NCBI GenBank assembly: GCA_019239875.1
Contig: JAFAZI010000109.1
Span: 2,372 to 66,371, forward strand
Source of the DNA: Frankiaceae bacterium
GTDB lineage: Bacteria > Actinomycetota > Actinomycetes > JAFAQI01
Direction of reading: 5' to 3'
Length of the DNA: 64,000 nucleotides
Part shown: positions 1-64,000 of the stretch, one piece after another
How positions within the stretch are numbered: position 1 is the stretch's first letter
Layout: each line of letters opens with the position of its first letter
Translations under genes and position numbers: made by a program
The notes under the pieces: model-generated
Seen by the model: only the letters and a program-made list of their open reading frames with translations
Database searches by the model: none
What the model was told of the DNA's origin: nothing

Positions 1-138
1 GTCAGCAATCGATGTGGCGCGAGCCTGGCATTGCGAACACCCGTGCAGGTGCGCCCGGACGGCGCTGGTGCGCTCCGGGGGAAGTAGCCCCTCGTCGAGC
101 TCGGCGAGATCGTCGAGCGAGAGGTGGTCGTCGGTCAC
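1..138 (-). CDS. anti-sigma factor, N-terminal part only (zf-HC2 type); gene runs off the left edge
   Basis: My own translation of the minus strand from GTG at 138 gives VTDDHLSLDDLAELDEGLLPPERTSAVRAHLHGCSQCQARATSIAD. This carries the H-x3-C-x2-C anti-sigma zinc motif. The GTG overlaps the TGA of the upstream ECF sigma gene (GTGA). The frame stays open to position 1, and the ORF is not in the supplied track. Confidence 0.6.
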   Translation of the reverse strand, partial: MTDDHLSLDDLAELDEGLLPPERTSAVRAHLHGCSQCQARATSIAD

Positions 139-761
139 GGGTGCTCCTCGCCGTACTGTGCTTCATCTTTGACGGCCAGCGGGGCGGATTCGTTCCCGGG
201 GTGATCACTCGATCGGCGCGGGTCGAGATCGCTCAGCTGCTCGGCGAGCCGGGCGCGGGCTCGGGCGCAGCGGCTCTTGATCGTGCCGGCCGGCACCTCG
301 AGGATCTCCGCGACCTCGTTGACCGGATACCCCTCGATGTCGACGAGGACGATCGCCGCCGCCTGATCGCTCGGGAGCGTGCGCAAGGCGGCGAGTACGG
401 CGAGCGAGGTCTCCTGGTCACCGAGTCGGTCGCGGCCGGCCGGCTCACTCGCGGGGTCCAGCAGCAGCGGTTCGGTGGGACGCACTGCGCGGCGCCTTGC
501 GAGGTCGAGGCAGGCGTTCACGACGATCCGGTGCAGCCACGTCGTGACGGCGGACCCGCCGCGGAACCCGGCGGCGCCGCGGTACGCCGAGAGCAGCGCA
601 TCCTGCAGCGCGTCCGCGGCATCCTCCGGATGTCCGAGGGTCCGCAGCGCCACCGCCCACAGCCGGTCACGGTGTCGATCGACGAGGACGCCGAAGGCCT
701 CGGGATCACCGGCGACGTGGCGAGAGAGCAACTCGCTGTCCCCGAGATCCGCGATCATCAC
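135..761 (-). CDS. sigM: ECF-family RNA polymerase sigma factor (SigM-like)
   Basis: 208-aa ORF. Sigma-70 region 2 is present (ALQDALLSAYRG, TWLHRIVVNACLDLARR), as is region 4 (AIVLVDIEGYPVNEVAEILEVPAGTIKSRCARARARL). It is coupled to a downstream zf-HC2 anti-sigma gene. The symbol is assigned only from synteny with the murJ/pseudokinase block. Confidence 0.8.
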   Translation of the reverse strand: MMIADLGDSELLSRHVAGDPEAFGVLVDRHRDRLWAVALRTLGHPEDAADALQDALLSAYRGAAGFRGGSAVTTWLHRIVVNACLDLARRRAVRPTEPLLLDPASEPAGRDRLGDQETSLAVLAALRTLPSDQAAAIVLVDIEGYPVNEVAEILEVPAGTIKSRCARARARLAEQLSDLDPRRSSDHPGNESAPLAVKDEAQYGEEHP

Positions 762-818
762 CCGTCAGGGTAGGGCTTGGCGGCGCGCCTGCCCGGCGCG
801 ACAGGCGCCGCCGGATGA

Positions 819-2231
819 TCAGTGTTGGAGCGCGATCTCAGCGACGCCGAGCCGGTAGTCGTTGCCCGACCTGGGCAAGGAGGTCACCCACAGCAACCAG
901 AAGCGCGCCTTCACGGGCTGGGTCAGCTTGATGCGGCTGGCGGCAGGGGCGTTGTCCCGGGAGGCGACCACGGGAAGGTCCGTTGGGCGATGAGGTCGCT
1001 TCGTACCGGCCTGGATCTGGAACGTGGCACCCGGCGCCGACAGGAGCAGCTCAGCGGTCCGGACCTTGATCGGCGCGCCGAGGTCTAGCAGCAGCCCGGC
1101 GCCGTCCTTCAGGCCGCCGAACCGCGGGTTGTTGCGATATGTGTCGGTCGCCCACTGGGTGGAAGGGTCGTCGTCCACGGCGAGCCCGACCCCGCCGGGA
1201 TCCTCGGCCCCGTCGCCCTGCGGGTCGAAGCTCACGACGTGTGGGGGCGTCGACCACACCACCTGCTGGCCGCCGGTGCCGTTGTGCTGTCGAGGTTGGG
1301 GGAATGACGCTCCGGCGCCCCGCGCCGGGCTCGGGATCTGGCCGAGGTCCCGCCCGACCACCCACGCGCCGAGTCCGACGCCCGCGACGATCAGCGGCGG
1401 GACCAGCCGCCAGGCCCAGCGCGCCCAGGCGCCGTTGCGCACCCGGTCGGGGTCCTTGGGCGGCGGGTGCAGCGCGGCCCGAGGCAGCGCGTTCAGGTCG
1501 CGGACCAGTGCGGCCGGGTCCGAGTAGCCGCCGCTCAGGGCCCGCGCGGTGATCTCGTCGAGCTCGCGGCTGATTCCGCCGCGCTGCTGCCGCGGATGGA
1601 CGCCGTCGCCCTTGGTCGGCGACGGCAGGCCGTCCCATCCGGGCAGCGGCCAGCGACCCGTGAGACTGGCGAACAGCAAGCCGCCGAGCGCGCGCAGGTC
1701 GTCGTAGTCGGGTGCGGCGCTCGCGCGACCGTCCATCGTGTAGAGCGCGGCCGCGATCTCGAGTCCCGCGAGCCGGGGCCGGTCGTCGGGACCGATGACG
1801 ACCTCGCTGGGATGCAGCGCGCCATGGCGCGCACCGGCGCGATGTGCGGTCAGCACCGCCTGCGCGCAGGCCAGCACGATCTGCGTCGCGACGGGCCCGC
1901 GCAGCGGTTCGCTGCGGACGGTGGACGTGAGAGACCGTCCGTCGACCCACTCGCTGATGACCCACAACGTCCGCTGCCGGCCTTCGGCCTCGCTGCCGAC
2001 GTCGAGGACCCGGACCCATCTGGCGTCGGAGACCTGACCGGCCCGGCTGACGGCGTCGCAGAGCTCGGTGAACTGCGCCTTGGTGGCCTCGGTGACCAGT
2101 CGGATGGTCACCGGCCGGCCGAGCACTTCGTCGGTGCCGCGCCACAGTGCGTTGCCGGTGCGGGTCGGAATCTGCTCGTCAAGCCGATACCGGTCGTCGA
2201 ACCGCGTGCCGGGTTCGGCCTGCGGCTGCAC
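819..2231 (-). CDS. membrane-anchored pseudokinase with extracellular discoidin/CBM-like domain
   Basis: 470-aa ORF with a kinase-like N-terminus whose catalytic motifs are degenerate: PVTIRLV instead of VAIK, HGALHPSEV instead of HRDxKxxN, and LAGLE instead of DFG. It has one TM segment (LVPPLIVAGVGLGAWVV). The C-terminal domain has DPSTQWATDTYR ... YRLGVAEIALQ. Confidence 0.8.
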   Translation of the reverse strand: MQPQAEPGTRFDDRYRLDEQIPTRTGNALWRGTDEVLGRPVTIRLVTEATKAQFTELCDAVSRAGQVSDARWVRVLDVGSEAEGRQRTLWVISEWVDGRSLTSTVRSEPLRGPVATQIVLACAQAVLTAHRAGARHGALHPSEVVIGPDDRPRLAGLEIAAALYTMDGRASAAPDYDDLRALGGLLFASLTGRWPLPGWDGLPSPTKGDGVHPRQQRGGISRELDEITARALSGGYSDPAALVRDLNALPRAALHPPPKDPDRVRNGAWARWAWRLVPPLIVAGVGLGAWVVGRDLGQIPSPARGAGASFPQPRQHNGTGGQQVVWSTPPHVVSFDPQGDGAEDPGGVGLAVDDDPSTQWATDTYRNNPRFGGLKDGAGLLLDLGAPIKVRTAELLLSAPGATFQIQAGTKRPHRPTDLPVVASRDNAPAASRIKLTQPVKARFWLLWVTSLPRSGNDYRLGVAEIALQH

Positions 2232-2250
2232 CGCACGATCCTACGTTCTT

Positions 2251-2313
2251 GCCCAACCGTCCCGAATCGTTGGTTTGGACCGGCTCGAATCAACGATTCG
2301 AGACGGTTCGGCG
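2251..2313. repeat. palindromic intergenic repeat, copy A (most diverged)
   Basis: Sequence is gcccaaccgtcccgaatcgttggtttggaccggctcgaatcaacgattcgagacggttcggcg. It has the same arms as the copies at 37453, 38721 and 49622. It lies between the NlpC/P60 stop and the pseudokinase start. Confidence 0.8.
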
Positions 2314-2319
2314 ATGAAC

Positions 2320-3405
2320 TCAGTGGGCCCAGGGACGGGTGGCGCCGATGAAGCCGGTCATGTAGACGGGCTGCACCTGGACGTTCGCGCCGGTGTGCGG
2401 CGCGGCGATCATCATGCCGCGACCGATGTACATCGCGACGTGGTGGATGGTCGAGGGCGCCGACGTGTTGGTCGCCCAGAACAGCAGGTCCCCCGGCTCG
2501 AGATCGGCGAGCGCCGGGTGCGGACCGGAGTACCACTGCTGGGCTGCGGTGCGCGGAAGCGCGATGCCGGCGTGGGCGTACGACCACTGCGTCAGGCCGC
2601 TGCAGTCGAAGCTGTTCGGGCCGGTCGCCCCCCATACGTAGGGCACCCCCAGCCGGCTGTGTGCCGCCGCGATCGCGGTCGCGGCGACATTGTTCGGCGG
2701 GTTGATCGGACCGTTCGGGTTGATCGGCCCGCCGGCCGTCGTGACGGCGCTTGCGAAGTTCGCCGCAGCGGCCCGCGCGGCGGCCCGCGCGTTGGCCCGC
2801 ATGATCCGGCGGACGGTGCCGTTCGCCGCGGCGAGCGCCTTGCGCTGCGTTTTCAGGAGGGCCTGGACGCGGATCGCCGCCTGGCTGCGCGCGACCTGGA
2901 GCTGGGTGATCTGGCGGGAGATGCGTGCGTCGCGCTGATCCAGGGCGTGCGCCTGGGCGAGGGTGGCCTGCGCCGCCGCCGACACGGCGGTGGAGTAGTC
3001 GAGCACGGAGCCGGCAAGGGCATACCGGTCGAGGGTCTGGTTGGCCGACTCGCCGCTGAACAGCGAGGCCACGATCGTCGAGCTGCCACCCATCTCGTAC
3101 AGCTGGCGAGCGCGGTCGATGACGTCCTGCTGCGCCGCCGCCGCGGACGTCTGGATCCGTGACAGCTGCTGGTCGGCACGACCGCGTTCTGCCACCGCGA
3201 TCGCCAGCCGGCCCTGCGCCGCGTCGTACTTCTCGATCGCGACCTCGGCCTGGGTCCGGAGCCGCTCAACCGTCTTCTGCAGTGCCGCTGCGCGGGACTT
3301 GGCGTCGGCGAGCGGGTCGGCGTGCGCGCGCGGGACGGCGCCCGTCGTGACGACCGCCGTGGCGATGCCGACGAGCGCGGTGAGTGCCCGAGCGGTACGT
3401 CGCAT
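2320..3405 (-). CDS. NlpC/P60 (C40) peptidoglycan endopeptidase with N-terminal coiled coil (RipA-like)
   Basis: 361-aa ORF with a signal peptide (ALTALVGIATAVV) and a long Ala/Gln-rich coiled coil. The C-terminal catalytic core reads GVPYVWGATGPNSFDCSGLTQWSYAHAG ... HHVAMYIGRGMMIAAPHTG. Confidence 0.9.
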   Translation of the reverse strand: MRRTARALTALVGIATAVVTTGAVPRAHADPLADAKSRAAALQKTVERLRTQAEVAIEKYDAAQGRLAIAVAERGRADQQLSRIQTSAAAAQQDVIDRARQLYEMGGSSTIVASLFSGESANQTLDRYALAGSVLDYSTAVSAAAQATLAQAHALDQRDARISRQITQLQVARSQAAIRVQALLKTQRKALAAANGTVRRIMRANARAAARAAAANFASAVTTAGGPINPNGPINPPNNVAATAIAAAHSRLGVPYVWGATGPNSFDCSGLTQWSYAHAGIALPRTAAQQWYSGPHPALADLEPGDLLFWATNTSAPSTIHHVAMYIGRGMMIAAPHTGANVQVQPVYMTGFIGATRPWAH

Positions 3406-3851
3406 CAGTTCACGGAGTTGGCGTCGCCGCTTTGGGTGGTGACGATGAGGTGCTTGAGCGGCCCGATCCGTTGGAAGACGACCGTCTTCGCGGTGTGACG
3501 CAGCTGCAGATGAATCGTGCCGTCCGGCTCGACGGTGAACCCTTCACGAAGCACGATCTCGCCCTTGTCGGCGACCGAGTTGACGGCGGCCTGGTAGGCG
3601 AGGGTGATGCTCCGGTTGTTGTCGTGCCAGGCCTGGCTGGCCGCGTAGGCCGCGTCTTGCGCGTCGCTCTCGGTCGAGACGTTGTTCGACATGACCGCGA
3701 AGCCGTCGTACCCGAACACGCCGATGATTCCGAACAGGACGCCGAGCTTGCCCAACGTGACAAGGCTCATCATGCCGGCGTCGTCGCGCACGGGAAGGGG
3801 CTGTCGGGTCACCCAATGGATGTCGGCGCGTTTCGTTTCACCCTTGAGCAC
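3405..3851 (-). CDS. small membrane protein of unknown function
   Basis: ORF with one TM helix (LGKLGVLFGIIGVFGYDGFAV). Its stop shares one nucleotide with the ATG of the NlpC/P60 gene (TGATG). The real start may be the MMSLV Met at 3773. Confidence 0.55.
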   Translation of the reverse strand: MLKGETKRADIHWVTRQPLPVRDDAGMMSLVTLGKLGVLFGIIGVFGYDGFAVMSNNVSTESDAQDAAYAASQAWHDNNRSITLAYQAAVNSVADKGEIVLREGFTVEPDGTIHLQLRHTAKTVVFQRIGPLKHLIVTTQSGDANSVN

Positions 3852-3894
3852 GCGATCTTGCGGCTGAATGGCCTAGCCGGGTGATCGTGTGGGC

Positions 3895-5574
3895 TCAGCC
3901 GGCTCTGCCGAGACGGCCAGGGAGCATCCCCCGGAGCTGATCGATCTCCGAGATCCGGATCCGGCGGGCAACCAGGACGAATGCCACAAGTCCGAAGCCG
4001 GAGCCGAGCACGATCGTGACCACGGCGCCCAGCGGCTTGGCTTGGAAGTCGCCGCTGAGCACGTGGGTGACGATCTCGACGGGGATCGCGGCGATCACGG
4101 CGGCCAGCAGCAGCCGGACATGAGTGCGGATGACATAGGTCTTCTCGGGGACCGGAATCCGGCGACGCAGCTTCACCATGAAGATCAGGGCACCGATCAT
4201 GTAGGACACGGCGTAGCCGACCGCAAGGCCGACGCCGATGTGCTTCGTCGACAGCACGATGTACAGGATCCCGTCGACGACGAGGTTGATCGCGGTGACC
4301 CAGAGATTGACCATCATCGGCGTCCGAGAGTCACGGACCGCCAGCCAGGCGCGCAGTTGCATCTGGAACATCGAGAACGGCACGAGGCCGATCCCGAAGG
4401 CGGCGAGGATGTCACCGGTCTGCTGCGCGTTGCCCGGCGACACCTGCCCGTGCTGGAAGACGGCGACCGCGATCTGTGGGCCGAGGACGACCAGGATCAA
4501 GGTGGCCGGCACGAGGACCACGCCCGCGATCGACAACCCCTGCGACAGCGCCCTGGCGACGGCCGGTTCGTCGCCCTCGGTCGCGCTGCGACTCATCTGA
4601 GGGAACAGCGCAGTGATCACCGTGACCGCAACGATCGCGTACGGCAACGAGAACAGGATGTAGGCATAGGAGTAGAGCGCGTACACGCCCTTGCCGTTGC
4701 CGACCGCCTCCGCGAACTGCACGATCACGAGATAGCCGAGCTGGTTCGTCACGACGTACCCGAGCACCCAGCCCGCGAATGGCCCGGCTCGGCGCAGGCC
4801 GGCACCGCGCCAGTCCCACCGCGCCTTCAGGCGGAAGCCCACCGCGCGCAGCGAGGGCAGCAGCGCGATGGTCTGGAGCACTACGCCAGCCGTCGTGCCG
4901 ACCGCGAGGATCAGGGTCTGCTGATGGGTCAGGTGGCCGGGGCGAGGAGCCGTATGCGTCACGACGTCGAAGGCGATGCCGGATGCGATGACCACGACGT
5001 TGTTGAGAACGGGTGCCCACATCGGCGCGGCGAACCGACCGCGGACGTTCAAGATCGCGCCGATCGTCGCGCCGACGCCGTAGAACAACAGCTGCGGGAG
5101 GAAGTAGCGGGCGAACGTGACCGCGAGGGCGCGCTGCTGCTCCTTCGCGCCGCCGGCGTAGGCCTTGATGATCAACGGCGCGAGTACGACGGCAAAGATC
5201 GCGATCACCGTCAAGGCGACGGTCACCATCGTCAGCAGCCGCTGGGCGTAGACCTCGCCGTCGTCATCATCGTCGTGCGCCGCCTGGACCAGCAGCGGCA
5301 CGATGACGGCCGACAGGATCCCGCCGAGCAGCAGGTCGTAGAGCGCGTTCGGAACCGTGTTGGCGACGGCGTACGCGTTCGCGACGCCTCCACCGCCGAT
5401 CGCGGAGGCGATCACCACGGTCCGGATGAACCCGGTGCCGCGCGAGGCGACCGTGCCGGCCGCCATCATCACTCCGCTTCGCGCGAGCGCCGACCCGGCG
5501 GACTCGGGCTCCTCGTCGGTGGGCTGCGGGATGAAGGCGGGGATCGCGTCCGGCCGGATGGTGATCGGTTTCAT
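3895..5574 (-). CDS. murJ: lipid II flippase MurJ/MviN
   Basis: Polytopic membrane protein with the typical MurJ N-terminus (SALARSGVMMAAGTVASRGTGFIRTVVIASAIG...YAVANTVPNALYDLLLGGILSAVIVPLL). The track ORF 3895..6321 is over-extended. I chose the ATG at 5574, which forms an ATGA overlap with the stop of the upstream gene at 5571. Confidence 0.9.
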   Translation of the reverse strand: MKPITIRPDAIPAFIPQPTDEEPESAGSALARSGVMMAAGTVASRGTGFIRTVVIASAIGGGGVANAYAVANTVPNALYDLLLGGILSAVIVPLLVQAAHDDDDDGEVYAQRLLTMVTVALTVIAIFAVVLAPLIIKAYAGGAKEQQRALAVTFARYFLPQLLFYGVGATIGAILNVRGRFAAPMWAPVLNNVVVIASGIAFDVVTHTAPRPGHLTHQQTLILAVGTTAGVVLQTIALLPSLRAVGFRLKARWDWRGAGLRRAGPFAGWVLGYVVTNQLGYLVIVQFAEAVGNGKGVYALYSYAYILFSLPYAIVAVTVITALFPQMSRSATEGDEPAVARALSQGLSIAGVVLVPATLILVVLGPQIAVAVFQHGQVSPGNAQQTGDILAAFGIGLVPFSMFQMQLRAWLAVRDSRTPMMVNLWVTAINLVVDGILYIVLSTKHIGVGLAVGYAVSYMIGALIFMVKLRRRIPVPEKTYVIRTHVRLLLAAVIAAIPVEIVTHVLSGDFQAKPLGAVVTIVLGSGFGLVAFVLVARRIRISEIDQLRGMLPGRLGRAG

Positions 5575-7751
5575 GCCGCAGGCGCGGTCGTGCGGCGGGA
5601 CGTGAGGGCTCGGCGAGCCAGCCGAATGGCGACGGCGAGCATCAGTGCACCTGTCGCGGCCCCCGTGATCACGAGAGTGATGGTGCCGTACACGGTCGAC
5701 CGCACGTAGAGCTCGGTGCCACGCCGCGTTGAGGTCGTCGAGCCGTAGGGCTGACCGCGGGGGGTCAGCAGGCGGACGGTCACCTTGAACACACCGGAGG
5801 TCTTGGCGTCCGCGTGCAGGTCGACGCGGGTCTGCTGGTGGGCGGGCAGTGAGACCGTCTGCTGGCCGCCGTGCGCGAGGGTCAGGCGCTGGCTCTTGAT
5901 CTTGACGATGACGGTGACGGCTTGGTCGAGGCTGTTCTCGACGGTGATCGGGACTTTGCCGCCGTGGCTGGTCAGCGTGATGTAGCTGCCGGGACGAGAG
6001 GTGATCCGCACTTGATTCATCTGGTGGGAGACCAGCGACCTGAGCTTGTCCAGAGCAATCAGTGAGCCAGCGTGGTCGATTCGCCAACCTGAGGAGATCG
6101 TGACCTGTTCGGCGTTGCTCAACGGCTGGGTGGAGGTGTCGGTGCTCGGCAGGATGGCCGAGAAGGCACTGATCTGCCGCCGAACGTCCCCGACCTGCTT
6201 GAGGTAGCCCGGCGGCAGCTCGTTGTGGCGGGCGAACCCTGGATAGGTGAGCGGCCGGCGCACGATGTTGGCGTCGACGGGTGCGTCGTCGGCGGCGGGC
6301 AGGGTGATCGGCGAGATCCACGGCACCTTGCCGGTGTCGGCGAGCAGCGCGGCAGCGTACGTCGGGTCGGGCGCCCAGCGCCGGTTGGGCATCACGACGA
6401 GATCGCGAACGGTGCTGGGCTGCTCCCGCTGGATCATGAGGGTCTCCGCGAGGAAGCGCTGGAGCGAGACCCGCCAGCCGTCGGGATTGTCCAGCCCGTC
6501 GTTGATGACGTTGTCGAGCGTCGCGTCGGTGAGCAGCGCGTCGACCGGAACGCCGTTCGCGGACACCTGGGCATGTGCGGTCGGGGTGTAGGTCGGGTCA
6601 CCGGCGGAGGGCACGGCGTCGGAGGAGAGCAGCACCGTGTTGTCTCCGCTCGCGCGCAGTGCGCCGAGGCTGCGAGGGTCGGCGAAGCCACCGGGCGGCC
6701 AGCCGTAGTCGAGCGTCGTGGCGCTGGGCAGCAGTGACGAGAGGCGTTCGCGGCCGGTGACGGCGGCCGCCGCGACGGTGGCACCGAAGCCCGCGCGGAT
6801 CGCGGCGACGACGTCGGGATCGGCGTACGGCAACGCCAGGACCGACGCCTCGGATCGGGTGACCGCGCTGTGTACCAGCGGCAGCCACTGCTTGGCCGAC
6901 TCCGAGCCGGAGCCGGTGACGGCTCCGTCCGAGCCGGGGACCTTGTAGGGCGTCGTCATCGCCTTGACCTCGTCGAGCAGCATCGGGTCGATCGCCCAGG
7001 TGATCGGAACGCTCGTCGTGGTCGAGTGCTTGCCGGCCCCTTGCTGCTGCTCGGCCGCCAGCCCGGCGTTCACGAGCGTGGTCAGCCGGCCGGTGGCGTT
7101 GATCTGTGGGGCGAGGTCGTCGTCCACCCAGTTGCCTGGCATCGCTCGGTGGGGGCGGTCGATGAGCGGCCACACCCACGCCACCCCCGTCCGCGCGCCC
7201 ATCGTCCCTGTCGCCGCTCGCGGCGCCCACGGCAACAGGGTCCGCAGGTGCCCGACCGAGGATCCGTAGCTGCTCACGGAGATGCCCATGGCCCTGACCT
7301 GCCAGGAGGTGCCCAGCGCCAGCGAGTCGACCGGCACCTCGAGCCGGAAGGGCTCGCTCGCACCGGCGGCGAGGTACGACGGGTCTGCCTGCTTGGCGCC
7401 GAAGGTCAGGAAGCTCGGATCGAACACCCCGTCCTGGTCCGCGGCGTAGGCGTCCAGCGAGCTCCGCGCCGAGTAGAACGTCGGCGCGAGCTTCAGTGCG
7501 TAGTACAGGTCGCTGATCGTGTCGGCGCTCGTGTTGGTCAGGGTGCCGGCAAGGACGAGCGTGTCGCCGGGTTGCGGAGCGATCGGTGTCAGCCGGGTCA
7601 GCGTGATCTGGATCGGATTGGTGGTCGTCGTGGTCGTCTCCGACGCGGCAGCCCGGGACGGGAGCGCGACGATCAGCGGCGCTACCGCGAGCAGCGCGAC
7701 GAGGAGCGGCCTGACCAGCGCCGCCGGTGAGCGGCGTCGTACCCGGCTCAC
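5571..7751 (-). CDS. large secreted/anchored conserved actinobacterial protein (Rv3909/DUF6049-like)
   Basis: 726-aa ORF with an N-terminal signal peptide (LLVALLAVAPLIVALPSRAAA) and a C-terminal TM anchor (ITLVITGAATGALMLAVAI). It sits immediately upstream of murJ and is coupled to it, as in mycobacteria. The family name is from memory of synteny, not from a search. Confidence 0.75.
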   Translation of the reverse strand: MSRVRRRSPAALVRPLLVALLAVAPLIVALPSRAAASETTTTTTNPIQITLTRLTPIAPQPGDTLVLAGTLTNTSADTISDLYYALKLAPTFYSARSSLDAYAADQDGVFDPSFLTFGAKQADPSYLAAGASEPFRLEVPVDSLALGTSWQVRAMGISVSSYGSSVGHLRTLLPWAPRAATGTMGARTGVAWVWPLIDRPHRAMPGNWVDDDLAPQINATGRLTTLVNAGLAAEQQQGAGKHSTTTSVPITWAIDPMLLDEVKAMTTPYKVPGSDGAVTGSGSESAKQWLPLVHSAVTRSEASVLALPYADPDVVAAIRAGFGATVAAAAVTGRERLSSLLPSATTLDYGWPPGGFADPRSLGALRASGDNTVLLSSDAVPSAGDPTYTPTAHAQVSANGVPVDALLTDATLDNVINDGLDNPDGWRVSLQRFLAETLMIQREQPSTVRDLVVMPNRRWAPDPTYAAALLADTGKVPWISPITLPAADDAPVDANIVRRPLTYPGFARHNELPPGYLKQVGDVRRQISAFSAILPSTDTSTQPLSNAEQVTISSGWRIDHAGSLIALDKLRSLVSHQMNQVRITSRPGSYITLTSHGGKVPITVENSLDQAVTVIVKIKSQRLTLAHGGQQTVSLPAHQQTRVDLHADAKTSGVFKVTVRLLTPRGQPYGSTTSTRRGTELYVRSTVYGTITLVITGAATGALMLAVAIRLARRALTSRRTTAPAA

Positions 7752-7764
7752 CGCTGTCCGTTCA

Positions 7765-8223
7765 TTACGCCGTGTCCGCTAGCAGGCCGGGGACGCGCTC
7801 GATCAGTCGTCGCTCGTCGTCGTAGGCGAGTCGGCTCGCGAGCTCGTCGAGCGGCACCCACTCGACCTGCTCGACCTCCACGTCCTCATCGGAGAGCTCC
7901 CCGCCGCTTGCGAGCATCAGGAAGTGGTGGACCGTCTTGTGGATCCGCCGCCCGTCCGCGACGAACCAGAAGTCGATCGTGCCCAGCGGCGCCACGACCC
8001 GCCCGGTGATGCCGGTCTCCTCGGCGACCTCACGGATCGCCGCGTCCTCCGTGGTCTCGCCCGCCTCGACGTGCCCCTTCGGCAGTGACCAGCGAAGCCG
8101 ACCGCGGCGGTCCAGCCGCCCGATCAGGGCGGCCCGGCGCGCACCGTCCACGCCGTCGACCACGAGGCCCCCCGCCGAGGTCTCCTCGACCCGCCGGAGC
8201 CGGTCGCGGGAGGCGGGGGACAT
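7765..8223 (-). CDS. NUDIX hydrolase (MutT4-like)
   Basis: Nudix box [23 protein letters not shown] is present. The track ORF was trimmed to the ATG at 8223 ([14 protein letters not shown]...). Confidence 0.85.
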
Positions 8224-8278
8224 GCCCCGATCGTAAGCGCCGCCACAGCCGATTCCGATTCGCTCGTAGTCTTTCCGC

Positions 8279-9733
8279 GTGCCTTCGCAGGATCCTCGCT
8301 CGTTCGCGGACGCCGCTCGGCTCGCCGTGCGGGAGCTCGTCCGGATGAGCGCCGTCACCGACCCGCTGGCCGCTCGGTTCGCGGCGGCCGGCCACGCGCT
8401 GTACCTGGTCGGCGGTCCCGTGCGTGACGCGTTGCTCGGCCGCGAGACGAATGACCTGGACTTCACCACCGACGCGCGCCCCGAGACGATCCTCGAGCTG
8501 ATCTCCCCGCTCGGCGCCACCTGGACGATGGGGATGGAGTTCGGCACGGTCGGCGTCCAGGTCGACGGTCACCGCTGCGAGATCACGACGTTCCGCAGTG
8601 ACTCCTACGACGCCACGTCACGCAAGCCGGAGGTGGCCTTCGGCGACACGATCGAGGGTGATCTCGGGCGCCGCGACTTCACCGTCAACGCGATGGCGGT
8701 CGCGCTCCCCGTCGACGCGGCAAAGCCGATCGTCGACCCGTACGGCGGGCTCGACGACCTGATCGCGAAGCAGCTCCGGACTCCCATCACCGCGGAGCAG
8801 TCCTTCGACGACGATCCGCTGCGGATGCTTCGCGCCGCTCGCTTCGCGGCACAGCTCGGATTCGATGTCGTGCCGGAGGTGGTCGAGGCGATCCGGTCGA
8901 TGGCGAGCCGGATCGAGATCGTGAGCGCGGAACGGATCCGTGACGAGCTGACAAAGCTGATCTGCTCGCCAGACCCGAGACGCGGCCTCGAGCTGCTGGT
9001 CGAGACGGGGCTGATCGCATACTGCCTCCCAGAGGTCGGCCGGCTCACCGAGACGGTGGACGAGCATCGCCGGCACAAGGACGTCTACGCCCACACGCTC
9101 ACCGTCCTCGAGCAGGCGATGGCACTCGAGCCCGACGGGCCGGACCTGGTCCTGCGGATGGCGGCGCTGCTGCACGACATCGGCAAGCCGAAGACCAAGT
9201 CGATCGAGCCCGGGGGGAAGGTGTCCTTCCACCATCACGAGGTGGTCGGCGCCTCGATGACGAAGCAACGGATGGCGGCGCTGCGGTATCCCAAGGACGT
9301 GATCGACGATGTCGCCCGACTGGTCGAGCTGCACCTGCGCTTCCACGGCTACAGCGGCGGCACCTGGACCGACGCGGCCGTCCGTCGATACGTGCGCGAC
9401 GCGGGGCCGCTGCTCGGCCGGTTGCACCTGCTGACCCGCTCGGACTGCACTACCCGCAACGCTCGCAAGGCGCGTGCCTTGGCAGCGGCGTACGACTCGC
9501 TCGAACAACGGATCGAGGAGCTCGCGGCGCAGGAGGACCTCGACCGCATCCGGCCGGACCTCGACGGAAACGAGATCATGGCCGAGCTCGGCCTCGCTCC
9601 CGGACCGCTGGTCGGGAAGGCCTACCAACACCTGCTCGCACTGCGGATGGAGCGCGGCCCGATGAGTCGCGAGGAGGCGCTCGCGGCGCTCCACGAGTGG
9701 GCGGCCGACCAGGACATAGTCACAATTGACTAG
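8279..9733 (+). CDS. CCA tRNA nucleotidyltransferase / poly(A) polymerase family with HD domain
   Basis: 484-aa ORF with the polymerase-beta-type motif [24 protein letters not shown] and the HD motif [10 protein letters not shown]. Confidence 0.9.
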
Positions 9734-9791
9734 GACCTAGATAGTCCCGACGTGTCATGGCTTCGTCGGCGAGCGTGCCGATACTGGATAC

Positions 9792-11018
9792 ATGGGGCGA
9801 ACCGGACACCCGGCGGTAGCGCTGGGTACGGCGGCGATCCTGGTCGCTGCCGTGGGGTCCACGGTCGCCCTGACCCGCACCGAAGGCCCGGTCGAGAAAG
9901 CAGCGACCACGCTCGGTGCCGTGAAGAACGCGAAGCTGGTCTCGCCGTCGGGCGTGGTGAGGGCTGCCCGGGCCGGCCAACGAGTCCCGTTCGACTACGT
10001 GGTTCGCACGGCCGCGAGCGGCAACGCCGAGCTGATCACGCGTGGCCGCGTCGTGTATGTCGGCGGCAACGGCCGCCCGGCCGCAGTCGCCGTTGTCAAC
10101 GGCGCGCGCCAGCAGCTCCGCACCGGGACCGCTGTGATCGATGCGCAGCACGGCCCTGGCATGCAGGTCGAGATCGCAGGCGACACCCTCGCCGTACCTG
10201 ACCACTCCGCCGTTGAGGCCACGCGCTCGGTCGCCGTCACGGTGGGTTCGCTGCGCGGCCCGAGCTCCATCACGAACTCCTCCGCTCGCTCGCTCACCGT
10301 CCCTGCGCTGTCGCAGGTGCTGCTGAGCGGCGATGCGCTGCCCACGAACCCGGCGCCGCTGCACCTGTCCGACCGGGGCACGAACGCCGTCGTTGCGGAG
10401 GCAGTCGTCGTACCAGACCTGGTCCGCGCGGACCTGCAGTTGCAAGATCTGGCCGCCGGCATCGACAACAGTGGCCCGTCCACCGCCAACATCGTGGTCG
10501 CCGCCTGGTCGCACCACGTCGTGTCCCTGCCGGCGGGGACAGCGCGCAGCGAGCAGGTCCTGCCGATCGCGATCGCAGACTCGACCTCCGGCTCCAGCGC
10601 GCAGCTGCGGTACAACCGGGCCCTTGCCTGGCGCGGCCAGGGTGGCTCGTGGGGGGTCGTCGTCGCCAAGCTCGGCGGCAGCGAGACCGGGGTCGCCAAT
10701 GCCCTCGACAAGTACTCGGGCGGCCAGGCGACCACGCAGGTGGGCAACGTCTCGGTGCAGAGCCTCGTCGCACCGAACGCACCGCAGGGTGGCGGCGGCT
10801 CGCGGCCTCACGGGCATCACACGACCACGCCGCCGACCCATCCAGTGACGACGCCGCCGACCGGCCCGGGTCACCCCAGCCCGAAGCCGACCAAGAGCCC
10901 CGTGGACAACGTGGTCGGGACCGTCGGCACCGTCGTCAAGAAGGTCGTCGGGCTGCTCCCGACGGCCTCACCGAAGCCGACGTCGACCGGCCTGCTGGGC
11001 GGCCTGCTCGGCCACTGA
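9792..11018 (+). CDS. hypothetical exported protein with Pro/Thr-rich C-terminus
   Basis: 408-aa ORF with an N-terminal TM or signal segment (VALGTAAILVAAVGSTVAL) and a low-complexity tail (HHTTTPPTHPVTTPPTGPGHPSPKPTKSP). I recognised no domain. Its 3-prime end overlaps the convergent MFS gene by 51 nt. Confidence 0.6.
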   Translation: MGRTGHPAVALGTAAILVAAVGSTVALTRTEGPVEKAATTLGAVKNAKLVSPSGVVRAARAGQRVPFDYVVRTAASGNAELITRGRVVYVGGNGRPAAVAVVNGARQQLRTGTAVIDAQHGPGMQVEIAGDTLAVPDHSAVEATRSVAVTVGSLRGPSSITNSSARSLTVPALSQVLLSGDALPTNPAPLHLSDRGTNAVVAEAVVVPDLVRADLQLQDLAAGIDNSGPSTANIVVAAWSHHVVSLPAGTARSEQVLPIAIADSTSGSSAQLRYNRALAWRGQGGSWGVVVAKLGGSETGVANALDKYSGGQATTQVGNVSVQSLVAPNAPQGGGGSRPHGHHTTTPPTHPVTTPPTGPGHPSPKPTKSPVDNVVGTVGTVVKKVVGLLPTASPKPTSTGLLGGLLGH

Positions 11019-12287
11019 GCGGCGTTCGGCCAGCCAGTAGGTCGCGGCGATCGCGAGGTACGCCGCTGACATCACGACCAGCGTCACCAGCGAGCGGCCG
11101 TTGGCCGGCAACGTCGCCGCCGCCAGCAACGCGCCACCGACGAAGCTCAGGTTGAAGCAAGTGTCATAGATCGAGAACACCCGTCCGCGGTAGTCGTCGT
11201 CGACATTGGCCTGGACGAGGGTGTCGACGCAGACCTTCGTCGCCTGCGTCGCGAAACCCAGCGCGAACGATGACGCGAGCAACGGCGCCTTGGCGAAGGG
11301 AGCGCCGAACGCGAGTTGCGTGACGGCGGCGCCAGCCGTGACGACCACGATCCACCGCCGTCGGCCGATGCGTTCCGTTACCCACGGGGTGATCGCTGCC
11401 GCGGTGACCAGCCCGAGGCCGGCGAACGCGACGGCTTGCGCCACTCCGGACAAACCGGCGTGCAGGACGCCGTCGGTCGTGAAGGCGTTGCGGTACAGCA
11501 AGAGCGTCATGATCGACCAGACGCCGAAGACCAGCCGTTGCGCGAAGATCACGCCGAGCGCGCGCGCAGCGATGGGGTGCCGCCGGAGGTGACCGAGGCC
11601 GGCTGCCAGCCCGGTGGCGACGGTCGCGAGCTGCCGGCGAAGCGGGCTGGCGTCCCGCGGGTGCGGCCCGAGTGACTCGCTGGGGAGTCGCGACCCGACC
11701 AGTGCGGCGAGGGCGTACCCGGCCGCCGCGGCCAGAGCCGCCAGCCCGTCACCGTGATCGCCCCCGCCACCGACGGCGCGCAGGCCGAGACCGATTCCGC
11801 CGCCGGCGATCGTCGCCACGGTGCCGGCGGTGGGACTGATCGAGTTGGCGAGGACCAGGCGCCGCGGACTCACGACGCTCGGCAGGGCGGCGGACAACGC
11901 AGCGAGGAAGAACCGGTTAACGCCGAGGCCGACCAGTGCCGTCAGGGCGAACGGCAGGCCGCTCGGCCCGTGCGCGAGCAGGATCGTCGCGGTGCCGACG
12001 ACGAAGACCGAGCGGATCGCCGCGCCGCCGACCAGCACGCGCTGTCGCCGCCAACGGTCGAGGAAGACGCCCGCGAACGGCCCGATCAGGCTGTAGGGAA
12101 GCAGCAGGACGACGAAGCCCGCGGCGACCTCGGTCGGCCCGGTGTGGTGCTCGGGATTGAACAAGACGGCGCCGGCCAGGCTCGTTTGGAACAGGCCGTC
12201 GGCGGCCTGCGAGGTCAGCCTGGCGGCGAGTAGCCACCGGAACCAGCGTTCACCGAAGAGCGAGCGGACGGCGGCGGCTCGCGACAC
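10968..12287 (-). CDS. MFS transporter
   Basis: About 12 predicted TM helices with an MFS-like loop (FAGVFLDRWRRQRVLV). The track ORF 10968..12644 was trimmed to the GTG at 12287 (VSRAAAVRSLFGERWFRWLLAARL). Confidence 0.8.
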   Translation of the reverse strand: MSRAAAVRSLFGERWFRWLLAARLTSQAADGLFQTSLAGAVLFNPEHHTGPTEVAAGFVVLLLPYSLIGPFAGVFLDRWRRQRVLVGGAAIRSVFVVGTATILLAHGPSGLPFALTALVGLGVNRFFLAALSAALPSVVSPRRLVLANSISPTAGTVATIAGGGIGLGLRAVGGGGDHGDGLAALAAAAGYALAALVGSRLPSESLGPHPRDASPLRRQLATVATGLAAGLGHLRRHPIAARALGVIFAQRLVFGVWSIMTLLLYRNAFTTDGVLHAGLSGVAQAVAFAGLGLVTAAAITPWVTERIGRRRWIVVVTAGAAVTQLAFGAPFAKAPLLASSFALGFATQATKVCVDTLVQANVDDDYRGRVFSIYDTCFNLSFVGGALLAAATLPANGRSLVTLVVMSAAYLAIAATYWLAERRSVAEQAAQQAGRRRLR

Positions 12288-12361
12288 GGTGGCTCCCGAG
12301 GCGGACGGATGTGCGAACGGCCCGGGACTACCGTCCCGGGCCGTTCGCGTCGTGCTGGGTC

Positions 12362-13441
12362 TCAGCTGTCGATCTCGCCCTTGATGAAGGCCTCGACGGC
12401 TTCGCGCGCCTCGTCGTCGCTGTACTGCACCGGCGGGCTCTTCATGAAGTACGACGACGCGGAGAGCACGGGTCCACCGATGCCGCGGTCCTTGGCGATC
12501 TTCGCGGCGCGAACCGCGTCGATGATGACGCCTGCGGAGTTCGGGGAGTCGTGCACCTCGAGCTTGTACTCCAGGTTCAGCGGGGTGTCGCCGAAGCTGC
12601 GGCCCTCGAGCCGGACGTAGGCCCACTTGCGGTCGTCGAGCCACGGCACATGGTCCGACGGTCCGATGTGGACGTCGGCGCCGCGCATCTCGTGCGGAAT
12701 CTGGGAGGTGACCGACTGGGTCTTGGAGAGCTTCTTCGACGCGAGGCGCTTGCGCTCCAACATGTTCTTGAAGTCCATGTTGCCGCCGAAGTTCAGCTGG
12801 TAGGTGCGCAGCAGCTCGACGCCGCGGTCCTCGAACAGCTTCGCGAGGACCCGGTGCGTGATGGTCGCGCCGACCTGGCTCTTGATGTCGTCACCCACGA
12901 TCGGGACGCCGGCGTCGGCGAACTTCTTCGCCCAGACCGGGTCGCTCGCGATGAAGACCGGGAGCGCGTTGACGAAGCCCACACCGGCGTCGATCGCGCA
13001 CTGCGCGTAGAAGCGGTCCGCGTCCTCGCTGCCGACCGGCAGGTAGGAGACGAGGACGTCGACGTCCGCGTCCTTGAGGACCTGCACGACGTCAACCGGC
13101 TCCTCGTCGGACTCCTCGATCATCTCGAGGTAGTAGTCGCCGAGGCCGTCGTACGTGTGGCCACGCTGGACGATGACGCCGGACGGCGGTACGTCGCAGA
13201 TCTTGATCGTGTTGTTCTCGCTGGCGACGATCGCCTCGGAGAGGTCGCGCCCGACCTTCTTGCCGTCGACGTCGAAGGCGGCGACGAACTCGACGTCACG
13301 GACGTGATAGCCGCCGAATTCGACGTGCATCAGCCCCGGTACGCGAGCCTCAGCGTCGGCGTTCCGGTAGAACTCGACGCCCTGAACGAGGGACGAGGCG
13401 CAGTTGCCCACGCCCACAATGGCGACTCGGATGGAACCCAT
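12362..13441 (-). CDS. ino1: myo-inositol-1-phosphate synthase
   Basis: 359-aa ORF. The N-terminus [25 protein letters not shown] and the overall sequence are typical of actinobacterial Ino1. It lies downstream of a PadR regulator, as in Mycobacterium and Streptomyces. Confidence 0.92.
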
Positions 13442-13477
13442 GAGTGGTGTTCTCCTTCAGATGCTGAGGGTCAGCGT

Positions 13478-14086
13478 TTACGGGGTCTTGGTGGCGGCGG
13501 CGCTGCTCTTGGCGGCACGGCCGGCCCGGTGCGGCCGGGCGGCCACTCCGTCGCGTTCGGTGGCGATGAGCTCGTTGAGCCAGCGCACCTCGCGCTCTAC
13601 GGACTCCAGGCCGTGGCGCTGGAGCTCGAGGGTGTAGCGGTCGAGCTTCTCGCGAGTGCTCGTCATCTCGGTGCTCGCGTTCGCCTTGCGCTCCTCGAGC
13701 CGGCTGCGCCGGCCCTCGAGGATGCGGAGCCGAACCTCGGCATCGGTTTGGGAGAAGAACGCGAACCGGACGCCGAACGCCTCGTCGTCCCAGGTCGACG
13801 GGCCACCTTCGGCGAGCTGCTCCTGGAGCCGCTCCTTGCCTTCGGCCGTCAACTTGTAGACGTGCTTCTTGCGCCGGCCGGGACCGGACTCACTCGCCGA
13901 GTCGTCCGTCGTGATGTAGCCCGCCCGCTGCAGCTCCGACAGGCAGGGATACAAGCTGCCGTAGGAGATGGCGCGGAACGGACCGAGGACACCCTTGAGA
14001 CGCTTGGACAGCTCGTAGCCGTGCAGGGAAGACTCGTGCAGCAGACCGAGTACGGCGAGGTCGAGCACGCCGGACTTTCTGCTCAC
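13478..14086 (-). CDS. PadR-family transcriptional regulator (InoR-like, upstream of ino1)
   Basis: Winged-helix PadR signature LDLAVLGLLHESSLHGYELSKRLK...ISYGSLYPCLSELQRAGYI is present. I chose the GTG at 14086. The track start at 14143 would put a perfect palindrome inside the coding sequence. Confidence 0.85.
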   Translation of the reverse strand: MSRKSGVLDLAVLGLLHESSLHGYELSKRLKGVLGPFRAISYGSLYPCLSELQRAGYITTDDSASESGPGRRKKHVYKLTAEGKERLQEQLAEGGPSTWDDEAFGVRFAFFSQTDAEVRLRILEGRRSRLEERKANASTEMTSTREKLDRYTLELQRHGLESVEREVRWLNELIATERDGVAARPHRAGRAAKSSAAATKTP

Positions 14087-14123
14087 GAGGACGCTCCAAA
14101 GGGCTGATCGCGCGGATGATCTC

Positions 14124-14144
14124 GATGTATCGAAGTGATACATC
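14124..14144. promoter_or_regulatory. perfect palindrome, candidate PadR/InoR operator
   Basis: GATGTATC gaagt GATACATC has 8-bp perfect arms containing ATGT...ACAT. It lies about 38 bp upstream of the proposed padR start. Confidence 0.45.
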
Positions 14145-14206
14145 GGAGAAGGTACATGCCGGGTGGCATCCAGGCAAATTCCCGGTGAACCGGCGTGTTG
14201 CGGGGG

Positions 14207-14356
14207 TTAGGTCAGAGCGAAGCGGCTAACTGCGGGGGCGAGGCTTCCCGCCCGGCCAGGTTTCGTCGGCCGGTTGCGGGCCCGGCTTAGGGCGAAAAGC
14301 GGCTAACTGCGGGGGCGAGGCTTCCCGCCCGGCCCGGTTTCGTCGGCCGGTTGTGG
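14207..14356. repeat. tandem duplication, period about 77-80 bp, two units
   Basis: Unit 1 (14221-14279) is agcggctaactgcgggggcgaggcttcccgcccggccaggtttcgtcggccggttgcgg. Unit 2 (14298-14356) differs at 2 positions. Both are preceded by ttag. Each unit holds two short hairpins (gcggg/cccgc and ccggcc/ggccgg). Confidence 0.85.
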
Positions 14357-14602
14357 TTCATCGCGTGTCGTGAGTTGTTAGCGACGCTCCCACGGCACCA
14401 CCTACTCACGACCCTAGAAAGTCGGCCCGGCCAGCGCGACCGCGCCGTGGTGGCGAGCGGCGCCCAGCAGTCAGCCCGCGCGGGTTGTAAGCCGTTGACG
14501 GTGCTCCAGCACCACTAACAGCTCACGCCTCAGAGAGCGAGCCATCTCCGGCCCGCGACACGCAACCAGCAGTGGAAGCTGTGCCCCTGCAGTTAGCCCG
14601 CC

Positions 14603-14686
14603 TTGAGCTACGTGCCACGAGGCGAGCGTCTTGAGCTACGTGCCACGGGGCGAGCGCTTTGAGCTACGTGCGACGAGGCAAGCCTG
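14603..14686. repeat. three contiguous 28-bp direct repeats abutting the DUF5318 start codon
   Basis: The units are ttgagctacgtgccacgaggcgagcgtc, ttgagctacgtgccacggggcgagcgct and ttgagctacgtgcgacgaggcaagcctg. The array ends 6 nt before the ATG at 14693. Confidence 0.85.
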
Positions 14687-14692
14687 AAGAGG

Positions 14693-15157
14693 ATGCTCAG
14701 CGGCGCGGCGTATGGTGACGCGATGCTGACCCAGCGGTCGTTGGTGGACGAGCCGGGAGCCCGGTGCGTCGTCGACTACTCGCTGGCAAAACGCGCGGCG
14801 CTGCACAGCCTGAAGGCCGGCCGGCTGCGACCGGAGGAGGCCTGCGACGCGCAGATCTACCTGCGTCGGGCCGCCCGCTACCACGGCCTCCCGACCGGCG
14901 AGACCTGCCCGGTGTGCAACGCCGAGGACCTCACGTTGGTCCTCTACGCGTTCGGCGATGACTTCCCGAACGGCGGAAATGGCCGGGCGCGGGCCCGCAA
15001 GGAGCTGCGCGAGCTCGCGACCGTCCTGCCGGAGTTCACCGTCTTCGCCGTCGAGGTGTGCCTGGGCTGCGGCTGGAACTACCTCGTGGCGTCCTACGTC
15101 CTCGGAACAGGTGAGTCTGTGTCTCGGCGCCGGTCGCGCTCGAGCTCGCAGGCCTGA
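14693..15157 (+). CDS. DUF5318-family protein (Rv0049-like)
   Basis: The sequence includes VVDYSLAKRAALHSLKAGRL...CDAQIYLRRAARYHG...CPVCNAEDLTLVLYAFGD...CLGCGWNYL. It is conserved upstream of ponA-type PBP genes. An alternative start exists at 14714. Confidence 0.75.
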   Translation: MLSGAAYGDAMLTQRSLVDEPGARCVVDYSLAKRAALHSLKAGRLRPEEACDAQIYLRRAARYHGLPTGETCPVCNAEDLTLVLYAFGDDFPNGGNGRARARKELRELATVLPEFTVFAVEVCLGCGWNYLVASYVLGTGESVSRRRSRSSSQA

Positions 15158-15178
15158 TCACACACGGAACCGCAGCCA

Positions 15179-17305
15179 GTGAACCTTGCGCAGATCGCGC
15201 CGCGCCCCAAGCAAGTGCTCTGGGGCGTCCTCGCCGCATCGCTGGTCTGCGGGGCGCTCGCCGGACTGGCTTACGCGCGCACGAACATCCCTAACGTCAG
15301 TGCCATCGCCGCGGCGCAGACGACGACGCTCTACTACAGCGACGGCAAGACGCCGATTACGACGATCGGGTCGACGACCCGCACCGACGTCCAGCTGAAC
15401 CAGATCCCGAAGCCGGTGCAGCACGCCGTACTGGCCGCCGAGGACCGGCACTTCTACTCCGAGCCCGGGATCTCACCGACCGGAATGATCCGCGCGCTGC
15501 TCGTCGACCTCAAAGGCGGTGACATCAGCCAGGGCGGGTCGACGATCACCCAGCAATACGTGAAGAACGCCTACCTCAGCCCGAACCGCACCCTGACCCG
15601 CAAACTCAAAGAGATCATCATCGCGGCCAAGCTCGGGCAGAGCGAGTCCAAGGCGACGATCCTCGACGACTACCTGAACACCATCTACTTCGGGCGCAAC
15701 GCCTATGGGATCGAGGCAGCCGCCAAGGCGTACTTCAACAAGACGGTGCAGAACCTCAGCGTCTCCCAAGGCGCGCTGCTCGCGGCGGTCATCCGGGCAC
15801 CGAGCCTGTACGACCCGCGGGTCAGCAAGTCGGCGAAGGTCGCAGCGCAGGCGCGCTGGCAGTACGTCGTCAGCGGCATGGTCTCGCAGGGCTGGCTCAA
15901 GCAGTCGGTCGCTGACAAGCTCCACTTCCCGCACACCCGCAAGCACGGGGCGGCGAGCACCGCCTGCCAGGCGCAGGAGTGCTTCATCCGCAACGCCGTC
16001 GAGCACGAGCTCATCAACGCCGACGGCTTTCAGCAGAGCCAGCTCGACCTCGGCGGCTACAAGATCGTCACGACGATCGACAAGACCGCCGAGGACGCGC
16101 TGGTCAACGCCGAGAACACGGTGCTTCCGACGAACAACTCCGGCACGCCGGAGTCCGGCGCGATCTCGGTCGTACCGGGTGACGGAGCCATTCGCGCGCT
16201 CTACGGCGGCCGGGAGTACTGCGGACACAAGAAGCAGAACCCCGACGCGTGTATCGACCTGTCCGGCTCCACCGGGTTCTGGGCGCGACCGCCGGGATCG
16301 TCGTTCAAGCTCTTCACCCTGATCGCAGCGCTGAAGCAGGGCATCTCGCTCGGAGACACGTTCGACGGGCCGCCGACGGTCACTGTGGACGGTCAGACGA
16401 TCCACAACGCGTCGGCGGGCGAGAGCTGTTATGGCTGCACGCTGCTCGCGGCGTTCGCGAAGTCGGTGAATACGGTCTTCGTGCCGCTGGCCAAGCAGAT
16501 CGACCCGAAGACCGTCGTCAAGGCCGCTGAGTCGGCCGGGATCCCGGCGAGCCGCAAGCTGCCGGCGGTCCCCGACGTGACCCTCGGTCCGACGGACGTC
16601 TCGCCGCTCGAGCTTGCCAACGCCTACGCCACCGTGGCGGCGCAGGGGCTGCGGGCGACGCCGTACCTGGTCAAGTCGGTGACGACCAACAACGGGCAGC
16701 ACGTCTACACGGCGGACCCGAAGGCGAACACCGAGCAGGTGTTTCCGAAGGGGATCATGGCCTCGGCCATCTATGCGATGACCAAGGTGCTCCAGCCGGG
16801 CGGGACGGCGTACGGACGAGCCCTGTCGGGGCGGCCCTCTGCCGGCAAGACCGGCACCGTCGGCAACGCCAGTGGCCAGAACGTCGACGCCTGGTTCACG
16901 GGCTTCACCCCGCAGCTGTGCACCACCGTGTGGATCGGCAACGTCAACCGAAACCGGCCGCTCAGTGGTGGCACCGGCGAGGTGTTCGGTGGCACGCTGC
17001 CGGCGGAGATCTGGCAGATGATGATGAACGTCGCCCTCGCTAACGCGACGCCGGAGCCGTTCCCGACACCGTCGGCGATCGTCATCCAGCACACCAGGAG
17101 TCCGAAGCCGACCGGATCGCCGTCGCCGACCGCGACCGAGACGGTCACCGCGAAGCCGACCAAGACGCCGACCAAGACGCCGACGAGCAAGCCGACTCCC
17201 ACCGAGACGATCACCCCGAGCCAGTCGCCGACCGGAACTCCGAGTGGTGGGCCGACGAAGCTCAAGCCGCCGCACGCGCGTCACCATCAGCGCGAGCGTC
17301 ACTGA
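15179..17305 (+). CDS. ponA: class A penicillin-binding protein (GT51 transglycosylase plus transpeptidase)
   Basis: GT51 motifs AAEDRHFYSEPGISPTG and GGSTITQQYVKN are present, as are the transpeptidase SSFK and KTGT motifs. It has an N-terminal TM anchor and a Pro/Thr-rich tail. Confidence 0.92.
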   Translation: MNLAQIAPRPKQVLWGVLAASLVCGALAGLAYARTNIPNVSAIAAAQTTTLYYSDGKTPITTIGSTTRTDVQLNQIPKPVQHAVLAAEDRHFYSEPGISPTGMIRALLVDLKGGDISQGGSTITQQYVKNAYLSPNRTLTRKLKEIIIAAKLGQSESKATILDDYLNTIYFGRNAYGIEAAAKAYFNKTVQNLSVSQGALLAAVIRAPSLYDPRVSKSAKVAAQARWQYVVSGMVSQGWLKQSVADKLHFPHTRKHGAASTACQAQECFIRNAVEHELINADGFQQSQLDLGGYKIVTTIDKTAEDALVNAENTVLPTNNSGTPESGAISVVPGDGAIRALYGGREYCGHKKQNPDACIDLSGSTGFWARPPGSSFKLFTLIAALKQGISLGDTFDGPPTVTVDGQTIHNASAGESCYGCTLLAAFAKSVNTVFVPLAKQIDPKTVVKAAESAGIPASRKLPAVPDVTLGPTDVSPLELANAYATVAAQGLRATPYLVKSVTTNNGQHVYTADPKANTEQVFPKGIMASAIYAMTKVLQPGGTAYGRALSGRPSAGKTGTVGNASGQNVDAWFTGFTPQLCTTVWIGNVNRNRPLSGGTGEVFGGTLPAEIWQMMMNVALANATPEPFPTPSAIVIQHTRSPKPTGSPSPTATETVTAKPTKTPTKTPTSKPTPTETITPSQSPTGTPSGGPTKLKPPHARHHQRERH

Positions 17306-17325
17306 CGTCGCTAACGTCAGCGTCG

Positions 17326-18858
17326 ATGCCTACCCACACCCCGTCGCTGGAGGACCCCGCCGTCTCGGGGGTCACCCGGCTGATCGGCGGGCGATGGGGA
17401 CGCCACGCGGTCGGGACGACGTCGTGGTGGTGGACGCCACTGCGCATCGCGCTCGGAGCGACGATCCTCGTAACCGTCCTGGCGTACCTGCAGAAGTCAC
17501 CGTGCCTGACCCACTCGTACACGGACGAGTACCAGTACACGCGGGTCTGTTACACCGACACGTACGCCCTCTACACAGCTGAGGGCCTGAACGCGAAGAC
17601 CGACGCCGATGGCAACGTGATCGGTACGACGTCCGTGCCGTACGGCGACCATCCGGTGGAGTACCCGCCGGTGATCGGCGGTCTGATGTGGGCAGCAGCC
17701 GAGGTCACGTCGACGATCCACGGCGGCGGAGGTGACCAGGACCCGGCGACCGGTCTCGCGAGCGGTAGCCGCAACACGACGTTCTTCAACGTGACCGCCC
17801 TCGGCCTCGCGTTGTGCGCGCTCGTCTCGACCTGGACGGTCGCTCGCATCGCCGGTCGACGCCGGGCCTGGGACGCGATGATGGTCGCGCTGTCACCGGC
17901 GCTGCTCCTGCACGCCTTCACGAACTGGGACCTCGCCGCCGTCGCGGCGACCGGGCTCGGTCTGTGGTTCTGGAGCCGTGGATCCCCGCTGTGGTCGCCG
18001 ATCCTGGCAGGGGTGTTCCTCGGGATCGGCATCGCGACCAAGCTCTATCCCGCGTTCGTGCTGCTTGCGATCCTCATGCTCTGCCTGCGGGCGGCCAAGT
18101 GGCGGGCAGGGCTGCTCGCCATCGCCGGTGCAGCGGCCGGCGTCGTCGCCTGCTACGTCCCCGCGATCCTGGTCTCGAACAACTTCCTTTTCCCGAACGG
18201 TGACTGCAAGTACGCGCAGCCGCTATCGGGATGGCGCTGGTTCTTCTCGCTCAGCCGGGACCGGGGAACGGACTGGGGCAGCGTCTGGCTGGTCGTTCAA
18301 CACTGGTTCTCAGGTGATGCGATCGGACGCGCGATGAACACCCCTGCTGCTGCGGCGGGGACCTGCAGCGCGACACCGACGTCGCTGAACCACATCGCGG
18401 AGGCCGCAGTTCTGGTCGTCATCGCCGGAGTGGGACTGCTTGTCGCGCTCGCGCCCCGCCGCCCCCGCGTGGGTCAGGTCGCGTTCCTTCTGGTCGCCGG
18501 ATTCGTCATGCTCAACAAGGTCGACTCGCCGCAGTACGTGCTGTGGCTGGTGCCGCTCGCTGTGCTCGCGCGCCCACGGTGGGTGTCGCTGCTGGTCTGG
18601 CAGGTGAGCGAGGTGGCGCTGGGCATTGCCAACCTCTACACGCTGATCGCGCTCGACCACTCCGACCAGGGCCTACCGCTGGACACCTACCTGTTGTTCA
18701 TCGTCGCGCGCGACGTCGTCCTGGTGTGGCTCATGGCCCTGGTCGTCCGCGACGTGCTCGTGCCTCGGATCGACGTCGTCCGACGGGACGGGGTCGATGA
18801 CCCGGCCGGCGGAGTGCTGGACGGAGCAGCGGATTCCGGTGCCGCCTTCGCGCGCTGA
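17326..18858 (+). CDS. polytopic membrane glycosyltransferase, GT87/DUF2029-like (Rv0051-like)
   Basis: 510-aa ORF with about 10 TM helices, located downstream of ponA as Rv0051 is. The family assignment comes from synteny and topology only. Confidence 0.65.
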   Translation: MPTHTPSLEDPAVSGVTRLIGGRWGRHAVGTTSWWWTPLRIALGATILVTVLAYLQKSPCLTHSYTDEYQYTRVCYTDTYALYTAEGLNAKTDADGNVIGTTSVPYGDHPVEYPPVIGGLMWAAAEVTSTIHGGGGDQDPATGLASGSRNTTFFNVTALGLALCALVSTWTVARIAGRRRAWDAMMVALSPALLLHAFTNWDLAAVAATGLGLWFWSRGSPLWSPILAGVFLGIGIATKLYPAFVLLAILMLCLRAAKWRAGLLAIAGAAAGVVACYVPAILVSNNFLFPNGDCKYAQPLSGWRWFFSLSRDRGTDWGSVWLVVQHWFSGDAIGRAMNTPAAAAGTCSATPTSLNHIAEAAVLVVIAGVGLLVALAPRRPRVGQVAFLLVAGFVMLNKVDSPQYVLWLVPLAVLARPRWVSLLVWQVSEVALGIANLYTLIALDHSDQGLPLDTYLLFIVARDVVLVWLMALVVRDVLVPRIDVVRRDGVDDPAGGVLDGAADSGAAFAR

Positions 18859-18870
18859 GGCGTCGAGGAG

Positions 18871-20307
18871 TCAGCCGGTTCGGACGGTGACCTCTCCGGT
18901 CGTCTGGTCGTAGGTGGCAACGCCGTACTCGAAGGTGCACTGCTGGCCAGGACCGTCCGGCAACGTGACATCGGTGACGTCGGTGACCGGGAAGCCGAGC
19001 TCGCCGCCGGCCCGGCCCTGGTCGTTCCAGGTCGTGTAGATCGGGCCCCACACTCCGTGGGCCTGTGGCCGACCGGTGATGCGGGTGATCGCCCCGGCGG
19101 CGCAGAGCAGCTCTGTCCCGGCCACGCCCTTGGCGTCGACTGCTGGGTGCTGATCTGCAGTGGGCAGCCCGACCGGGCTGGTCTCAGCACCGAGCTGGTG
19201 ATACTTGGCAGCGATCTCGCCGAGCAGGAGGTACGGCGAGCGTCCTTTCGGCCGGTAGAGCGATCCGCCGGTGAACCTGGCGAAGTCTCCTTGGTCCTGG
19301 TGCAGCGGCCGGATCTCGGTGGTCGGGTAGCCGAGCGGGCCGGCCGTCCCGTCGAGGTCACGCCAGCGGTGCCAGATCGCTCCCCAGAGGGCGTGGGTCT
19401 CGCCACCGTGCTGGTGGTAGATGCCGCCGTGCTGGAACCTCGCGCGCTTGCCGTGCTTGTCGCGCGTGGTTTCGACGTCGGTCACCGGCAGCCCGAGCAC
19501 CGACGACGCCTGGTGCAGATGCAGGTAGTGGTGAAGCACCGAACCGTCGAGGTAGTGCGCGCCGGTGTGCCTCGACCAGTACATCCGCCCGTGCTCGTAG
19601 TGCTGCGTGTGACCGTGCTCGGTCACGTGCTCACGGCCGACGGTCGTCCCGAGGACAGAGGACTGGGAGCCGAGCTCGGTGTATCGCTTCTGGATGTGGG
19701 ACCAGCCCGGCAGGCAGGGCGCCGAGTGACTCACGGTGAAGTTGTCCGTTGCGGCGGTCGTGGTGCAGTTGGCCCACCGCCATGGCGGGGTGCAGGAGAT
19801 CGCCCGACATACGACCGGCCCGCCGCATTTCCGGTCGAGCTCGCACTGGCCGTAGCGGAACACGTTGTGGCACACCCGACGCTCATCGCAGGTGCCGTGG
19901 TGCGCGCAGTGCGGCTTGCAGTCCCAGCAGTGCTCAGGGCAGAAGTGCGAGCCGCCCGGGCAGCCGCAATGGCTGCACTCGGCCTGGCAGTCGACGTAGT
20001 AGCGCGCGCTACCGCCGCAGAGGTTGGCACCCTCGGCCTTCCACCAGCCGCCGGCGAAGGTGCCCGGCGGGCACTGGTTCACGCCGTGGTTGATGGTGCA
20101 GCACATCGCAGTCCAGCCGGAGCTGCACGTGTTCCCGCTGCCACAGACCGAGGCGTATGCCGTGCCGGGGTGCAGGATGTAGTCGAGGCCGTTTGCGGTC
20201 ACGGCCGACCCGACGACGGCAGCCCGAGCGAAGAACCCGCGACGGGACAGCCGCCGCGACAAGACGGTGGACGCCGCGGTGGCGAGCCGTTCGGTCGGCG
20301 AGGTCAC
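18871..20307 (-). CDS. Tat-signal protein: Cys-rich methylamine-dehydrogenase-light-chain-like domain plus about 5 LGFP repeats
   Basis: It has a twin-arginine motif (SRRLSRRGFFARAAVVG). It has 22 Cys in about 150 aa, including NQCPPGTFAGGWWKAEG and ARYYVDCQAEC. LGFP-type repeats follow (LGLPVTDVETT..ARFQHGGIY; LGYPTTEIRPL..ARFTGGSLY; LGFPVTDVTDV..CTFEYGVATY). The GTG start overlaps the upstream stop (GTGA). Confidence 0.85.
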   Translation of the reverse strand: MTSPTERLATAASTVLSRRLSRRGFFARAAVVGSAVTANGLDYILHPGTAYASVCGSGNTCSSGWTAMCCTINHGVNQCPPGTFAGGWWKAEGANLCGGSARYYVDCQAECSHCGCPGGSHFCPEHCWDCKPHCAHHGTCDERRVCHNVFRYGQCELDRKCGGPVVCRAISCTPPWRWANCTTTAATDNFTVSHSAPCLPGWSHIQKRYTELGSQSSVLGTTVGREHVTEHGHTQHYEHGRMYWSRHTGAHYLDGSVLHHYLHLHQASSVLGLPVTDVETTRDKHGKRARFQHGGIYHQHGGETHALWGAIWHRWRDLDGTAGPLGYPTTEIRPLHQDQGDFARFTGGSLYRPKGRSPYLLLGEIAAKYHQLGAETSPVGLPTADQHPAVDAKGVAGTELLCAAGAITRITGRPQAHGVWGPIYTTWNDQGRAGGELGFPVTDVTDVTLPDGPGQQCTFEYGVATYDQTTGEVTVRTG

Positions 20308-20747
20308 TGGATCGCCATCGATGCGACCAAGCGGCTGGCCTCCTCGACCAGCCGCCTGCGGCGGGCGTGACTGCCGAGCACGATGTACAGGCAGAACGCG
20401 CGGCCGGCCTCGTTGAAGAAGTACTGAACGCCGCTCTGGCCGCGCAGCGTCCGTTGCAGCGCGCGCGGCGAGAAGTCATCAGCATGAACCCGTGGCATGC
20501 CACGGTTGCTGAACAGCGCCGTCGCCGCCGCGCTCGGGTCGTGCTCGACGAGGGCGACCATCACGTTCGTCGGCCCCATGATCTCGACCGCGCCCGAGCC
20601 GTAGTCACCGCGCCGGGCCGGCAGCGGGAAGTTCGCGGCGTGGACGATCGGAAACGTGCGTTCGACCGTCGCGACGTCCGCGGTACGACGAAAGATCCGC
20701 ACGTCCCAGGCCGGGGGTGCGGTGACGCGCAGGCCGTGAGCCTTCAT
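20304..20747 (-). CDS. hypothetical cytoplasmic protein (147 aa) embedded in the MauE/MauD-like operon
   Basis: Trimmed from track ORF 20304..21044 to the ATG at 20747, which forms an ATGA overlap with the upstream redoxin stop. Its own stop overlaps the downstream GTG. It has no signal peptide, no TM segment and no motif I recognise. Confidence 0.6.
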   Translation of the reverse strand: MKAHGLRVTAPPAWDVRIFRRTADVATVERTFPIVHAANFPLPARRGDYGSGAVEIMGPTNVMVALVEHDPSAAATALFSNRGMPRVHADDFSPRALQRTLRGQSGVQYFFNEAGRAFCLYIVLGSHARRRRLVEEASRLVASMAIQ

Positions 20748-21478
20748 CGACCGTGGAGACCGCTGTCCGTCGTTTCGCCGCGGAGCGAGTCGGCCGAGGA
20801 CTCGGGGTAGAGGCTGGCGTGTCCCGGCCCGATGCCGGCGGCAGCGAGCTCGAGATCGATCCGCTCGGCGTTGTCGCGGCCCGGTGGCAGCAGGTCGATC
20901 GGCTGCGGCCCGGCGCCGGTGGCGTGCTCGAGGAGGTCGCGGACCTGCGCCCAGGTCGAAGCGGTTCCCTCGCCGATGACCAGACCACTCGGTCCGTCGA
21001 CGTGCACGAAGTGCGGCGAACCGGGGACCTCGTAGCTCTGCCACGCCTCGTCGGAGGCGATGACCAGCAGGTCCGGCCCGGCGAGCTTCTGCAGGCGTGG
21101 CACGCTGTCGCCGGCTTGCACGACCGCGATGACCCGGGCGCCGCCGGGTACGTCGACGCCGGCTGCCAGTGCCGCCCAGAACGGCTCACAGGTGTAACAG
21201 GTGGCCGAGAGGAAGGCGAGCAGGGTCCGGCCGGCCGATCCCGCGAGGGCGATCTCGACGGCTTCGCCGTCGAGCGTCGTACCAGCCAGCGGAAGAGCCG
21301 GGGCGTTGGCCGCGGCCGTGCCGGGGGCGGTCCGGACGACAGTGCGGGATGTCTCCTCGGGCCCGCCGTCGAGGTCGTGCAGCCGTCGCAGGATCTCGGC
21401 GTGGCTGCGCAGCAGCCCGACGACGAGCAGTCCGAGGAACAGCACTGCGACACCTTCGGCGATCGAGATGGCCACCAT
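20744..21478 (-). CDS. membrane-anchored thioredoxin-fold redoxin (MauD/TlpA-like), CxxC = CYTC
   Basis: N-terminal TM anchor (VAISIAEGVAVLFLGLLVVGLL) followed by a thioredoxin fold with LLAFLSATCYTCEPFW. Trimmed from the track start 21556 to the ATG at 21478. Confidence 0.75.
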   Translation of the reverse strand: MVAISIAEGVAVLFLGLLVVGLLRSHAEILRRLHDLDGGPEETSRTVVRTAPGTAAANAPALPLAGTTLDGEAVEIALAGSAGRTLLAFLSATCYTCEPFWAALAAGVDVPGGARVIAVVQAGDSVPRLQKLAGPDLLVIASDEAWQSYEVPGSPHFVHVDGPSGLVIGEGTASTWAQVRDLLEHATGAGPQPIDLLPPGRDNAERIDLELAAAGIGPGHASLYPESSADSLRGETTDSGLHGR

Positions 21479-21495
21479 CGCTGGGTCCTTTCCAG

Positions 21496-22014
21496 TCAGG
21501 TACGGCGGGTCGCGGCGAGGCGCGGACTGATCGTGAGAACCGCCCAGCCCAGCCACGCGACGACCGCCGCGAAGCCGAGTGCGGCGATCACCTGGATGGT
21601 GGTTCCCGGGCCGCCGCTGCGGACTCCCGTCGGGTCACCGGCCGCGGCGGCGGCGATCGCGGTCGCCGCGAACGTCGTCGTGAGGACGAGGTGGCCGATC
21701 GTGGGCGGAGTGTCGTCACGGCCGGTGCAGCCGCACGACGACGTCGGCGTACGGAGAGCGCGGAGGAGGAAGCCGGAGAAGCCGGCGTAGAGGACGGCAA
21801 CCGCCGCGTCGGTGACGCGGGTCCCGAAGGTGATGGCGGTGACGCCGACCATGAGCTCGGCGAGCCCGAGCAGCGTCACGGCGGCCACCCCCGCCCGAGT
21901 CAGTCCGATGCTTCGCAAGGCGAGGACGGTCGGGGCGGGACGGCGGAGCTTCTGACTTCCGCTGAGTGCGAGCAGGAGAGCGCTCGCGATGGTGACCGGC
22001 GCCCAAACGTGCAT
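21496..22014 (-). CDS. MauE/DoxX-family redox-associated membrane protein
   Basis: 172-aa ORF with four TM helices and the loop motif SSCGCTGRDD. Its length and topology are typical of actinobacterial MauE-like proteins. It is the first gene of the operon. Confidence 0.7.
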   Translation of the reverse strand: MHVWAPVTIASALLLALSGSQKLRRPAPTVLALRSIGLTRAGVAAVTLLGLAELMVGVTAITFGTRVTDAAVAVLYAGFSGFLLRALRTPTSSCGCTGRDDTPPTIGHLVLTTTFAATAIAAAAAGDPTGVRSGGPGTTIQVIAALGFAAVVAWLGWAVLTISPRLAATRRT

Positions 22015-22106
22015 TGCTGGCGCACGCTAGCGACTCGATTCCAGTGATCACAAGCGACACGGCACCGGCGGCGACAACTGGGCGTTGTCGTGATTTGGTG
22101 GTGACG

Positions 22107-22892
22107 ATGGCTTCCCTCACCGTTTCCGCCCTCGCGTTCGCCCTTGCGATCGTGGTCGCGGTCCGTTCGACGTGGTCGCCGTGCGGGATCTCGATGCTGT
22201 CGACGCTCACACCGTTGGGCGAACGCAGTCGAGGTCATGCCTACGGCGCGACGGTGGCATGGTTCGTCGCCGGCGCCGTGGCCGGCGGGGCGGTGCTCGG
22301 CGGGCTCCTCGCCGGACTCGCGGCTGTGGTTGATCTGTGCCACCTGTCGGCCACGACCGTTGCGGGTCTCGCGGTCGCCGCCGCCGCCGTGACGGTCACC
22401 TCGGACCTGGAGGTGGCCGGCTTCCACCTGCCGCGGATCCCGCGCCAGGTCGACGAGAACTGGACCGGGCGCTACCGGCGCTGGGTGTACGCGGCCGGAT
22501 TCGGTGCGCAAATCGGTGTCGGCGTGAGCACCTATGTGATGACCGCCGGCGTTTATCTCATGATGGTGCTGGCGGCGCTGACCGGCCGTCCGGTCGTCGC
22601 GCTCGCCGTCGGCACCTGTTTCGGCCTGGTCCGCGGCCTCGCCATTCTCTGCGGCGTACGGCTGCGGACACCGGAGGCGATCCGGGCGTTCCATCGTCGC
22701 TTCGAGACCGCCGGTCCGGTGTCGCTGCAGGTCGCGGTGATCGCCCAGTTCAACGTGCTCGCTGTCTCACTCGCCGCCGCGACCGACGCGCCGTACGGAC
22801 TCGTGATGGTGGTCGTGAATGGTCCGCTCCTCTGCCGGTACGCCCTGCGATGGGTTGCGCCGAGGATTCGAGCCCGTCGCCGGTCGGCGTAA
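22107..22892 (+). CDS. polytopic membrane protein, CcdA/DsbD-like thiol-disulfide transporter candidate
   Basis: Six or more TM helices. TM1 has a Cys in TWSPCGISMLSTL (compare the SPC motif of CcdA). A later helix has a second Cys (AVGTCFGLVRG). It is divergent from the mauE-like gene. The ATG at 22107 was chosen from track ORF 22014..22892. Confidence 0.55.
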   Translation: MASLTVSALAFALAIVVAVRSTWSPCGISMLSTLTPLGERSRGHAYGATVAWFVAGAVAGGAVLGGLLAGLAAVVDLCHLSATTVAGLAVAAAAVTVTSDLEVAGFHLPRIPRQVDENWTGRYRRWVYAAGFGAQIGVGVSTYVMTAGVYLMMVLAALTGRPVVALAVGTCFGLVRGLAILCGVRLRTPEAIRAFHRRFETAGPVSLQVAVIAQFNVLAVSLAAATDAPYGLVMVVVNGPLLCRYALRWVAPRIRARRRSA

Positions 22893-22951
22893 CGAATCGA
22901 GTTGGTCCTCGTTTGGTGACTGTGAGGCTGTCTTCAGGGCACGATGTGGCC

Positions 22952-23848
22952 ATGCGTAGGTCCGTGGTCATCGCCGGCGCGGTGCTGGTCGCCGCCGGGG
23001 GCGGTGTCATGGCGGGTACGGCGAGCGGCTCAGCCGGCTCGGGCTGCGCCATTATCACCATCTCCGGGCCGGCGATCGGCAGCGGCAAGCTACAGGTCTC
23101 GCCGGCCGCCAGCACGGTCAAGGCCGGGGACTGCGTGGGGTTCCGCAACGCAACGAACCCGGCTGAGCCGGTCGGGCTGACGATCACCAAGTCGGGCAAG
23201 GCGGTCTACAGCACGACCATCGCCAGGGGCCAGAGCGTGTCCGGTTCCAACGGCTTCGTGCCCCGCGACGCCGGGCAGTTCGCGCTGGCCGCGACCGCGA
23301 CCGAGCCGCTCGGGTTCGTCGTCCACGGCCAGGCCAGCATCACGGCGAAGCCCGCGCCGAGCTCGTCGCCGTCGGGGAGCAGCTCACCGACGCCACACTC
23401 CAGCCCGTCGTCGGGACACTCGACGAAGCCCACGAAGTCACACTCGAAGGGCAAGAACCACAAGGGGAAGAACAAGACCGCACCGAAGCCGCACGCCACC
23501 GGCATCAAGCTGCCGCCGCTTCCCCCGCTGCCGGCCAACATCCTGACCGCGCCGGCGCCGAAGGGGACCAACCCGGTGGTGGCGCCGGGGCCGACCACGG
23601 CGAGCCCGATCACCGAGTCCGCCTCTCCCGTGGCGGCGATCTACAACGGGCCGATCGAGGCCGCCGCCGACAACAGCCGGGGGCTGCCGATCGCGATCGG
23701 GGTGCTGGTCTTCCTCGGCGTCGCCAGTGGCTGGGGTCGTGCCCTGCTCGCCACGGCCGTGCCGGTGGACCGTCGTACCCGCGCGACTGGCGACAAGCGC
23801 CGCACGTCCGGTGTGGACAAGCGCCGCAAGGGCGATCACCGCGTCTAG
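22952..23848 (+). CDS. exported protein: small beta-sandwich-like domain, Ser/Pro/Lys-rich linker, C-terminal TM anchor
   Basis: The ATG at 22952 (MRRSVVIAGAVLVAAGGGVMAG) is in frame within the over-extended track ORF 22337..23848. The linker reads SSSPSGSSSPTPHSSPSSGHSTKPTKSHSKGKNHKGKNKT. The anchor reads LPIAIGVLVFLGVASGW. Confidence 0.65.
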   Translation: MRRSVVIAGAVLVAAGGGVMAGTASGSAGSGCAIITISGPAIGSGKLQVSPAASTVKAGDCVGFRNATNPAEPVGLTITKSGKAVYSTTIARGQSVSGSNGFVPRDAGQFALAATATEPLGFVVHGQASITAKPAPSSSPSGSSSPTPHSSPSSGHSTKPTKSHSKGKNHKGKNKTAPKPHATGIKLPPLPPLPANILTAPAPKGTNPVVAPGPTTASPITESASPVAAIYNGPIEAAADNSRGLPIAIGVLVFLGVASGWGRALLATAVPVDRRTRATGDKRRTSGVDKRRKGDHRV

Positions 23849-23990
23849 GCTCGCGCCCACCTTCCACTGCTAGCCTGGGCGGCGCTCGACGCAGAGCAGC
23901 CTCCTGTCACGACCGCCGTTCCGGCGTGCGTGGCCGCCTCGTCACCACCGTGGTGACGTGCACCGAGTCCAGAGGAGGTGGGTTGCACGC

Positions 23991-24281
23991 ATGCGTCACT
24001 ACGAACTGATGGTCATCCTCGATCCTGATCTCGAGGAGCGGACGGTTCAGCCGTCACTCGAGACGTTCCTCAACGTGATCCGCCAGGGTGGTGGAACCGT
24101 CGACAACATCGATGTCTGGGGCCGCCGCCGGCTCGCCTACGAGATCGACCACAAGGTCGAGGGCATCTACGCGATCCTCGACGTCACGGCCGAGCCGGCC
24201 AGCGTCAAGGAGCTCGACCGGCAGCTCAACCTCAACGAGTCAGTGCTGCGCACCAAGGTGCTGCGGCCTGAGGCGAAGTAG
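23991..24281 (+). CDS. rpsF: 30S ribosomal protein S6
   Basis: Sequence [30 protein letters not shown]...[10 protein letters not shown], with a Shine-Dalgarno aggagg upstream. Confidence 0.97.
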
Positions 24282-24290
24282 GGCGGCGAC

Positions 24291-24788
24291 ATGGCACAAG
24301 GTGACGTTGTCATCACGGTGATCGGGAACTTGACCGACGATCCGGAGCTCCGGTTCACCCCGAGCGGCGCGGCTGTCGCGAACTTCACGGTCGCGTCGAC
24401 GCCTCGCATCCTCGACAAGGCGACGAACGAGTGGAAGGACGGCGACGCGCTGTTCCTGCGCTGCTCCGTGTGGCGGCAGGCCGCCGAGAACGTCGCGGAG
24501 TCGCTGCAGCGTGGCGGCCGCGTGATCGTGACCGGGCGGCTGCGGCAGCGGTCGTATGAGACGAAGGAAGGCGAGAAGCGCACCGTCGTCGAGCTTGAGG
24601 TCGACGAGATCGGTCCGTCGCTTCGATTCGCGACCGCGAAGGTCACGAAGGCCTCGCGCGGTGGCGGCGGCGGTGGTGGTTCGTCGTACGGCGGTGGGTC
24701 CGGCGGTGGCTCGGCGCCCGCGAACGACGACCCCTGGGCGACGCCCGCGCCGTCCGGCGGCGGCTTCTCCGACGAGCCGCCCTTCTAG
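24291..24788 (+). CDS. ssb: single-stranded DNA-binding protein
   Basis: OB fold ([31 protein letters not shown]), a Gly-rich tail and an acidic tip (DEPPF). Confidence 0.97.
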
Positions 24789-24869
24789 GCCTCGGCCCAC
24801 AACTACCCGTCCTGACTTCCCCGACCATCCCCTCCGACTGCGAGGGTTTGCACTGACTGGAGCACCACG

Positions 24870-25106
24870 ATGGCCAAGCCTGTCGTCAGAAAGCTGAAGA
24901 AGAAGGTCTGTCAGTTCTGCAAGGACAAGACCGCCTACATCGACTACAAAGACACGAACCTGCTGCGCAAGTTCATCTCCGACCGCGGCAAGATTCGTGC
25001 CCGCCGAGTGACCGGCAACTGCTCGCAGCATCAGCGCGACATCGCGACCGCGGTGAAGAACAGCCGCGAGATGGCGCTGCTGCCGTACACGAGCACGGCG
25101 CGCTGA
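24870..25106 (+). CDS. rpsR: 30S ribosomal protein S18
   Basis: Sequence [60 protein letters not shown]. Confidence 0.97.
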
Positions 25107-25117
25107 GGAGGCTCGAG

Positions 25118-25567
25118 ATGAAACTCATCCTGACTCAGCAGGTGACCGGGCTCGGCGAGCCTGGCGACATCGTCGAGGTCAAGGACGGCTACGGCCGCAA
25201 CTTCCTCGTGCCCCGGGGCCTCGCGATCCGGTGGACTCGCGGAGGCGAGACGCAGGTCACGGCGCTGCGCCGCGGCCGCGCGACGCGCGAGATCGCCGAC
25301 GTCAGCGAGGCGAAGCAGATCGCCGGCCAGCTGGCGACGCTCCAGGTGACGTTGACCTCGCGCGCCGGCGACGGCGGCCGGCTGTTCGGTTCGGTCACGA
25401 CAGCCGACGTGGTCGAGGCGGTGGCAGCGGCCGGCGGGCCGAAGCTGGACCGCCGGCGCCTCGAGCTGCCGAGCGCGCACATCAAGACGGTTGGCACCCA
25501 TGCGGTGTCGGTACGGCTGCACCCCGAGGTCACCGCGTCGATGAACATCGAGGTCGTCCCGGCCTGA
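25118..25567 (+). CDS. rplI: 50S ribosomal protein L9
   Basis: Sequence MKLILTQQVTGLGEPGDIVEVKDGYGRNFLVPRGLA. Confidence 0.97.
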   Translation: MKLILTQQVTGLGEPGDIVEVKDGYGRNFLVPRGLAIRWTRGGETQVTALRRGRATREIADVSEAKQIAGQLATLQVTLTSRAGDGGRLFGSVTTADVVEAVAAAGGPKLDRRRLELPSAHIKTVGTHAVSVRLHPEVTASMNIEVVPA

Positions 25568-25693
25568 GGCTCGGTCGGGGTTCTGACACACAGACCGGTG
25601 GCTCGCGGTCCACGTCGAGCATCGGTCCGCGCCACGACACTGCGTTTGTGTGTTGCGTCCCCGGCCATCGACACGACCGCTACGGTGCGCCTC

Positions 25694-26821
25694 ATGCGCT
25701 CACATCTCCTATGGGTCGTCGCGGTACTTGCCTTGGTGACCGTGACCGTGGCCGCGCCAGCGACCGCGTCCGCACGCACCGGGCACCGGACGAGCACTCG
25801 ATCAGTTCCGCATCACGTCGTTCGGGTCGGCCGCCATGCCGTCGAGCGATTCGCTCCGCGAGGTGGTGGTAAGCACGAGTTCGACACCAACGTCCTCGAC
25901 GCTGGTGACGTGAAGCTGACGTCGTCGACCGGTCTGCCGTTGCACGTGAACGTGTTCGTCGACCAGTTCAGCGACGGGACAGCGGGGAACACCGGCACGA
26001 TTCTCGAGGTCGGCGTTTACGACCGTCACGGCGAGGATCACCTGTGGTCGGTCGACGTCGGGCGGCGGGCTTTCCTGTGGGATTCGCTTAGCCAGGCTGG
26101 CACCGTGCACTCGGGCGAACAGCTCGGACCGCTTGGCAAAGTCCGCCTCAGCGTCACCGCCGACGGGAAACCGCGGACGACGACCTGCCCGTCGGGCAGG
26201 CATTTCGTTCAGACGCCCGTCAAGGTGTGGGGGGAGGTGCAGGTCGACAGTCAGTCCGCGGCCTGGGGAGTCTTGGGAAACGGGATCGATCGGCTGTATT
26301 TCAAGGGTCATCCATCCCTCGAGCAGGATTACGGCCAGATTGGCGACGCGTGCCAGGGTTTCGCGTCGCGGCGCTGCGACGGGTCGGCGGAGGCCGTTAC
26401 GGGTGGCGCGGCCGGTTTCCTCGATGCTGAGGGCTTCGCTGCTGGCAACGGGACGCCAGTGGGTACTGGCGTCTTCTTCGACCACCCCGCACAGATGCCG
26501 GACGGGGTCGAAGGGTTCGCGGATGATTTCGCGACCCCGTTCCTCGACCCCCTCACCGTCAAGCGTCATGGCGCGACGAAGCGGGTGACCTTGACCGGCG
26601 ATGACACCGGGTTGATCACCGGATCCGCGACTTGGGCGAGCAAAGGGAAGCCCCACAAGGAGCCGGGGGTCTGTCGTGGCGGCGTCGCCAAACGGTGGAG
26701 TGCGGCGTACACCAACGGTGATGTGCCGCTGACGGTGACCTTCGGAGCAGGCGGGACCTATTCGTTCCCTGACTCCGGGCACGACGCTCAACTGATGCTT
26801 CGGCCTCTGGTCCATCGGTAG
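25694..26821 (+). CDS. hypothetical secreted protein
   Basis: Signal peptide (MRSHLLWVVAVLALVTVTVAAPATASA) at an internal ATG of track ORF 25598..26821. I recognised no domain. Confidence 0.6.
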   Translation: MRSHLLWVVAVLALVTVTVAAPATASARTGHRTSTRSVPHHVVRVGRHAVERFAPRGGGKHEFDTNVLDAGDVKLTSSTGLPLHVNVFVDQFSDGTAGNTGTILEVGVYDRHGEDHLWSVDVGRRAFLWDSLSQAGTVHSGEQLGPLGKVRLSVTADGKPRTTTCPSGRHFVQTPVKVWGEVQVDSQSAAWGVLGNGIDRLYFKGHPSLEQDYGQIGDACQGFASRRCDGSAEAVTGGAAGFLDAEGFAAGNGTPVGTGVFFDHPAQMPDGVEGFADDFATPFLDPLTVKRHGATKRVTLTGDDTGLITGSATWASKGKPHKEPGVCRGGVAKRWSAAYTNGDVPLTVTFGAGGTYSFPDSGHDAQLMLRPLVHR

Positions 26822-27221
26822 CTCATCCGACCAAAATTCGGGCAATCCGGGTCGAAATCCCCAGCCTGTGGGAGACCCTGTGGGCGACGGCTGGGGGGTC
26901 GGGCGTCGTTCTCCAGCCGTTCGCCTCCTCGTCGTCCGCCAGACTCCTCGACTTCTTCGCTCCGCACAGATGTGAAAATCCAACGTTGCAGGTCAGACTG
27001 CGTGTCGCCAACTGATCTAGAACTAGTTCCACAGCGCTTTCAACAGGTGTGCACAGCGACGCATCGAGTCATCCACCCCGTATCCACAGATGGGTGCACA
27101 GCCTGCGAATTCGATTGCCGGATAGTGGTTCCGCCCGTCCGCCAATCGCCATAGCGTCACGCGCGATGTTGTCATACCCGGCTGCTGGACTCGGTCCCAT
27201 GCGTCCCATCTGTCACACGCC

Positions 27222-28616
27222 GTGCGCGACGGTGGCCCGGTGAGCGCCGAGCTCGTCTCGGTGCCGGGCGGCGCCGACCGGATCGACATCGACCGGACCC
27301 CGCCGCAGGACATCCTTGCCGAGCAGTGCGTGCTCGGCGGGATGCTGCTGTCCAAGGACGCGATCGCCGATGTCGTCGAGGTGCTGCGGCCGACCGACTT
27401 CTACCGGCCGGTGCACCAGACGATCTACGACGCGGTCATCGACCTCTACGGCAAGGGCGAGCCGGCTGACCCGGTCACGATCGCCGCGGAGCTCACTCGC
27501 ACCGGCCACCTCGAGCGGGTCGGCGGCGGGCCATACCTCCACACTTTGGTCGCCTCGGTGCCGACGGCGGCGAACGCGGGCTACTACGCCGAGATCGTGC
27601 GGGAGCGCGCGATCCTGCGCCGACTGGTGGAAGCCGGGACGAGGGTCGTGCAGCTCGGGTACGGCGCGGCCGCCGGCATGGGCGGCGATGTCGACGATGT
27701 GGTCGATCGCGCGCAGGCCGCCGTGTACGAGGTCGTCGAGCGGCGCACCAGCGAGGACTACATCGGTCTCGAAGCCGCGATGTGGCAGACCTACAACGAG
27801 ATTGAGGCGATCGGAAACCGAGACGGCGAGCTGTATGGCGTGCCCACCGGATTCCGAGACCTTGATGAGCTGACCAACGGTCTTCACGCCGGCCAACTCA
27901 TCATCGTCGGGGGCAGGCCAGGTCTCGGGAAGTCGACAGTGGGGATGGACTTCCTGCGTTCGGCAAGCATTTCCCACAACCTTGCGTCGGTCCTTTTCTC
28001 GCTTGAAATGGGCAAGAGCGAGATCACCATGCGGTTGTTGTCAGCTGAGGCGCGAATCCCACTGACCCGCATTCGCACCGGCACCCTGACCGATGACGAC
28101 TGGAACAAGCTCGCGCGGCGGATGGGTGAGGTGGCGTCTGCGCCGATGTTCATCGACGACTCACCGAACATGACGATGATGGAGATCCGAGCCAAGGCGC
28201 GACGCCTGAAGCAGCGACACGACCTGCGGCTGATCGTCGTCGACTACCTCCAGCTGATGACCAGCCCGAAGCGGGTTGAGAACCGGCAGCAAGAAGTCGC
28301 GGAGATGAGTCGATCCCTCAAGCTGCTCGCGAAGGAGCTCGGCGTGCCGGTCGTCGCATTGAGCCAGTTGAACCGCGCGTCCGAACAGCGCTCGGACAAG
28401 CGTCCACAGCTTTCTGACTTGAGAGAAAGTGGATCTGTGGAGCAAGATGCAGACATGGTGATCTTGCTGCATCGTGAAGATGCCTACGAGCGAGAGTCAC
28501 CAAGAGCGGGCGAGGCGGACCTGATCGTCGCCAAACATCGAAACGGTCCGACGAAGGATGTCGTCGTTTCGAGCCAACTCCATTACTCGCGCTTCGTGGA
28601 CATGCCTCACAGCTAG
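27222..28616 (+). CDS. dnaB: replicative DNA helicase DnaB, complete and intein-free
   Basis: N-terminal domain (PPQDILAEQCVLGGMLLSKDAIADVVE), Walker A (GGRPGLGKST), Walker B (LIVVDYLQLM) and an uninterrupted DLRESGSVEQDADMVILL. The C-terminus is HYSRFVDMPHS. The exact start is uncertain (GTG 27222 or 27240). Confidence 0.95.
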   Translation: MRDGGPVSAELVSVPGGADRIDIDRTPPQDILAEQCVLGGMLLSKDAIADVVEVLRPTDFYRPVHQTIYDAVIDLYGKGEPADPVTIAAELTRTGHLERVGGGPYLHTLVASVPTAANAGYYAEIVRERAILRRLVEAGTRVVQLGYGAAAGMGGDVDDVVDRAQAAVYEVVERRTSEDYIGLEAAMWQTYNEIEAIGNRDGELYGVPTGFRDLDELTNGLHAGQLIIVGGRPGLGKSTVGMDFLRSASISHNLASVLFSLEMGKSEITMRLLSAEARIPLTRIRTGTLTDDDWNKLARRMGEVASAPMFIDDSPNMTMMEIRAKARRLKQRHDLRLIVVDYLQLMTSPKRVENRQQEVAEMSRSLKLLAKELGVPVVALSQLNRASEQRSDKRPQLSDLRESGSVEQDADMVILLHREDAYERESPRAGEADLIVAKHRNGPTKDVVVSSQLHYSRFVDMPHS

Positions 28617-28631
28617 CGAATCGAGGGTCTG

Positions 28632-29945
28632 GTGTCCGATCGGCCAGCCCTGTCCGGCGAGGCCCGCATTTCGCGGGTCGACACCGGGAACCAGGTTGCG
28701 ATTCGCGATCTGGTCGGTCGAGCGGACGTACCCGTGTGGGCACTCGATGAACGGCTCCGGCTGGTGGGGGCGGTAGCCAGGGTGGTATCGAGTTGCGGAC
28801 CGGCGCGGGCGTCGAGAATTCGCCTCGCGTCGGGCCACGTCGTCACTGCAGCCGCGGGCCAGCCGCTGCTCACCATTGTCGGCTGGCGTCGCGTCGCGGA
28901 GCTTCCCATGGGAGCGACGGTGGCGACCTCACGGTCGCTGCCCGAGCCGCGTGGACCCGCGTCATGGCCGGAGCACGAAGTCGTCATGCTGGCTCACCTG
29001 CTCGGTGACGGGTGTGTCACTCGCGATCCGATCTACTACTGCTCGCGTGACGAGGCCAATCTCGAGGTGGTCGAAAAGGCCGCTCGAGGCTTCGGCGTCG
29101 GCACTCGACGCACCCCCGGTCGGGGCGTTACTTATGTGCACTTCCCGATGCTCGATCGACAGGCGCGGGGCCATACGAATCCGCTCTATGACTGGCTACG
29201 TCGGCTCGGCGTCATGGGGCACCGGGCGTGGGAAAAGCAGCTGCCAGCAGAGGTTCATCAGCTGTCGGGTGAGCAGTGCAAAATGTTCTTGCGCCACCTG
29301 TGGGCGACCGACGGATCGGTCACGACCAGCTCCAGCGGTAGAACGCGGATCTACTACGCGACGACCAGTCGACGACTCGCGGAGGACATCCAGGTGCTGC
29401 TAGCACGTTCTGGAATCGGGGCGCGGATCCGAGCGACGACCGCCTCGAAACTCGGCAAGCATCAGGGATGGACCGTCGACGTCAGCGGACGCGACAACAT
29501 GATGATCTTCCTGCTTTCCATCGGAGTCCATGGAGGGCGTGGCCTTCGCTGTGAGCAGGCAATCGCGAACCTCGCCCATCGGGTGGGTAACCCGAACGTC
29601 GATGTGATTCCCGCCGGCATCTGGGAGTACATCCAGCAGCGGATGTCGCAAACGGGGGTGTCCGTCGCCGACCTCGCCAAGCGCTTGAATCGTGTGCAGT
29701 TGACGAGCACCTACTTCAAAACTGGCGTGTCTCGTCCGCGGATGACGATTGTCGCTGCGGCGCTCGGCGAGCGCCGGCTTGCGGATCTCGCAACGTCAGA
29801 CGTGCGGTGGGAACGCATCGTGGCGATCGATCCTGTCGACGATGGCGAACTATTCAAGGTTGTCGTCGCCGGCGCAGATTCCGTCCTCGCAAATTTGGTG
29901 ATTGCTGGTGCGCCCGGCCCGCTCAGCTCAGCGGGGTGGAGCTAG
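28632..29945 (+). mobile_element. free-standing degenerate DnaB-type intein ORF (Hint domain plus LAGLIDADG homing endonuclease)
   Basis: 437-aa ORF in the same frame as dnaB, 15 nt after its TAG. Block A-like ALSGEARISRVDTGNQVAIRDLV has Ala where Cys1 should be. Block B reads TAAAGQP, so the His is lost. The LAGLIDADG motifs MLAHLLGDGCV and FLRHLWATDGSV are intact. The C-terminal block reads VLANLVIAG instead of ..VHN. Confidence 0.8.
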
Positions 29946-30031
29946 TGAGGCCGAGCATCTCCTCGCTGACTTACCCAGCTTCGCTCACTGCTCGTCCCTT
30001 TCCGCAAGGGTGACCCTTTCGGAAAGGAGCG

Positions 30032-31513
30032 TCAGGAAGAGCCGTGCTTTGGCTGGTGGAGCTTCTGGTGCTTCGGCTTCTTGTAGTGCTGCTTCGGTGA
30101 TGTCGGGATGTGGAACGCCGGCTTGCCGTTCACGCACCATGGGTTAGCAGGGATGCCCTTGCACGGGTTCTTCATCGTCCGCTGCGCCCGGGGTGCCTTT
30201 CCGGCGCCTTTGAAGTCCTTGGGTTCCGTGATCCCCGCTGCGTTGAGCGCGACCTGGATCGACGCGACCGGGTCGCCCGGCCCGAAGACGCCCTTGCCCT
30301 GGCCGCGACCCGGGTTCGAGTCGTCGCAGCTGTACAGGTGCATCAGGTTGCTCGGGTCCGTGGTCGCGCCGTGCTTGTGGCCGCCGGTCCGGTCGATGTT
30401 GTGGTCCGCGCAGTTCTGTACGCCGCTGCCGTCGAACACGACGTCCGCGTCGCCCGGCTGGTTGCCCCAGCCGACGTGACGGAACGTGTTGTGGAGGACC
30501 TGGTTGTCCATCGGCGGGAAGAACAGCCAGTGCAGCACGACGCCAGTGTGCTTCTCGTTCACGATCAGGTTGTCCCGGACGATGTCGTCTGAGCCGCCGG
30601 CGATCTCGATCCCGTTGCCCACCGGTGCGATCGCGGTGATGCCGGAGCCGGGCGTGTTGTGCGCGTTGTTGTCGTGCACGTAGTTCTTCGCGATGTAGAC
30701 GCCGTCCTGCGGCGGGTCCGGCTCGCTGGTCAGGGTGTTGGGCACGATGCCGCTGGCGTTGTGGTCCCACTCGCTGTTGAGGATGAACAGTTCGCCACCG
30801 GCGTTGGTCCCGGAGTAGCCGATCGGGTTGTGCTGCGCCCGCGAGTTCGTGATGACCGCGTTGCAGTCGCGGCAGCCGCCGATGTAGATGCCGGAGTCGG
30901 CATTCCACGATCCGTAGTCGAAGGCGAACGTCGACGGCACCTTCCCGCGGGTCTCCGAGTCGTAGGCGTAGATGCCGTAGTCCCCGTTGTCGTACGCGGT
31001 CAGGTAGTTGCCCCAGTAGCCGTGAACGCCGGTCCAGTAGAAGGCGTTCGCCGCACCGGTGAAGTACCGCTGCGCGCTCATGTTCTCGACCCAGGTCCGG
31101 TTGACGCCGAGCACGTGCACGGCGGAGCCGCCCGTCTTCTTGCCGTCGAACAGGACACCGTTGCGGTTCATCCCCCGGATGTGGAGGCCACCAGTCAGAC
31201 CGTGCCCGCGCTGCACCGTCGTCTGCTGCTTGTACAGGCCCGGCCACACCAGGATGTAGTCGCCGTTGCGCGCATGGTCCACCGCGAGCTGCAGCTTCGT
31301 GAAGTAGTGGTGCTTGGTGTGCGGGCACTTGCGCGTCCCGTTGCACACGAGCAGGACGCGGTGACGGTGATGCGCCTTGTGATGATGCGTCACCGGCCGG
31401 TGGCGAACCGGCGACGCCGACGTCGCCGAGGCTGCGAGCAGCGTCGTACCGATCGCCAGTACGCCGGCCAGGCTGATCGCCCGGTGCTTGTTGATCAGGC
31501 GGGTCACGGTCAC
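30032..31513 (-). CDS. secreted right-handed parallel beta-helix repeat protein with His-rich termini
   Basis: Trimmed to the GTG at 31513, which overlaps the multicopper oxidase stop (GTGA). It has a signal peptide (ISLAGVLAIGTTLLAASATSA) and His-rich stretches (HRPVTHHHKAHHRHR and HYKKPKHQKLHQPKH). Repetitive G-x-x-I/V-x-N beta-helix rungs are present (NRTWVENM, NAVITNS, GNGIEIAGGSDDIVRDN). Confidence 0.7.
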   Translation of the reverse strand: MTVTRLINKHRAISLAGVLAIGTTLLAASATSASPVRHRPVTHHHKAHHRHRVLLVCNGTRKCPHTKHHYFTKLQLAVDHARNGDYILVWPGLYKQQTTVQRGHGLTGGLHIRGMNRNGVLFDGKKTGGSAVHVLGVNRTWVENMSAQRYFTGAANAFYWTGVHGYWGNYLTAYDNGDYGIYAYDSETRGKVPSTFAFDYGSWNADSGIYIGGCRDCNAVITNSRAQHNPIGYSGTNAGGELFILNSEWDHNASGIVPNTLTSEPDPPQDGVYIAKNYVHDNNAHNTPGSGITAIAPVGNGIEIAGGSDDIVRDNLIVNEKHTGVVLHWLFFPPMDNQVLHNTFRHVGWGNQPGDADVVFDGSGVQNCADHNIDRTGGHKHGATTDPSNLMHLYSCDDSNPGRGQGKGVFGPGDPVASIQVALNAAGITEPKDFKGAGKAPRAQRTMKNPCKGIPANPWCVNGKPAFHIPTSPKQHYKKPKHQKLHQPKHGSS

Positions 31514-34149
31514 GAGATCCCCTTCGACTCGATCGCGGGTAGGGCAGACGGAATGGCGCGGCGGACCGCCGCGAGATACGGGTCGAACGGCCGCCAGGCA
31601 CGGACCCGGTCGGGCAGGAAGCCACGGATCGCCACCAGGACGAGCGGCACCTCGACCGCCAGCGACGCGATCCCCCACGGGTCCAACCACTCACCGACGT
31701 GGTCCGGGATCTGTGGCAAACCGATCGCGCGACTCCACAGATACCCCGCGATGGTGAGCCCGGCCGCCCAGCCACCGACGCCGTCGAGCAGACGGGTACG
31801 ACGCCAGCTCGCCATCGCGAGTGAGGCAGCCGCCGCCCCGAAGATCAACAGGCCGAAGCCCACCGCCAGGTAGGGCGCCTCCCGCAGCTTGTCCAGCCAA
31901 TCCGAGGCATGCGTTACGGCGACCCCGGCCAGCAGCAGGATCGCGAAAGCTCGCAGCACCGGACCGGACAGCTCGCGGCGGCGGCGCCACAGCAGGACCA
32001 GCGCGAGGAAGGGCGCCTCGACTGACACCACCCACCCGAGGCGGACCAGCTTGCTCATCCAGACCGGCGGCGGACCGGCCATCTCGCTCATGTCCATCGA
32101 CGTCGAGGTCTCCGGCTTGCCGGTGCCCATCGCCCCCATGCCCATCGCGGCCATCCGCGGCGTCACGGTGACGTGATTGGTGGCCGCCACTGCGGTCTCC
32201 ATCGCCTGACCGAGCGACAGCTTCGCGAGCTTCGCAGGCATCGCCGGCCCGTGACCGAAGACGTAGCCCTTCGGGGCGTGAGCCGGCTGCGCGCCCGATT
32301 TCGTCACGAGGAACTGCGCCATCATCCCGTGGTCCTCGTGGTCGAGCATGTGGCAATGGATCATGAAGACACCGGTGTAGTCGCTCAGCGTCGACGCCAC
32401 CTCGACGCTGTCACCCGGGTCGAGCCGCCACGTGTCCATGAGCCCGCGTTCATACGGCGGGGGCGGCTGGCCGTTGACGAGGACGGTGTGCCACTGCTCC
32501 TCGTGGAGGTGGATGAAGTGCGTTGTGGTGCCGACGTTGGTCAGCAGCCACGTCTGTGTCGAGCCGCGCGGCGCCGAGAAGTCGATCCGGTTCGGGCTGT
32601 AAGGCTTGCCGTTGACTGCCCAGAACGTGCCGCGGTTGGCGTTGCCGCCCAACCCGAACACCCACGTCGCGGTGGGCACCGACGCCGCGTCGATGTCGGG
32701 TGCTGATGGCATCGACTTCGGCACCCGGGTGTGATCCGGCGCCTTGCGCCCCACCCGGAACTCCATCAGTGCCTCGGCCGGTGTGCCGATCCCGCCCGGT
32801 GCGTTGTCGCTGCGCAGGATGGACTTGAGCAACACCCGCTTGTGTTGCTCGCCATGGAAGTTGACGATCACGTCGGCGCGCTGCGCGGGGCCGAGCATGA
32901 TGTCCGGCCGCTTCACCGGCTTCGGCAGCAGGCCCGAGCCGTTGCCGATCTGGACCAGCGGCTGATGGTCGGACATGGCGAAGTCGTAGGACTGGAAATC
33001 CGACGAGTTGAGGATCCGCAGCCGGTAGCGGTGCGCCTTCACCTTCAGGTGCGGCCGGTAGACCCCGTTCACGAGGATGTCATTGCCGACCGTAGCGTCG
33101 CCCGGCGGTGCGTACACACCGTTGTACTTGGCCGTGACCGGTTGGACGCCGGTAGGGAACGGCTCCTCCAACTGGTTCAGGTTGTCGAACGCGCGATCCG
33201 CGACGGCGAGTGGTACGTCGTACCGGCCGCCTGGCAGGTGCAGTTTGCTCTCACCCTTGTGGGTGATCTCGAACATTCCCTGCAGGCCGTTCCAGTTGTT
33301 GCGGCCGGTCAGCCCCATGCGGTGGTCGTGGTAGAACTCGAACGCCGACGGCTCCGGCTTGCCGCCGTCGGTCAGCGGATAGGTGTAGGTCCGCTTGTGT
33401 CCCTCCTTCAGGAGCTTCGAGTCCGGCTGGCCGTCGAACTTCGACTCGTGGTGATCACCGTGCAGATGCACCGTGATGGGCCCCACGCCGCGCGAGAGCT
33501 TGTTGACGAAGGTGACCTTCGTCTTGTGGCCCGCCGGCCGTCGGATCGTGGGACCTGGGTAGGAGCCGCCGAAGGTCCACATCTGGGTCTTCGGGCCGTG
33601 CGGCAGGACCCGGACTCCCTTGTTGACCACCGGTATCGGGATGTGCGAGCCGGTCAGCACTCGCGGGATCCGCAGTCTCGACGGGAACTTCTGCTTCGGC
33701 GCGGACGGCGGCTTTCCGCCGCTGCCCTCGACGATCAGGGTCCCGGTCATGTTGGGGTGGAACTGGCAGTAGAACGCGTACGAACCCGGCGCGAGCTTCT
33801 TCACCCCGGCGACGTTGACCGTCTCGCCGGGCAGCGCGTTGCCGCTGAACAACGGCTTGCCGCTCGGCTTGCGGGCGACCGAGGTCACCGTGTGTGCGAG
33901 CTGGTCCAGGTTGATGAAGGACAGCGGGCTGCCCTTCGTGACCACGGTGAGCTTTGTGTAGAAGCCGGTCGAGGCGCCGCCCGGCCCGACGAGGACGGCG
34001 CCTTTGAGTGTGGTCTGCGAGGTCGGTACGCCGCCGAGCGTGAACCCTCGCGACGCCGCCGACGCCTGCGAGCTGCCGACGTACGTCCCGCCACCGATGA
34101 CCAGGGCGAGGACGAGCAGGATCAGCCGGGGAAGGGGGGCGCGGCGCAC
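31510..34149 (-). CDS. multicopper oxidase fused to an N-terminal cupredoxin and a C-terminal polytopic membrane domain
   Basis: 879-aa ORF with a signal peptide. It has a plastocyanin-like T1 site (YAFYCQFHPNMTGTLIV) and the four MCO motifs HLHGDHH, FYHDHRMG, HFIHLHEEQWH and HCHMLDHEDHGMM. A Met-rich segment (MAAMGMGAMGTGKPETSTSMDMSEM) is followed by about 5-6 TM helices. Confidence 0.88.
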   Translation of the reverse strand: MRRAPLPRLILLVLALVIGGGTYVGSSQASAASRGFTLGGVPTSQTTLKGAVLVGPGGASTGFYTKLTVVTKGSPLSFINLDQLAHTVTSVARKPSGKPLFSGNALPGETVNVAGVKKLAPGSYAFYCQFHPNMTGTLIVEGSGGKPPSAPKQKFPSRLRIPRVLTGSHIPIPVVNKGVRVLPHGPKTQMWTFGGSYPGPTIRRPAGHKTKVTFVNKLSRGVGPITVHLHGDHHESKFDGQPDSKLLKEGHKRTYTYPLTDGGKPEPSAFEFYHDHRMGLTGRNNWNGLQGMFEITHKGESKLHLPGGRYDVPLAVADRAFDNLNQLEEPFPTGVQPVTAKYNGVYAPPGDATVGNDILVNGVYRPHLKVKAHRYRLRILNSSDFQSYDFAMSDHQPLVQIGNGSGLLPKPVKRPDIMLGPAQRADVIVNFHGEQHKRVLLKSILRSDNAPGGIGTPAEALMEFRVGRKAPDHTRVPKSMPSAPDIDAASVPTATWVFGLGGNANRGTFWAVNGKPYSPNRIDFSAPRGSTQTWLLTNVGTTTHFIHLHEEQWHTVLVNGQPPPPYERGLMDTWRLDPGDSVEVASTLSDYTGVFMIHCHMLDHEDHGMMAQFLVTKSGAQPAHAPKGYVFGHGPAMPAKLAKLSLGQAMETAVAATNHVTVTPRMAAMGMGAMGTGKPETSTSMDMSEMAGPPPVWMSKLVRLGWVVSVEAPFLALVLLWRRRRELSGPVLRAFAILLLAGVAVTHASDWLDKLREAPYLAVGFGLLIFGAAAASLAMASWRRTRLLDGVGGWAAGLTIAGYLWSRAIGLPQIPDHVGEWLDPWGIASLAVEVPLVLVAIRGFLPDRVRAWRPFDPYLAAVRRAIPSALPAIESKGIS

Positions 34150-34274
34150 GGTGACATGTTCGCGGCTCGCGGCTTCAGATCCTGCCTCCCGACGGCCGTC
34201 GCTGCCGGTTTCGGCGTCACCGAACGTCGTTCGCTAACATCGAACGACGGAGCGCGCATTCCTGACGCGCCAGC

Positions 34275-35609
34275 ATGATGAGGTGCGGCAAGCGCGTGGT
34301 CGATCTTTCCCCGAACCTCACTGCCGTGTCCCGTGGTCCTGAGTCGCTGCGAATCGCGCTGCTGTCCTACCGCAGCAAGCCGCACTGCGGCGGGCAGGGT
34401 GTCTACGTCCGGCACGTCTCCCGTGAGCTGGCTGAGCTCGGTCACCACGTTGAGGTCATCAGCGGCCAGCCGTACCCCATCCTCGACGCCGGCCCGCACC
34501 TGACCGAGCTCCCGAGCCTCGACCTCTACGCCGACGAGGACCCCTTTCGGGTGCCGAACTGGCGGGAGTTCCGGGACTGGATCGACCTGGTGGAGTTCGC
34601 CTCCATGGGAACCGGGGGATTCCCGGAGCCGCTGACCTTCTCGCTGCGAGCCGCCCGGATGCTGAAGCGGCGGCTCGCCGACTTCGACGTCGTCCACGAC
34701 AACCAGACCCTCGGTTACGGGATGAACGGCATCGCGAAGGCCGGCCTCCCGTTGATCGCGACCATCCATCACCCGTGCAGCGTCGACCGAGTCGTCGAGA
34801 TCGAGAACGCGCCGAACCTTCGCCAGAACCTCGGCAAACGGCGCTGGTACTCGTTCACCCGCATGCAGGGCCGGGTCGCCCGGAAGATGTCGTCGATCGT
34901 CACGGTGTCGACGAACTCTGCGTCGGACATCGTGCGCGACTACAAGGTCGATCCCGACGTCATGCGCATCGTGCCGATCGGCGTCGACACGACGACGTTC
35001 CGGCCGCCGACCGCGCCGCGGGTGCCAGGCCGGATCGTCGCGGTCTCGAGCTCGGACAGCCCGATCAAGGGCGTGAAGATCCTGCTCGAGGCAGTGGCGA
35101 AGCTGCGGACGGGTCATGACGTCGAGCTGGTGGTCGTGGGCAAGCCGAACCCTGACGGCCCGGTGTCCCGCGCGGTCGTCGACCTCAATCTCGGGGACAC
35201 GGTGCGGTTCGTCTCGGGCCTGTCCAACGACGGCATCGCCGAGCTGTTCGCCTCCGCGGAGATCGCCGTCGTGCCGTCGCTCTACGAAGGCTTCTCGATC
35301 CCCGCGGTCGAGGCGATGGCTTGCGCGACGCCGCTGATCGCGACCACCGGCGGAGCGCTTCCCGAGGTCGCGGGCACGGACGGCTCGACCGCCGTACTCG
35401 TGAAGCCCGGTGACCCCGCCGAGCTTGCCGACGCGTTGTCGGCGCTGTTCGATGACGCCGACCGGCGGCAGGCGATCGGTCTTGCCGGCCGGCGGCGGGT
35501 CGAGACGTCGTACACGTGGCGCGCGGTCGCCGAGTCGATGGTCGAGGTGTACCGCGACGCGATCGAGCGCACTGCCAGCCAGCGCGTGCAGCGGGACGGC
35601 AAGGCCTAG
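34275..35609 (+). CDS. GT4-family (GT-B fold) glycosyltransferase
   Basis: Sequence RIALLSYRSKPHCGGQGVYVRHVSRELAELGHHV, plus the C-terminal EGFSIPAVEAMACATPLIAT motif (E-x7-E type). The start may be the GTG at 34326. Confidence 0.88.
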   Translation: MMRCGKRVVDLSPNLTAVSRGPESLRIALLSYRSKPHCGGQGVYVRHVSRELAELGHHVEVISGQPYPILDAGPHLTELPSLDLYADEDPFRVPNWREFRDWIDLVEFASMGTGGFPEPLTFSLRAARMLKRRLADFDVVHDNQTLGYGMNGIAKAGLPLIATIHHPCSVDRVVEIENAPNLRQNLGKRRWYSFTRMQGRVARKMSSIVTVSTNSASDIVRDYKVDPDVMRIVPIGVDTTTFRPPTAPRVPGRIVAVSSSDSPIKGVKILLEAVAKLRTGHDVELVVVGKPNPDGPVSRAVVDLNLGDTVRFVSGLSNDGIAELFASAEIAVVPSLYEGFSIPAVEAMACATPLIATTGGALPEVAGTDGSTAVLVKPGDPAELADALSALFDDADRRQAIGLAGRRRVETSYTWRAVAESMVEVYRDAIERTASQRVQRDGKA

Positions 35610-35618
35610 GGGTATCGA

Positions 35619-36353
35619 ATGCTGACGGTCGACTTCAGGCAGTTCCCGATCGCACCGCGTGACCGGGTGCTCGACCTCGGCTGCGGCTTCGGGCGCCACG
35701 CGTTCGAGTTGTTCCGCCGCGGGGCTGACGTCGTCGCGTACGACCACAGCCTCGAGGAGCTTCGCGAGGTCTCGACGATGTTCTACGCGATGAGCACCAG
35801 CGGCGAGGCGGCGCGCGGCGCGACTGCCGCAGTCGTGCGGGGCGACGTGCTCTCGCTGCCGTTCCCGGACGCCTCCTTCGACGCCGTGATCGCCTCTGAG
35901 GTGCTGGAGCACATCCCCGACGACGAGGCGGCGATGGCGGAGATCACTCGTATCGTCAAGCCGGGCGGGCAGGTCGCCGTGACCGTGCCGCGCTGGTGGC
36001 CGGAGCAGATCAACTGGGCGCTCCCGGGCGAGTACCAGAACACTCCCGGTGGTCACATCCGGATCTATCGCGGCGACCAGCTGATCTCGCGGCTCGAGGC
36101 CACCGGGCTCCAGGTGCGCGGCCAGCATCATGCCCACGCGCTGCACTCGCCGTACTGGTGGCTGAACTGCACCTTCGGCCGGCAGAGCCTGCCCTCGCGC
36201 ACCTACAACAAGCTGCTCGAGTGGGACATCATCTCGGCGCCGTGGGTGACCCGGACCGCTGAGAAGCTGCTCAACCCGGTGATGGGGAAGAGCCTCGTCG
36301 TGTACGCCGACAAGCCGGCCGCCCGTGAGGGGACGTCAAGTGCGGCTGCCTGA
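35619..36353 (+). CDS. class I SAM-dependent methyltransferase
   Basis: Motif I VLDLGCGFGRHAFEL and post-I/II motifs (VVAYDHS, FDAVIASEVLEHIPD). Confidence 0.88.
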   Translation: MLTVDFRQFPIAPRDRVLDLGCGFGRHAFELFRRGADVVAYDHSLEELREVSTMFYAMSTSGEAARGATAAVVRGDVLSLPFPDASFDAVIASEVLEHIPDDEAAMAEITRIVKPGGQVAVTVPRWWPEQINWALPGEYQNTPGGHIRIYRGDQLISRLEATGLQVRGQHHAHALHSPYWWLNCTFGRQSLPSRTYNKLLEWDIISAPWVTRTAEKLLNPVMGKSLVVYADKPAAREGTSSAAA

Positions 36354-37434
36354 CATCCCTTCCGTCCCCGGCATCCTGACCGCGGACCAGGTCCGCCAGA
36401 CCGGCGCCTCGATCGTGGCGATGCAGGAGCCGTCGGGCGCCATCCCGTGGTTCCCGGGCGGGCACTGCGACCCCTGGGACCACATCGAGTGCGCCATGGC
36501 GCTGATGGTGACCGGCTTCCGCGAGGAGGCCGAGAAGGCGTACGAGTTCCTGCTGGCCTGGCAGCGTCCGGATGGCTCGTGGCCGTCGAAGATCACGGGC
36601 GGCGAGGTCGAGGACCCGACGTTCGAGACCAACCAGTGCGCCTACATCGCGGTCGGCGCCTGGCACCACTGGCTGCTGACCCACGACCGTGACTTCCTCG
36701 CGAAGCTGTGGCCGTCCGTCCGCCGTGCGCTGGACCTCGTCACGAGCTACGCGACCGACCGCGGCGAGATCGCATGGTCGGTGACGCCGGATGGCGAGCC
36801 GAGGGACGGTGGCCCGCTGCTGACCGGGTCGTCTTCGACGTACCACTCCCTGCGATGCGGGCTCGCGCTCGCCGACCACTTCGACGAGCCGCAACCCGAG
36901 TGGGAGATCGCGGCCGGGCGGCTCGGTCACCTGGTCGCGGAGCACCCCGAGGTCTTCGTCGAGAAGGACCGCTTCTCGATGGACTGGTACTACCCCGTGC
37001 TCGGCGGTGCGCTACGCGGCGAGCCTGCCCGCGAGCGGTTCGTCGACCGTTGGGATCGGTACGTCGTCGAGGGCCTCGGCATCCGCTGCGTCGACGACGA
37101 GCCGTGGGTGACCGGCGCCGAGTCCGCGGAGTGCGTGATGGCGCTGGACACGGTCGGGATGAACGACCGCGCGCTGAAGCTGTTCGGCGACATCCAGCAC
37201 CTGCGTTGCGAGGACGGCTCCTACTGGACCGGCTGGCAGTTCGCCGCGCAGGTCAACTGGCCGGACGAGCAGTCCTCGTGGACAGCAGCCGCCGTCGTAC
37301 TGGCCGCCGATGCGCTGTCCCGCACCTCCCTGGCGAGCGGAATCTTCCGCGCGGACGAGCTGCCGACCGGCGCTCGCCTAGGCGGCGCCGCATGCGGCTG
37401 CGAAGAGAGCGACACCGCAACCGTCTCCCGCTGA
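36340..37434 (+). CDS. prenyltransferase / squalene-cyclase-repeat (alpha-alpha toroid) family protein
   Basis: The GTG at 36340 overlaps the methyltransferase 3-prime end. It has QW-like repeats (AWQRPDGSWPS, CEDGSYWTGW). It forms a conserved trio with the preceding GT and MT genes. The family call is from motif resemblance only. Confidence 0.6.
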   Translation: MRLPDIPSVPGILTADQVRQTGASIVAMQEPSGAIPWFPGGHCDPWDHIECAMALMVTGFREEAEKAYEFLLAWQRPDGSWPSKITGGEVEDPTFETNQCAYIAVGAWHHWLLTHDRDFLAKLWPSVRRALDLVTSYATDRGEIAWSVTPDGEPRDGGPLLTGSSSTYHSLRCGLALADHFDEPQPEWEIAAGRLGHLVAEHPEVFVEKDRFSMDWYYPVLGGALRGEPARERFVDRWDRYVVEGLGIRCVDDEPWVTGAESAECVMALDTVGMNDRALKLFGDIQHLRCEDGSYWTGWQFAAQVNWPDEQSSWTAAAVVLAADALSRTSLASGIFRADELPTGARLGGAACGCEESDTATVSR

Positions 37435-37452
37435 CCGCCCCGGGTTATCTAT

Positions 37453-37516
37453 CGCCCAACCGTCTCGAATCGTTGGTTTTGAACGTCTGAAACCAACGAT
37501 TCAAGACGGTTGGGCG
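37453..37516. repeat. palindromic intergenic repeat, copy B
   Basis: Sequence is cgcccaaccgtctcgaatcgttggttttgaacgtctgaaaccaacgattcaagacggttgggcg, giving a stem of about 27 bp. It starts 19 nt after the stop at 37434. Confidence 0.9.
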
Positions 37517-37592
37517 AAAGGGGCGGGCCAGCCGGCGCTCAGCTGGCGTCGAGGTTGGTGGACAGGCCCTTCGCGGGGAGGACAATTGCGAC

Positions 37593-38708
37593 ATGAGGAG
37601 TTGGCCCGCTGCGTCGGTGACCGCTCTCATCGCGATGGTCGTGGCGACACCCGGTGCGGCTGTTGCTGGCCAGGATGCTGCCGGGCGTCATGCCAAGCAC
37701 CCCCATCTGCGGGGCACGGTGGTGTCGACCTCCGGCAATCGCATCGTCGGCGCGCCGATATACGCCGGCGTCCGCCAGTCCGGCGTGGAGCAGCTCGCCG
37801 ACTTCTTCTGTTTCTTCTTCTGCGGGCCAGCTCACACGACCGCGTTCTCGACGCGTCACGGACACTTCTCCGTTCGGGTGCCACACCCGAACCCCGCCCA
37901 CGATGGCTACGTCGTCGCCGCCACCGTGCCGAAGGGAAACGTCACGGTCAGTACGGCGATCGCCGTCGGCAAGCGGGCCCGGCATGGCGCAGCCATCGGG
38001 CACATCGTGACCGCGAGCGGTCGGCCGAAGCTTCGTAAGTCTGGGATGCGTCGGCACGTCCGACCGCCGCCGCTGCCAGTCCGCTTCCGGCCGACCGACT
38101 TCGCGGCGACCGCACGCCCCGCCTCCGATGCGATTGGGGTCGCGTTCAGCTCCTTCGACGCAACCGACGGCTTCGACGTCCGCCTGCTGGAGGACGAGCG
38201 GTTCCGCATCACGACCTCACAGACCGGCAGCGAGCACGGCAGGGCCGCGTCGTTCGGCAGCACGCTCACGGTGAAGGGCGACCACGTACCGGGCAGCCGA
38301 CACGACACCTGTCTGGTCGAGAACCATCGGGGTGGCCTGATTCGCCAGCACGACTGCGGGCTGACCGACGGCGTCCTGGACAGCGAGTGGTCTCCGAAGG
38401 ACGACCCGGCGTGCTCGAGGGGACCGTGCAAGGGGCACAAGCAGCACCACCATCGCGATGTCTTCATCCGGTTGCATCGCCCCGTCAACGCTGCACTGGT
38501 CGTCGTACGAGGATGTCTACAGGACTGCAAGGTGGCCGTGAAGTCCCGAGGGTCATCGTTCACCACGGTGGCGAAGCAAGTCTTCGGCTCGGCGGGTGAC
38601 TTCGTGTTCGCCGACCTGCACGGGCGGCGGGTCGCTACGGTGCGGATCCAGACTCCGACGGGTGGGTTCTTCGACCGGCTCCGCGAAGTGAGCGTCTTCG
38701 GCCACTAG
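37593..38708 (+). CDS. hypothetical secreted protein, bracketed by two palindromic repeat copies
   Basis: 371-aa ORF with a signal peptide (VTALIAMVVATPGAAVAG), an odd FFCFFFC segment and a His-rich patch (KGHKQHHHRD). The C-terminal end LREVSVFGH is reminiscent of discoidin-type domains. Confidence 0.6.
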   Translation: MRSWPAASVTALIAMVVATPGAAVAGQDAAGRHAKHPHLRGTVVSTSGNRIVGAPIYAGVRQSGVEQLADFFCFFFCGPAHTTAFSTRHGHFSVRVPHPNPAHDGYVVAATVPKGNVTVSTAIAVGKRARHGAAIGHIVTASGRPKLRKSGMRRHVRPPPLPVRFRPTDFAATARPASDAIGVAFSSFDATDGFDVRLLEDERFRITTSQTGSEHGRAASFGSTLTVKGDHVPGSRHDTCLVENHRGGLIRQHDCGLTDGVLDSEWSPKDDPACSRGPCKGHKQHHHRDVFIRLHRPVNAALVVVRGCLQDCKVAVKSRGSSFTTVAKQVFGSAGDFVFADLHGRRVATVRIQTPTGGFFDRLREVSVFGH

Positions 38709-38720
38709 CCCTCCTGTGAT

Positions 38721-38784
38721 CGCCCAACCGTCTCGAATCGTTGGTTCGAGACGTTCGAAACCAACGATTCGAGACGGTTTGGCG
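38721..38784. repeat. palindromic intergenic repeat, copy C
   Basis: Sequence is cgcccaaccgtctcgaatcgttggttcgagacgttcgaaaccaacgattcgagacggtttggcg. It lies between convergent stops at 38708 and 38799. Confidence 0.9.
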
Positions 38785-38798
38785 AAACGGGTCGGGGG

Positions 38799-39464
38799 TC
38801 AGTCGGCGTCGCGGGAGTACGGCTTGCGGAGGATGCGCAGGCTGCCGACGTGACGGACCTCGATGAACCCGTCAGCGAGCGCGCGCTGGTAGATGTGAAA
38901 CGGCGCCTGCCCGCCGGCTGCCGGATCCTCGAAGACGTCGTGGATCGCGAGCACACCGTGGTTCATCACGAACGGTGCCCAGCCGGAGTAGTCGTTCTGC
39001 GCGTGCTCCTCGGCGTGGCCGCCGTCGATGAACAGCATCGCCAGGGGAGTCGCCCACATGGCGGCGACCGACTTGCTCTTGCCGATGATCGCGGTGACGG
39101 TGTCCTCGAGACCGGCGGCGTGCATCGTCCGGCGGAAGAACGGCAGGGTGTCCATGAGGCCGAGCTCCGGATCGACGAGCTCAGCGTCGTGGTGCTCCCA
39201 GCCCGCCTGGTTCTCCTCCGAGCCGCGGTGGTGGTCGACGGTCACGACCTGGCCGCCGCGAGCCTTCGCCGCAGCACCGAGCCAGGTCGCTGACTTCCCG
39301 CAGTAGGTGCCGACCTCGAGGAGCAGACCCTCCGGTGCCATCGCCCAGGCGGCGTCCCACAGCGCCTGGGCTTCCTTGGGCGGCAGAAAGCCCTTGGCGG
39401 CGTCTGCGACCTTCTTGATCTTGGGCGGAATCCGTTGGGGTGCAACGAGTGCTGGGTCGTCCAC
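38799..39464 (-). CDS. class I SAM-dependent methyltransferase (O-methyltransferase-like)
   Basis: Sequence LLEVGTYCGKSATWLGAAAKARGGQVVTVDHH ... MLFIDGGHAEEHAQNDY. Confidence 0.8.
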   Translation of the reverse strand: MDDPALVAPQRIPPKIKKVADAAKGFLPPKEAQALWDAAWAMAPEGLLLEVGTYCGKSATWLGAAAKARGGQVVTVDHHRGSEENQAGWEHHDAELVDPELGLMDTLPFFRRTMHAAGLEDTVTAIIGKSKSVAAMWATPLAMLFIDGGHAEEHAQNDYSGWAPFVMNHGVLAIHDVFEDPAAGGQAPFHIYQRALADGFIEVRHVGSLRILRKPYSRDAD

Positions 39465-39509
39465 GCAGCGACTCTACGTGCGACGTGGACGACCCAACCG
39501 ATCGGCCGA

Positions 39510-40214
39510 TCAGCCGCGGGAGTGGACGGCATCTCCGGTGACATGGACGCCCGCTGCGAAGGCGACGATCTGCTGGTCCGACCAGTGCAGCGCCTGCGGC
39601 GCCTGAATGTCGACCCCGAAGCCGTCGGGGTCGTTGTAGCGCAGCATGATGCCGTAGCTCCCCTGGTCGGAGACGACGCCGTGCTCACCGTTGACCGTGA
39701 CGTCGTCGCCATGTCCAAGGCTGTGCTCGTCGACCGATGAGGTCAGCACCGCGAGCTTGCCCTGGAAATCGTCCGGGTTGTCGTTCAGGGAACCGTCATT
39801 CGGGGTGATCAGCAGCGCGTACTGCGTGGACGTGGACAGGTGCCAGCCGGCCGGCACCTCGTCGACCGTGAAGCCCTCGAGCTGCTTGCCGGAGTAGGAC
39901 ACCAGCTTGATCGCGTTCGAGGTGCGGTGGTGTGGGTGAGGACGAATCGACCCAGGTCCAGGTCCGTGCGAGACCGCTATCGGTCCACGACGGACCTTGT
40001 CGCTGGTCCCGCCGAGCTGGGTCGCCGCCACCACGACAGCGGTCGCGGCCAGCAGCGACCCACCGGCGATCGCCGAGCGACGGATCGTGCGCTGTCGGTG
40101 GGCGCGGGACAGCGCCGCGCGGCCTCGCGCGATGTCGGCCTCGACGGTTTCGGCCGAGGGCGGCGAGGCCGCGGAGTGGGCCACGCCGTCGAACAGGTTC
40201 TTGATGTCACTCAT
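39510..40214 (-). CDS. single-pass membrane protein downstream of an ECF sigma (putative anti-sigma / sigma-associated)
   Basis: 234-aa ORF that overlaps the sigma gene stop by 8 nt. It has one TM helix (AIAGGSLLAATAVVVAATQL). The role is inferred from position only. Confidence 0.55.
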   Translation of the reverse strand: MSDIKNLFDGVAHSAASPPSAETVEADIARGRAALSRAHRQRTIRRSAIAGGSLLAATAVVVAATQLGGTSDKVRRGPIAVSHGPGPGSIRPHPHHRTSNAIKLVSYSGKQLEGFTVDEVPAGWHLSTSTQYALLITPNDGSLNDNPDDFQGKLAVLTSSVDEHSLGHGDDVTVNGEHGVVSDQGSYGIMLRYNDPDGFGVDIQAPQALHWSDQQIVAFAAGVHVTGDAVHSRG

Positions 40215-40794
40215 CGGTGTCTCCGAGATCAGGTGTGCGGACTGATGCCTCGGCGTGCCGAAGATCTACCGACGGAGCGTCGGTCTGCAGGCCGGTGGGT
40301 GGTACGTCGGTGGGCGCGAGCGCCGCGCGGAGCTGGTCCAGGCCGCGCGCGGACTGGCTCTTGACGGTCCCTTCGCTGCAGTTGAGCGAGTCGGCGGTCT
40401 CCGCGACGGACAGGTCGAGCAGATATCGGAGGACCACGGCTGCCCGCATCTTGGGCGGAAGCTCGGCGAGAGCGCGGAACACCTCGGTCTCGTTGCCGCT
40501 CGGCGCTGGGTCGTCGATGGCGACCTCCGGCACCTCGGATCGGATCCGCTCCAAGCGCGCCGCCGGCCGCCGCCGGTTGTCGATCAAGGCGTTGAGCATC
40601 GACCTGCGGGCATAGGCATCGACCGTCTCGCGTCGTACCCGCGGCCATGCGACGTACAGCCGCATCAGTGCGGTCTGCACGAGATCCTCGGCAGCGTGGC
40701 GGTCTCCCGACGTCAGGAAGGTGGCGGTGCGGAGCAGCTGCCCACGGCTGGCGAGCACGTACGCGCGAAACTGGTCGTCACGGCTGTCGGTCAC
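40207..40794 (-). CDS. SigE-family ECF RNA polymerase sigma factor
   Basis: Region 2 (AEDLVQTALMRLYVAWPRV) and region 4 (AAVVLRYLLDLSVAETADSLNCSEGTVKSQSARGLDQLR). Confidence 0.85.
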   Translation of the reverse strand: MTDSRDDQFRAYVLASRGQLLRTATFLTSGDRHAAEDLVQTALMRLYVAWPRVRRETVDAYARRSMLNALIDNRRRPAARLERIRSEVPEVAIDDPAPSGNETEVFRALAELPPKMRAAVVLRYLLDLSVAETADSLNCSEGTVKSQSARGLDQLRAALAPTDVPPTGLQTDAPSVDLRHAEASVRTPDLGDTDE

Positions 40795-40858
40795 GGCGAG
40801 CCTTCCAGGTTCCCCTCACGCACCGTCTACGAGATCGGCGGGCGCGGGGTTGCATGGC

Positions 40859-41653
40859 TCAGTCTTTCGTCGGCGGCAACCCTGCGAGCGCGAGCTGCCG
40901 AGCCTGTGCGACGAGGCGGCCGGTCGAGTCCCAGACCCGTGCCGTCTCCTCGAACCAGCCGCCGGAGAGCAGCTCGGTCGCCGCCTCGCAGAGCAGCCAC
41001 CCAGGCGCCGGCCGCCCCCGTAGCAGCACGGTCAGCTCGACGGTCGGCGCCCAGCCGTACTTCTTGAGGTGGAAGATCGTCGGCGGATGCGCGTCGACCG
41101 CGAGCAGCAGCGACATGACATCGGGGTCGGTGCCGTCGCGGAACCGGAACCAGAACTGCAGCGTCGGAGTGCCGTTGGGTGTCGGCAGCGGCACCGTCTC
41201 GGGTGACATCAGCAGCTCGACGTTCCGGAACAGCTCGACCGTGAACTTCTCGGTCTCCGACGAGACACACTCCTCCGGCGGCGGGATCACCGGCGGCGGC
41301 GCCGAGAGGTAGTCGACCTCGGCGTTCTCCAGCGGGCCGCTGGATACCAGCGCCTCGATGCACGGCTTGTCGTTCTGCCAGATCGCCGCCCGGGAGGTCG
41401 ACACCCGGCGACCCCGCCGAATCGCCTCGGCCCGGATCTCGGCCGGCCCGACATCGGGGGCTCGCATGTAGTGCGCCGAGACCGCGAGCGGGGTCTCGGT
41501 GTCAACCACATCGCACGCCGCCCGGGCGAGGATCGCGAGCAGGTAACCGCCGTTCGGCTTGGTGTGAATCGCCCAGTCCGGGTGCAGCTCCGCGTCGTAC
41601 ACCCCTGGCACCGCGGTCGCGGTGACCGCAGTCGCCGTCTCGAAGGCGCTCAC
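40859..41653 (-). CDS. thioesterase-family protein (double hot-dog, TesB-like)
   Basis: 264 aa after trimming track ORF 40859..42328 to the GTG at 41653 (VSAFETATAV...). The resemblance to acyl-CoA thioesterase II-like proteins was judged by eye. Confidence 0.6.
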   Translation of the reverse strand: MSAFETATAVTATAVPGVYDAELHPDWAIHTKPNGGYLLAILARAACDVVDTETPLAVSAHYMRAPDVGPAEIRAEAIRRGRRVSTSRAAIWQNDKPCIEALVSSGPLENAEVDYLSAPPPVIPPPEECVSSETEKFTVELFRNVELLMSPETVPLPTPNGTPTLQFWFRFRDGTDPDVMSLLLAVDAHPPTIFHLKKYGWAPTVELTVLLRGRPAPGWLLCEAATELLSGGWFEETARVWDSTGRLVAQARQLALAGLPPTKD

Positions 41654-41663
41654 GTCCGTCCCC

Positions 41664-42587
41664 TCACAGTTCGAGCAACGCAGGCGCGAGCTCCGCCCAT
41701 TCCTTGCGCGGCAACCCTCGCCGGTCGTCGACGAGGATCTGCACGGCAACGTGGTCTGCGCCTGCGTCGAGGTGCGCCTGCACTCGGGCGGCGACGGCAT
41801 GCACATCGCCCCATGCGCAGATCGTGTCGACGAGGCGGTCGTTGCCGCCGTCTGCGAAGTCCTCGGCGGTGAAGCCGAATCGCTCGAGGTTGGTCGTGTA
41901 GTTGGGCAGGCGCAGGTACGACGAGGTGTGGCGGCGAGCGATCTCGCGGGCGACGATCGGGTCGTCGGAGAGCACGCAGACCTGCTCGGGGACGAGCAGA
42001 CGATCCGCGCCGAGGATCTCTCGGGCCTTCGCGGTGTGTTCGGGCGGGACGAAGTACGTGTGTGCACCGTCGGCTGCGTCGCGTGACAGCTCGAGCATCC
42101 TGGGGCCGAGGGCAGCGAGCAGCCGCGGCGGCCAGCTCGCCGGCTTGACGGCGCGGTAGGTGTCGTACATCGAGTCCATGCGTTCGAGGTAGGCGCGCAT
42201 CTGAGCGAGCGGCTTGACGTACTCGCCGCCGCGGACCTCCATGAGCAGCTTGTGCGAGGCGCCGATGCCGAGGATGAACCGGTCCGGATACGCCTCGCCG
42301 ATCGCCAGCTGCGCAGCGGCGGTGGCATAGCCGTCGCGGGCCCAGATGTTCGCGATGGCCGTCGCGACGACGAGATTGTCGGTGGCCGCGAGGACCAGCT
42401 GGGCGGCGGTCATCACCTCGCGGCCGATCGCCTCGCCGGTCCACAGCGCCTGGTAGCCGAGTGCCTCGACCTCGCGGGCGGCGACGCGGACCTCGTCGGC
42501 AGTCGAGAAGTCCAGCTGGCCGGTCCAGACCCCCACTCTGCCGATTCGTTCGGCCCAGGCCGCCGCCGAAACCCGTTCGGTTGTCAC
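41664..42587 (-). CDS. LLM-class (luciferase-like) F420-dependent oxidoreductase
   Basis: 307-aa ORF with sequence GVWTGQLD...ALGYQALWTGEAIGREV...FILGIGASH, typical of the TIGR03620-type LLM family as I remember it. Confidence 0.75.
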   Translation of the reverse strand: MTTERVSAAAWAERIGRVGVWTGQLDFSTADEVRVAAREVEALGYQALWTGEAIGREVMTAAQLVLAATDNLVVATAIANIWARDGYATAAAQLAIGEAYPDRFILGIGASHKLLMEVRGGEYVKPLAQMRAYLERMDSMYDTYRAVKPASWPPRLLAALGPRMLELSRDAADGAHTYFVPPEHTAKAREILGADRLLVPEQVCVLSDDPIVAREIARRHTSSYLRLPNYTTNLERFGFTAEDFADGGNDRLVDTICAWGDVHAVAARVQAHLDAGADHVAVQILVDDRRGLPRKEWAELAPALLEL

Positions 42588-42671
42588 GGATCGACGCTAG
42601 CGCGGGCGTTGTGCAAGCCGGCTGCAAGGTCCTTCGGTCATGCTGGTGCTGCCGATGAGGGAGGGGCAGCA

Positions 42672-43076
42672 ATGACAACCGGAGAGAAGGAGCGCACGCG
42701 TACCGAGGCGGTCACGCGGTTTTTGGACGCCATCGAGCGAGGCGAAGGCATTCCGTCAGGGATCTTTGCCGCCGATGCCGTCCTTGACGGCACCGTTCCG
42801 GACTGGCGAATGACGATCCGCGGGGAAGCCGCGATCCGCGCGCAGTTCAGCGGCTGGTACGACGCGCCCGGCAGGTTCGTCGAGGTGGAGCGGTTGCCGG
42901 TCCCGGACGGCGAGTTCGTCCGGTTCGGGCTCGAGTCGACCGACTCCGACGGCACGTACAAGATCCACCAGGCGCACCTCTTCCACGTCGTGGATGGGGA
43001 GATCGCAACGGCACGAGTGTGGTGCGGTGGCCGTTGGCACGCCGAGCGGCTCGCAGAGATCGCGGCCGCGGGCTGA
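42672..43076 (+). CDS. small NTF2/SnoaL-like fold protein
   Basis: 134 aa from an internal ATG of track ORF 42252..43076. The fold is guessed from size and pattern (FLDAIERGE...HLFHVVDGEIATARVW). Confidence 0.5.
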   Translation: MTTGEKERTRTEAVTRFLDAIERGEGIPSGIFAADAVLDGTVPDWRMTIRGEAAIRAQFSGWYDAPGRFVEVERLPVPDGEFVRFGLESTDSDGTYKIHQAHLFHVVDGEIATARVWCGGRWHAERLAEIAAAG

Positions 43077-43077
43077 A

Positions 43078-43947
43078 CTACTCGCTCTTGTTGAAGCCTT
43101 CGGTGATCTTCTGCATCGCCGTCGTGAGCTCGCTGGGCACGACGATCACCGTGTTGCCGTAAGAGGCGACCTTCGGCAGCGACTCCAGGTACTGGTAGGC
43201 CAGCAGCGACGGGTCAGGGTTGCCCTCGTGAATCGCGGTGAAGACGGTCGCGATCGCCTTCGCCTGACCCTCGGCGCGCAGGATCTCCGACTCCCGTTGC
43301 CCTTGGGCGGTGAGGATCGCCGACTGCTTCTCACCCTCGGCGGTGAGGATGGCTGACTGCTTGACACCTTCGGCCGTGAGGATCGCCGCCCGCTTGTTCC
43401 GGTCGGCACGCATCTGCTGCTCCATCGACTCCTTGATGCTGTCCGGCGGGTCGATCGCCTTGATCTCGACGCGGTTGACGCGCACGCCCCATTTGCCGGT
43501 CGCTTCGTCGAGCACGCCGCGCAACTGGCTGTTGATCTGGTCACGGCTGGTCAACGCGGCCTCGAGGTCCATGCCACCGACGACGTTTCGAAGCGTGGTG
43601 ACGGTGAGCTGCTCGATGGCCTGGATGTAGTTGGCGATCTCGTACGTGGCGGAGCGCGGGTCGGTCACCTGGAAGTAGATGACGGTGTCGATGTTGACCA
43701 CCAGGTTGTCCTCGGTGATGACCGGCTGCGGCGGGAAGCTCACGACCTGCTCGCGGAGGTCGATCAGGGGCCGCATCCGATCGATGAACGGCACCAGGAT
43801 GTTCAGTCCGGCGCCGCGGACGCTCTGGTAGCGGCCGAGCCGCTCGACCACGCCGGCCCGCGCCTGCGGCACGATCCGGATCGATCGCACGACGACGATC
43901 AGCACCAGGGCCACGAGGATCAGTACGACGACGACGGCTGCACTCAC
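43078..43947 (-). CDS. SPFH/band-7 (stomatin-like) protein
   Basis: Sequence RIVPQARAGVVERLGRYQSVRGAGLNILVPFID, with repeated AILTAEG motifs. The GTG at 43947 overlaps the NfeD stop (GTGA). Confidence 0.88.
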   Translation of the reverse strand: MSAAVVVVLILVALVLIVVVRSIRIVPQARAGVVERLGRYQSVRGAGLNILVPFIDRMRPLIDLREQVVSFPPQPVITEDNLVVNIDTVIYFQVTDPRSATYEIANYIQAIEQLTVTTLRNVVGGMDLEAALTSRDQINSQLRGVLDEATGKWGVRVNRVEIKAIDPPDSIKESMEQQMRADRNKRAAILTAEGVKQSAILTAEGEKQSAILTAQGQRESEILRAEGQAKAIATVFTAIHEGNPDPSLLAYQYLESLPKVASYGNTVIVVPSELTTAMQKITEGFNKSE

Positions 43948-44450
43948 GAGATTCGCTCCGATCCGCTGCCGGTTACCGGCGAGGTAGTGGGATGGACGAC
44001 GGCTGTGACGCCGTCGATTGCCTTGATGTCGACCCATTCACCGGCGGGGATCACCTGTGACACGTCGTACGGTCGCGCGGTCCAGGTCTCACCACCGATT
44101 CGCACCCGGCCCCCGACCGCGGTGGTGACGTCGGTGAGTGTGATCGCCTGCGTGCCGACGAGTCGTTCGGTGCCCGACTTCATCGACGGCGGCGCCTTTC
44201 GATGCCGCCGAGCGATCGGGAAGACCCCACCCAGGAGCAACGCGGACACCGCACAGAACACTACGAGCTGCCAGATCGTCGAGGCGCCGAGTGCTGCAGC
44301 GAGCGCGGCCGCAGCCGCCCCCGTCGCGAGCATGCCGAGCACCAAGGTCAACGTCATGACCTCAGCGACAGCGAAGGCCACCCCGATGATGAGCCAGACC
44401 GCCCATGCGTCCACGGCGGAAGCGTAAACCTCCGTGCGATCTTGGCGCAT
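43944..44450 (-). CDS. NfeD-family membrane protein
   Basis: TM helices followed by a C-terminal OB-like domain (LVGTQAITLTDVTTAVGGRVRIGGETWTAR). It is paired with an SPFH gene, as is usual. The start is uncertain. Confidence 0.75.
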   Translation of the reverse strand: MRQDRTEVYASAVDAWAVWLIIGVAFAVAEVMTLTLVLGMLATGAAAAALAAALGASTIWQLVVFCAVSALLLGGVFPIARRHRKAPPSMKSGTERLVGTQAITLTDVTTAVGGRVRIGGETWTARPYDVSQVIPAGEWVDIKAIDGVTAVVHPTTSPVTGSGSERIS

Positions 44451-44613
44451 GGCGTGCGAGGAACCCGTGGCCATGGCGCGAGTGCCATGCGACGATGGCG
44501 ACGAGCGCCCAGCGCGCTCACCGGCAGGACACCGCGCCACCCGTGCGGCGAGAGGGTCGTGCCGCTACACGCTGGTGATCCCAGCCGCGGCGGTGAGACG
44601 AGGAGGAGTACGT

Positions 44614-45756
44614 ATGCCGGCACAGGCATCGAATGCCACGGATGCGGGACCCGACGTCCTCCCGCCGATCCAGCCGTCGGAAGGTCCCGACTTCGTTCAG
44701 CTGCTGACTCCCGAGGGCGAACGGGTCGAGCACCCGGACTACTCCCTCGACATCACCGACGACGAGATCCGCGATCTCTACCGCGACCTGGTGCTGGTCC
44801 GCCGCATCGACTCCGAGGCCACCGCGCTGCAGCGCCAGGGTGAGCTCGGCCTGTGGGCGAATCTGCTCGGCCAGGAAGCCGCCCAGGTCGGCGCCGGCCG
44901 CTCTCTCACCGACGCGGACTTCGCGTTTCCGACGTACCGGGAGCACGGGGTCGCGTACTGCAAGGGCGTCGACCCGGTCACCCTGCTTGGGCTGTTCCGC
45001 GGGACGTCGCAGGGCGGCTGGGACCCGCAGGAGCACGGGTTCGGTCTCTACACGATCGTCATCGGATCGCAGACGTTGCACGCGACCGGCTACGCGATGG
45101 GGATCCAACGCGACGGCGGCCAGGGCGCCGCCATGGCGTTCTTCGGCGACGGCGCATCGAGTCAGGGTGACGTCAACGAGGCCTTCGTCTGGGCGAGCGT
45201 CTTCAACGCGCCGGTCGTGTTCTTCTGCCAGAACAACCAGTGGGCGATCTCCGAGCCACTGGAACGCCAGACCCGGATCCCGCTCTACCAACGCGCCCGG
45301 GGTTTCGGGTTCCCAGGCGTGCGGGTGGACGGCAACGACGTCCTCGCAGTCCTCGCCGTCACCCGCGAGGCGCTCGCCCGGGCCCGCGAGGGCAGTGGCC
45401 CGATGCTGATCGAGGCCTACACCTACCGCATGGGCGCGCACACCACCTCCGACGACCCGACCCGGTACCGCCTGGCCGCGGAGCTGGAGACCTGGAAGCT
45501 CAAGGACCCGATCGAGCGGGTGAAGGCCTACCTGTCGCGCAGCGGCGCCGGGGACGCAGACTTCTTCGCGAGCGTCGACCAGGCGGCCGATGATCTCGCG
45601 GCCCATGTCAGAGCCGGCTGTCTCGCGTTGCCGGACCCGGATCCGTTGTCGTTGTTCGACAACGTGTACGCCGAAGGCTCCCCGCTGCTCGACGAGGAGC
45701 GAGAGCAGATGGCGTCCTACCTCGCCTCGTTCGCCGACACCGAGGCGGTCCACTGA
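44614..45756 (+). CDS. 2-oxoacid (branched-chain/pyruvate) dehydrogenase E1 alpha subunit, TPP-dependent
   Basis: Sequence YREHGVAYCKGVD ... FFGDGASSQGDVNEAFVWASVFNAPVVFFCQNNQWAIS. The ATG at 44614 was chosen inside track ORF 44434..45756. Confidence 0.9.
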   Translation: MPAQASNATDAGPDVLPPIQPSEGPDFVQLLTPEGERVEHPDYSLDITDDEIRDLYRDLVLVRRIDSEATALQRQGELGLWANLLGQEAAQVGAGRSLTDADFAFPTYREHGVAYCKGVDPVTLLGLFRGTSQGGWDPQEHGFGLYTIVIGSQTLHATGYAMGIQRDGGQGAAMAFFGDGASSQGDVNEAFVWASVFNAPVVFFCQNNQWAISEPLERQTRIPLYQRARGFGFPGVRVDGNDVLAVLAVTREALARAREGSGPMLIEAYTYRMGAHTTSDDPTRYRLAAELETWKLKDPIERVKAYLSRSGAGDADFFASVDQAADDLAAHVRAGCLALPDPDPLSLFDNVYAEGSPLLDEEREQMASYLASFADTEAVH

Positions 45757-46745
45757 TGCCGACTCACCCCACGAGCACCATGACGCTCGGCAAGGCCTTG
45801 AACGAAGGCCTTCGCAAGGCGATGGAGAACGACCCGAAGGTCCTCATCATGGGCGAGGACGTCGGCCGGCTCGGCGGCGTCTTCCGCGTGACCGACGGCT
45901 TGCAGAAGGACTTCGGCGAGGACCGTGTGATCGACACGCCGCTCGCCGAATCCGGGATCATCGGAACGGCGATCGGGCTTGCGATCCGCGGCTTCCGGCC
46001 GGTGTGCGAAATCCAGTTCGACGGGTTCGTGTTCCCGGCGTTCGACCAGATCGTCAGCCAAGTGGCCAGGCTGCACTACCGATCGGCGGGCAACGTCAAG
46101 GTCCCGATCACGATCCGGATCCCGTACGGCGGTGGCATCGGAGCGGTCGAGCACCACAGCGAGTCACCCGAGGCGTACTTCGCCCACGCCGCGGGGCTGA
46201 AGGTCGTGACCTGTTCCAACGCCGTCGATGCCTACTCGATGATCCAGCAGGCGATCGCGTGCGACGACCCGGTGATCTTCTTCGAACCGAAGCGCCGCTA
46301 CTGGGACAAGGCAGAGGTCGACACCACGGCGAGCGCCGACCCGCTCTGGTCGGCCAACGTCGTGCGCGAGGGCATCACCGCGACGTTGATCACCTACGGG
46401 CCGAGCGTGCGCACGTGTGTCGAGGCGGCGGCCGCCGCCGAGGTTGATGGCCACGACCTCGAGGTCATCGACCTGCGGGCCCTGTCGCCGATCGACTGGG
46501 ACGCCGTGTTCGCCTCGGTCGGCAAGACGGAGCACGCGATCGTCGTGAGCGAGGCGCCGGTGTTCGCCTCGCTCGCCGGGGAGATCGCCGCCAGGATCAG
46601 CGAGAAGTGCTTCTACTCCCTCGAGGCACCGGTCCTGCGGGTCGGCGGCTACTCCACGCCGTACCCGACCTCTCGGATCGAGGAGGACTTCCTCCCCGAC
46701 CTCGACCGAATCCTCGACGCCGTCGACCGTTCTCTCGCGTACTGA
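45756..46745 (+). CDS. 2-oxoacid dehydrogenase E1 beta subunit
   Basis: Sequence LIMGEDVGRLGGVFRVTDGLQKDFGEDRVIDTPLAESGIIGTAIGLA. It shows TGATG coupling with the E1 alpha gene. Confidence 0.92.
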   Translation: MPTHPTSTMTLGKALNEGLRKAMENDPKVLIMGEDVGRLGGVFRVTDGLQKDFGEDRVIDTPLAESGIIGTAIGLAIRGFRPVCEIQFDGFVFPAFDQIVSQVARLHYRSAGNVKVPITIRIPYGGGIGAVEHHSESPEAYFAHAAGLKVVTCSNAVDAYSMIQQAIACDDPVIFFEPKRRYWDKAEVDTTASADPLWSANVVREGITATLITYGPSVRTCVEAAAAAEVDGHDLEVIDLRALSPIDWDAVFASVGKTEHAIVVSEAPVFASLAGEIAARISEKCFYSLEAPVLRVGGYSTPYPTSRIEEDFLPDLDRILDAVDRSLAY

Positions 46746-46754
46746 GGGCCGCGA

Positions 46755-48176
46755 ATGCCTACCTTCAAGGACTTCAACCTGCCGGATCTCGGCGAGGGGC
46801 TGACCGAGGGCGAGATCCTGACCTGGCTGGTCGGCGTCGGTGACACCGTCACGCTGAACCAGCCGATCGTCGAGGTCGAGACCGCGAAGGCCGCCGTCGA
46901 GATCCCCTCGCCGTACGCAGGTCTGGTCACCAAGCTTCACCACGACGCGGGCACGACAGTGGACGTCGGGTCGCCGATCATCACGTACGACGTCGACCCT
47001 GATGGGGTCGCGGAGTCAACCGGCGGCGGCGAGCAGACGCCTGCGATCCAGGGCGGCGATCTGGTGCCCAGCGAGCCAGGCATCGTGGGCTCGCCGACGC
47101 CGAAGGCTGACAGCGAGGAGAAGATCGCAGTCCTCGTGGGCAGTGGCCCGAAGCGGGGGAAGCTGACCCGCCGCGCGCGGGTCTCCGCGGTCGCGCCCGA
47201 GCCACCGGTTGTCACACAGGCCGATCGGCCGCAACCTGCGCGCGTGTCTGCCGCCGCGGTCGGCGCGCGAGCGAAGCAGCTCGCCGGCGGGCTCCATGTG
47301 CTGGCCAAGCCGCCCGTGCGCAAGCTCGCGCGTGAGCTCGGTGTCGACCTCCGGGTGATCGGCGGCACGGGCCCGGACGGCACCGTGACGCGGTCGGACG
47401 TGCACGCGGCCGCCGGCGCATCCACTGCGCCGCCGCCCCCACGCCTCGCCCCCGCGCCGGACTTCGATCCCGCGACCAGGGAGCAGCGCATCCCGATCAA
47501 GGGGGTTCGGAAGATGACCGCCGCCGCGATGGTGCAGAGCGCTTTCACGGCGCCGCACGTCACGGAGTGGGTCACGGTCGACATGACCGCGTCGATGGAC
47601 CTCGTCGACCGCTTGAAGTCGCACGCCGACTTCGAGGGCGTGCGGGTCTCGCCGTTGCTCCTGGTCGCGCGTGCCCTCCTGCTCGCGATCCAGCAGCACC
47701 CGATGATCAACTCGGCGTGGGACGAGGAGACCCAGGAGATCGTGGTCAAGGGCTACGTCAACCTCGGCATCGCGGCGGCGACCCCCCGTGGCCTGATCGT
47801 CCCGAACATCAAGGACGCCGGTCGGCTCACGATGCCCCAGCTCGCGGCCGAGCTGGACTCCCTGGTGGCGGTCGCGCGGGACGGCAAGACCACACCCGCG
47901 GACATGGCCCGTGGCACGATCACGATCACCAACGTCGGCGTCTTCGGCGTCGATGCGGGCACGCCGATCCTCAATCCCGGTGAGTCGGCGATCCTGTGCT
48001 TCGGCGCCGTGCGGGACACGCCATGGGTCCATCAGGGTGAGATCGCGATCCGCAAGGTCACCCAGCTCGCGCTGTCCTTCGACCACCGGATCGTCGACGG
48101 TCAGCTGGGCAGTGAGTTTCTCGCCGCGGTTGCTGGCATGCTGTCGGACCCATGGCAGCTCGTCTCCTGGACCTGA
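46755..48176 (+). CDS. dihydrolipoamide acyltransferase E2
   Basis: Lipoyl domain (VEVETAKAAVEIPSPYAG), a subunit-binding domain (PPVRKLARELGVDL) and the catalytic motif LSFDHRIVDG. Confidence 0.92.
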   Translation: MPTFKDFNLPDLGEGLTEGEILTWLVGVGDTVTLNQPIVEVETAKAAVEIPSPYAGLVTKLHHDAGTTVDVGSPIITYDVDPDGVAESTGGGEQTPAIQGGDLVPSEPGIVGSPTPKADSEEKIAVLVGSGPKRGKLTRRARVSAVAPEPPVVTQADRPQPARVSAAAVGARAKQLAGGLHVLAKPPVRKLARELGVDLRVIGGTGPDGTVTRSDVHAAAGASTAPPPPRLAPAPDFDPATREQRIPIKGVRKMTAAAMVQSAFTAPHVTEWVTVDMTASMDLVDRLKSHADFEGVRVSPLLLVARALLLAIQQHPMINSAWDEETQEIVVKGYVNLGIAAATPRGLIVPNIKDAGRLTMPQLAAELDSLVAVARDGKTTPADMARGTITITNVGVFGVDAGTPILNPGESAILCFGAVRDTPWVHQGEIAIRKVTQLALSFDHRIVDGQLGSEFLAAVAGMLSDPWQLVSWT

Positions 48177-49600
48177 ACCGGCGCACGGCCGTCGCGGCCG
48201 CTGCGACCGCCTTGATCGTCAGCCTCGTTGGCCAGCCGATCGCGCACGGCGTGGTCGCGAACCGCTCGGCGGCGCCGTCGACGTACCGCAGCGCACTGTC
48301 GCGCCCTCATCACGACAGCGTCTACCCGGGCAAGGGCTCGACGTCGGTCGACGCCTTGCAGTACTCGCTGGATCTCACCTGGGACGACTTCGATCGCGAA
48401 CTGACCGGTGACGCATCGATCCTGTTCCGCGCCGCGAAGGACGAGTCGAGGCTCACCCTCGATCTCGGCACCGCGTTGCACGTCTCGTCGGTCACGCTCG
48501 ACAACCTTGCGGTGCCCACGAAGCACCCGGGCAACAAGCTGGTCATCGAGACTGGCGATCTTGCGGAGAGCAGCAAGCACTATCTCGACGTCTCCTACCA
48601 CGGCGTACCTCGCGCCGCCCGGGCACCGACGCGACGCAGCGACGTACCGGCCGCGGGCTTCACGACGCGCAGGAGCGACCAGGTCTGGGCGCTCCAGGAG
48701 CCGTACGGCGCGTTCACCTGGTATCCGGTCAACGATCAACCGGCGGACAAGGCGTACTACGACATCACGTTCCACACCCGCAAGGACTGGCGTGGAATGA
48801 CGGGCGGCAAGCTGGTCAGCGACAAGGTCGTCGGCGAGCAACGCGTCACCCGCTTCCGGCAGGACGCGCCGGCCGCGAGCTACCTCGTCGCACTCGGGAT
48901 CGGGCCGTATCGCGAACATTCGGACGTCGGCCCGCACGGCCTGCCCATCACGTACTGGGTGCGCCATTCGGACCGGAAGTTCTTGCCGCAGCTGCGTCGT
49001 ACGCCTCACATGCTGCGCTGGCTGGAGAAGCGCCTCGGTCCGTATCCGTTCGCATCGGCCGGTGTGATTGTGGAGCCGATGGCCTCTGCGGAGGAGACGC
49101 AGACGATGGTGACGATGGGCACCAGCGTCCTTCGCCAGCCCTACGGGCGCCAGGACCTGCTGCACGAGTTCGCCCACTCCTGGTACGGCGACACCGTCAC
49201 CCCGCAGGACTGGCGCGACCTGTGGCTCAACGAGAGCTTCGCCACGTACATCCAGCTTCGCTGGGAGGTGGCGCACTACGGCGGGTCGATGAGGCACGTG
49301 CGGCACTTCCTGGCCAGGTATGACCAGCGGCTACGCAACGAGTACGGCCCGCCTGGCGACTACCACGCCAATGACTTCGCGGAGCTCAACGTCTACTACT
49401 GCGGCGCTCGGATGCTCGACCGGCTGCATCAGAAGATCGGCAACCGGGCGATGTGGCGACTGCTCCGCCGCTGGCCGCAGCGGCATCACTACGCCACGGT
49501 GACCCGCGCCGAGTGGATCCGCTTCGTGAACCACCAGACCGGTCACGACTACTCGCACTTCATCAGGCACTGGCTGATGGCCAAGCGCTCCCCGAAATAG
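48152..49600 (+). CDS. M1-family zinc metallopeptidase (aminopeptidase N-like), secreted
   Basis: Contains HEFAHSWYGD plus NESFATY (the HExxH-x18-E signature) and a signal-like N-terminus. It overlaps the E2 3-prime end by 25 nt. Confidence 0.88.
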   Translation: MAARLLDLNRRTAVAAAATALIVSLVGQPIAHGVVANRSAAPSTYRSALSRPHHDSVYPGKGSTSVDALQYSLDLTWDDFDRELTGDASILFRAAKDESRLTLDLGTALHVSSVTLDNLAVPTKHPGNKLVIETGDLAESSKHYLDVSYHGVPRAARAPTRRSDVPAAGFTTRRSDQVWALQEPYGAFTWYPVNDQPADKAYYDITFHTRKDWRGMTGGKLVSDKVVGEQRVTRFRQDAPAASYLVALGIGPYREHSDVGPHGLPITYWVRHSDRKFLPQLRRTPHMLRWLEKRLGPYPFASAGVIVEPMASAEETQTMVTMGTSVLRQPYGRQDLLHEFAHSWYGDTVTPQDWRDLWLNESFATYIQLRWEVAHYGGSMRHVRHFLARYDQRLRNEYGPPGDYHANDFAELNVYYCGARMLDRLHQKIGNRAMWRLLRRWPQRHHYATVTRAEWIRFVNHQTGHDYSHFIRHWLMAKRSPK

Positions 49601-49621
49601 CGGCACCAGCGCCAGGGTTAC

Positions 49622-49685
49622 CGTCCAACCGTCTCAAATCGTTGGTTTCAAAGGCTCGAAACCAACAATTCGAGACGGTTGGGCG
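49622..49685. repeat. palindromic intergenic repeat, copy D
   Basis: Sequence is cgtccaaccgtctcaaatcgttggtttcaaaggctcgaaaccaacaattcgagacggttgggcg. It lies between convergent stops at 49600 and 49717. Confidence 0.9.
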
Positions 49686-49716
49686 AAAGATGTTGGGGTG
49701 GCGGGCGCGGCGGGGG

Positions 49717-51555
49717 CTAGAAGGCGGACTCGGGGAGCTCCATGACCTCGAGGTTCGTGCCTTCGAGTACGACGCGCTCGCCGTGCAGCAGCGGCAGCCG
49801 GGTCTGGGCGAAGAACTTCGCGGCGATGATCTTGCCCTCGTAGAAGTCCTTGTCCTTGTCCGAGGCGGGTCCGGCGGTGAGCGCGGCGAGCGCCACCTCC
49901 GCGCCGCGCAGCAGCAGCCAGCCGACGACGACGTCGCCGAGGCTCAGCAGCAGGCGGGAGGTGTTCAGCCCGACCTTGTACATGTTGTTGATGTCCTCGG
50001 CGGAGCTGGTCAGGTAGCCGACCATCGTCTCCACCATGGACTGGAAGTCACCGAGTGCCTCGCCCAGCATGACTCGCTCGTTCTTCAGCTGACCGTTGCC
50101 GGCCTCGGAGTCGGCGAACTCCTTGATCTGCGTGAGCAGCCCGGTGAGCGCGGCGCCCTGGTCGCGCACGATCTTGCGGAAGAACAGGTCCATCCCCTGG
50201 ATCGCCGTCGTGCCCTCGTAGAGGGTGTCGATCTTCGAGTCCCGGATGTACTGCTCGATCGGGTAATCCTGCAGGAAGCCGGAGCCGCCGAGGGTCTGCA
50301 GCGACTGCGACCCGAGCAGCTCGTATGAACGTTCCGAACCGAAGCCCTTCACGATCGGCAGCAGCAGATCGTTCAGCCGGACGAACGCCTCCGCGTCCTC
50401 GCCCCGGAAGTTCGCGTCGGCGACGGCGTCCTGCTGGCTCGCGGTGTAGAGCACGAGGGCGCGCATGCCCTCGGCGTACGCCTTCTGCGTCATCAGCGAG
50501 CGGCGCACATCAGGGTGGTGCGTGATCGTCACCCGCGGCGCGGTCTTGTCCAGCATCTGAGTCATGTCGGCGCCCTGCTCGCGAGCCTTCGCGTAGTCCA
50601 GCGCGTTGAGGTAACCCGTCGACAGCGTCGCGATCGCCTTGGTGCCGACCATCATCCGGGCCATCTCGATGACCTCGAACATCTGCGCGATGCCCTCGTG
50701 CACGTCGCCGACCAGCCAGCCGACCGCAGGCGCGCCGTGCTCGCCGAACGTGAGCTCGCACGTGGTCGAGACCTTCAACCCCATCTTCTTCTCGACGTTG
50801 GTGACGTAGACGCCGTTACGGTCGCCGAGCTCGCCGGTCTCGAGGTTCACGTGGAACTTCGGTACGACGAACAAGGACAGGCCCTTTGTGCCGGGACCCG
50901 CGCCCTCCGGGCGGGCGAGGACGAGGTGGACGATGTTCTCGGGGACGTCCCACTCGGCGCTCGTGATGAATCGCTTCACGCCCTCGATGTGCCAGGTGCC
51001 GTCGGCCTGCTCGATCGCCTTGGTGCGACCGGCGCCGACGTCGGAGCCGGCGTCCGGCTCGGTGAGGACCATGGTGGCGCCCCAGTTTCGGTCGACCATC
51101 CACTGCGCGAACTGGCGCTGCTTGTCGTTGCCGAGCCGGTAGAGGATCTGCGCGAACGCCGGGCCGGCGGCGTACATGTGGATCGCCGGGTTGGCGCCCA
51201 GCACCATCTCGTTGGCCGCCCAGACGATCGACGGCGGCAGGCCCGGCCCGCCGAGCTCCGGGGAGAGCGGCAGCCGATCCCATTCGGTCTCGATCAGGGT
51301 CCGGTAGGACTTCTTGAACGACTCGGGCAGCGTGACCGTGTGCGTGTTCGGGTCGAAGACCGGCGGGTTGCGGTCGGCGTCCGCGAAGGACTCGGCGAGC
51401 GGGCCCTCGGCGAGGGTCCGCCCCTGCTCGAGGATCGACTTGGCCGTGTCGAGGTCGATGTCGGCGAAAGCGCCCTGTCCGAGGATCTCGTCGCGTCCGA
51501 GCACCTCGAAGAGGTTGAACTCGATGTCGCGCAAGTTGGACTTGTAGTGGCCCAT
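49717..51555 (-). CDS. large acyl-CoA dehydrogenase (FadE5-like, about 610 aa)
   Basis: The N-terminus [20 protein letters not shown] is characteristic of the long ACAD class. It contains TEPDAGSD and a C-terminal extension. Trimmed by 6 codons from the track start. Confidence 0.9.
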
Positions 51556-51798
51556 GGTCAGCTCTCCGCACACGAGGTGCTCGGCGTCGGTCGCCGGGCA
51601 GGGTTTGCGTCCTACCGGTTGGGGTCCGGGTGGCTACCCACCAGTAACAACCGCGATGTTACCCCCTAGTAACGCTCGGTATTCAACGAACCCGCCTTGA
51701 CCCCCGGGGTGAATTCGAGCGTGTTTCGCCCCGAAATCGACCGATGAGACGGAGATCACCGTCACCCACCGTTCGGGCGGCGAGCACCCCGTGCGGAG

Positions 51799-54036
51799 GT
51801 GCAGACTGGATCGATGGGCCGAAACGCGGAGATCGCGCGCGAGCAGGAGATCGTCGCGCGGCTCTACGGCCGCCTCGACGCGCTGCGCGAGGAGGCCCGG
51901 CTTCGGCTGTACGAGACGCTCGGCCGCGGCGCGTCGGGCACCCACCAGAACCGCAGCGAGCGCGACCTGTTCGCCGGGATGTACGGCGCCCGTATCGCCC
52001 AGCTCGACGCGGTGGAACCCGGCCTGTGCTTCGGCCGCCTGGATCTGCTCACGAGCGAGCGCCTCCACATCGGCCGGATCGGCCTCACCGACGAGCGTCA
52101 CGACACCTTGCTCGTCGACTGGCGAGCACCGGCGGCCGAGCCGTTCTACCGAGCGACGCCCGCCGAGCCGGCCGGGGTCGTCCGCCGCCGGCACCTGCGG
52201 ACGAAGGGTCGCAGGGTGCTCGACGTCGAGGACGACGTGTTCGACGTCGACGACCTGACCGACGCGGACCGCGAGACCTTGGGCGGGGGCGGCGCCCTGC
52301 TCGCCGCGCTCAACGAGACCCGGACCGGCCGAATGCGCGACATCGTCGCCACCATTCAGGCGGAGCAGGACCGGATCATCCGCGCGGACCCGTCCGGCGT
52401 CCTGGTCGTGCAGGGCGGGCCGGGTACCGGAAAGACCGCGGTCGCGCTGCACCGCGCGGCGTACCTGCTCTACACCCACCGCGAGCGGCTGGCCCGCACC
52501 GGCGTACTCGTCGTCGGTCCAGGCCCCGCGTTCGTGCGTTACATCGAGCAGGTGCTGCCCTCTCTCGGTGAGACCGGTGTGCTGCTGTCGACCCTCGACG
52601 GCCTCATCCCCGGGATCGAGGTCAAGGCGACGGACAGCGAGGCGACCGCGAGCCTGAAGGCAGAGCTCCGGATGACCGATCTGCTCGAGGCGGCGGTGAT
52701 GGCGCGGCAGCGCGTGCCGGACACGGACCGGGTCGTGCACTTCGAGGAGCACGAGCTCGTCCTCACCCCGCAGGACATGGCGATCGCCCGAGCCCGGGCA
52801 CGCCGCTCGCGCCGACGCCACAACCGGGCGCGATACGCCTTTGCGAAGCAGCTGCTCCGATTCCTGGTCGCGCGGCTCGCGGAGACCGACGAGGAGCTCT
52901 CGCGTGAGCGGTGGGTGCTGCGCACGATCATGGCCGACGACGAGTTCCGCGCGATCGTCGACGAGTGCTGGCCGCGGCTGACCGCGGCAGAGCTGGTCGC
53001 TGACCTGTTCACGCCGGCGGGGCTGGCGGGGATCGGATCGGAGATCCTGACCGACGCCGAACGTCGGTTGCTGGTGCGTGAGCCCGGCTCGCCGTGGGCG
53101 TCCGGCGACGTCCCCCTGCTCGACGAGGCGTGGGCGCTGCTCGGTGACCCGGAAGAGGTGCTGCGCGTCGCCGCCGAACGCCGGGCGCTGCGCGCCGACC
53201 GCGAGTACGCGCAGCAGGTCATCGCGGCCACCGGCACCAAGGCGCACGTCGATGCCGATACGCTCGCGGAGCGGTACGCCGGCGGCCCGGTCGGTCGCGC
53301 GGTCGTGGACCGTGCCGCGAACGACCCGGACTGGGAGTACGGCCATCTGATCGTCGACGAGGCGCAGGAGCTCTCACCGATGGCGTGGCGGATGCTCGCA
53401 CGGCGCTGCCCGCTCCGATCGATGACCGTCGTCGGTGACGTGGACCAGGCATCCGCACCCTGGGCGTTGCGTTCCTGGCCGGCGGCGCTGCAGCCGGTGG
53501 CTCCGGACCGATGGCGGGTGGAGTCGCTGTCGGTCAACTACCGGACGCCGGCCGAGATCATGGCGGTCGCCGCAGATGTGCTGGCGGCCGCTGACCCGAA
53601 CGTGTCGCCGCCGTCGTCGGTCCGCGAGGCGGGCTTCCCGCCGTCCTCGCATCAGGTCCCGCCGACCGCTCACATCGCGGAGGTCGTCGCGGACGTCGTT
53701 GCGCAGTCGCGAGCAGCGATCGGTGACGGCAAGCTCGCCGTCATCACTCCGGACCGTTGGTACGACGGGGTGGTAGCTGCGGTCATGGGCCGGTTCGAGG
53801 GCGAGGTCGCGACGGGCGCCGCAGGCCTCGACTCGCCGATCGCGATCCTGGACGCCACTGAGGCGAAGGGCCTGGAGTTCGATGCGGTGGTGCTCGTCGA
53901 GCCGGCCGACTGGATTCGGGACCATGCCCGCGGCCTCCGCGAGCTCTACGTCGCGCTCACCCGAGCGACGCAACGCCTAGATGTCGTCCACGCGGATGAC
54001 CTGCCGACCGTGCTCGGCCGGCTGACTCCAGCCTGA
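51799..54036 (+). CDS. HelD-like UvrD-family ATPase (actinobacterial HelR-type RNA polymerase recycling factor)
   Basis: N-terminal coiled-coil region, then HIGRIGL...LLVDWRAPAAEPFYRAT. Walker A is VVQGGPGTGKTAVALHRAAYLLY and the DEAQ box is IVDEAQELSPMAWRML. The start may be the ATG at 51814. Confidence 0.85.
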   Translation: MQTGSMGRNAEIAREQEIVARLYGRLDALREEARLRLYETLGRGASGTHQNRSERDLFAGMYGARIAQLDAVEPGLCFGRLDLLTSERLHIGRIGLTDERHDTLLVDWRAPAAEPFYRATPAEPAGVVRRRHLRTKGRRVLDVEDDVFDVDDLTDADRETLGGGGALLAALNETRTGRMRDIVATIQAEQDRIIRADPSGVLVVQGGPGTGKTAVALHRAAYLLYTHRERLARTGVLVVGPGPAFVRYIEQVLPSLGETGVLLSTLDGLIPGIEVKATDSEATASLKAELRMTDLLEAAVMARQRVPDTDRVVHFEEHELVLTPQDMAIARARARRSRRRHNRARYAFAKQLLRFLVARLAETDEELSRERWVLRTIMADDEFRAIVDECWPRLTAAELVADLFTPAGLAGIGSEILTDAERRLLVREPGSPWASGDVPLLDEAWALLGDPEEVLRVAAERRALRADREYAQQVIAATGTKAHVDADTLAERYAGGPVGRAVVDRAANDPDWEYGHLIVDEAQELSPMAWRMLARRCPLRSMTVVGDVDQASAPWALRSWPAALQPVAPDRWRVESLSVNYRTPAEIMAVAADVLAAADPNVSPPSSVREAGFPPSSHQVPPTAHIAEVVADVVAQSRAAIGDGKLAVITPDRWYDGVVAAVMGRFEGEVATGAAGLDSPIAILDATEAKGLEFDAVVLVEPADWIRDHARGLRELYVALTRATQRLDVVHADDLPTVLGRLTPA

Positions 54037-54286
54037 CTCGGGGCCGCCGTGCCTGGTCGGCGCACATCCAATCGAGATCACCGCGGGCGATCCGCTCGAT
54101 CTGCTCGAGCCGAATGTTGATGCCCGCGGCGCTCGTCGACTCGGCGGCGACGCGGGACGTGGCGGCCGCCGCTTCCTGCACCACCCGGGACACCTCGGGA
54201 AGCGGGATCGCGTCGTAGTCCTCGGCCAGGCGCTGCGTCAGGTCCAAGATGCGCGCGCCTACCGACGCTCGGCGGAGAGTGGTCAT
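53957..54286 (-). CDS. small hypothetical protein (possible three-helix-bundle type)
   Basis: 109-aa ORF with high third-position GC over its first 75 or so codons (ILDLTQRLAEDYDAIPLPEVSRVVQEAAAAT...). Its 3-prime 80 nt overlaps the convergent helD-like gene, so the true end or even its reality is uncertain. Confidence 0.4.
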   Translation of the reverse strand: MTTLRRASVGARILDLTQRLAEDYDAIPLPEVSRVVQEAAAATSRVAAESTSAAGINIRLEQIERIARGDLDWMCADQARRPRVRLESAGRARSAGHPRGRHLGVASLG

Positions 54287-54387
54287 TCGGTGCGTTGCTC
54301 ACTAAGTGATCGGAGACGGGTAGGCGCAACGGTTTGTTCCCGCTGGCTCCCGCCGCCAATCTCATCCGGCGGCCATAACCTCTAGCC

Positions 54388-56460
54388 ATGACGGCGCCGA
54401 ACGAGAGCTTTCCGCGACTACGAGCGCGGACCCAGCGCTTCACGCTCGGCGAGCCGCGGACGATCACGATCTGCGACGCCGGCCGGCGCATCCTGTTCCT
54501 GCGGGCCGCGGCCGGCGACGATCCGCGCACCGGCCTGTGGGTGCTGGACCTGCCGGAGGGCGAGGAGCGGGCGGTGGTCGACCCGGCCGCGGACGACCAG
54601 CTGACCGCTGCCGAACGCGCTCGGCGGGAGCGGACGCGCGAAGGCGCCGCGGGCGTCGTGTCCTACGCCGCTGACAATGCCGGCAAGGTCGCGGCCTACG
54701 TCGTCGGTGGGCGACTCCACGTGGTGGACGTCGACACGGGTGAGATCCGCGCCGTCGGCGAAGGGGCGGCCTGCTTCGACCCTCGCCCGGATGGCGCGGG
54801 ACGGCGAATCGCGTACGTCGACGGTCGCGAGCTGCGGCTGGTCGACCTCGGGTCCGGCGAGGACCGACTCATCGCCGGCGAAGCCGAGGAGACCGTCTCG
54901 TGGGGCCGCGCCGAGTTCGTCGCCGCCGAGGAGATGAATCGCCTCCGCGGCTTCTGGTGGGCGCCGGATGGTTCTTCATTGCTTGCGGCACGGGTCGACG
55001 AGGCACCGGTTCAGCAGTGGTGGATCTCGGATCCCGCGCACCCAGAGAACCCGCCGACCCGCGTGCGCTATCCCGTCGCCGGCACTCCGGACGCCGACGT
55101 CTCGCTCTGGCTCGTCCGGCTGTCCGGCGATCGGACGGAGATTCGCTGGGATCGGGAACGTTACCCGTACCTGGCGCGGGTCTCGTGGTCGGAAGGGCGG
55201 CCCCCGCTGCTCGCGGTCGCGACCGCGGACCAGCGCGGCGTCGCCGTGCTCACTGTCGACGTGGAAAGCAGCGACACGACGATCGTCTTCGAGGATGTCG
55301 ACGAGGCGTGGGTGGAGCTCTTCGACGGCGTTCCGGCCTGGTACGGCGCCCACATCGTGCGGATCGCTGACGTAGCCGGGCAGCGGCGGCTCATGGTCGG
55401 CGACAACCCCGTCACGCCATCCGACATGTATGTCCGCTCGGTCCACGGCCTCGCCGCGAACGGCGTCGTCTTCCAAGCCTCGACCGGCGATCCGACCCAG
55501 ATGGCTGTGTACCGCTGGAGCGGAACCGGCATCGAGTCGTTGACCACGGAGCCGGGGGTCCACCGCGCGAGCGCGCTCGGGACGACGGTGGTCATCAGCT
55601 CGGCCGACCTCGAATCGGACGGGACCACGACGAGCGTCGTGGTCGAGGACGGGCGAACCCGCGCGCTGACGTCGTACGCCGTGAAGCCGCCGTTCCAACC
55701 CGAGGTTCGCCTGCTGACGCTCGGCGAGCGCAACCTGCCCGCGGGTCTGCTCTTGCCGCGAGATCATCGTCCGGGCACCAAGCTGCCGGTGCTGCTGGAT
55801 CCCTACGGCGGCCCGCACGCGCAGCGCGTCCTGGCGGCCAAGGCTGCCTGGCTCGAGCAGCAGTGGATCGCCGACCAGGGTTTCGCTGTGCTGGTGGTCG
55901 ACGGGCGAGGTACGCCGGGGCGCGACCCGGCGTGGGAGCGCGCAATCCATCACGACTTCGTGACCCCCGTGTTGGACGACCAGGTCGACGCGCTTCATGC
56001 CGCGGCCGTTCTGGAGCCCGACCTCGACCTCGCCCGCGTGGGGATTCGCGGCTGGTCCTTCGGTGGTTGGCTGGCGGCGCTTGCCGTCCTGCGACGGCCG
56101 GACGTGTTCTCGGTCGGCATCGCGGGTGCACCGGTCACCGACTGGGCGCTGTACGACACCTTCTACACCGAGCGGTACCTCGGCACCCCACAGGACAACC
56201 CGAAGGTCTATCGGGACAACTCGCTGCTCGAGGACGCGCCCACCCTCCACCGTCCCCTGCTGCTGATCCACGGCCTCGCTGATGACAACGTCGTGTCCGC
56301 TCACACGCTGCGGTTCTCGCAGCGCCTGACCGAGACCGGTCGGCCCCACTGCGTCCTGCCGCTGACCGGCGTCACTCACATGACTCCTCAGGAGGCCGTG
56401 GCGGAGAACCTGCTGTTGCTCCAAATGGACTTCCTCAGCCAGCACCTGAGCGCCTCGTGA
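54388..56460 (+). CDS. S9-family serine peptidase (dipeptidyl-peptidase IV-like beta-propeller plus alpha/beta hydrolase)
   Basis: Nucleophile elbow GIRGWSFGGWLA and the C-terminal LLIHGLADDNV. The N-terminus has DPP-IV-type propeller repeats. Confidence 0.88.
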   Translation: MTAPNESFPRLRARTQRFTLGEPRTITICDAGRRILFLRAAAGDDPRTGLWVLDLPEGEERAVVDPAADDQLTAAERARRERTREGAAGVVSYAADNAGKVAAYVVGGRLHVVDVDTGEIRAVGEGAACFDPRPDGAGRRIAYVDGRELRLVDLGSGEDRLIAGEAEETVSWGRAEFVAAEEMNRLRGFWWAPDGSSLLAARVDEAPVQQWWISDPAHPENPPTRVRYPVAGTPDADVSLWLVRLSGDRTEIRWDRERYPYLARVSWSEGRPPLLAVATADQRGVAVLTVDVESSDTTIVFEDVDEAWVELFDGVPAWYGAHIVRIADVAGQRRLMVGDNPVTPSDMYVRSVHGLAANGVVFQASTGDPTQMAVYRWSGTGIESLTTEPGVHRASALGTTVVISSADLESDGTTTSVVVEDGRTRALTSYAVKPPFQPEVRLLTLGERNLPAGLLLPRDHRPGTKLPVLLDPYGGPHAQRVLAAKAAWLEQQWIADQGFAVLVVDGRGTPGRDPAWERAIHHDFVTPVLDDQVDALHAAAVLEPDLDLARVGIRGWSFGGWLAALAVLRRPDVFSVGIAGAPVTDWALYDTFYTERYLGTPQDNPKVYRDNSLLEDAPTLHRPLLLIHGLADDNVVSAHTLRFSQRLTETGRPHCVLPLTGVTHMTPQEAVAENLLLLQMDFLSQHLSAS

Positions 56461-56498
56461 GCGTTCAGTAGGCGCGGCTTGCTGCCGATTGAGGACAT

Positions 56499-57995
56499 AT
56501 GGGGATGGGTGAGCCGGTGTTCGCTGGCGTCGTCAGCCAGATCACGCCGTCCGATCGGCTGGTGTCTGCGCTGCTCGAGCTCAGCGCCGCGCATGGTGGC
56601 GTACGGGATCTCTCACCAGTTCTGACCGAGCTCGCCTGCGCCGTGACGGGGGCTGACGGTGCCGCCGTCGAGCTCGTCGACGGCCCGGACGTCTTGTACA
56701 TCGCAGCGACCGGCCTGCTGGCGGGCACCGAGGGACTGCAGGTGGCCCGCGACGGGTCGCTGTCCGGAGTCGTCATCGCCACCGCGGTCACCCAGGTGTG
56801 TGCGGACACGGCGAACGACACGCGAGTCGACCACGCGGCCTGCGAGCGGCTGGGTATCGGCTCGATGGCGATCGTCCCGATCCGGCACGAGAACCACACG
56901 ATCGCGGTCCTCAAGCTCGCCGGCGCGGAGGCTGGAGCCGTGGGCGAGGCACACGTTCGCCTCGCCGAGCCGCTGGTCCAGGCTGCATCGGCGCGACTGG
57001 CGCAAGCCGCAGCGGCCGAGACCGCGGCAGCCCAGCTCGAGCTGCTGAACGACGTCGCAGCGGCGGGCAAGGACGTGCTGCTCGCCGAGGACCCGGCGCA
57101 ACGCCTGGTTGAGGCGGTCAGCCGGATCGTTCGCGCGCCGCACGTCTTCGTCCTGATGCCCGACGGCCCGGACATGTTGCGGGTGTCGCACGCCGTGGGG
57201 GCTGACCTCGTTGGTACTCAGGTGGCCCGTGACGAGACGTCACCATCCGGGACGGCGTTCGTCCTCGGGCGGCCTCAGATCGTCGCCGACTTCACGAAGA
57301 GCCCGAAGCTCTCGCCGACTGAGGTCGAACGTGCGATCGCGGCGGGGATCACCGACGCGCGGGCCGTGGCTTACATCCCCCTGGAGACGCCCGACGGCCC
57401 GGCCGGCGTGCTGTCCGTCGTGATGCACGAGCCGATCACCACGAGCAACGCTGAGCTGCTCGGGCTGCTCCGCCTGCTCGCGGCCGAGGCGGGGATCGCG
57501 ATCACCCGAGACGACCTACGCCGCCGGCTCGCCGACCAGGCGCGGACCGACCCGCTGACGGGTCTTGCCAATCGCCGGGTGTGGAACGAGCGGATGGACG
57601 CGGAGCGCGAGCGGGTACGCCGCGGTGACAGCACCTTCGCAGTAGCGCTGCTCGACCTCGACTTCTTCAAGCGCTACAACGACACGTTCGGCCACCCGGC
57701 CGGCGACCAGTTGCTTCGCGCGGTGTCGGTCGCGTGGGCGTCGGCGCTGCGCCCCACCGACTTGCTCGCGCGGCTCGGTGGCGAGGAGTTCGGTGTTCTG
57801 CTTCCGGACATCGACCTCCGCGCGGCGGACACGATCATGAAGCGGCTCGGTGGCGTCGTTCCGCACGAGCAGACCGTGTCGATCGGGGTGACGCTGTACA
57901 TCGGTGACGAGGACCCTGACGTGACCATGCAGCGGGCGGACCAAGCGCTGTACGCCGCCAAGTCCGGGGGCCGTGACCAGGTGGTCGCCCGCTAG
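56499..57995 (+). CDS. GAF-GAF-GGDEF diguanylate cyclase
   Basis: Two GAF-like domains, then DPLTGLANRR and the active site RLGGEEFGVLLP. Confidence 0.88.
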   Translation: MGMGEPVFAGVVSQITPSDRLVSALLELSAAHGGVRDLSPVLTELACAVTGADGAAVELVDGPDVLYIAATGLLAGTEGLQVARDGSLSGVVIATAVTQVCADTANDTRVDHAACERLGIGSMAIVPIRHENHTIAVLKLAGAEAGAVGEAHVRLAEPLVQAASARLAQAAAAETAAAQLELLNDVAAAGKDVLLAEDPAQRLVEAVSRIVRAPHVFVLMPDGPDMLRVSHAVGADLVGTQVARDETSPSGTAFVLGRPQIVADFTKSPKLSPTEVERAIAAGITDARAVAYIPLETPDGPAGVLSVVMHEPITTSNAELLGLLRLLAAEAGIAITRDDLRRRLADQARTDPLTGLANRRVWNERMDAERERVRRGDSTFAVALLDLDFFKRYNDTFGHPAGDQLLRAVSVAWASALRPTDLLARLGGEEFGVLLPDIDLRAADTIMKRLGGVVPHEQTVSIGVTLYIGDEDPDVTMQRADQALYAAKSGGRDQVVAR

Positions 57996-58008
57996 CGCCC
58001 CCGCACGG

Positions 58009-59262
58009 TCAGCCGGGCGGCGGGTTGGCGGCTTTGGCGGCGGCTGCGGCGGCACGGGCCGTTGCGAACTCCTTCGCCTCGTCCCAGCTCGCGCCCTTGG
58101 CGATCATCATGCGGTACTTCATGACCTGGGAGCGCTGCTCCAGAGCGAGCGCTCCGGCCAGCCGATCGCCACGCCGGTAGAGCACCACGAACGTGTCGCC
58201 CTCGAGGTCGCCGGCCACCAGATCGATCTCCTCGAACCCGGCGGCGACGCCGACGAACTGGATCCGCTTCCCGTACCAGTCCGACCAGAAGTACGGCACC
58301 GTCTCGAACGCCACCGCGTTCTCCGGATCGATCGCGTTCCGGCCGGCCGCTCCACCCTGCTCGGCCGCGATGGTCCAGTGCTCGAGGCGCATGCGGGTGT
58401 CGAACAGCGGGTTCGGCCAGCTCGCGATGTCGCCGGCCGCGTACACGCCGGGGGCGCTGGTCTGCAGCGTCTTGTCGCACTCGATCCCGTTGCCGAGCTC
58501 GATCCCGGAGTCGGTCAGCCACTCGATGTTGGGGGCGACGCCGACGCCGACGACGACGAGGTCGGCCTCGATCCGGGAGCCGTCAGCAAGGCGTACCGCT
58601 TCGACCCGGTCCTGACCCTCGATCGCGTCGACCCCGACACCACACCGCAGGGTGGTCCCGTTGCGTTCGTGGAGGCTGCCGAGCACGGCGCCCATCTGCT
58701 CACCGACTGGGCGCGCCAGTGGAGTCGGCATCGCCTCGACCACCGTGACCACCGAGCCGCGCTGGCGCGCCGACGATGCGATCTCCGAGCCGATGAATCC
58801 CGCGCCGACCACGACGGTGCGCGCGCCGGCGTCCAGCGCGGAACGGATCGCGCGCGCGTCATCGATTGTCCGCAAGACGTGGACGCCGGCGAGCCCTTCG
58901 GTGCCCGGAATCGTGCGCGGACTGGCGCCCGTCGCAATGACGAGACTCGTGTAGTGAAGCGGCTCGTTGTCGACGAAGAGAGTGCGATCGGTGGTGTTCA
59001 GCCCTGTCGCGGGGGCGCCGAGCCGCAGGTGCACACCGAGCTCATCACGAAGCAACGCCTCCTCGCGCAGCGTCGGGATCGGCGGGCTCTCGACGTCGGT
59101 CAGGAAGTCCTTCGACAGCGGTGGCCGGTCATAAGGGAGGTGCTCCTCAGACCCGACCAATGTGATGATGCCGGCGAACCCCGCGCGGCGCGCGGCCTCC
59201 ACCGCGCGCAGCCCGGCGAGCGAGGCACCGACGACGACGAGATGCGCTTCGACCTCGGTCAC
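58009..59262 (-). CDS. FAD/NAD(P)H-dependent ferredoxin reductase
   Basis: Trimmed to the GTG at 59262. It has dinucleotide folds (HLVVVGASLAGLRAVEAARR and TVVVGAGFIGSEIA), plus YAAGDIA and a reductase C-terminal domain. Confidence 0.85.
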   Translation of the reverse strand: MTEVEAHLVVVGASLAGLRAVEAARRAGFAGIITLVGSEEHLPYDRPPLSKDFLTDVESPPIPTLREEALLRDELGVHLRLGAPATGLNTTDRTLFVDNEPLHYTSLVIATGASPRTIPGTEGLAGVHVLRTIDDARAIRSALDAGARTVVVGAGFIGSEIASSARQRGSVVTVVEAMPTPLARPVGEQMGAVLGSLHERNGTTLRCGVGVDAIEGQDRVEAVRLADGSRIEADLVVVGVGVAPNIEWLTDSGIELGNGIECDKTLQTSAPGVYAAGDIASWPNPLFDTRMRLEHWTIAAEQGGAAGRNAIDPENAVAFETVPYFWSDWYGKRIQFVGVAAGFEEIDLVAGDLEGDTFVVLYRRGDRLAGALALEQRSQVMKYRMMIAKGASWDEAKEFATARAAAAAAKAANPPPG

Positions 59263-59263
59263 G

Positions 59264-59455
59264 TCAGTCCTCGAGCCGCAGGGCCTGAGTCGGGCACTCG
59301 GCCACGGCTTCCTCGAGCTGCGGGCGCATGTCGGCGGTGAACTCCTCGTTGAGCAGGTGGACCATCCCATCGTCCCCGACCTCGAACACGTCGGCACGGA
59401 TCGACTCACAGACGCCGTGACCAGTGCAGCGGTCGGTGTCAACGCGGACCTTCAT
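59264..59455 (-). CDS. small single-cluster (3Fe-4S/4Fe-4S) ferredoxin
   Basis: 63 aa: MKVRVDTDRCTGHGVCESIRADVFEVGDDG...AVAECPTQAL. Its stop lies 2 nt before the reductase start. Confidence 0.8.
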   Translation of the reverse strand: MKVRVDTDRCTGHGVCESIRADVFEVGDDGMVHLLNEEFTADMRPQLEEAVAECPTQALRLED

Positions 59456-59511
59456 CACTCTCATTCTTACCCGGCACCTGCGGCTGACCGGCACAGCGGG
59501 ATACTGCAGCC

Positions 59512-60354
59512 GTGACGCAGACCCGTCGCCGGTTCGACTCCATCCCACCGCCAGCGCCGCATCTGGAAGGTGGCGAGGGCGAGCCGCTCGTGCTCCTCCA
59601 CGGGTTCACCGACACGTGCCACGCCTGGAGTCAGGTGCTGCCGCTGCTCACGCCGCACCACGCGGTGTACGCGCCCACGTTGCCCGGGCATTTCGGAGGT
59701 ACGGCGTTCCCGGCCGGCGAGAAGATGACCATCGTCGCGAGCCTGGACCTACTCGAGCGCCAGCTTGACGAGCGAGGCATCGCGAAGGCGCATCTGGTCG
59801 GCAACTCCCTCGGGGGCTGGGCAAGCCTCGAGCTCGCCGCCCGTGGCCGAGCACTGTCGGTGGTCGGCGTCTGCCCAGCCGGCGGCTGGCACCACGGCAG
59901 CCCGGAGGATCGCGCCGTCATCAAGTTCTTCCGGCGCAGCGAGCGGATGCTGCGGCGCAGTAGCCCGGCGATCCTCGCGCGGGTCGCACGCAGCCCACGG
60001 CTTCGCGCCATCGCGATGCGGGATCTCGTCGCCGACTCGAGCCGGGTCACGGCGGCGGACGCGACGGCGATCTTCAACGGCGCGGCGGGTTGTGCGGTCA
60101 CGCGGGACGCGCTGGACCTGGCCGCATCCGGACAGGCCTTCGGCGACCTCGGCCCGATCGACTGTCCGGTCCGGATTCTCTACGGCACGCGGGACAAGGT
60201 CGTGCGGTGGCCGACCCACTATTCGCGGCTGCGACAGATTCTCCCCGACGCGGAGTGGATCGCCCTCGAGGGCATGGGACACCTTCCGATGTGGGAGCAG
60301 CCAGACCTGCTTGCGCGACGGATCCTCGAAGTCACAGCGCCCGCCTCGCTCTAG
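59512..60354 (+). CDS. alpha/beta-fold hydrolase
   Basis: Contains LVLLHGFTD, the nucleophile elbow HLVGNSLGGW and the C-terminal GHLPMWEQP. Confidence 0.85.
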   Translation: MTQTRRRFDSIPPPAPHLEGGEGEPLVLLHGFTDTCHAWSQVLPLLTPHHAVYAPTLPGHFGGTAFPAGEKMTIVASLDLLERQLDERGIAKAHLVGNSLGGWASLELAARGRALSVVGVCPAGGWHHGSPEDRAVIKFFRRSERMLRRSSPAILARVARSPRLRAIAMRDLVADSSRVTAADATAIFNGAAGCAVTRDALDLAASGQAFGDLGPIDCPVRILYGTRDKVVRWPTHYSRLRQILPDAEWIALEGMGHLPMWEQPDLLARRILEVTAPASL

Positions 60355-60380
60355 CGGACGGACAGGGGACCGTCGCGCTG

Positions 60381-62387
60381 CTACCGCCGGAGCATCGCGT
60401 CGAAGTCGCGGAGCGCCGCATCGGCCTCGCTGGCGGTCGGCGGGGTCCGCCCGTAACACTCCTGCTCGAGCGTCCTTGTGCTCGCGTCCAGCCGACCGGG
60501 CTCGCTGATGCGAGCTAGGTACTCGCGGGCGGTCTCGGCGGGGGCCCTCGGCGCGGGCGCTCGCGGGTCCGTGGTCATCCGCTCGAAGCCCGTGAGCACG
60601 GGGCCGTCGCCTCGAGTCCTCGGGCGGCCGTCGACTCGTGACTGGCGGGTCCGCCGTACCCTCCCGAGCACGGCTCCGACGCCCGCTCCGAGCACACAGA
60701 GGATCACGATCAGCGCCGTGCGGCCGCCCGGCAGGTTGGCCGTCAGGCTGCCGAGCAGCCGCGACACCCAGCTGCCCGGGGCGGCGGATGCCGCCTCGGG
60801 TGTGGCCCCAGCGGTCGGATCACTGGGTGACCACCCAACCCCTGGGTAGTACACCTCGACCCACGCGTGCGCGTTCGCTGCCGTGTACAGGCGCCCGGTC
60901 CGGTCCCGGGTGCCGTAGGCCAGGCCGCTCACGAGGCGCGTGGGCACGCCGAGCGTACGAAGCATGACGGCTTCCGCGGACGCGAACTGTTCGCAGAAGC
61001 CGGCGTGGTCGCGGAAGAGGAAGTCGCTGACCGCGTCGTCACCTGACCCCGGTACCGGTGAGTCGAGGGTGTAGGTCTCGTTGCCCCGCAGATAGGTCTC
61101 GATGTCCTTGACCTGCTCGTACCGGTTGCTGGCATGCGACGTGACCCGGCGGGCGAGCTGGAGGATGGTGGGTGGCAGGCCTGACGGAAGCTGCGTCCAT
61201 TCGGCGTCGAGCGGATCGCCGCCGGTCGACGCCCGCAGCACCGATGGAGTAGTGGGCGCGACGGTGGACGTGACGCGGTACGACGCGGCCGGCCGGTTCA
61301 TGACCGCGCGTGTGTTTGCCGACTGTCGGGCGACGCCGGTGATCGAGCCGTCGACTCCCGTGATGTGAGTCGGCACGCCCGGACTCCACACGAGCGAGGT
61401 CCGGAAGCCGGGCGCCACGGTGGCGCGGTCGGTCTCCGATCGGCCGGACGGCACCGGGTCGAACGCAGACGTCGGTACGTCGAGGTCGTTGCCGTGCGCG
61501 AAGACGAAGGACCGGTCGTTGTTCGCGACCCAGCCGTGGCCGGTGTAGATGCTGTAGAACGTCCCGCGCCACAGGGCCGGTGACCTCGCCGGAACGTGCA
61601 GGACCGGCGTGTCAGGCAGCTGGCCGCGGAGATCGAGATCGAGCTCGCCGGCGCCGTAGGTGTCCACGCCGATCGACTCGCGGCTTCCGACGTCGCCCTG
61701 CGGATTTCCCGCGACCCGGCTCGCGATCTTGTTGGCGAGACCGTCGCCTCCGAGCCCGGCCGGCAGCATGAAGAACACCAGCGTTCCGGTGATGAGCGCG
61801 GCACCGACCGGCAGGAGCACCGAGAGGTGACCCAGGTTGCGCCCGTTTGCTGCCTGGCCGCTCGCATCGACTGCCGTCGCGACGACGGCACCTTCCATCA
61901 CGGGTCCGGCGGCCTGGACCAGGGTCGTGGCGACCAGCAGGATGACCCAGCCGGCCACCGTCAACGCAGCGGCGACGACCGACTCGCCGCCGGCTGCAGC
62001 GGCGACGAGGACACCGGTGGTGACGGTGAGCCACACGCGGTACTCACGGGCCGTCCGGGCGTGCGGTGCCATCACCAGCGACAAGATGACCAGCGCCTCG
62101 GTCAGGGAGCGCAGCGTGGCGATCGGATCGGTGCCCTCGTTGCCCGCGCTGATGGCCTTCGCTGCGATCAAGCCCGAGAACAGTCCCACGCCGGCTACGC
62201 CGACGTTGCGGGACAGTCGCACCTTCGCGGGATCCACCGGCCCCGTCGACCGGGTGACGGCGATCGTCACGCCGAGCGTGACCGGCAACGCCCACCACGG
62301 CAGCATTCCCGCTGCGGTCGCGGCGATCTGCGCCATCGCCGAGGCGATCGCGGACCAGTGCCGGATCCTCCGCTGCGCGGGAATCAT
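60381..62387 (-). CDS. transglutaminase-like membrane protein (TgpA/DUF3488-type)
   Basis: N-terminal polytopic region and a transglutaminase core (HAGFCEQFASAEAVMLRTLGVPTRLVSG...AHAWVEVYYPGVGWSPSDPT). The ATG at 62387 forms an ATGA overlap with the DUF58 stop. Confidence 0.88.
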   Translation of the reverse strand: MIPAQRRIRHWSAIASAMAQIAATAAGMLPWWALPVTLGVTIAVTRSTGPVDPAKVRLSRNVGVAGVGLFSGLIAAKAISAGNEGTDPIATLRSLTEALVILSLVMAPHARTAREYRVWLTVTTGVLVAAAAGGESVVAAALTVAGWVILLVATTLVQAAGPVMEGAVVATAVDASGQAANGRNLGHLSVLLPVGAALITGTLVFFMLPAGLGGDGLANKIASRVAGNPQGDVGSRESIGVDTYGAGELDLDLRGQLPDTPVLHVPARSPALWRGTFYSIYTGHGWVANNDRSFVFAHGNDLDVPTSAFDPVPSGRSETDRATVAPGFRTSLVWSPGVPTHITGVDGSITGVARQSANTRAVMNRPAASYRVTSTVAPTTPSVLRASTGGDPLDAEWTQLPSGLPPTILQLARRVTSHASNRYEQVKDIETYLRGNETYTLDSPVPGSGDDAVSDFLFRDHAGFCEQFASAEAVMLRTLGVPTRLVSGLAYGTRDRTGRLYTAANAHAWVEVYYPGVGWSPSDPTAGATPEAASAAPGSWVSRLLGSLTANLPGGRTALIVILCVLGAGVGAVLGRVRRTRQSRVDGRPRTRGDGPVLTGFERMTTDPRAPAPRAPAETAREYLARISEPGRLDASTRTLEQECYGRTPPTASEADAALRDFDAMLRR

Positions 62388-63466
62388 CGTCCGACACCGG
62401 CATCCAGCAGCGGCGTGACCACGGCTATCGGCCGGGCCAGGCGCGCCTCGGCTGACAGCTGCGCCGTGTCGGACTCCGACAGCCATAGCATCGTGGCCGC
62501 GCCGCCGTTTCGCCTGAGCGCATCGTGTAGCTGCGCCGGATCGTCGAAGGGCTCGGCGTCGACGCCCGCGAACCAGTCGAGGACGTCGCGAGCGTTTCCT
62601 GGCAGCGCAGTCTGGTGGCGGCCGACGAGGACGACCGAGCGACCGGCCCGTAGGGCTGCGATCGCCGTTGCGGCCGCTCTACCGAGCGCCGGCTCCCACA
62701 CGTCGGCGGCTGCGGGCCGGCGGCAGACCACCACGAGGGCGGAGTGGGCCGGCCGCTCGCGTTCCATCACGACCAGGTGGTTGCGCCGGGCGGAGGCGCG
62801 CCAGTGCACCGCCGTGGTGGCGTCACCCTCTCGCCACTCGCGGATGCCGTAGAAGTCGACCCCGCCGCCTGACCGGGGAGACGGGGAGCTGCCGGAGGGG
62901 GCGCCGGCAGCGATTTCGGGCAGCCGGTACGGCACCGCCGGTGCGGGGTGGACGAGAAGCTCTCCTGATACCGCGACCCGCCGCCGCCGGACGAATCCGC
63001 CGAGCGGCGAGAATGCCTCGATGGTGATGTCGCCCGCGTCCTGCCAACATCCGCGGCGTTGCGCCACGGTGCGGTAGGTCGCACTCGCGCGGCCGCCGGA
63101 CCGCATCGCCGGTGTCAGCACTTGTGCTGCCGACAGCGCTGGATGCCGGTCGATCAGCACGACCGAGCGTCGCCCCGCGAACCGTCCGCCCGGCGCGGTG
63201 ACGTGGAGCTGCACCGTCGCGGGTACCCCGAGCGCCATCCGGTCCGGCGCGACGCGGTACACACCGATGCCGGCCACCCGTGGCGAGAGTGCGGCGTCGC
63301 CGATCACTGCGCCAAGGGCCGCCGCGGCCGCCACCGTGACCCCGGTCGAGTGGATCAGCCGGCCGAGCAGCTCCAGGATCGTCGCGATCACGAGCAGCAG
63401 TGCTGCGGCTCGGGTCGGATGCGGGATCCGGACGTTTGAGCCGCGACCACGGCGGGCCGTCGACAT
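62384..63466 (-). CDS. DUF58-domain protein (MoxR-associated)
   Basis: Sequence DFYGIREWREGDATTAVHWRASARRNHLVVMERE. It lies between the MoxR and transglutaminase genes, the classic arrangement. Confidence 0.85.
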   Translation of the reverse strand: MSTARRGRGSNVRIPHPTRAAALLLVIATILELLGRLIHSTGVTVAAAAALGAVIGDAALSPRVAGIGVYRVAPDRMALGVPATVQLHVTAPGGRFAGRRSVVLIDRHPALSAAQVLTPAMRSGGRASATYRTVAQRRGCWQDAGDITIEAFSPLGGFVRRRRVAVSGELLVHPAPAVPYRLPEIAAGAPSGSSPSPRSGGGVDFYGIREWREGDATTAVHWRASARRNHLVVMERERPAHSALVVVCRRPAAADVWEPALGRAAATAIAALRAGRSVVLVGRHQTALPGNARDVLDWFAGVDAEPFDDPAQLHDALRRNGGAATMLWLSESDTAQLSAEARLARPIAVVTPLLDAGVGR

Positions 63467-63470
63467 CGAA

Positions 63471-64000
63471 TCAGGCGCCGGACAGCGGCGCCGGCACCGT
63501 GCGGGTCACCTCGGCGATCACCTCGACCGCTGCCGTCCGGTCGCCCGTGTCGGCGGACAGCACGATGCGGTGGGCGAGAACGGGTACGGCGAGCGCTTTG
63601 ATGTCGTCGGGCAGGACGTGCGGCCGACCGACCAGCAGCGTGCGGGCCTGCGCGGCACGGACCAGCGCGATGGTGGCCCGGGTGCTCGCCCCGATCGCGA
63701 CCTGCGGATGCTCGCGGACGCGAGCGGTGAGCGAGACGGCGTACCCCAGCACCGATTCGGCTACGTGAACCTGGCGCGAGGCTCGCCGGAGGGCCACGAG
63801 ATCGGCCGGGCTCATGACCGGCTGTAGCGAGTCGACGGTCGAACCGGCGAGCTGGGCCCGCACGATCTGACGTTCGACGTCTTCGTCGTTCAGCCCGGGG
63901 TGCACGAGCGCGGTGAACCGGTCGAGCTGGCCCTCTGGCAACGGGTAGGTGCCCCACTGCTCGAAGGGGTTCTGCGTCGCCAGCAGGACGAACGGTTCTG
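63471..64000 (-). CDS. MoxR-family AAA+ ATPase, C-terminal part (gene continues beyond the right edge)
   Basis: The frame is open to position 64000. It reads ...FVLLATQNPFEQWGTYPLPEGQLDRF... then the AAA lid region (IGASTRATIALVRAAQARTLLVGRPHVLPDDIKALAVPVLAHRI). Confidence 0.85.
   Translation of the reverse strand, partial: EPFVLLATQNPFEQWGTYPLPEGQLDRFTALVHPGLNDEDVERQIVRAQLAGSTVDSLQPVMSPADLVALRRASRQVHVAESVLGYAVSLTARVREHPQVAIGASTRATIALVRAAQARTLLVGRPHVLPDDIKALAVPVLAHRIVLSADTGDRTAAVEVIAEVTRTVPAPLSGA

Follow-up and report, generated by a model that had tools for sequence, protein, structure and literature searches.

The window, a 64,000-nt stretch of a contig from a Frankiaceae bacterium, carries a compact unit of five genes, designated F, E, D, X, and A. 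E (21496..22014, 172 aa), D (20744..21478, 244 aa), X (20304..20747, 147 aa), and A (18871..20307, 478 aa) are located on the minus strand. All four open reading frames were present where the first-pass annotation had placed them, and their GC3 values of 0.86–0.88 are of the coding type. That annotation described a four-gene operon. The four genes are tightly coupled as described, but the unit has five members, and the MauF-like gene F (22107..22892, plus strand, 261 aa) had been missed. The same product lengths for E, D, X, A, and F (172, 244, 147, 478, and 261 aa, respectively) were obtained when genes were called independently on the metagenome contig L096, which is near-identical.

Reading of the junction sequences bore out the ATGA overlap between D and X and the GTGA overlap between X and A, by which X has a stop/start overlap with both neighbours. 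The gap from the E stop to the D start, claimed to be 18 nt, measured 17 nt and contains a ribosome-binding site, GGAAAGGA. On sequence grounds, these junction overlaps indicate translational coupling within E-D-X-A. F is transcribed divergently from the other four genes (its mechanical ORF begins at TTG 22014), and the sequence between E on the minus strand and F on the plus strand leaves an intergenic region of ~92 nt (22015..22106), where the promoters of E and F are presumably located. A promoter and terminator scan returned nothing with a simple sigma-70 model, which is uninformative for a high-GC actinobacterium.

The reported absence of MauB, MauG, and amicyanin from the 64-kb window was confirmed by tblastn with the Paracoccus denitrificans MauB and MauG proteins and by a cupredoxin check. 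The sole cupredoxin-type match was a multicopper oxidase located 12 kb away. MauJ, with the P. denitrificans protein as query, gave no tblastn match in the window or in 84 cassette loci.

The assignment of E to the MauE family of membrane proteins was upheld (PF07291, 1.6e-11, 45 bits against a cutoff of 27). Its CGC (CXC) motif is located between TM3 and TM4, at residues 94–96 (nt 21727–21735), and the surrounding SCGCTG aligns with DCGCFR of P. denitrificans MauE. The CXC motif is the active site of DsbB-like MauE proteins, and MauE complements dsbB via this motif (preprint, bioRxiv 10.64898/2026.03.05.709764). E shares with these proteins the Pfam family and a CGC followed by an aromatic/Gly residue, and a thioredoxin-fold partner is expected for E as for them.

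D is a presumably membrane-anchored, thioredoxin-like protein with similarity to MauD. It shows 28% identity with P. denitrificans MauD over 120 aa (E 5e-6), and the two align in the N-terminal TM helix, the CxxC motif, and the cis-Pro region. The CYTC redoxin motif noted in the first pass was found at residues 94–97 (nt 21188–21199). D of the window matched no Pfam and no NCBIfam model, the MauD equivalog TIGR02661 included, and the single NCBIfam match of its homologue at locus L001 was a weak one to TIGR02661 (16.9 bits against a cutoff of 188.6). D is classified as only MauD-like, below the MauD equivalog model.

The cargo, A, is composed of three parts. Residues 1–52 (20152..20307, minus strand) form a long leader with an N-terminal helix, the twin-arginine motif S-R22-R23-G-F-F already recognized in the first pass, an h-region, and an AYA cleavage motif. 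R22 and R23 were invariant in 41/41 sequences with a cleavage consensus of AYA/AVCG, and the L001 homologue passes TIGR01409 (TAT_signal_seq). Residues 53–204 (19696..20151, minus strand) form a Cys-rich head containing all of the 22 cysteines that had been counted in about 150 residues; two further cysteines lie in the LGFP part. Alignments revealed the invariant head motifs N-x-C79-P-P-G, G-W88-W89, R-Y-x-x-D106-C107, and F-R-Y-G-Q-C155, and the WW and DC were invariant across 103 diverse representatives. The head has no Pfam or NCBIfam match down to E=10.

The number of head cysteines was 20, 22, 24, 26, or 28, being even in 41/41 sequences and never odd, and cysteines were lost pairwise (132/147, 98/203, 61/134, 130/146, and 114/127). 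Because the count is always even, all head cysteines are probably in disulfides, which would give probably 11 disulfide bonds in the window cargo and 10–14 across the family. The head probably offers a surface for binding or catalysis, formed around the invariant WW, R-Y..D-C, and FRYGQ motifs.

Residues 205–478 and the stop codon (18871..19695, minus strand) comprise the LGFP repeats. About five had been estimated, and the PF08310 search detected exactly five (121.8 bits, 1.5e-35). This part matched PS1/MytA of Corynebacterium glutamicum (PDB 6SWZ/6SX4) at 2e-22 over query residues 6–251, the whole five-repeat domain. Both are secreted proteins with five tandem C-terminal LGFP repeats; the head is a Cys-rich module in A and a mycoloyltransferase in MytA, whose LGFP domains bind peptidoglycan-arabinogalactan (PMC11299179). 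The LGFP repeats were also considered as a beta-propeller substituting for the heavy chain, and this idea was dropped because the MytA structure has been described as a stalk. Among 103 representative clusters, the C-terminal partners of A were LGFP (38), CWB2 (4), FG-GAP (4), ricin-B, SLH, tectonin, and B-lectin, modules that bind the wall or glycans.

X is a conserved protein without a signal peptide or Pfam domain, and none of its 1083 homologues is named. Its AF2 model (pLDDT 93.7) is an alpha+beta sandwich without a significant structural relative, as no Foldseek hit fell below 1e-3. The best match was MucB at 3e-3, followed by MTC28, LpqN, PsbP, Tsi3, and EagT6, all of them weak. X was found in every complete cassette. 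X was also considered as a MauJ analogue and rejected (hhalign probability 0.1%).

F is a MauF-like, presumably polytopic membrane protein. It shows 27% identity with P. denitrificans MauF over 165 aa (BLASTP, E 4e-7) and 42–50% identity with the F proteins of other cassette loci. Its conserved motif RSTWSPCG, of which STWSPCG is identical in P. denitrificans MauF, includes Cys26, encoded by TGC at 22182–22184. Neither of these two proteins matches any Pfam or NCBIfam model, and NCBIfam has no model for the F family; F of L001 passes Pfam DsbD_2.

The codon of this conserved Cys is TGA in 69 related loci (69/69 of the stop-containing ones) and TGC in 5, and the window carries the Cys form. A hairpin follows the TGA codon, with 98.5% pairing and 3 compensatory pairs, a result reached by 0/500 shuffles. 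Only this covariation test is informative for the hairpin, because the MFE after the Cys/Sec codon did not separate the TGA from the Cys forms in GC-rich DNA. Rfam has no family for it. A tRNA-SeC lies near the cassette in 4 loci and selA/selB/selD in 7 loci, and the selA/selB/selC/selD genes sometimes adjoin F. F appears to bear selenocysteine in most related genomes, and the TGA-containing forms look like a candidate selenoprotein family of Actinomycetota. A 2026 list of 119 prokaryotic Sec/Cys thiol-oxidoreductase families (PMC13188914) includes no MauF-like or DsbD_2-like 'WSPUG' membrane protein. F has in common with those families the TGA at a conserved Cys, the downstream hairpin, and the selA/selB/selC/selD linkage. 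A Cys/Sec pair is a classical mark of a redox-active residue. Current annotations wrongly give the TGA-containing F genes as a truncated gene of 196 aa, labelled 'hypothetical' or 'MFS permease'.

The module was detected in at least 561 loci from species-level genomes of Actinomycetota. The head family forms 583 clusters at 50% identity and has members in cultured strains of Kineococcus, Janibacter, Phycicoccus, and Pedococcus. When co-occurrence was analyzed, the same partners were kept in 84/84 loci. The layout was E-D-F-X-A::LGFP in 51 of these, F(-)/E-D-X-A::LGFP in 4 including the window, and E-A-D-F-X-PD40 in 6, and the other loci were contig fragments. The first-pass annotation had allowed for an ordinary split mau cluster with mauB or mauG adjacent in related genomes, and tblastn found neither gene beside the cassette in the 84 loci. 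A PD40 propeller accompanies the stand-alone A but never an A that carries an anchor itself. This partner was examined as a MauB relative and rejected, being TolB-like with no PF06433 match. No description of the cassette was found in the literature on MauE/MauF/disulfide, mycobacterial MauE, or MauF selenoprotein. The five-gene module is widespread but undescribed.

E, D, and F could also be general envelope disulfide machinery, with A as one abundant co-encoded substrate and not a dedicated client. MauE has been described as a widespread generalist disulfide-forming protein that can substitute for DsbB and in most cases is encoded apart from MauA (bioRxiv 10.64898/2026.03.05.709764). Since MauE is now regarded as a generalist, only gene linkage speaks for the dedication of E to A. 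Different orders of Actinomycetota share the gene order and overlaps, whereas the genes beside the cassette always differed; the PBP/GT87/rpsF flanks of the window were in none of the 83 other loci except the near-identical strain L096. X and A, moreover, always accompany E, D, and F. Genomes of the window's class normally have other Dsb/VKOR systems, and their presence would also count against a general role. We consider this explanation improbable.

The Cys-rich part had been likened to the light chain of methylamine dehydrogenase, and membership in that family was not supported. The PF02975 search, in which Thermomicrobium proteins passed as a positive control, gave no match for A even at E=10, and neither TIGR02659 nor any other NCBIfam model matched. 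The head found no match in the PDB by single sequence or by a profile of 41 family members, and the HMMER comparison of the head profile with 11 real MauA sequences was non-significant at ~0 bits. With an AF2 model of pLDDT 74, AADH/MADH light chains made up 9 of the 18 listed Foldseek PDB hits, although these were non-significant (E 2.7–9.5, TM 0.14–0.29). The hhalign comparison of A with MauA gave 95% probability when the leaders, which align, were included, and 20% probability (E=1e-3) for mature A only, with a score above 300/300 column shuffles. W89 of A aligned with MauA beta-W57, D106-C107 with beta-D76-C77, and C79 of CPPGT with beta-C46. In MauA, beta-W57 is the quinone tryptophan, and beta-D76-C77 is catalytic. 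The first-pass annotation had placed tryptophans at both TTQ-forming positions. W89 is invariant and aligned as expected for one of them, but W128 (HCWDC) is not conserved, and the column aligned with beta-W108 is variable, with K in the window. The link of the head to TTQ light chains appears weak, consisting only of a weak profile signal, the CPPGT…W…DC motifs, and the gene context.

Nevertheless, A might be a true TTQ- or CTQ-like, wall-anchored quinoprotein of the amine dehydrogenase type, with a cofactor on W89 made without MauG. The three aligned sites, the invariant WW and DC, the share of light chains among the listed Foldseek hits, the mau-like E, D, and F genes with a Tat leader, and the beta-propeller beside stand-alone A proteins would all fit such a protein. 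However, A has no PF02975 match and no significant structural match, the partner tryptophan at the beta-W108 position is not conserved, and with an even number of cysteines none is left over for a CTQ thioether. Moreover, genes for MauG, a flavoprotein (LodB/QhpG type), or a radical-SAM protein are missing from the 84 loci, there is no gene for an electron acceptor, and the propeller is of the generic PD40/TolB type, not PF06433, and is missing whenever A is self-anchored. We consider a quinoprotein of this kind unlikely. The earlier suggestion of a quinone cofactor is unsupported because the second tryptophan is not conserved and no cofactor-making enzyme is encoded; such a cofactor in A is unlikely, and the module is not a methylamine dehydrogenase. 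It is similarly unlikely that E, D, and F build a wall-anchored head which descends from the TTQ light chain and whose invariant WW/D site holds a covalent redox centre, derived from tryptophan or otherwise, that forms without MauG. If it were true, the family would represent a Gram-positive surface quinoprotein class with a selenium-dependent maturation pathway, and the cassette would be a new kind of envelope redox machine.

It is very unlikely that A is a secreted lectin-targeted toxin/bacteriocin or RiPP-like product with X as its cytoplasmic immunity or escort protein: the head joined to a lectin or wall-binding part resembles lectin-like bacteriocins, X is tightly coupled to A and has weak fold matches to the immunity/escort proteins Tsi3 and EagT6, and the candidate RiPPs flagged by decRiPPter include Streptomyces clusters that combine MauE/MauD with Cys-rich precursors (PMC7794033), but the head retains 46–74% identity between families and orders and many of its non-Cys residues are invariant, unlike fast-evolving toxins, each 20-kb locus shows one cassette, and the cassette has no linked genes for proteases, transporters, or mobile elements.

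The preferred reading, with a probability of roughly 0.6, is a system dedicated to the oxidative folding of a disulfide-knotted head domain that is displayed on the surface. The five genes would act as an autonomous module making one Tat-exported protein, A, whose head would be folded outside the membrane by the module's own thiol-oxidoreductase set. E would be a MauE-type, DsbB-like membrane oxidase acting through its CGC motif, and D its membrane-anchored thioredoxin-like CxxC partner, passing disulfides to A in the presumed direction of electron flow. F would be a third redox component, its one redox-active Cys being replaced by apparent Sec in most relatives, and its role may be guessed, most plausibly, as proofreading or reshuffling of wrong disulfides. 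F has only one conserved Cys, unlike CcdA/DsbD, and this counts against the proposed role. X may be a cytoplasmic partner or chaperone produced in step with A, and A would be held on the cell wall by its five LGFP repeats. Tat normally exports folded proteins, yet disulfide formation is expected on the outer side of the membrane, a paradox that MauA presents as well. The first-pass proposal of a self-contained system maturing a wall-anchored, disulfide-knotted, Tat-exported protein is supported, and the system is conserved, with the MauE- and MauD-like partners already named and a MauF-like one in addition.

In evolutionary terms, the module looks like a cousin of the mauF/E/D/A section of methylamine dehydrogenase clusters. 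The P. denitrificans mauFBEDACJGMN cluster (L006) and the cassette both encode a small, disulfide-packed, Tat-exported protein with an unusually long leader, a CXC MauE, a membrane-anchored CxxC MauD-like protein, and a MauF-like protein with STWSPCG. The adjacency and order of E-D and the CPPGT…W…(Y/I)xDC motif order of the cargo are also common to both. In contrast to the mau cluster, the cassette is without MauB, MauG, amicyanin, and MauJ, and has the cytoplasmic protein X in addition. Its cargo, unlike MauA, fails PF02975 and TIGR02659, is without the second TTQ tryptophan, has probably 10–14 disulfides against 6, and either continues into wall-binding repeats or has a PD40 propeller as its partner. 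The cassette belongs to a Gram-positive host and lacks a methylotrophy context. Unlike the MauE of the preprint, which has no mention of MauF, the cassette, or Actinomycetota (bioRxiv 10.64898/2026.03.05.709764), the cassette MauE would be hard-wired to one client and a MauF-like Cys/Sec protein.

These results define a large unnamed protein family with members in cultured strains, which makes it directly testable, and add a candidate selenoprotein family in Actinomycetota. The pathway in which MauE is DsbB-like would gain a natural dedicated client with probably 10–14 disulfides. Furthermore, the still-mysterious MauF is tied to redox chemistry, as its sole conserved Cys alternates with what appears to be selenocysteine, and this exchange points to the key residue of F, also for the maturation of classical methylamine dehydrogenase.

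The cassette in the window comprises four minus-strand ORFs, which encode the MauE-like protein E (21496–22014), the MauD-like CYTC redoxin D (20744–21478), the conserved 147-aa protein X (20304–20747), and the 478-aa Tat cargo A (18871–20307). All four lie where the first-pass annotation had placed them and, within the high-GC actinobacterial DNA of the window, show a coding-type GC3 of 0.86–0.88. The ATGA overlap at the D/X junction and the GTGA overlap at the X/A junction were both found as described, and the spacing between E and D is 17 nt rather than 18 nt and includes a ribosome-binding site (GGAAAGGA). The MauF-like membrane gene F (22107–22892, plus strand) adjoins E divergently, so the four genes proposed as an operon are present but are not the complete unit. 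The near-identical metagenome contig L096 has the same layout, and an independent gene caller returned E, D, X, and A there with 172, 244, 147, and 478 aa, plus the fifth gene, F, with 261 aa.

No MauB, MauG, MauJ, or amicyanin was found within the 64-kb window, which agrees with the earlier claim for MauB, MauG, and amicyanin. The sole cupredoxin-type signal was a multicopper oxidase at 31510–34149. This 879-aa protein (within 30032–34149, minus strand) has an extra N-terminal cupredoxin domain and adjoins a right-handed beta-helix protein. It was the source of the only weak amicyanin-like match and is unlinked to the cassette.

E passed PF07291 (MauE), as expected from its first annotation, and contains a CXC motif, as in MauE proteins. 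D is 28% identical to P. denitrificans MauD and has a similar N-terminal anchor and CxxC motif, which fits the MauD-like assignment, but the sole NCBIfam match of a D homologue, TIGR02661 (MauD), was weak. MauE proteins are far more widespread than MauA and complement an E. coli dsbB mutant via their CXC motif (bioRxiv 10.64898/2026.03.05.709764, 2026 preprint). Given this complementation and the CXC motif of E, the best reading of E and D is a pair of the DsbB/DsbA type.

For X, which lacks a signal peptide, 1083 homologues were found, none of them named. The AF2 model of X reached a pLDDT of 93.7, and a Foldseek search with it found no significant structural neighbor; weak matches were to MucB, MTC28/LpqN, PsbP, Tsi3, and EagT6-type sandwiches. 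A comparison with MauJ showed that X is unrelated to it. The codon overlap between X and A suggests that X may be a stoichiometric partner of A, and it could act as a Tat escort, a chaperone, or a hitch-hiking subunit.

F and P. denitrificans MauF have 27% identity and the STWSPCG motif in common. In 69 related loci, TGA occupies the Cys codon of RSTWSP-C-G in F, and TAA or TAG never does. In-frame coding is conserved on both sides of this TGA, with a 25-residue N-terminal helix, then U, and then GESMLxSIxPLGE. Gene callers read the TGA as a stop and therefore shorten these genes to 196 aa; TGA-form examples are the related loci L001 (9409–10092), L004 (9409–10083), L060, and L067. TGC is present instead in five loci, namely the window (22182–22184, plus strand), L016, L017, L027, and L030, and these are exactly the loci with a relocated F. 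A recurrent in-frame stop was seen only in F.

Of two hairpins downstream of the TGA, the first (GAUGCU-N4-AGCAUC) does not vary, even at synonymous sites. The second hairpin was 98.5% paired in 61 distinct sequences, and its pairing was kept through changes from C-G to G-C (18 sequences), and from C-G to U-A (5 and 2 sequences) with G-U intermediates. None of 500 shuffles reached these pairing values, and slid controls were 35–56% paired. A tRNA-SeC lies within 10 kb of the cassette in 4 of 49 loci, and sel genes were found in 7 of 84. In L060 and L067, selB, selA, and tRNA-SeC are located directly 3' of the A gene, and selD adjoins them, as detected by tblastn in L060 and by Pfam in L067. 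The window contains no sel genes and no tRNA.

Cys-form F is also numerous, with RSTWSPCG in 116 of the 120 best matches, whose only names are 'MFS permease' or 'hypothetical'. F is not covered by any NCBIfam model, and none of the 119 prokaryotic selenoprotein families listed in a 2026 review (PMC13188914) is MauF-like F. The TGA form is a candidate selenoprotein family, possibly a new one. The Cys/Sec pair would mark this F residue as redox-active, and by extension MauF proteins as a whole may be thiol- or selenol-based redox components.

The head domain of A (residues 53–204) had 430 relatives in a word-indexed search and 583 clusters at 50% identity in an exhaustive search, and species-level genomes contain at least 561 cassette loci. 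The nearest loci belong to Mycobacteriales and Frankiaceae MAGs; cultured carriers include Kineococcus (among them sp. DHX-1), Janibacter (among them J. terrae NBRC 107853), Phycicoccus, Pedococcus, and Oryzobacter, and the cassette also occurs in Acidimicrobiales. Every component was mapped across 84 loci. The order E-D-F-X-A::LGFP was found in 51 of them, and F was flipped upstream of E in 4 further loci, the window included. Six loci showed the order E-A-D-F-X-P, in which A, at about 205 aa, stands alone and P is a PD40/TolB-like propeller that in some cases bears a lipobox or domains of the SLH or lectin-like type. P and the LGFP fusion were mutually exclusive among the mapped loci, and MauB, MauG, and MauJ were absent from all 84.

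The genes flanking the cassette vary, and the GT87–rpsF position in the window is common only to L096; because the flanks are not conserved, the cassette moves as a unit. In the window it lies within a conserved actinobacterial block (12362–29945) of ino1, padR, DUF5318, class A PBP, and GT87, followed by rpsF, ssb, rpsR, rplI, and dnaB. Since no locus other than L096 has the cassette in this block, it looks like a recent insertion. Between F and rpsF, a predicted secreted protein that is rich in Pro and Ser and membrane-anchored at its C-terminus (22985–23848, plus strand, GC3 0.92) matched nothing in Pfam, and none of the other cassettes has a homologue beside it. A predicted 407-aa secreted protein (25598–26821, plus strand) also had no Pfam match, and its GC3 of 0.76 is below that of its neighbors. 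Beyond the complete dnaB (27222–28616, plus strand) lies a separate ORF (28632–29945, plus strand) whose product has intein-splicing and LAGLIDADG domains, in a stretch of lower GC (0.63). This ORF may be a homing-endonuclease or intein-like gene standing on its own, not an in-frame DnaB intein.

The first description of A held up, with an S-R-R-G-F-F motif, 22 cysteines in residues 53–204 (24 in all), and five LGFP repeats (PF08310, 121.8 bits). The LGFP region aligned with the entire five-repeat domain of PS1/MytA (PDB 6SWZ) at 2e-22. The mature domain contains 20, 22, 24, 26, or 28 cysteines in 41 of 41 sequences, and cysteines are lost in pairs in the head family (132/147, 98/203, 61/134, 130/146, and 114/127). 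From these even counts and pairwise losses, all head cysteines would most simply be in disulfides, 11 in the protein of the window. Many residues other than Cys are invariant even across 103 divergent representatives, within N-x-C-P, G-W-W, D-C, F-R-Y-G, and C-R, which points to a defined site for binding or catalysis.

The C-terminal partners of the head in these representatives were LGFP (38 of 103), CW_binding_2 (4), FG-GAP (4), and also Ricin-B, SLH, tectonin, B-lectin, and unnamed propeller-like repeats. Nearly all are wall- or glycan-binding modules, and the head is therefore read as a putative surface-displayed module. In the related loci L044, L083/L084, and L095, other repeats replace LGFP, namely FG-GAP-like 'AVWRPSxGVWYVRG', 'GYWLVASDGGIFxFGDA', which Pfam does not name, and units about 110 aa long.

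We favor, with a probability of about 0.6, a dedicated maturation of A by E, D, F, and X followed by display on the wall. A would be made together with X, exported by Tat, and oxidized by D, which would be re-oxidized by E. The part of F would be to supply a strongly nucleophilic Cys or Sec, whose most plausible use is the resolution of wrong disulfides among the 10–14 of A. The finished head would be kept on the wall by LGFP or, in other lineages, by other lectin-like modules or the PD40 partner. Gene content, motifs, linkage, Cys parity, and Cys/Sec exchange are observed directly, and the direction of electron flow, the parts played by F and X, and the placement on the wall are inferred. A general Dsb system, with A as an incidental client, is considered unlikely.

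The head had been likened to the MADH light chain, but no standard test placed it in that family. PF02975 gave no match even at E = 10, the PDB gave none by sequence or profile search, and HMMER comparison with 11 authentic MauA/AauA-type sequences taken from plasmid records was non-significant. Foldseek with the AF2 head model (pLDDT 74) gave a best E-value of 2.7. A weak distant signal remains. AADH/MADH light chains were 9 of the 18 Foldseek matches listed. With hhalign, the probability was 95% with leaders and 20% (E 1e-3) when only the mature parts were aligned, and the mature-part score of 26.0 exceeded all 300 column-shuffled controls (maximum 24.6). As a separate observation, the Thermomicrobium roseum plasmid NC_011961 carries two genuine PF02975 genes (2717–3169 and about 7870–8312, one unannotated). 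Their neighbors are a MauE fusion protein of 596 aa, a redoxin-like gene, and several genes without names, each about 400 aa long. No MauG was seen within 8 kb. The cluster is another non-canonical MADH-like one.

This residual signal bears on whether A is a MauG-independent quinoprotein carrying a quinone cofactor. In MauA residue numbering, hhalign paired C79-P-P-G-T with beta-C46-P-P-G-T, W89 with the quinone-bearing beta-W57, and D106-C107 with the catalytic beta-D76-C77. However, the head column matching beta-W108 is variable, and W128, proposed earlier as the second TTQ tryptophan, is not conserved in the head family. An even number of cysteines, all read as disulfides, would also leave none for a CTQ-type thioether. 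A quinoprotein is very improbable. A toxin or RiPP with immunity is the least probable reading. decRiPPter had listed Streptomyces clusters with MauE/MauD among its candidate RiPPs (PMC7794033).

No description of the cassette, A, X, or the Sec form of F was found in the literature or curated families. On the favored reading, the cassette is a maturation set of the mau type whose Tat client is packed with disulfides, and it brings with it what may be a new selenoprotein family.

Follow-up and report, generated by a model that had tools for sequence, protein, structure and literature searches.

The open reading frame (ORF) that follows the replicative helicase gene dnaB in the 64-kb stretch of DNA analyzed here (the window) is, by homology, a descendant of a homing-endonuclease-bearing intein that once sat inside dnaB at DLRE|SG. 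Judged from the residues it has lost, its product is incapable of splicing, and the distribution of conserved positions along the protein argues that it is a selected gene and not debris, with its nuclease domain under selection and the constraint on its splicing (Hint) part relaxed. The interpretation that we prefer among those considered, although at even odds, is that the ORF encodes a free-standing endonuclease of the homing type whose target has been recoded and made self-immune, and that it is the counterpart in bacteria of the WHO elements and HO of yeast. For such an element, we infer expression, nuclease activity, target identity, self-immunity, and mobility. The features of the locus are listed in Table 1.

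Table 1. Features of the dnaB locus, in window coordinates
Feature	Position	Strand	Remarks or evidence
dnaB, replicative DNA helicase	27222..28616	+	Complete; intein-free at the P-loop site and the b-region site
Empty intein site, presumed endonuclease target	28392..28481	+	GC3 and codon tests
Spacer from dnaB stop to ORF start	28617..28631	+	15 nt; sequence
Intein-derived ORF, extein-less, predicted splicing-dead, with LAGLIDADG domain	28632..29945	+	PRK07773, AlphaFold2, Foldseek
Degenerate N-terminal Hint subdomain, ORF residues 6-105	28647..28946	+	Identity and superposition
LAGLIDADG endonuclease domain and C-terminal helical subdomain, residues 106-380	28947..29771	+	Pfam LAGLIDADG_3, E 4e-22
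Degenerate C-terminal Hint subdomain, residues 381-428	29772..29942	+	Alignment
Strong stem-loop CCUUUCCG...CGGAAAGG	29997..30027	.	Flanked by the stop codons of the ORF and the convergent gene
Convergent beta-helix gene	30032-31690	minus	

A complete dnaB followed by an intein-derived gene

The initial annotation of this locus described dnaB as complete, and this holds: the 464-aa product matches Pfam DnaB and DnaB_C (E 5e-102), scores 521 bits on TIGR00665 (cut-off 385), and carries the DLRESGSVEQDAD motif uninterrupted, and there is no intein at the P-loop site (GLGK|S, 27932/27933). The GTG start at 27222 is uncertain, with homology setting in by about residue 20; starting instead at the ATG at 27342, as in the gene call at locus L088, would lose conserved residues. 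The annotation was also right that the b-region insertion point is empty, but it placed that point at the classical RESG|S (28433/28434), whereas the lineage of the ORF inserts two codons upstream, at DLRE|SG (28427/28428). As it had further noted, the 437-aa ORF begins 15 nt past the TAG of dnaB (28614-28616) in the same reading frame; it starts with GTG, 4 nt ahead of which lies a Shine-Dalgarno-like GAGGG (28623-28627).

That the ORF continues the dnaB frame past a single TAG and 15 nt could mean that suppression of the TAG yields a DnaB-intein fusion, or that an ordinary intein-bearing dnaB was mis-joined during assembly, and we regard both as extremely improbable. A mis-join is rejected because a second, independent assembly (GCA_019243655.1) shows the same junction, with 99.97% identity over the 7.4 kb spanning it; the two assemblies differ only at 26364 and 27929, neither of which lies within the ORF, and an identical 437-aa protein is found on JGI, NCBI, and ENA contigs from independent assemblies. 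Read-through, which the annotation had listed as a less likely option, is not supported either: the ORF has a start codon and ribosome-binding-like sequence of its own, a fusion, having neither Cys1 nor His-Asn nor a C-extein, would be unable to splice and would be a burden on a helicase that is essential, and frame and spacing differ among the other carriers described below.

The derivation of the ORF from a DnaB intein is supported along its whole length. The collinearity proposed in the annotation is borne out by a match to positions 398-823 of the NCBIfam model PRK07773, an intein-containing DnaB (E 3.6e-102), and the segment matched is exactly the gap in the match of the window DnaB to the same model. 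The ORF also matches the structures of Synechocystis DnaB mini-inteins (E 1e-14), and in Pfam only LAGLIDADG_3 exceeds the threshold, with Intein_splicing falling below it. Its closest relative is an embedded intein (61-62% identity) whose host DnaB has the same C-extein as the window protein but for two residues. The AlphaFold2 model (pLDDT 94, pTM 0.93) finds its best Foldseek matches in endonuclease-bearing inteins, namely 7qss (TM 0.72), PI-PfuI, and PI-SceI, and it also matches TliVMA and I-DmoI. From the LAGLIDADG_3 match and these comparisons, the nuclease is predicted to adopt the alpha-beta-beta-alpha-beta-beta-alpha pseudo-dimeric arrangement, and a Hint fold is present in the model, the underlying alignment of which consists mostly of embedded inteins. 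No other intein-like sequence was found within the 64-kb window. Thus, neither of the two outcomes that the annotation had singled out as fatal to it, an ORF unrelated to inteins and a mis-joined assembly, came about.

Loss of splicing and retention of the nuclease

All the splicing residues are gone, as had been claimed. In alignment with embedded inteins, Cys1 is replaced by Ala, the block B T-x-x-H (TANH in the embedded relatives) by AAGQ, the block F HSF/HNF by DSV, and the terminal S-H-N|S by A-G-A-P, with the +1 nucleophile absent. By the features that define an intein, the ORF thus has neither insertion in a host with exteins nor the splicing residues, and of these features it retains the Hint fold, as predicted from the model. 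The degeneration extends beyond the active site: identity to the embedded members of its clade is 0.46 in the N-terminal Hint subdomain, as against 0.64 among the embedded members themselves, and 0.49 as against 0.76 in the C-terminal one. Among 43 Hint columns at least 90% conserved across 85 embedded inteins, the ORF keeps 25 and loses 18. When the modeled Hint part is laid over the Ssp and Npu DnaB mini-inteins, the rmsd is ~1-2 A over ~100 residues. The Hint part is followed by a new 9-residue C-terminal tail modeled with low confidence (pLDDT <50 for residues 433-437). In agreement with the annotation, no C-extein DNA was found 3' of the ORF, and in searches for extein remnants beside the free ORFs, local alignments scored no better than chance and nucleotide searches gave nothing significant. 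By eye, the first five residues of the ORF (VSDRP, 28632-28646) resemble the end of the N-extein, ...SDLRE, of which they may be a remnant.

The nuclease domain has fared differently from the Hint part. As noted in the annotation, both LAGLIDADG motifs keep their acidic residues: motif 1, VVMLAHLLGDGCV (28980-29018), contains LLGDGCV with D126 (29007-29009), and motif 2, FLRHLWATDGSV (29286-29321), contains LWATDGSV with D227 (29310-29312). Across 75 homologues, D227 never varies and the conservation of D126 is at least 90%, and both aspartates are kept in every free form; together with the overall conservation of the domain, they suggest that the protein would be catalytically competent. The ORF retains 60 of 68 family-conserved nuclease columns, where embedded members of the clade retain 58-63, and the difference from its Hint retention (25 of 43) is significant (p = 4e-4). 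All seven free forms show this asymmetry, with p from 5e-3 to 3e-9 in the others. The helical subdomain that follows the nuclease core has a few changes in the ORF, namely R341A and a change of CGS to LTS; the second of these is also present in P0198, its closest embedded relative.

As synonymous divergence is saturated in the comparisons of the ORF itself (pS about 0.65), selection was assessed from pN by domain and from a pair of free ORFs in Rhodococcus. Between the ORF and P0198, pN is 0.21 in the nuclease, not above the 0.23 of an embedded-embedded pair, and 0.32 in the Hint part, against 0.18 for the embedded pair. The Rhodococcus pair has an overall dN/dS of 0.17 (0.09 in the nuclease and ~0.2 in the Hint part; 0.06 in dnaB).

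These data bear on the possibility, raised in the annotation, that the ORF is a slowly decaying remnant, an intein displaced by recombination (for example, when an intein-less allele replaced the 3' end of dnaB) that is now non-functional and, in a high-GC genome, still without a stop. The loss of every splicing residue and of both exteins is in line with such decay, as are the branch of the window ORF, roughly double the length of its embedded sister's, and the occurrence of long spurious ORFs in high-GC genomes, and the low-GC3 patch in dnaB described below could be a recombination or co-conversion scar. However, the loss is limited to the Hint parts, with the nuclease conserved as in embedded inteins. 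In a neutral simulation, which did not count indels and took its divergence from the Hint excess, the probability that the frame stays open is 0.05 at 0.1 substitutions per site and 0.003 at 0.22. Furthermore, the full-length frame is kept in every independent free copy examined, and the parallel Rhodococcus lineage shows the low dN/dS given above. We therefore consider decay quite unlikely, and it is disfavored as the whole story by an ORF that is intact here and recurs intact in at least three independent lineages.

A recoded empty insertion site

The empty site itself has an unusual composition, an anomaly that is absent from the initial annotation. The stretch reads CTT TCT GAC TTG AGA GAA AGT GGA TCT GTG GAG CAA GAT GCA, with rare, A/T-ending codons, and its GC3 is 0.40 in 20-codon windows. 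In 40-codon windows, the site stands at 0.50, the lowest GC3 among 2,873 such windows over 46 putative genes in the 64 kb (mean 0.888, sd 0.065). Across loci, the mean GC3 trough is -0.26 in six carriers of a free ORF and -0.03 in 80 controls that have neither an intein nor the ORF (p = 6.6e-5 by the Mann-Whitney test), the carriers being partly non-independent. In codon tests that were post hoc, the Arg codon AGA occurs at the site in none of the 80 controls, and Ser AGY occurs in five of six carriers but only nine of 80 controls.

We rejected the idea that the trough is exclusive to carriers, as 79 intein-occupied alleles also have one, though weaker (mean -0.11, p = 0.0014); given this weaker trough, that of the carriers could in part be an inherited co-conversion scar. 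Replacement of the whole 3' half of dnaB by foreign low-GC DNA is not supported either, with the deepest trough being local (about 90 nt) and the codons just 3' of the site equal to those of the closest embedded relative, synonymous positions included. Both GC3 and pS vary in a mosaic fashion from one part of the window's dnaB to another. The window and the closest embedded relative differ at 15 of 42 nt at the site and at 54 of 303 elsewhere, a modest excess (p = 0.012). Site-centered substitution excess in Nocardia pairs was mostly not significant.

Recurrence and independent origins of free-standing forms

The annotation called the arrangement unusual. It is indeed rare, occurring in none of 47 control loci, but it is not singular. 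A dnaB followed by an extein-less intein ORF is also found in soil metagenomes (L001-L003), in Nocardia inohanensis, Nocardia sp. NPDC005978 and NPDC127526, in Rhodococcus aetherivorans, and in the R. pseudokoreensis/opacus group, and extein-less proteins are known, at the protein level only, from N. huaxiensis and other sources. The position of the free ORF varies: it overlaps the dnaB stop by 4 nt in L001, lies 38 nt downstream in L006, about 100 nt downstream in L055 and L090, and 284 nt downstream in L005, and is 2.3 kb away with one gene between in L007 and L089. Its frame differs from that of dnaB in L001, L006, and L055; since the frame is not conserved among carriers, the shared frame in the window is a coincidence. 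The free copies are mostly splicing-dead, with Nocardia sp. NPDC005978 retaining Cys1 and the terminal His-Asn.

The phylogeny points to no fewer than three separate escapes from embedded inteins in actinobacteria. The window ORF groups with the embedded P0198 at 88% bootstrap (96% with the nuclease domain alone) and with the free form of L001 at only 8% (0%). The free forms of Nocardiaceae branch next to embedded inteins of Nocardia, and all free forms appear as one clade in 0% of replicates. A single origin of the window and L001 forms, which had 63% bootstrap at first, was rejected once P0198 was added, and the early grouping was probably long-branch attraction via the degenerate Hint regions.

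R. aetherivorans carries a complementary pair, an embedded b-site intein whose splicing residues are intact and whose nuclease is dead (motif 1 missing, motif 2 WEGNG), and a free ORF downstream with an intact nuclease that is splicing-dead. Between Rhodococcus carriers, the free ORF is 90% identical, as against 96.5% for the upstream flank, and homology stops right past the ORF. Among 80 metagenome loci, there was no ORF-less close relative of the window or of L001 at 95% identity or above, and no presence/absence polymorphism was found among close relatives. Searches with tblastn and blastn-short found no 3' relic of dnaB downstream of the free ORF in eight carrier loci. Phage or plasmid carriers were likewise not found, the matches being unrelated Bacillus terminase inteins and one chromosome-sized Nocardia farcinica record with an ordinary embedded intein.

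Transcription and a possible host function

The promoter scan found no promoter-like site in 26700-30300. With no promoter between dnaB and the ORF, the two are probably co-transcribed. The RNA of 29940-30045 folds at -42.2 kcal/mol (z = -2.3), and the stem-loop within it is possibly a bidirectional terminator, which a simple terminator scan missed because it has no T-run. Rfam, tRNA, and promoter scans of the window gave nothing else of relevance.

The conserved nuclease, the relaxed Hint part, and the dN/dS of the Rhodococcus pair lend support to the suggestion of the initial annotation that the ORF could be a domesticated endonuclease or DNA-binding protein; its interpretation as a whole is partly supported. 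In its strict form, this would be a non-selfish protein serving its host through sequence-specific DNA binding, with or without cleavage, for example by regulating dnaB or the replication region or by guarding the dnaB site from inteins, comparable to WhiA, a transcription factor of LAGLIDADG descent, and to domesticated HO. Purifying selection on an intact frame and probable co-transcription with dnaB are compatible with such a role, as is the finding of no mobility signal or polymorphism, and the structures matched by the nuclease domain include WhiA (8dy9_I). Yet the catalytic aspartates, which proteins of the WhiA type have lost, are invariant in all free forms, and the gene is rare, scattered, and of at least three independent origins, unlike a conserved orthologue. 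The Rhodococcus ORF, more divergent than its flank and marking a break in homology, also has the look of a mobile or boundary element. We thus think a purely domesticated function rather unlikely.

A proposed exit from the intein life cycle

The reading that we weigh evenly, a free-standing homing-type endonuclease, may be set out as follows. The intein would have left dnaB and come to lie 15 nt past its stop as a separate gene, and selection would have kept the two-motif nuclease together with the overall Hint scaffold, which assists DNA binding in other intein endonucleases. In naive alleles, the nuclease would recognize and cut dnaB at the conserved stretch that flanks RE|SG, and repair from the carrier chromosome would copy the ORF and the adjacent 3' part of dnaB. 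As no 3' dnaB relic is present, the second homology arm would be ordinary chromosomal synteny. The dnaB of the carrier would be protected by the recoding of ~40-90 nt around the site, through synonymous A/T-ending codons and a change of Ala-Ile to Ser-Val. Counting against this reading are the few changes of the ORF in its helical subdomain, the missing 3' dnaB relic, the finding of no presence/absence polymorphism among close relatives, the weaker trough of intein-occupied alleles, and the modest size of the site-centered excess.

More tentatively, and as a generalization that we consider possible but somewhat doubtful, ex-inteins of this class may drive themselves and the resistant 3' end of dnaB through populations. 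They may arise repeatedly from resident DnaB inteins, engage in an arms race that leaves a codon footprint on a helicase motif, and, as in R. aetherivorans, serve a nuclease-less embedded intein in trans.

The accepted life cycle of an intein runs from invasion to fixation, decay of the nuclease, and loss. The present locus and those like it point to a further way out, in which the intein leaves its host gene, drops splicing, and persists beside its old target. This is the same step that has been proposed for the origin of the yeast WHO elements and HO, here seemingly taken several times and with the source intein known. Intermediates survive in Nocardia sp. NPDC005978, with its Cys1 and His-Asn, and in the embedded and free pair of R. 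aetherivorans, and several carriers belong to cultured, genetically tractable genera. If the proposal is true, selfish nucleases shape the synonymous codon usage of an essential replication gene, and the free forms are a new set of LAGLIDADG enzymes with long targets, for which resistant and sensitive sites exist naturally. For annotation, such genes should not pass as broken dnaB or as mis-assemblies.

Comparison with known systems

Our literature search, which covered a minority of the subscription journals, found no earlier report of dnaB-adjacent, extein-less inteins in bacteria. The nearest bacterial relatives are the canonical DnaB inteins (the PRK07773 architecture and the Ssp and Npu mini-inteins), to which the ORF is homologous over its full length, with the same predicted fold and two nuclease motifs, but from which it differs in lying outside its host protein and in having lost Cys1, block B, block F, and His-Asn. 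Bacterial intein-like (BIL) domains are Hint domains without an endonuclease, found within variable, non-conserved proteins; in contrast, the ORF has a full LAGLIDADG domain and nests among true DnaB inteins in the tree. WhiA, a protein with an HTH domain that is regarded as universally conserved and has no known intein ancestry, has lost the catalytic acidic residues. It shares with the ORF a LAGLIDADG fold in Actinobacteria, but the ORF retains both aspartates, is sporadic, and matched no WhiA family model.

The Seg and Mob genes of phage T4 are free-standing homing endonuclease genes that spread by intronless or collaborative homing. Cyanophage F-CphI, which adjoins psbA, is described as another free-standing homing endonuclease gene (Zeng, Bonocora and Shub 2009, as cited in PMC3229294). 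Like these, the ORF lies beside the gene proposed as its target, its proposed immunity would come from target polymorphism or site occupancy, and the R. aetherivorans pair mirrors the combination of a nuclease-less intron and a free nuclease gene. However, the phage nucleases are mostly of the GIY-YIG or HNH type, are phage-borne, and are not known to have been inteins, whereas the ORF is a LAGLIDADG protein with an ex-intein Hint scaffold on a bacterial chromosome.

The closest parallel that we propose is in yeast, where the WHO elements and HO are intein-derived, extein-less, non-splicing endonucleases, and where an altered target next to WHO, with many synonymous changes, confers resistance (Coughlan et al. 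2020, eLife, PMC7282813; preprint 10.64898/2026.08.13.744650). Like them, the ORF combines a Hint scaffold with two LAGLIDADG motifs, without exteins or splicing, and it sits just past the end of an essential, conserved gene, its presumed target, instead of within that gene. As with WHO, the neighboring target sequence is unlike that of naive alleles, resistance having been demonstrated in yeast and the likeness here being one of sequence difference alone. Unlike WHO, the ORF has no duplicated 3' target fragment downstream, and no clusters of elements were seen around the free ORFs; unlike both WHO and HO, it has no zinc-finger domain (Pfam), its host is bacterial, its presumed target is dnaB rather than FBA1 or MAT, and it is probably co-transcribed with that target. 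A further difference lies in their origins, as the bacterial forms appear to have arisen several times, independently, from the resident intein of the same gene.

The window ORF as a former intein

The window holds rpsR, rplI, and dnaB in the usual actinobacterial order, followed by the free-standing ORF. As the initial annotation had claimed, dnaB is complete, with matches to Pfam DnaB and DnaB_C and to TIGR00665 (521 bits; cut-off 385), and both insertion points used in relatives are empty: the P-loop site and the intein-free motif DLRESGSVEQDAD. The annotation was right about the emptiness of the latter and wrong about the position, since the ORF's own intein lineage inserts at DLRE|SG, two codons 5' of the classical RESG|S point used by most DnaB inteins. 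A promoter scan gave no promoter-like site between dnaB and the ORF.

Features of the dnaB region in the window
Feature	Position	Strand	Remarks
rpsR	24870-25106		
rplI	25118-25567		
407-aa ORF	25598-26821	+	no Pfam match; GC3 0.77 (lower)
dnaB	27222-28616	+	464 aa
Second, shallower GC3 dip	27760-28060		dnaB codons ~180-280
P-loop insertion site GLGK|S	27932/27933		empty
Insertion site DLRE|SG	28427/28428		empty
dnaB stop codon TAG	28614-28616		
Shine-Dalgarno-like GAGGG	28623-28627		between dnaB and window ORF
Window ORF	28632-29945	+	GTG start; 437 aa; 15 nt past dnaB stop, in dnaB's frame
Strong stem-loop	29997-30027		between window ORF and convergent beta-helix gene
Beta-helix protein and multicopper oxidase genes	30032-34149	-	~4.3 kb

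In the NCBIfam model of intein-containing DnaB, the window ORF aligns with positions 398-823 (E 3.6e-102) and the window DnaB with positions 18-398 plus a second stretch, so that the ORF takes up the portion of intein size. With a further match to the Synechocystis DnaB mini-intein of known structure (E about 1e-14), comparison with known DnaB inteins bears out the proposed ancestry. Pfam LAGLIDADG_3 is matched at E 4e-22, and Intein_splicing below threshold. An AlphaFold2 model has pLDDT 94 and pTM 0.93, a confidence that draws largely on the input alignment of 75 homologues, mostly embedded inteins, and so speaks for collinearity more than for the folding of this protein. Structurally the model comes closest to inteins that carry an endonuclease (TliVMA 7qss, TM 0.72; PI-PfuI, PI-TkoII, PI-SceI); the Hint (splicing) part superposes on the DnaB mini-inteins with a deviation of about 1-2 A, and I-DmoI is the match for the nuclease part. 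All splicing residues are lost, as the initial annotation stated: relative to embedded inteins, Cys1 is Ala, block B TANH is AAGQ, block F HSF/HNF is DSV, and the terminal SHN|S is AGAP. Its other two readings also stand, in that both LAGLIDADG aspartates (D126, D227) are retained and no C-extein follows. Extein DNA is absent from both flanks of the ORF, and no extein remnants were found at the junctions of free ORFs. Because it has neither exteins nor splicing residues, the window ORF is by definition not an intein; by sequence and predicted fold it is a putative two-motif LAGLIDADG endonuclease.

An assembly mis-join at the dnaB/ORF junction, raised by the initial annotation, is rejected, as a 10.8-kb contig of the independent assembly GCA_019243655.1 agrees with the window at 99.97% identity across 7.4 kb that take in the junction, and an identical protein occurs on JGI, NCBI, and ENA contigs. 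Read-through of the TAG, already rated less likely, is rejected as well: the ORF lies in a different frame from dnaB in a soil metagenome locus (L001) and two Nocardia loci (L006, L055), and well away from the dnaB stop in the remaining checked carriers (loci with such an ORF downstream of dnaB), so that the shared frame in the window is coincidental. Read-through or artefact is highly improbable as an explanation.

The segment 3' of dnaB is variable among the window's relatives. The beta-helix and multicopper oxidase genes separate the window ORF from a glycosyltransferase gene that in L004 (an intein-containing close relative, JGI Ga0604945_0020759) and L092 directly follows dnaB, and L001 has a PAC2-family gene at that position. 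In L004 an in-frame TAG at dnaB codon 311, either a sequencing error or a sign of a pseudogene, divides the intein-containing gene call in two. Upstream, the 407-aa ORF occupies a 1.65-kb rplI-dnaB gap that measures only ~300-385 nt in L001 and L004; also present in the second assembly, it looks like an insertion.

Recurrence and separate escapes

The arrangement is rare: ordinary embedded inteins make up 79 of the 80 best-scoring loci in a scan of species-representative genomes (best 80 of 579 confirmed relative stretches), and a free ORF 3' of dnaB was found in 0/47 intein-less metagenome dnaB loci with enough downstream sequence. The initial annotation's "unusual" thus holds for rarity, but the arrangement is also recurrent.

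Loci with an extein-less intein ORF downstream of dnaB
Source	Loci	ORF relative to dnaB stop	dnaB
Three soil metagenome contigs	L001-L003 (P0008)	start overlaps stop	intein-less
Nocardia inohanensis	L006	38 nt past	b-site (DnaB insertion region) empty, P-loop site occupied
Nocardia sp. NPDC005978	L055	about 100 nt past	intein-less
Nocardia sp. NPDC127526	L090	about 105 nt past	intein-less
Rhodococcus aetherivorans	L005	284 nt past	both sites occupied
R. pseudokoreensis/opacus group	L007, L089	one gene between	b-site empty, P-loop site occupied

More extein-less proteins of this kind, seen as proteins alone, come from N. huaxiensis and other sources. In NCBI the free proteins from Nocardia and Rhodococcus go under "LAGLIDADG family homing endonuclease" or simply "endonuclease"; we found no description of dnaB-adjacent ex-inteins in bacteria in the literature, and the arrangement is apparently undescribed so far. 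A 708-aa JGI protein (P0016) carries an intein of the RE|SG-type lineage (42% identical, CLAGDT...SHN|SG) in a host without DnaB domains, a possible host switch.

In neighbour-joining trees, the window ORF is sister to P0198 (bootstrap 88% at full length, 96% for the nuclease domain). P0198 is embedded at RE|SG in a DnaB whose C-extein equals the window's except for SGAI versus SGSV. L001 is a distinct branch of the wider RE|SG clade, which is itself supported at 100%. The Nocardia and Rhodococcus free forms stand beside embedded RESG|S-type Nocardia and Skermania inteins; support for this is 80-96% at full length but drops to 1-47% in trees of just the nuclease domain. A clade uniting all free forms was never recovered in these trees, and the topology points to at least three independent escapes from embedded inteins. 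The free copy of L055 (6001-7290) keeps Cys1, the block B His (NHPF), and the terminal His-Asn, with Pro at +1 and no exteins; given these residues it is apparently a younger escape, and its protein might still cleave its own termini.

Selection on the nuclease domain

In both clades, free forms combine a degenerate Hint with a nuclease domain conserved as in embedded inteins. Hint-N identity is 0.64 among embedded members of the RE|SG clade and falls to 0.46 (window) and 0.35 (L001) between free and embedded forms (Nocardia clade, 0.80 and 0.53); nuclease identity is 0.65 against 0.58 and 0.60 (Nocardia clade, 0.74 and 0.71). Of the columns conserved to 90% or more in 85 embedded inteins, the window ORF retains 60/68 in the nuclease, within the 58-63 of embedded clade-mates, and only 25/43 in Hint, where they keep 35-39 (p = 4e-4), an asymmetry common to 7/7 free forms. 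A comparison of two Rhodococcus strains gives the free ORF a dN/dS of 0.17 as a whole, 0.09 in the nuclease, and about 0.2 in Hint (dnaB 0.06, gapdh 0.02). The window ORF and P0198 are saturated at synonymous sites, so pN was used: 0.21 for the nuclease (0.23 between two embedded inteins) and 0.32 for Hint (0.18). These patterns argue that the window gene is under selection, specifically on its nuclease.

Slow decay would leave such nuclease conservation unaccounted for. Taking the surplus of divergence in Hint (about 0.2 per site) as neutral time since escape, a neutral ORF would have stayed open with a probability of about 0.003, or 0.05 at half that time, in a model-dependent estimate with indels uncounted; decay is accordingly a rather doubtful reading. 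The initial annotation had also offered a domesticated endonuclease or DNA-binding protein, a reading that the nuclease-specific conservation and the Rhodococcus dN/dS support; as a rival explanation, domestication for a non-selfish host function is unlikely, if a little less so than decay.

A footprint at the old insertion site

Around the RE|SG junction, a 90-nt stretch of the window dnaB with the junction at its centre has a GC3 of 0.40, down from about 0.9, and the 40-codon value there (0.50) is the minimum of 2,873 windows from 46 putative genes in 64 kb (mean 0.888, sd 0.065). The codons at the site are CTT TCT GAC TTG AGA GAA AGT GGA TCT GTG GAG CAA GAT GCA, against CTC TCC GAC CTG CGT GAG | TCG GGC GCG ATA GAG CAA GAC GCC in the closest embedded relative; the two differ at 15/42 nt here and 54/303 elsewhere (p = 0.012), and the 20 codons 3' of the site are almost the same in both, synonymous positions included. 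The trough (site GC3 minus an upstream reference) averages -0.26 in six carriers with an empty site, not all independent, -0.03 in 80 intein-less, ORF-less controls, and -0.11 in 79 intein-occupied alleles (Mann-Whitney: carriers versus controls, p = 6.6e-5; carriers versus occupied, p = 0.0014; occupied versus controls, p = 8e-9). In post hoc codon tests, the rare Arg codon AGA occurs at the site in the window and L001 only, and Ser AGY beside the junction in 5/6 carriers versus 9/80 controls. A site-centred substitution excess was not significant in most Nocardia pairs.

In a genome whose consensus codons end in G or C, evading a sequence-specific nuclease without altering an invariant helicase motif would require A or T at third positions, which would be visible as a GC3 trough. 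Because occupied alleles have a trough as well, if a weaker one, a co-conversion scar passed on by descent may account for part of the signal. The extein flanks of embedded DnaB inteins (79 loci among L004-L087, L171, and L173) are lower in GC3 than the remainder of dnaB, consistent with donor-flank co-conversion in cross-species homing. The second dip in the window (0.70-0.75 versus ~0.93), with raised synonymous divergence from relatives, is centred on the P-loop site, which is occupied in the P0198 locus (L173) and in Nocardia and Rhodococcus loci, and may be a scar of earlier intein traffic.

Exchange and comparison with known systems

In L005 (R. aetherivorans CP088969.1), the embedded b-site intein (3535-4535, 335 aa) keeps all splicing residues with a dead nuclease (motif 1 absent, motif 2 WEGNG), and the free ORF (5001-6341) has intact nuclease motifs and is splicing dead. 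They form a complementary pair, reminiscent of collaborative homing, in which nuclease-less introns have neighbouring free nuclease genes. Between L007 and L089 (locus coordinates 4783-6434), the free ORF is 90% identical and the upstream dnaB-gapdh flank 96.5%, and homology stops within ~60 nt past the ORF, which suggests that it lies at a boundary of genetic exchange. This step and the variable post-dnaB segment in the window's relatives hint at a link to recombination; presence/absence polymorphism of the free ORF was not found among close relatives.

Sequence, profile, and second assembly together confirm the overall observation of an extein-less, splicing-dead DnaB intein after the dnaB stop, with its site empty, and we consider the window ORF a selected, free-standing, intein-derived gene for a predicted endonuclease. 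Among described systems, the yeast WHO family with its domesticated relative HO comes closest: intein-like, extein-less LAGLIDADG genes that lie directly 3' of an essential target, FBA1. The neighbouring 3' portion of FBA1 owes its resistance to differences between alleles, of which many are synonymous (PMC7282813; preprint 10.64898/2026.08.13.744650). A mechanism of this kind is the best-supported explanation for the window ORF, and we give it about an even chance. The window locus has in common with WHO/HO the type of protein, its place next to the presumed target, and the sequence divergence of that target region. However, it has no zinc finger, no duplicated target fragment downstream, and no element clusters, and for this reason we do not class it as a member; rather, it would work like a WHO element, with putative activity, resistance, and mobility.
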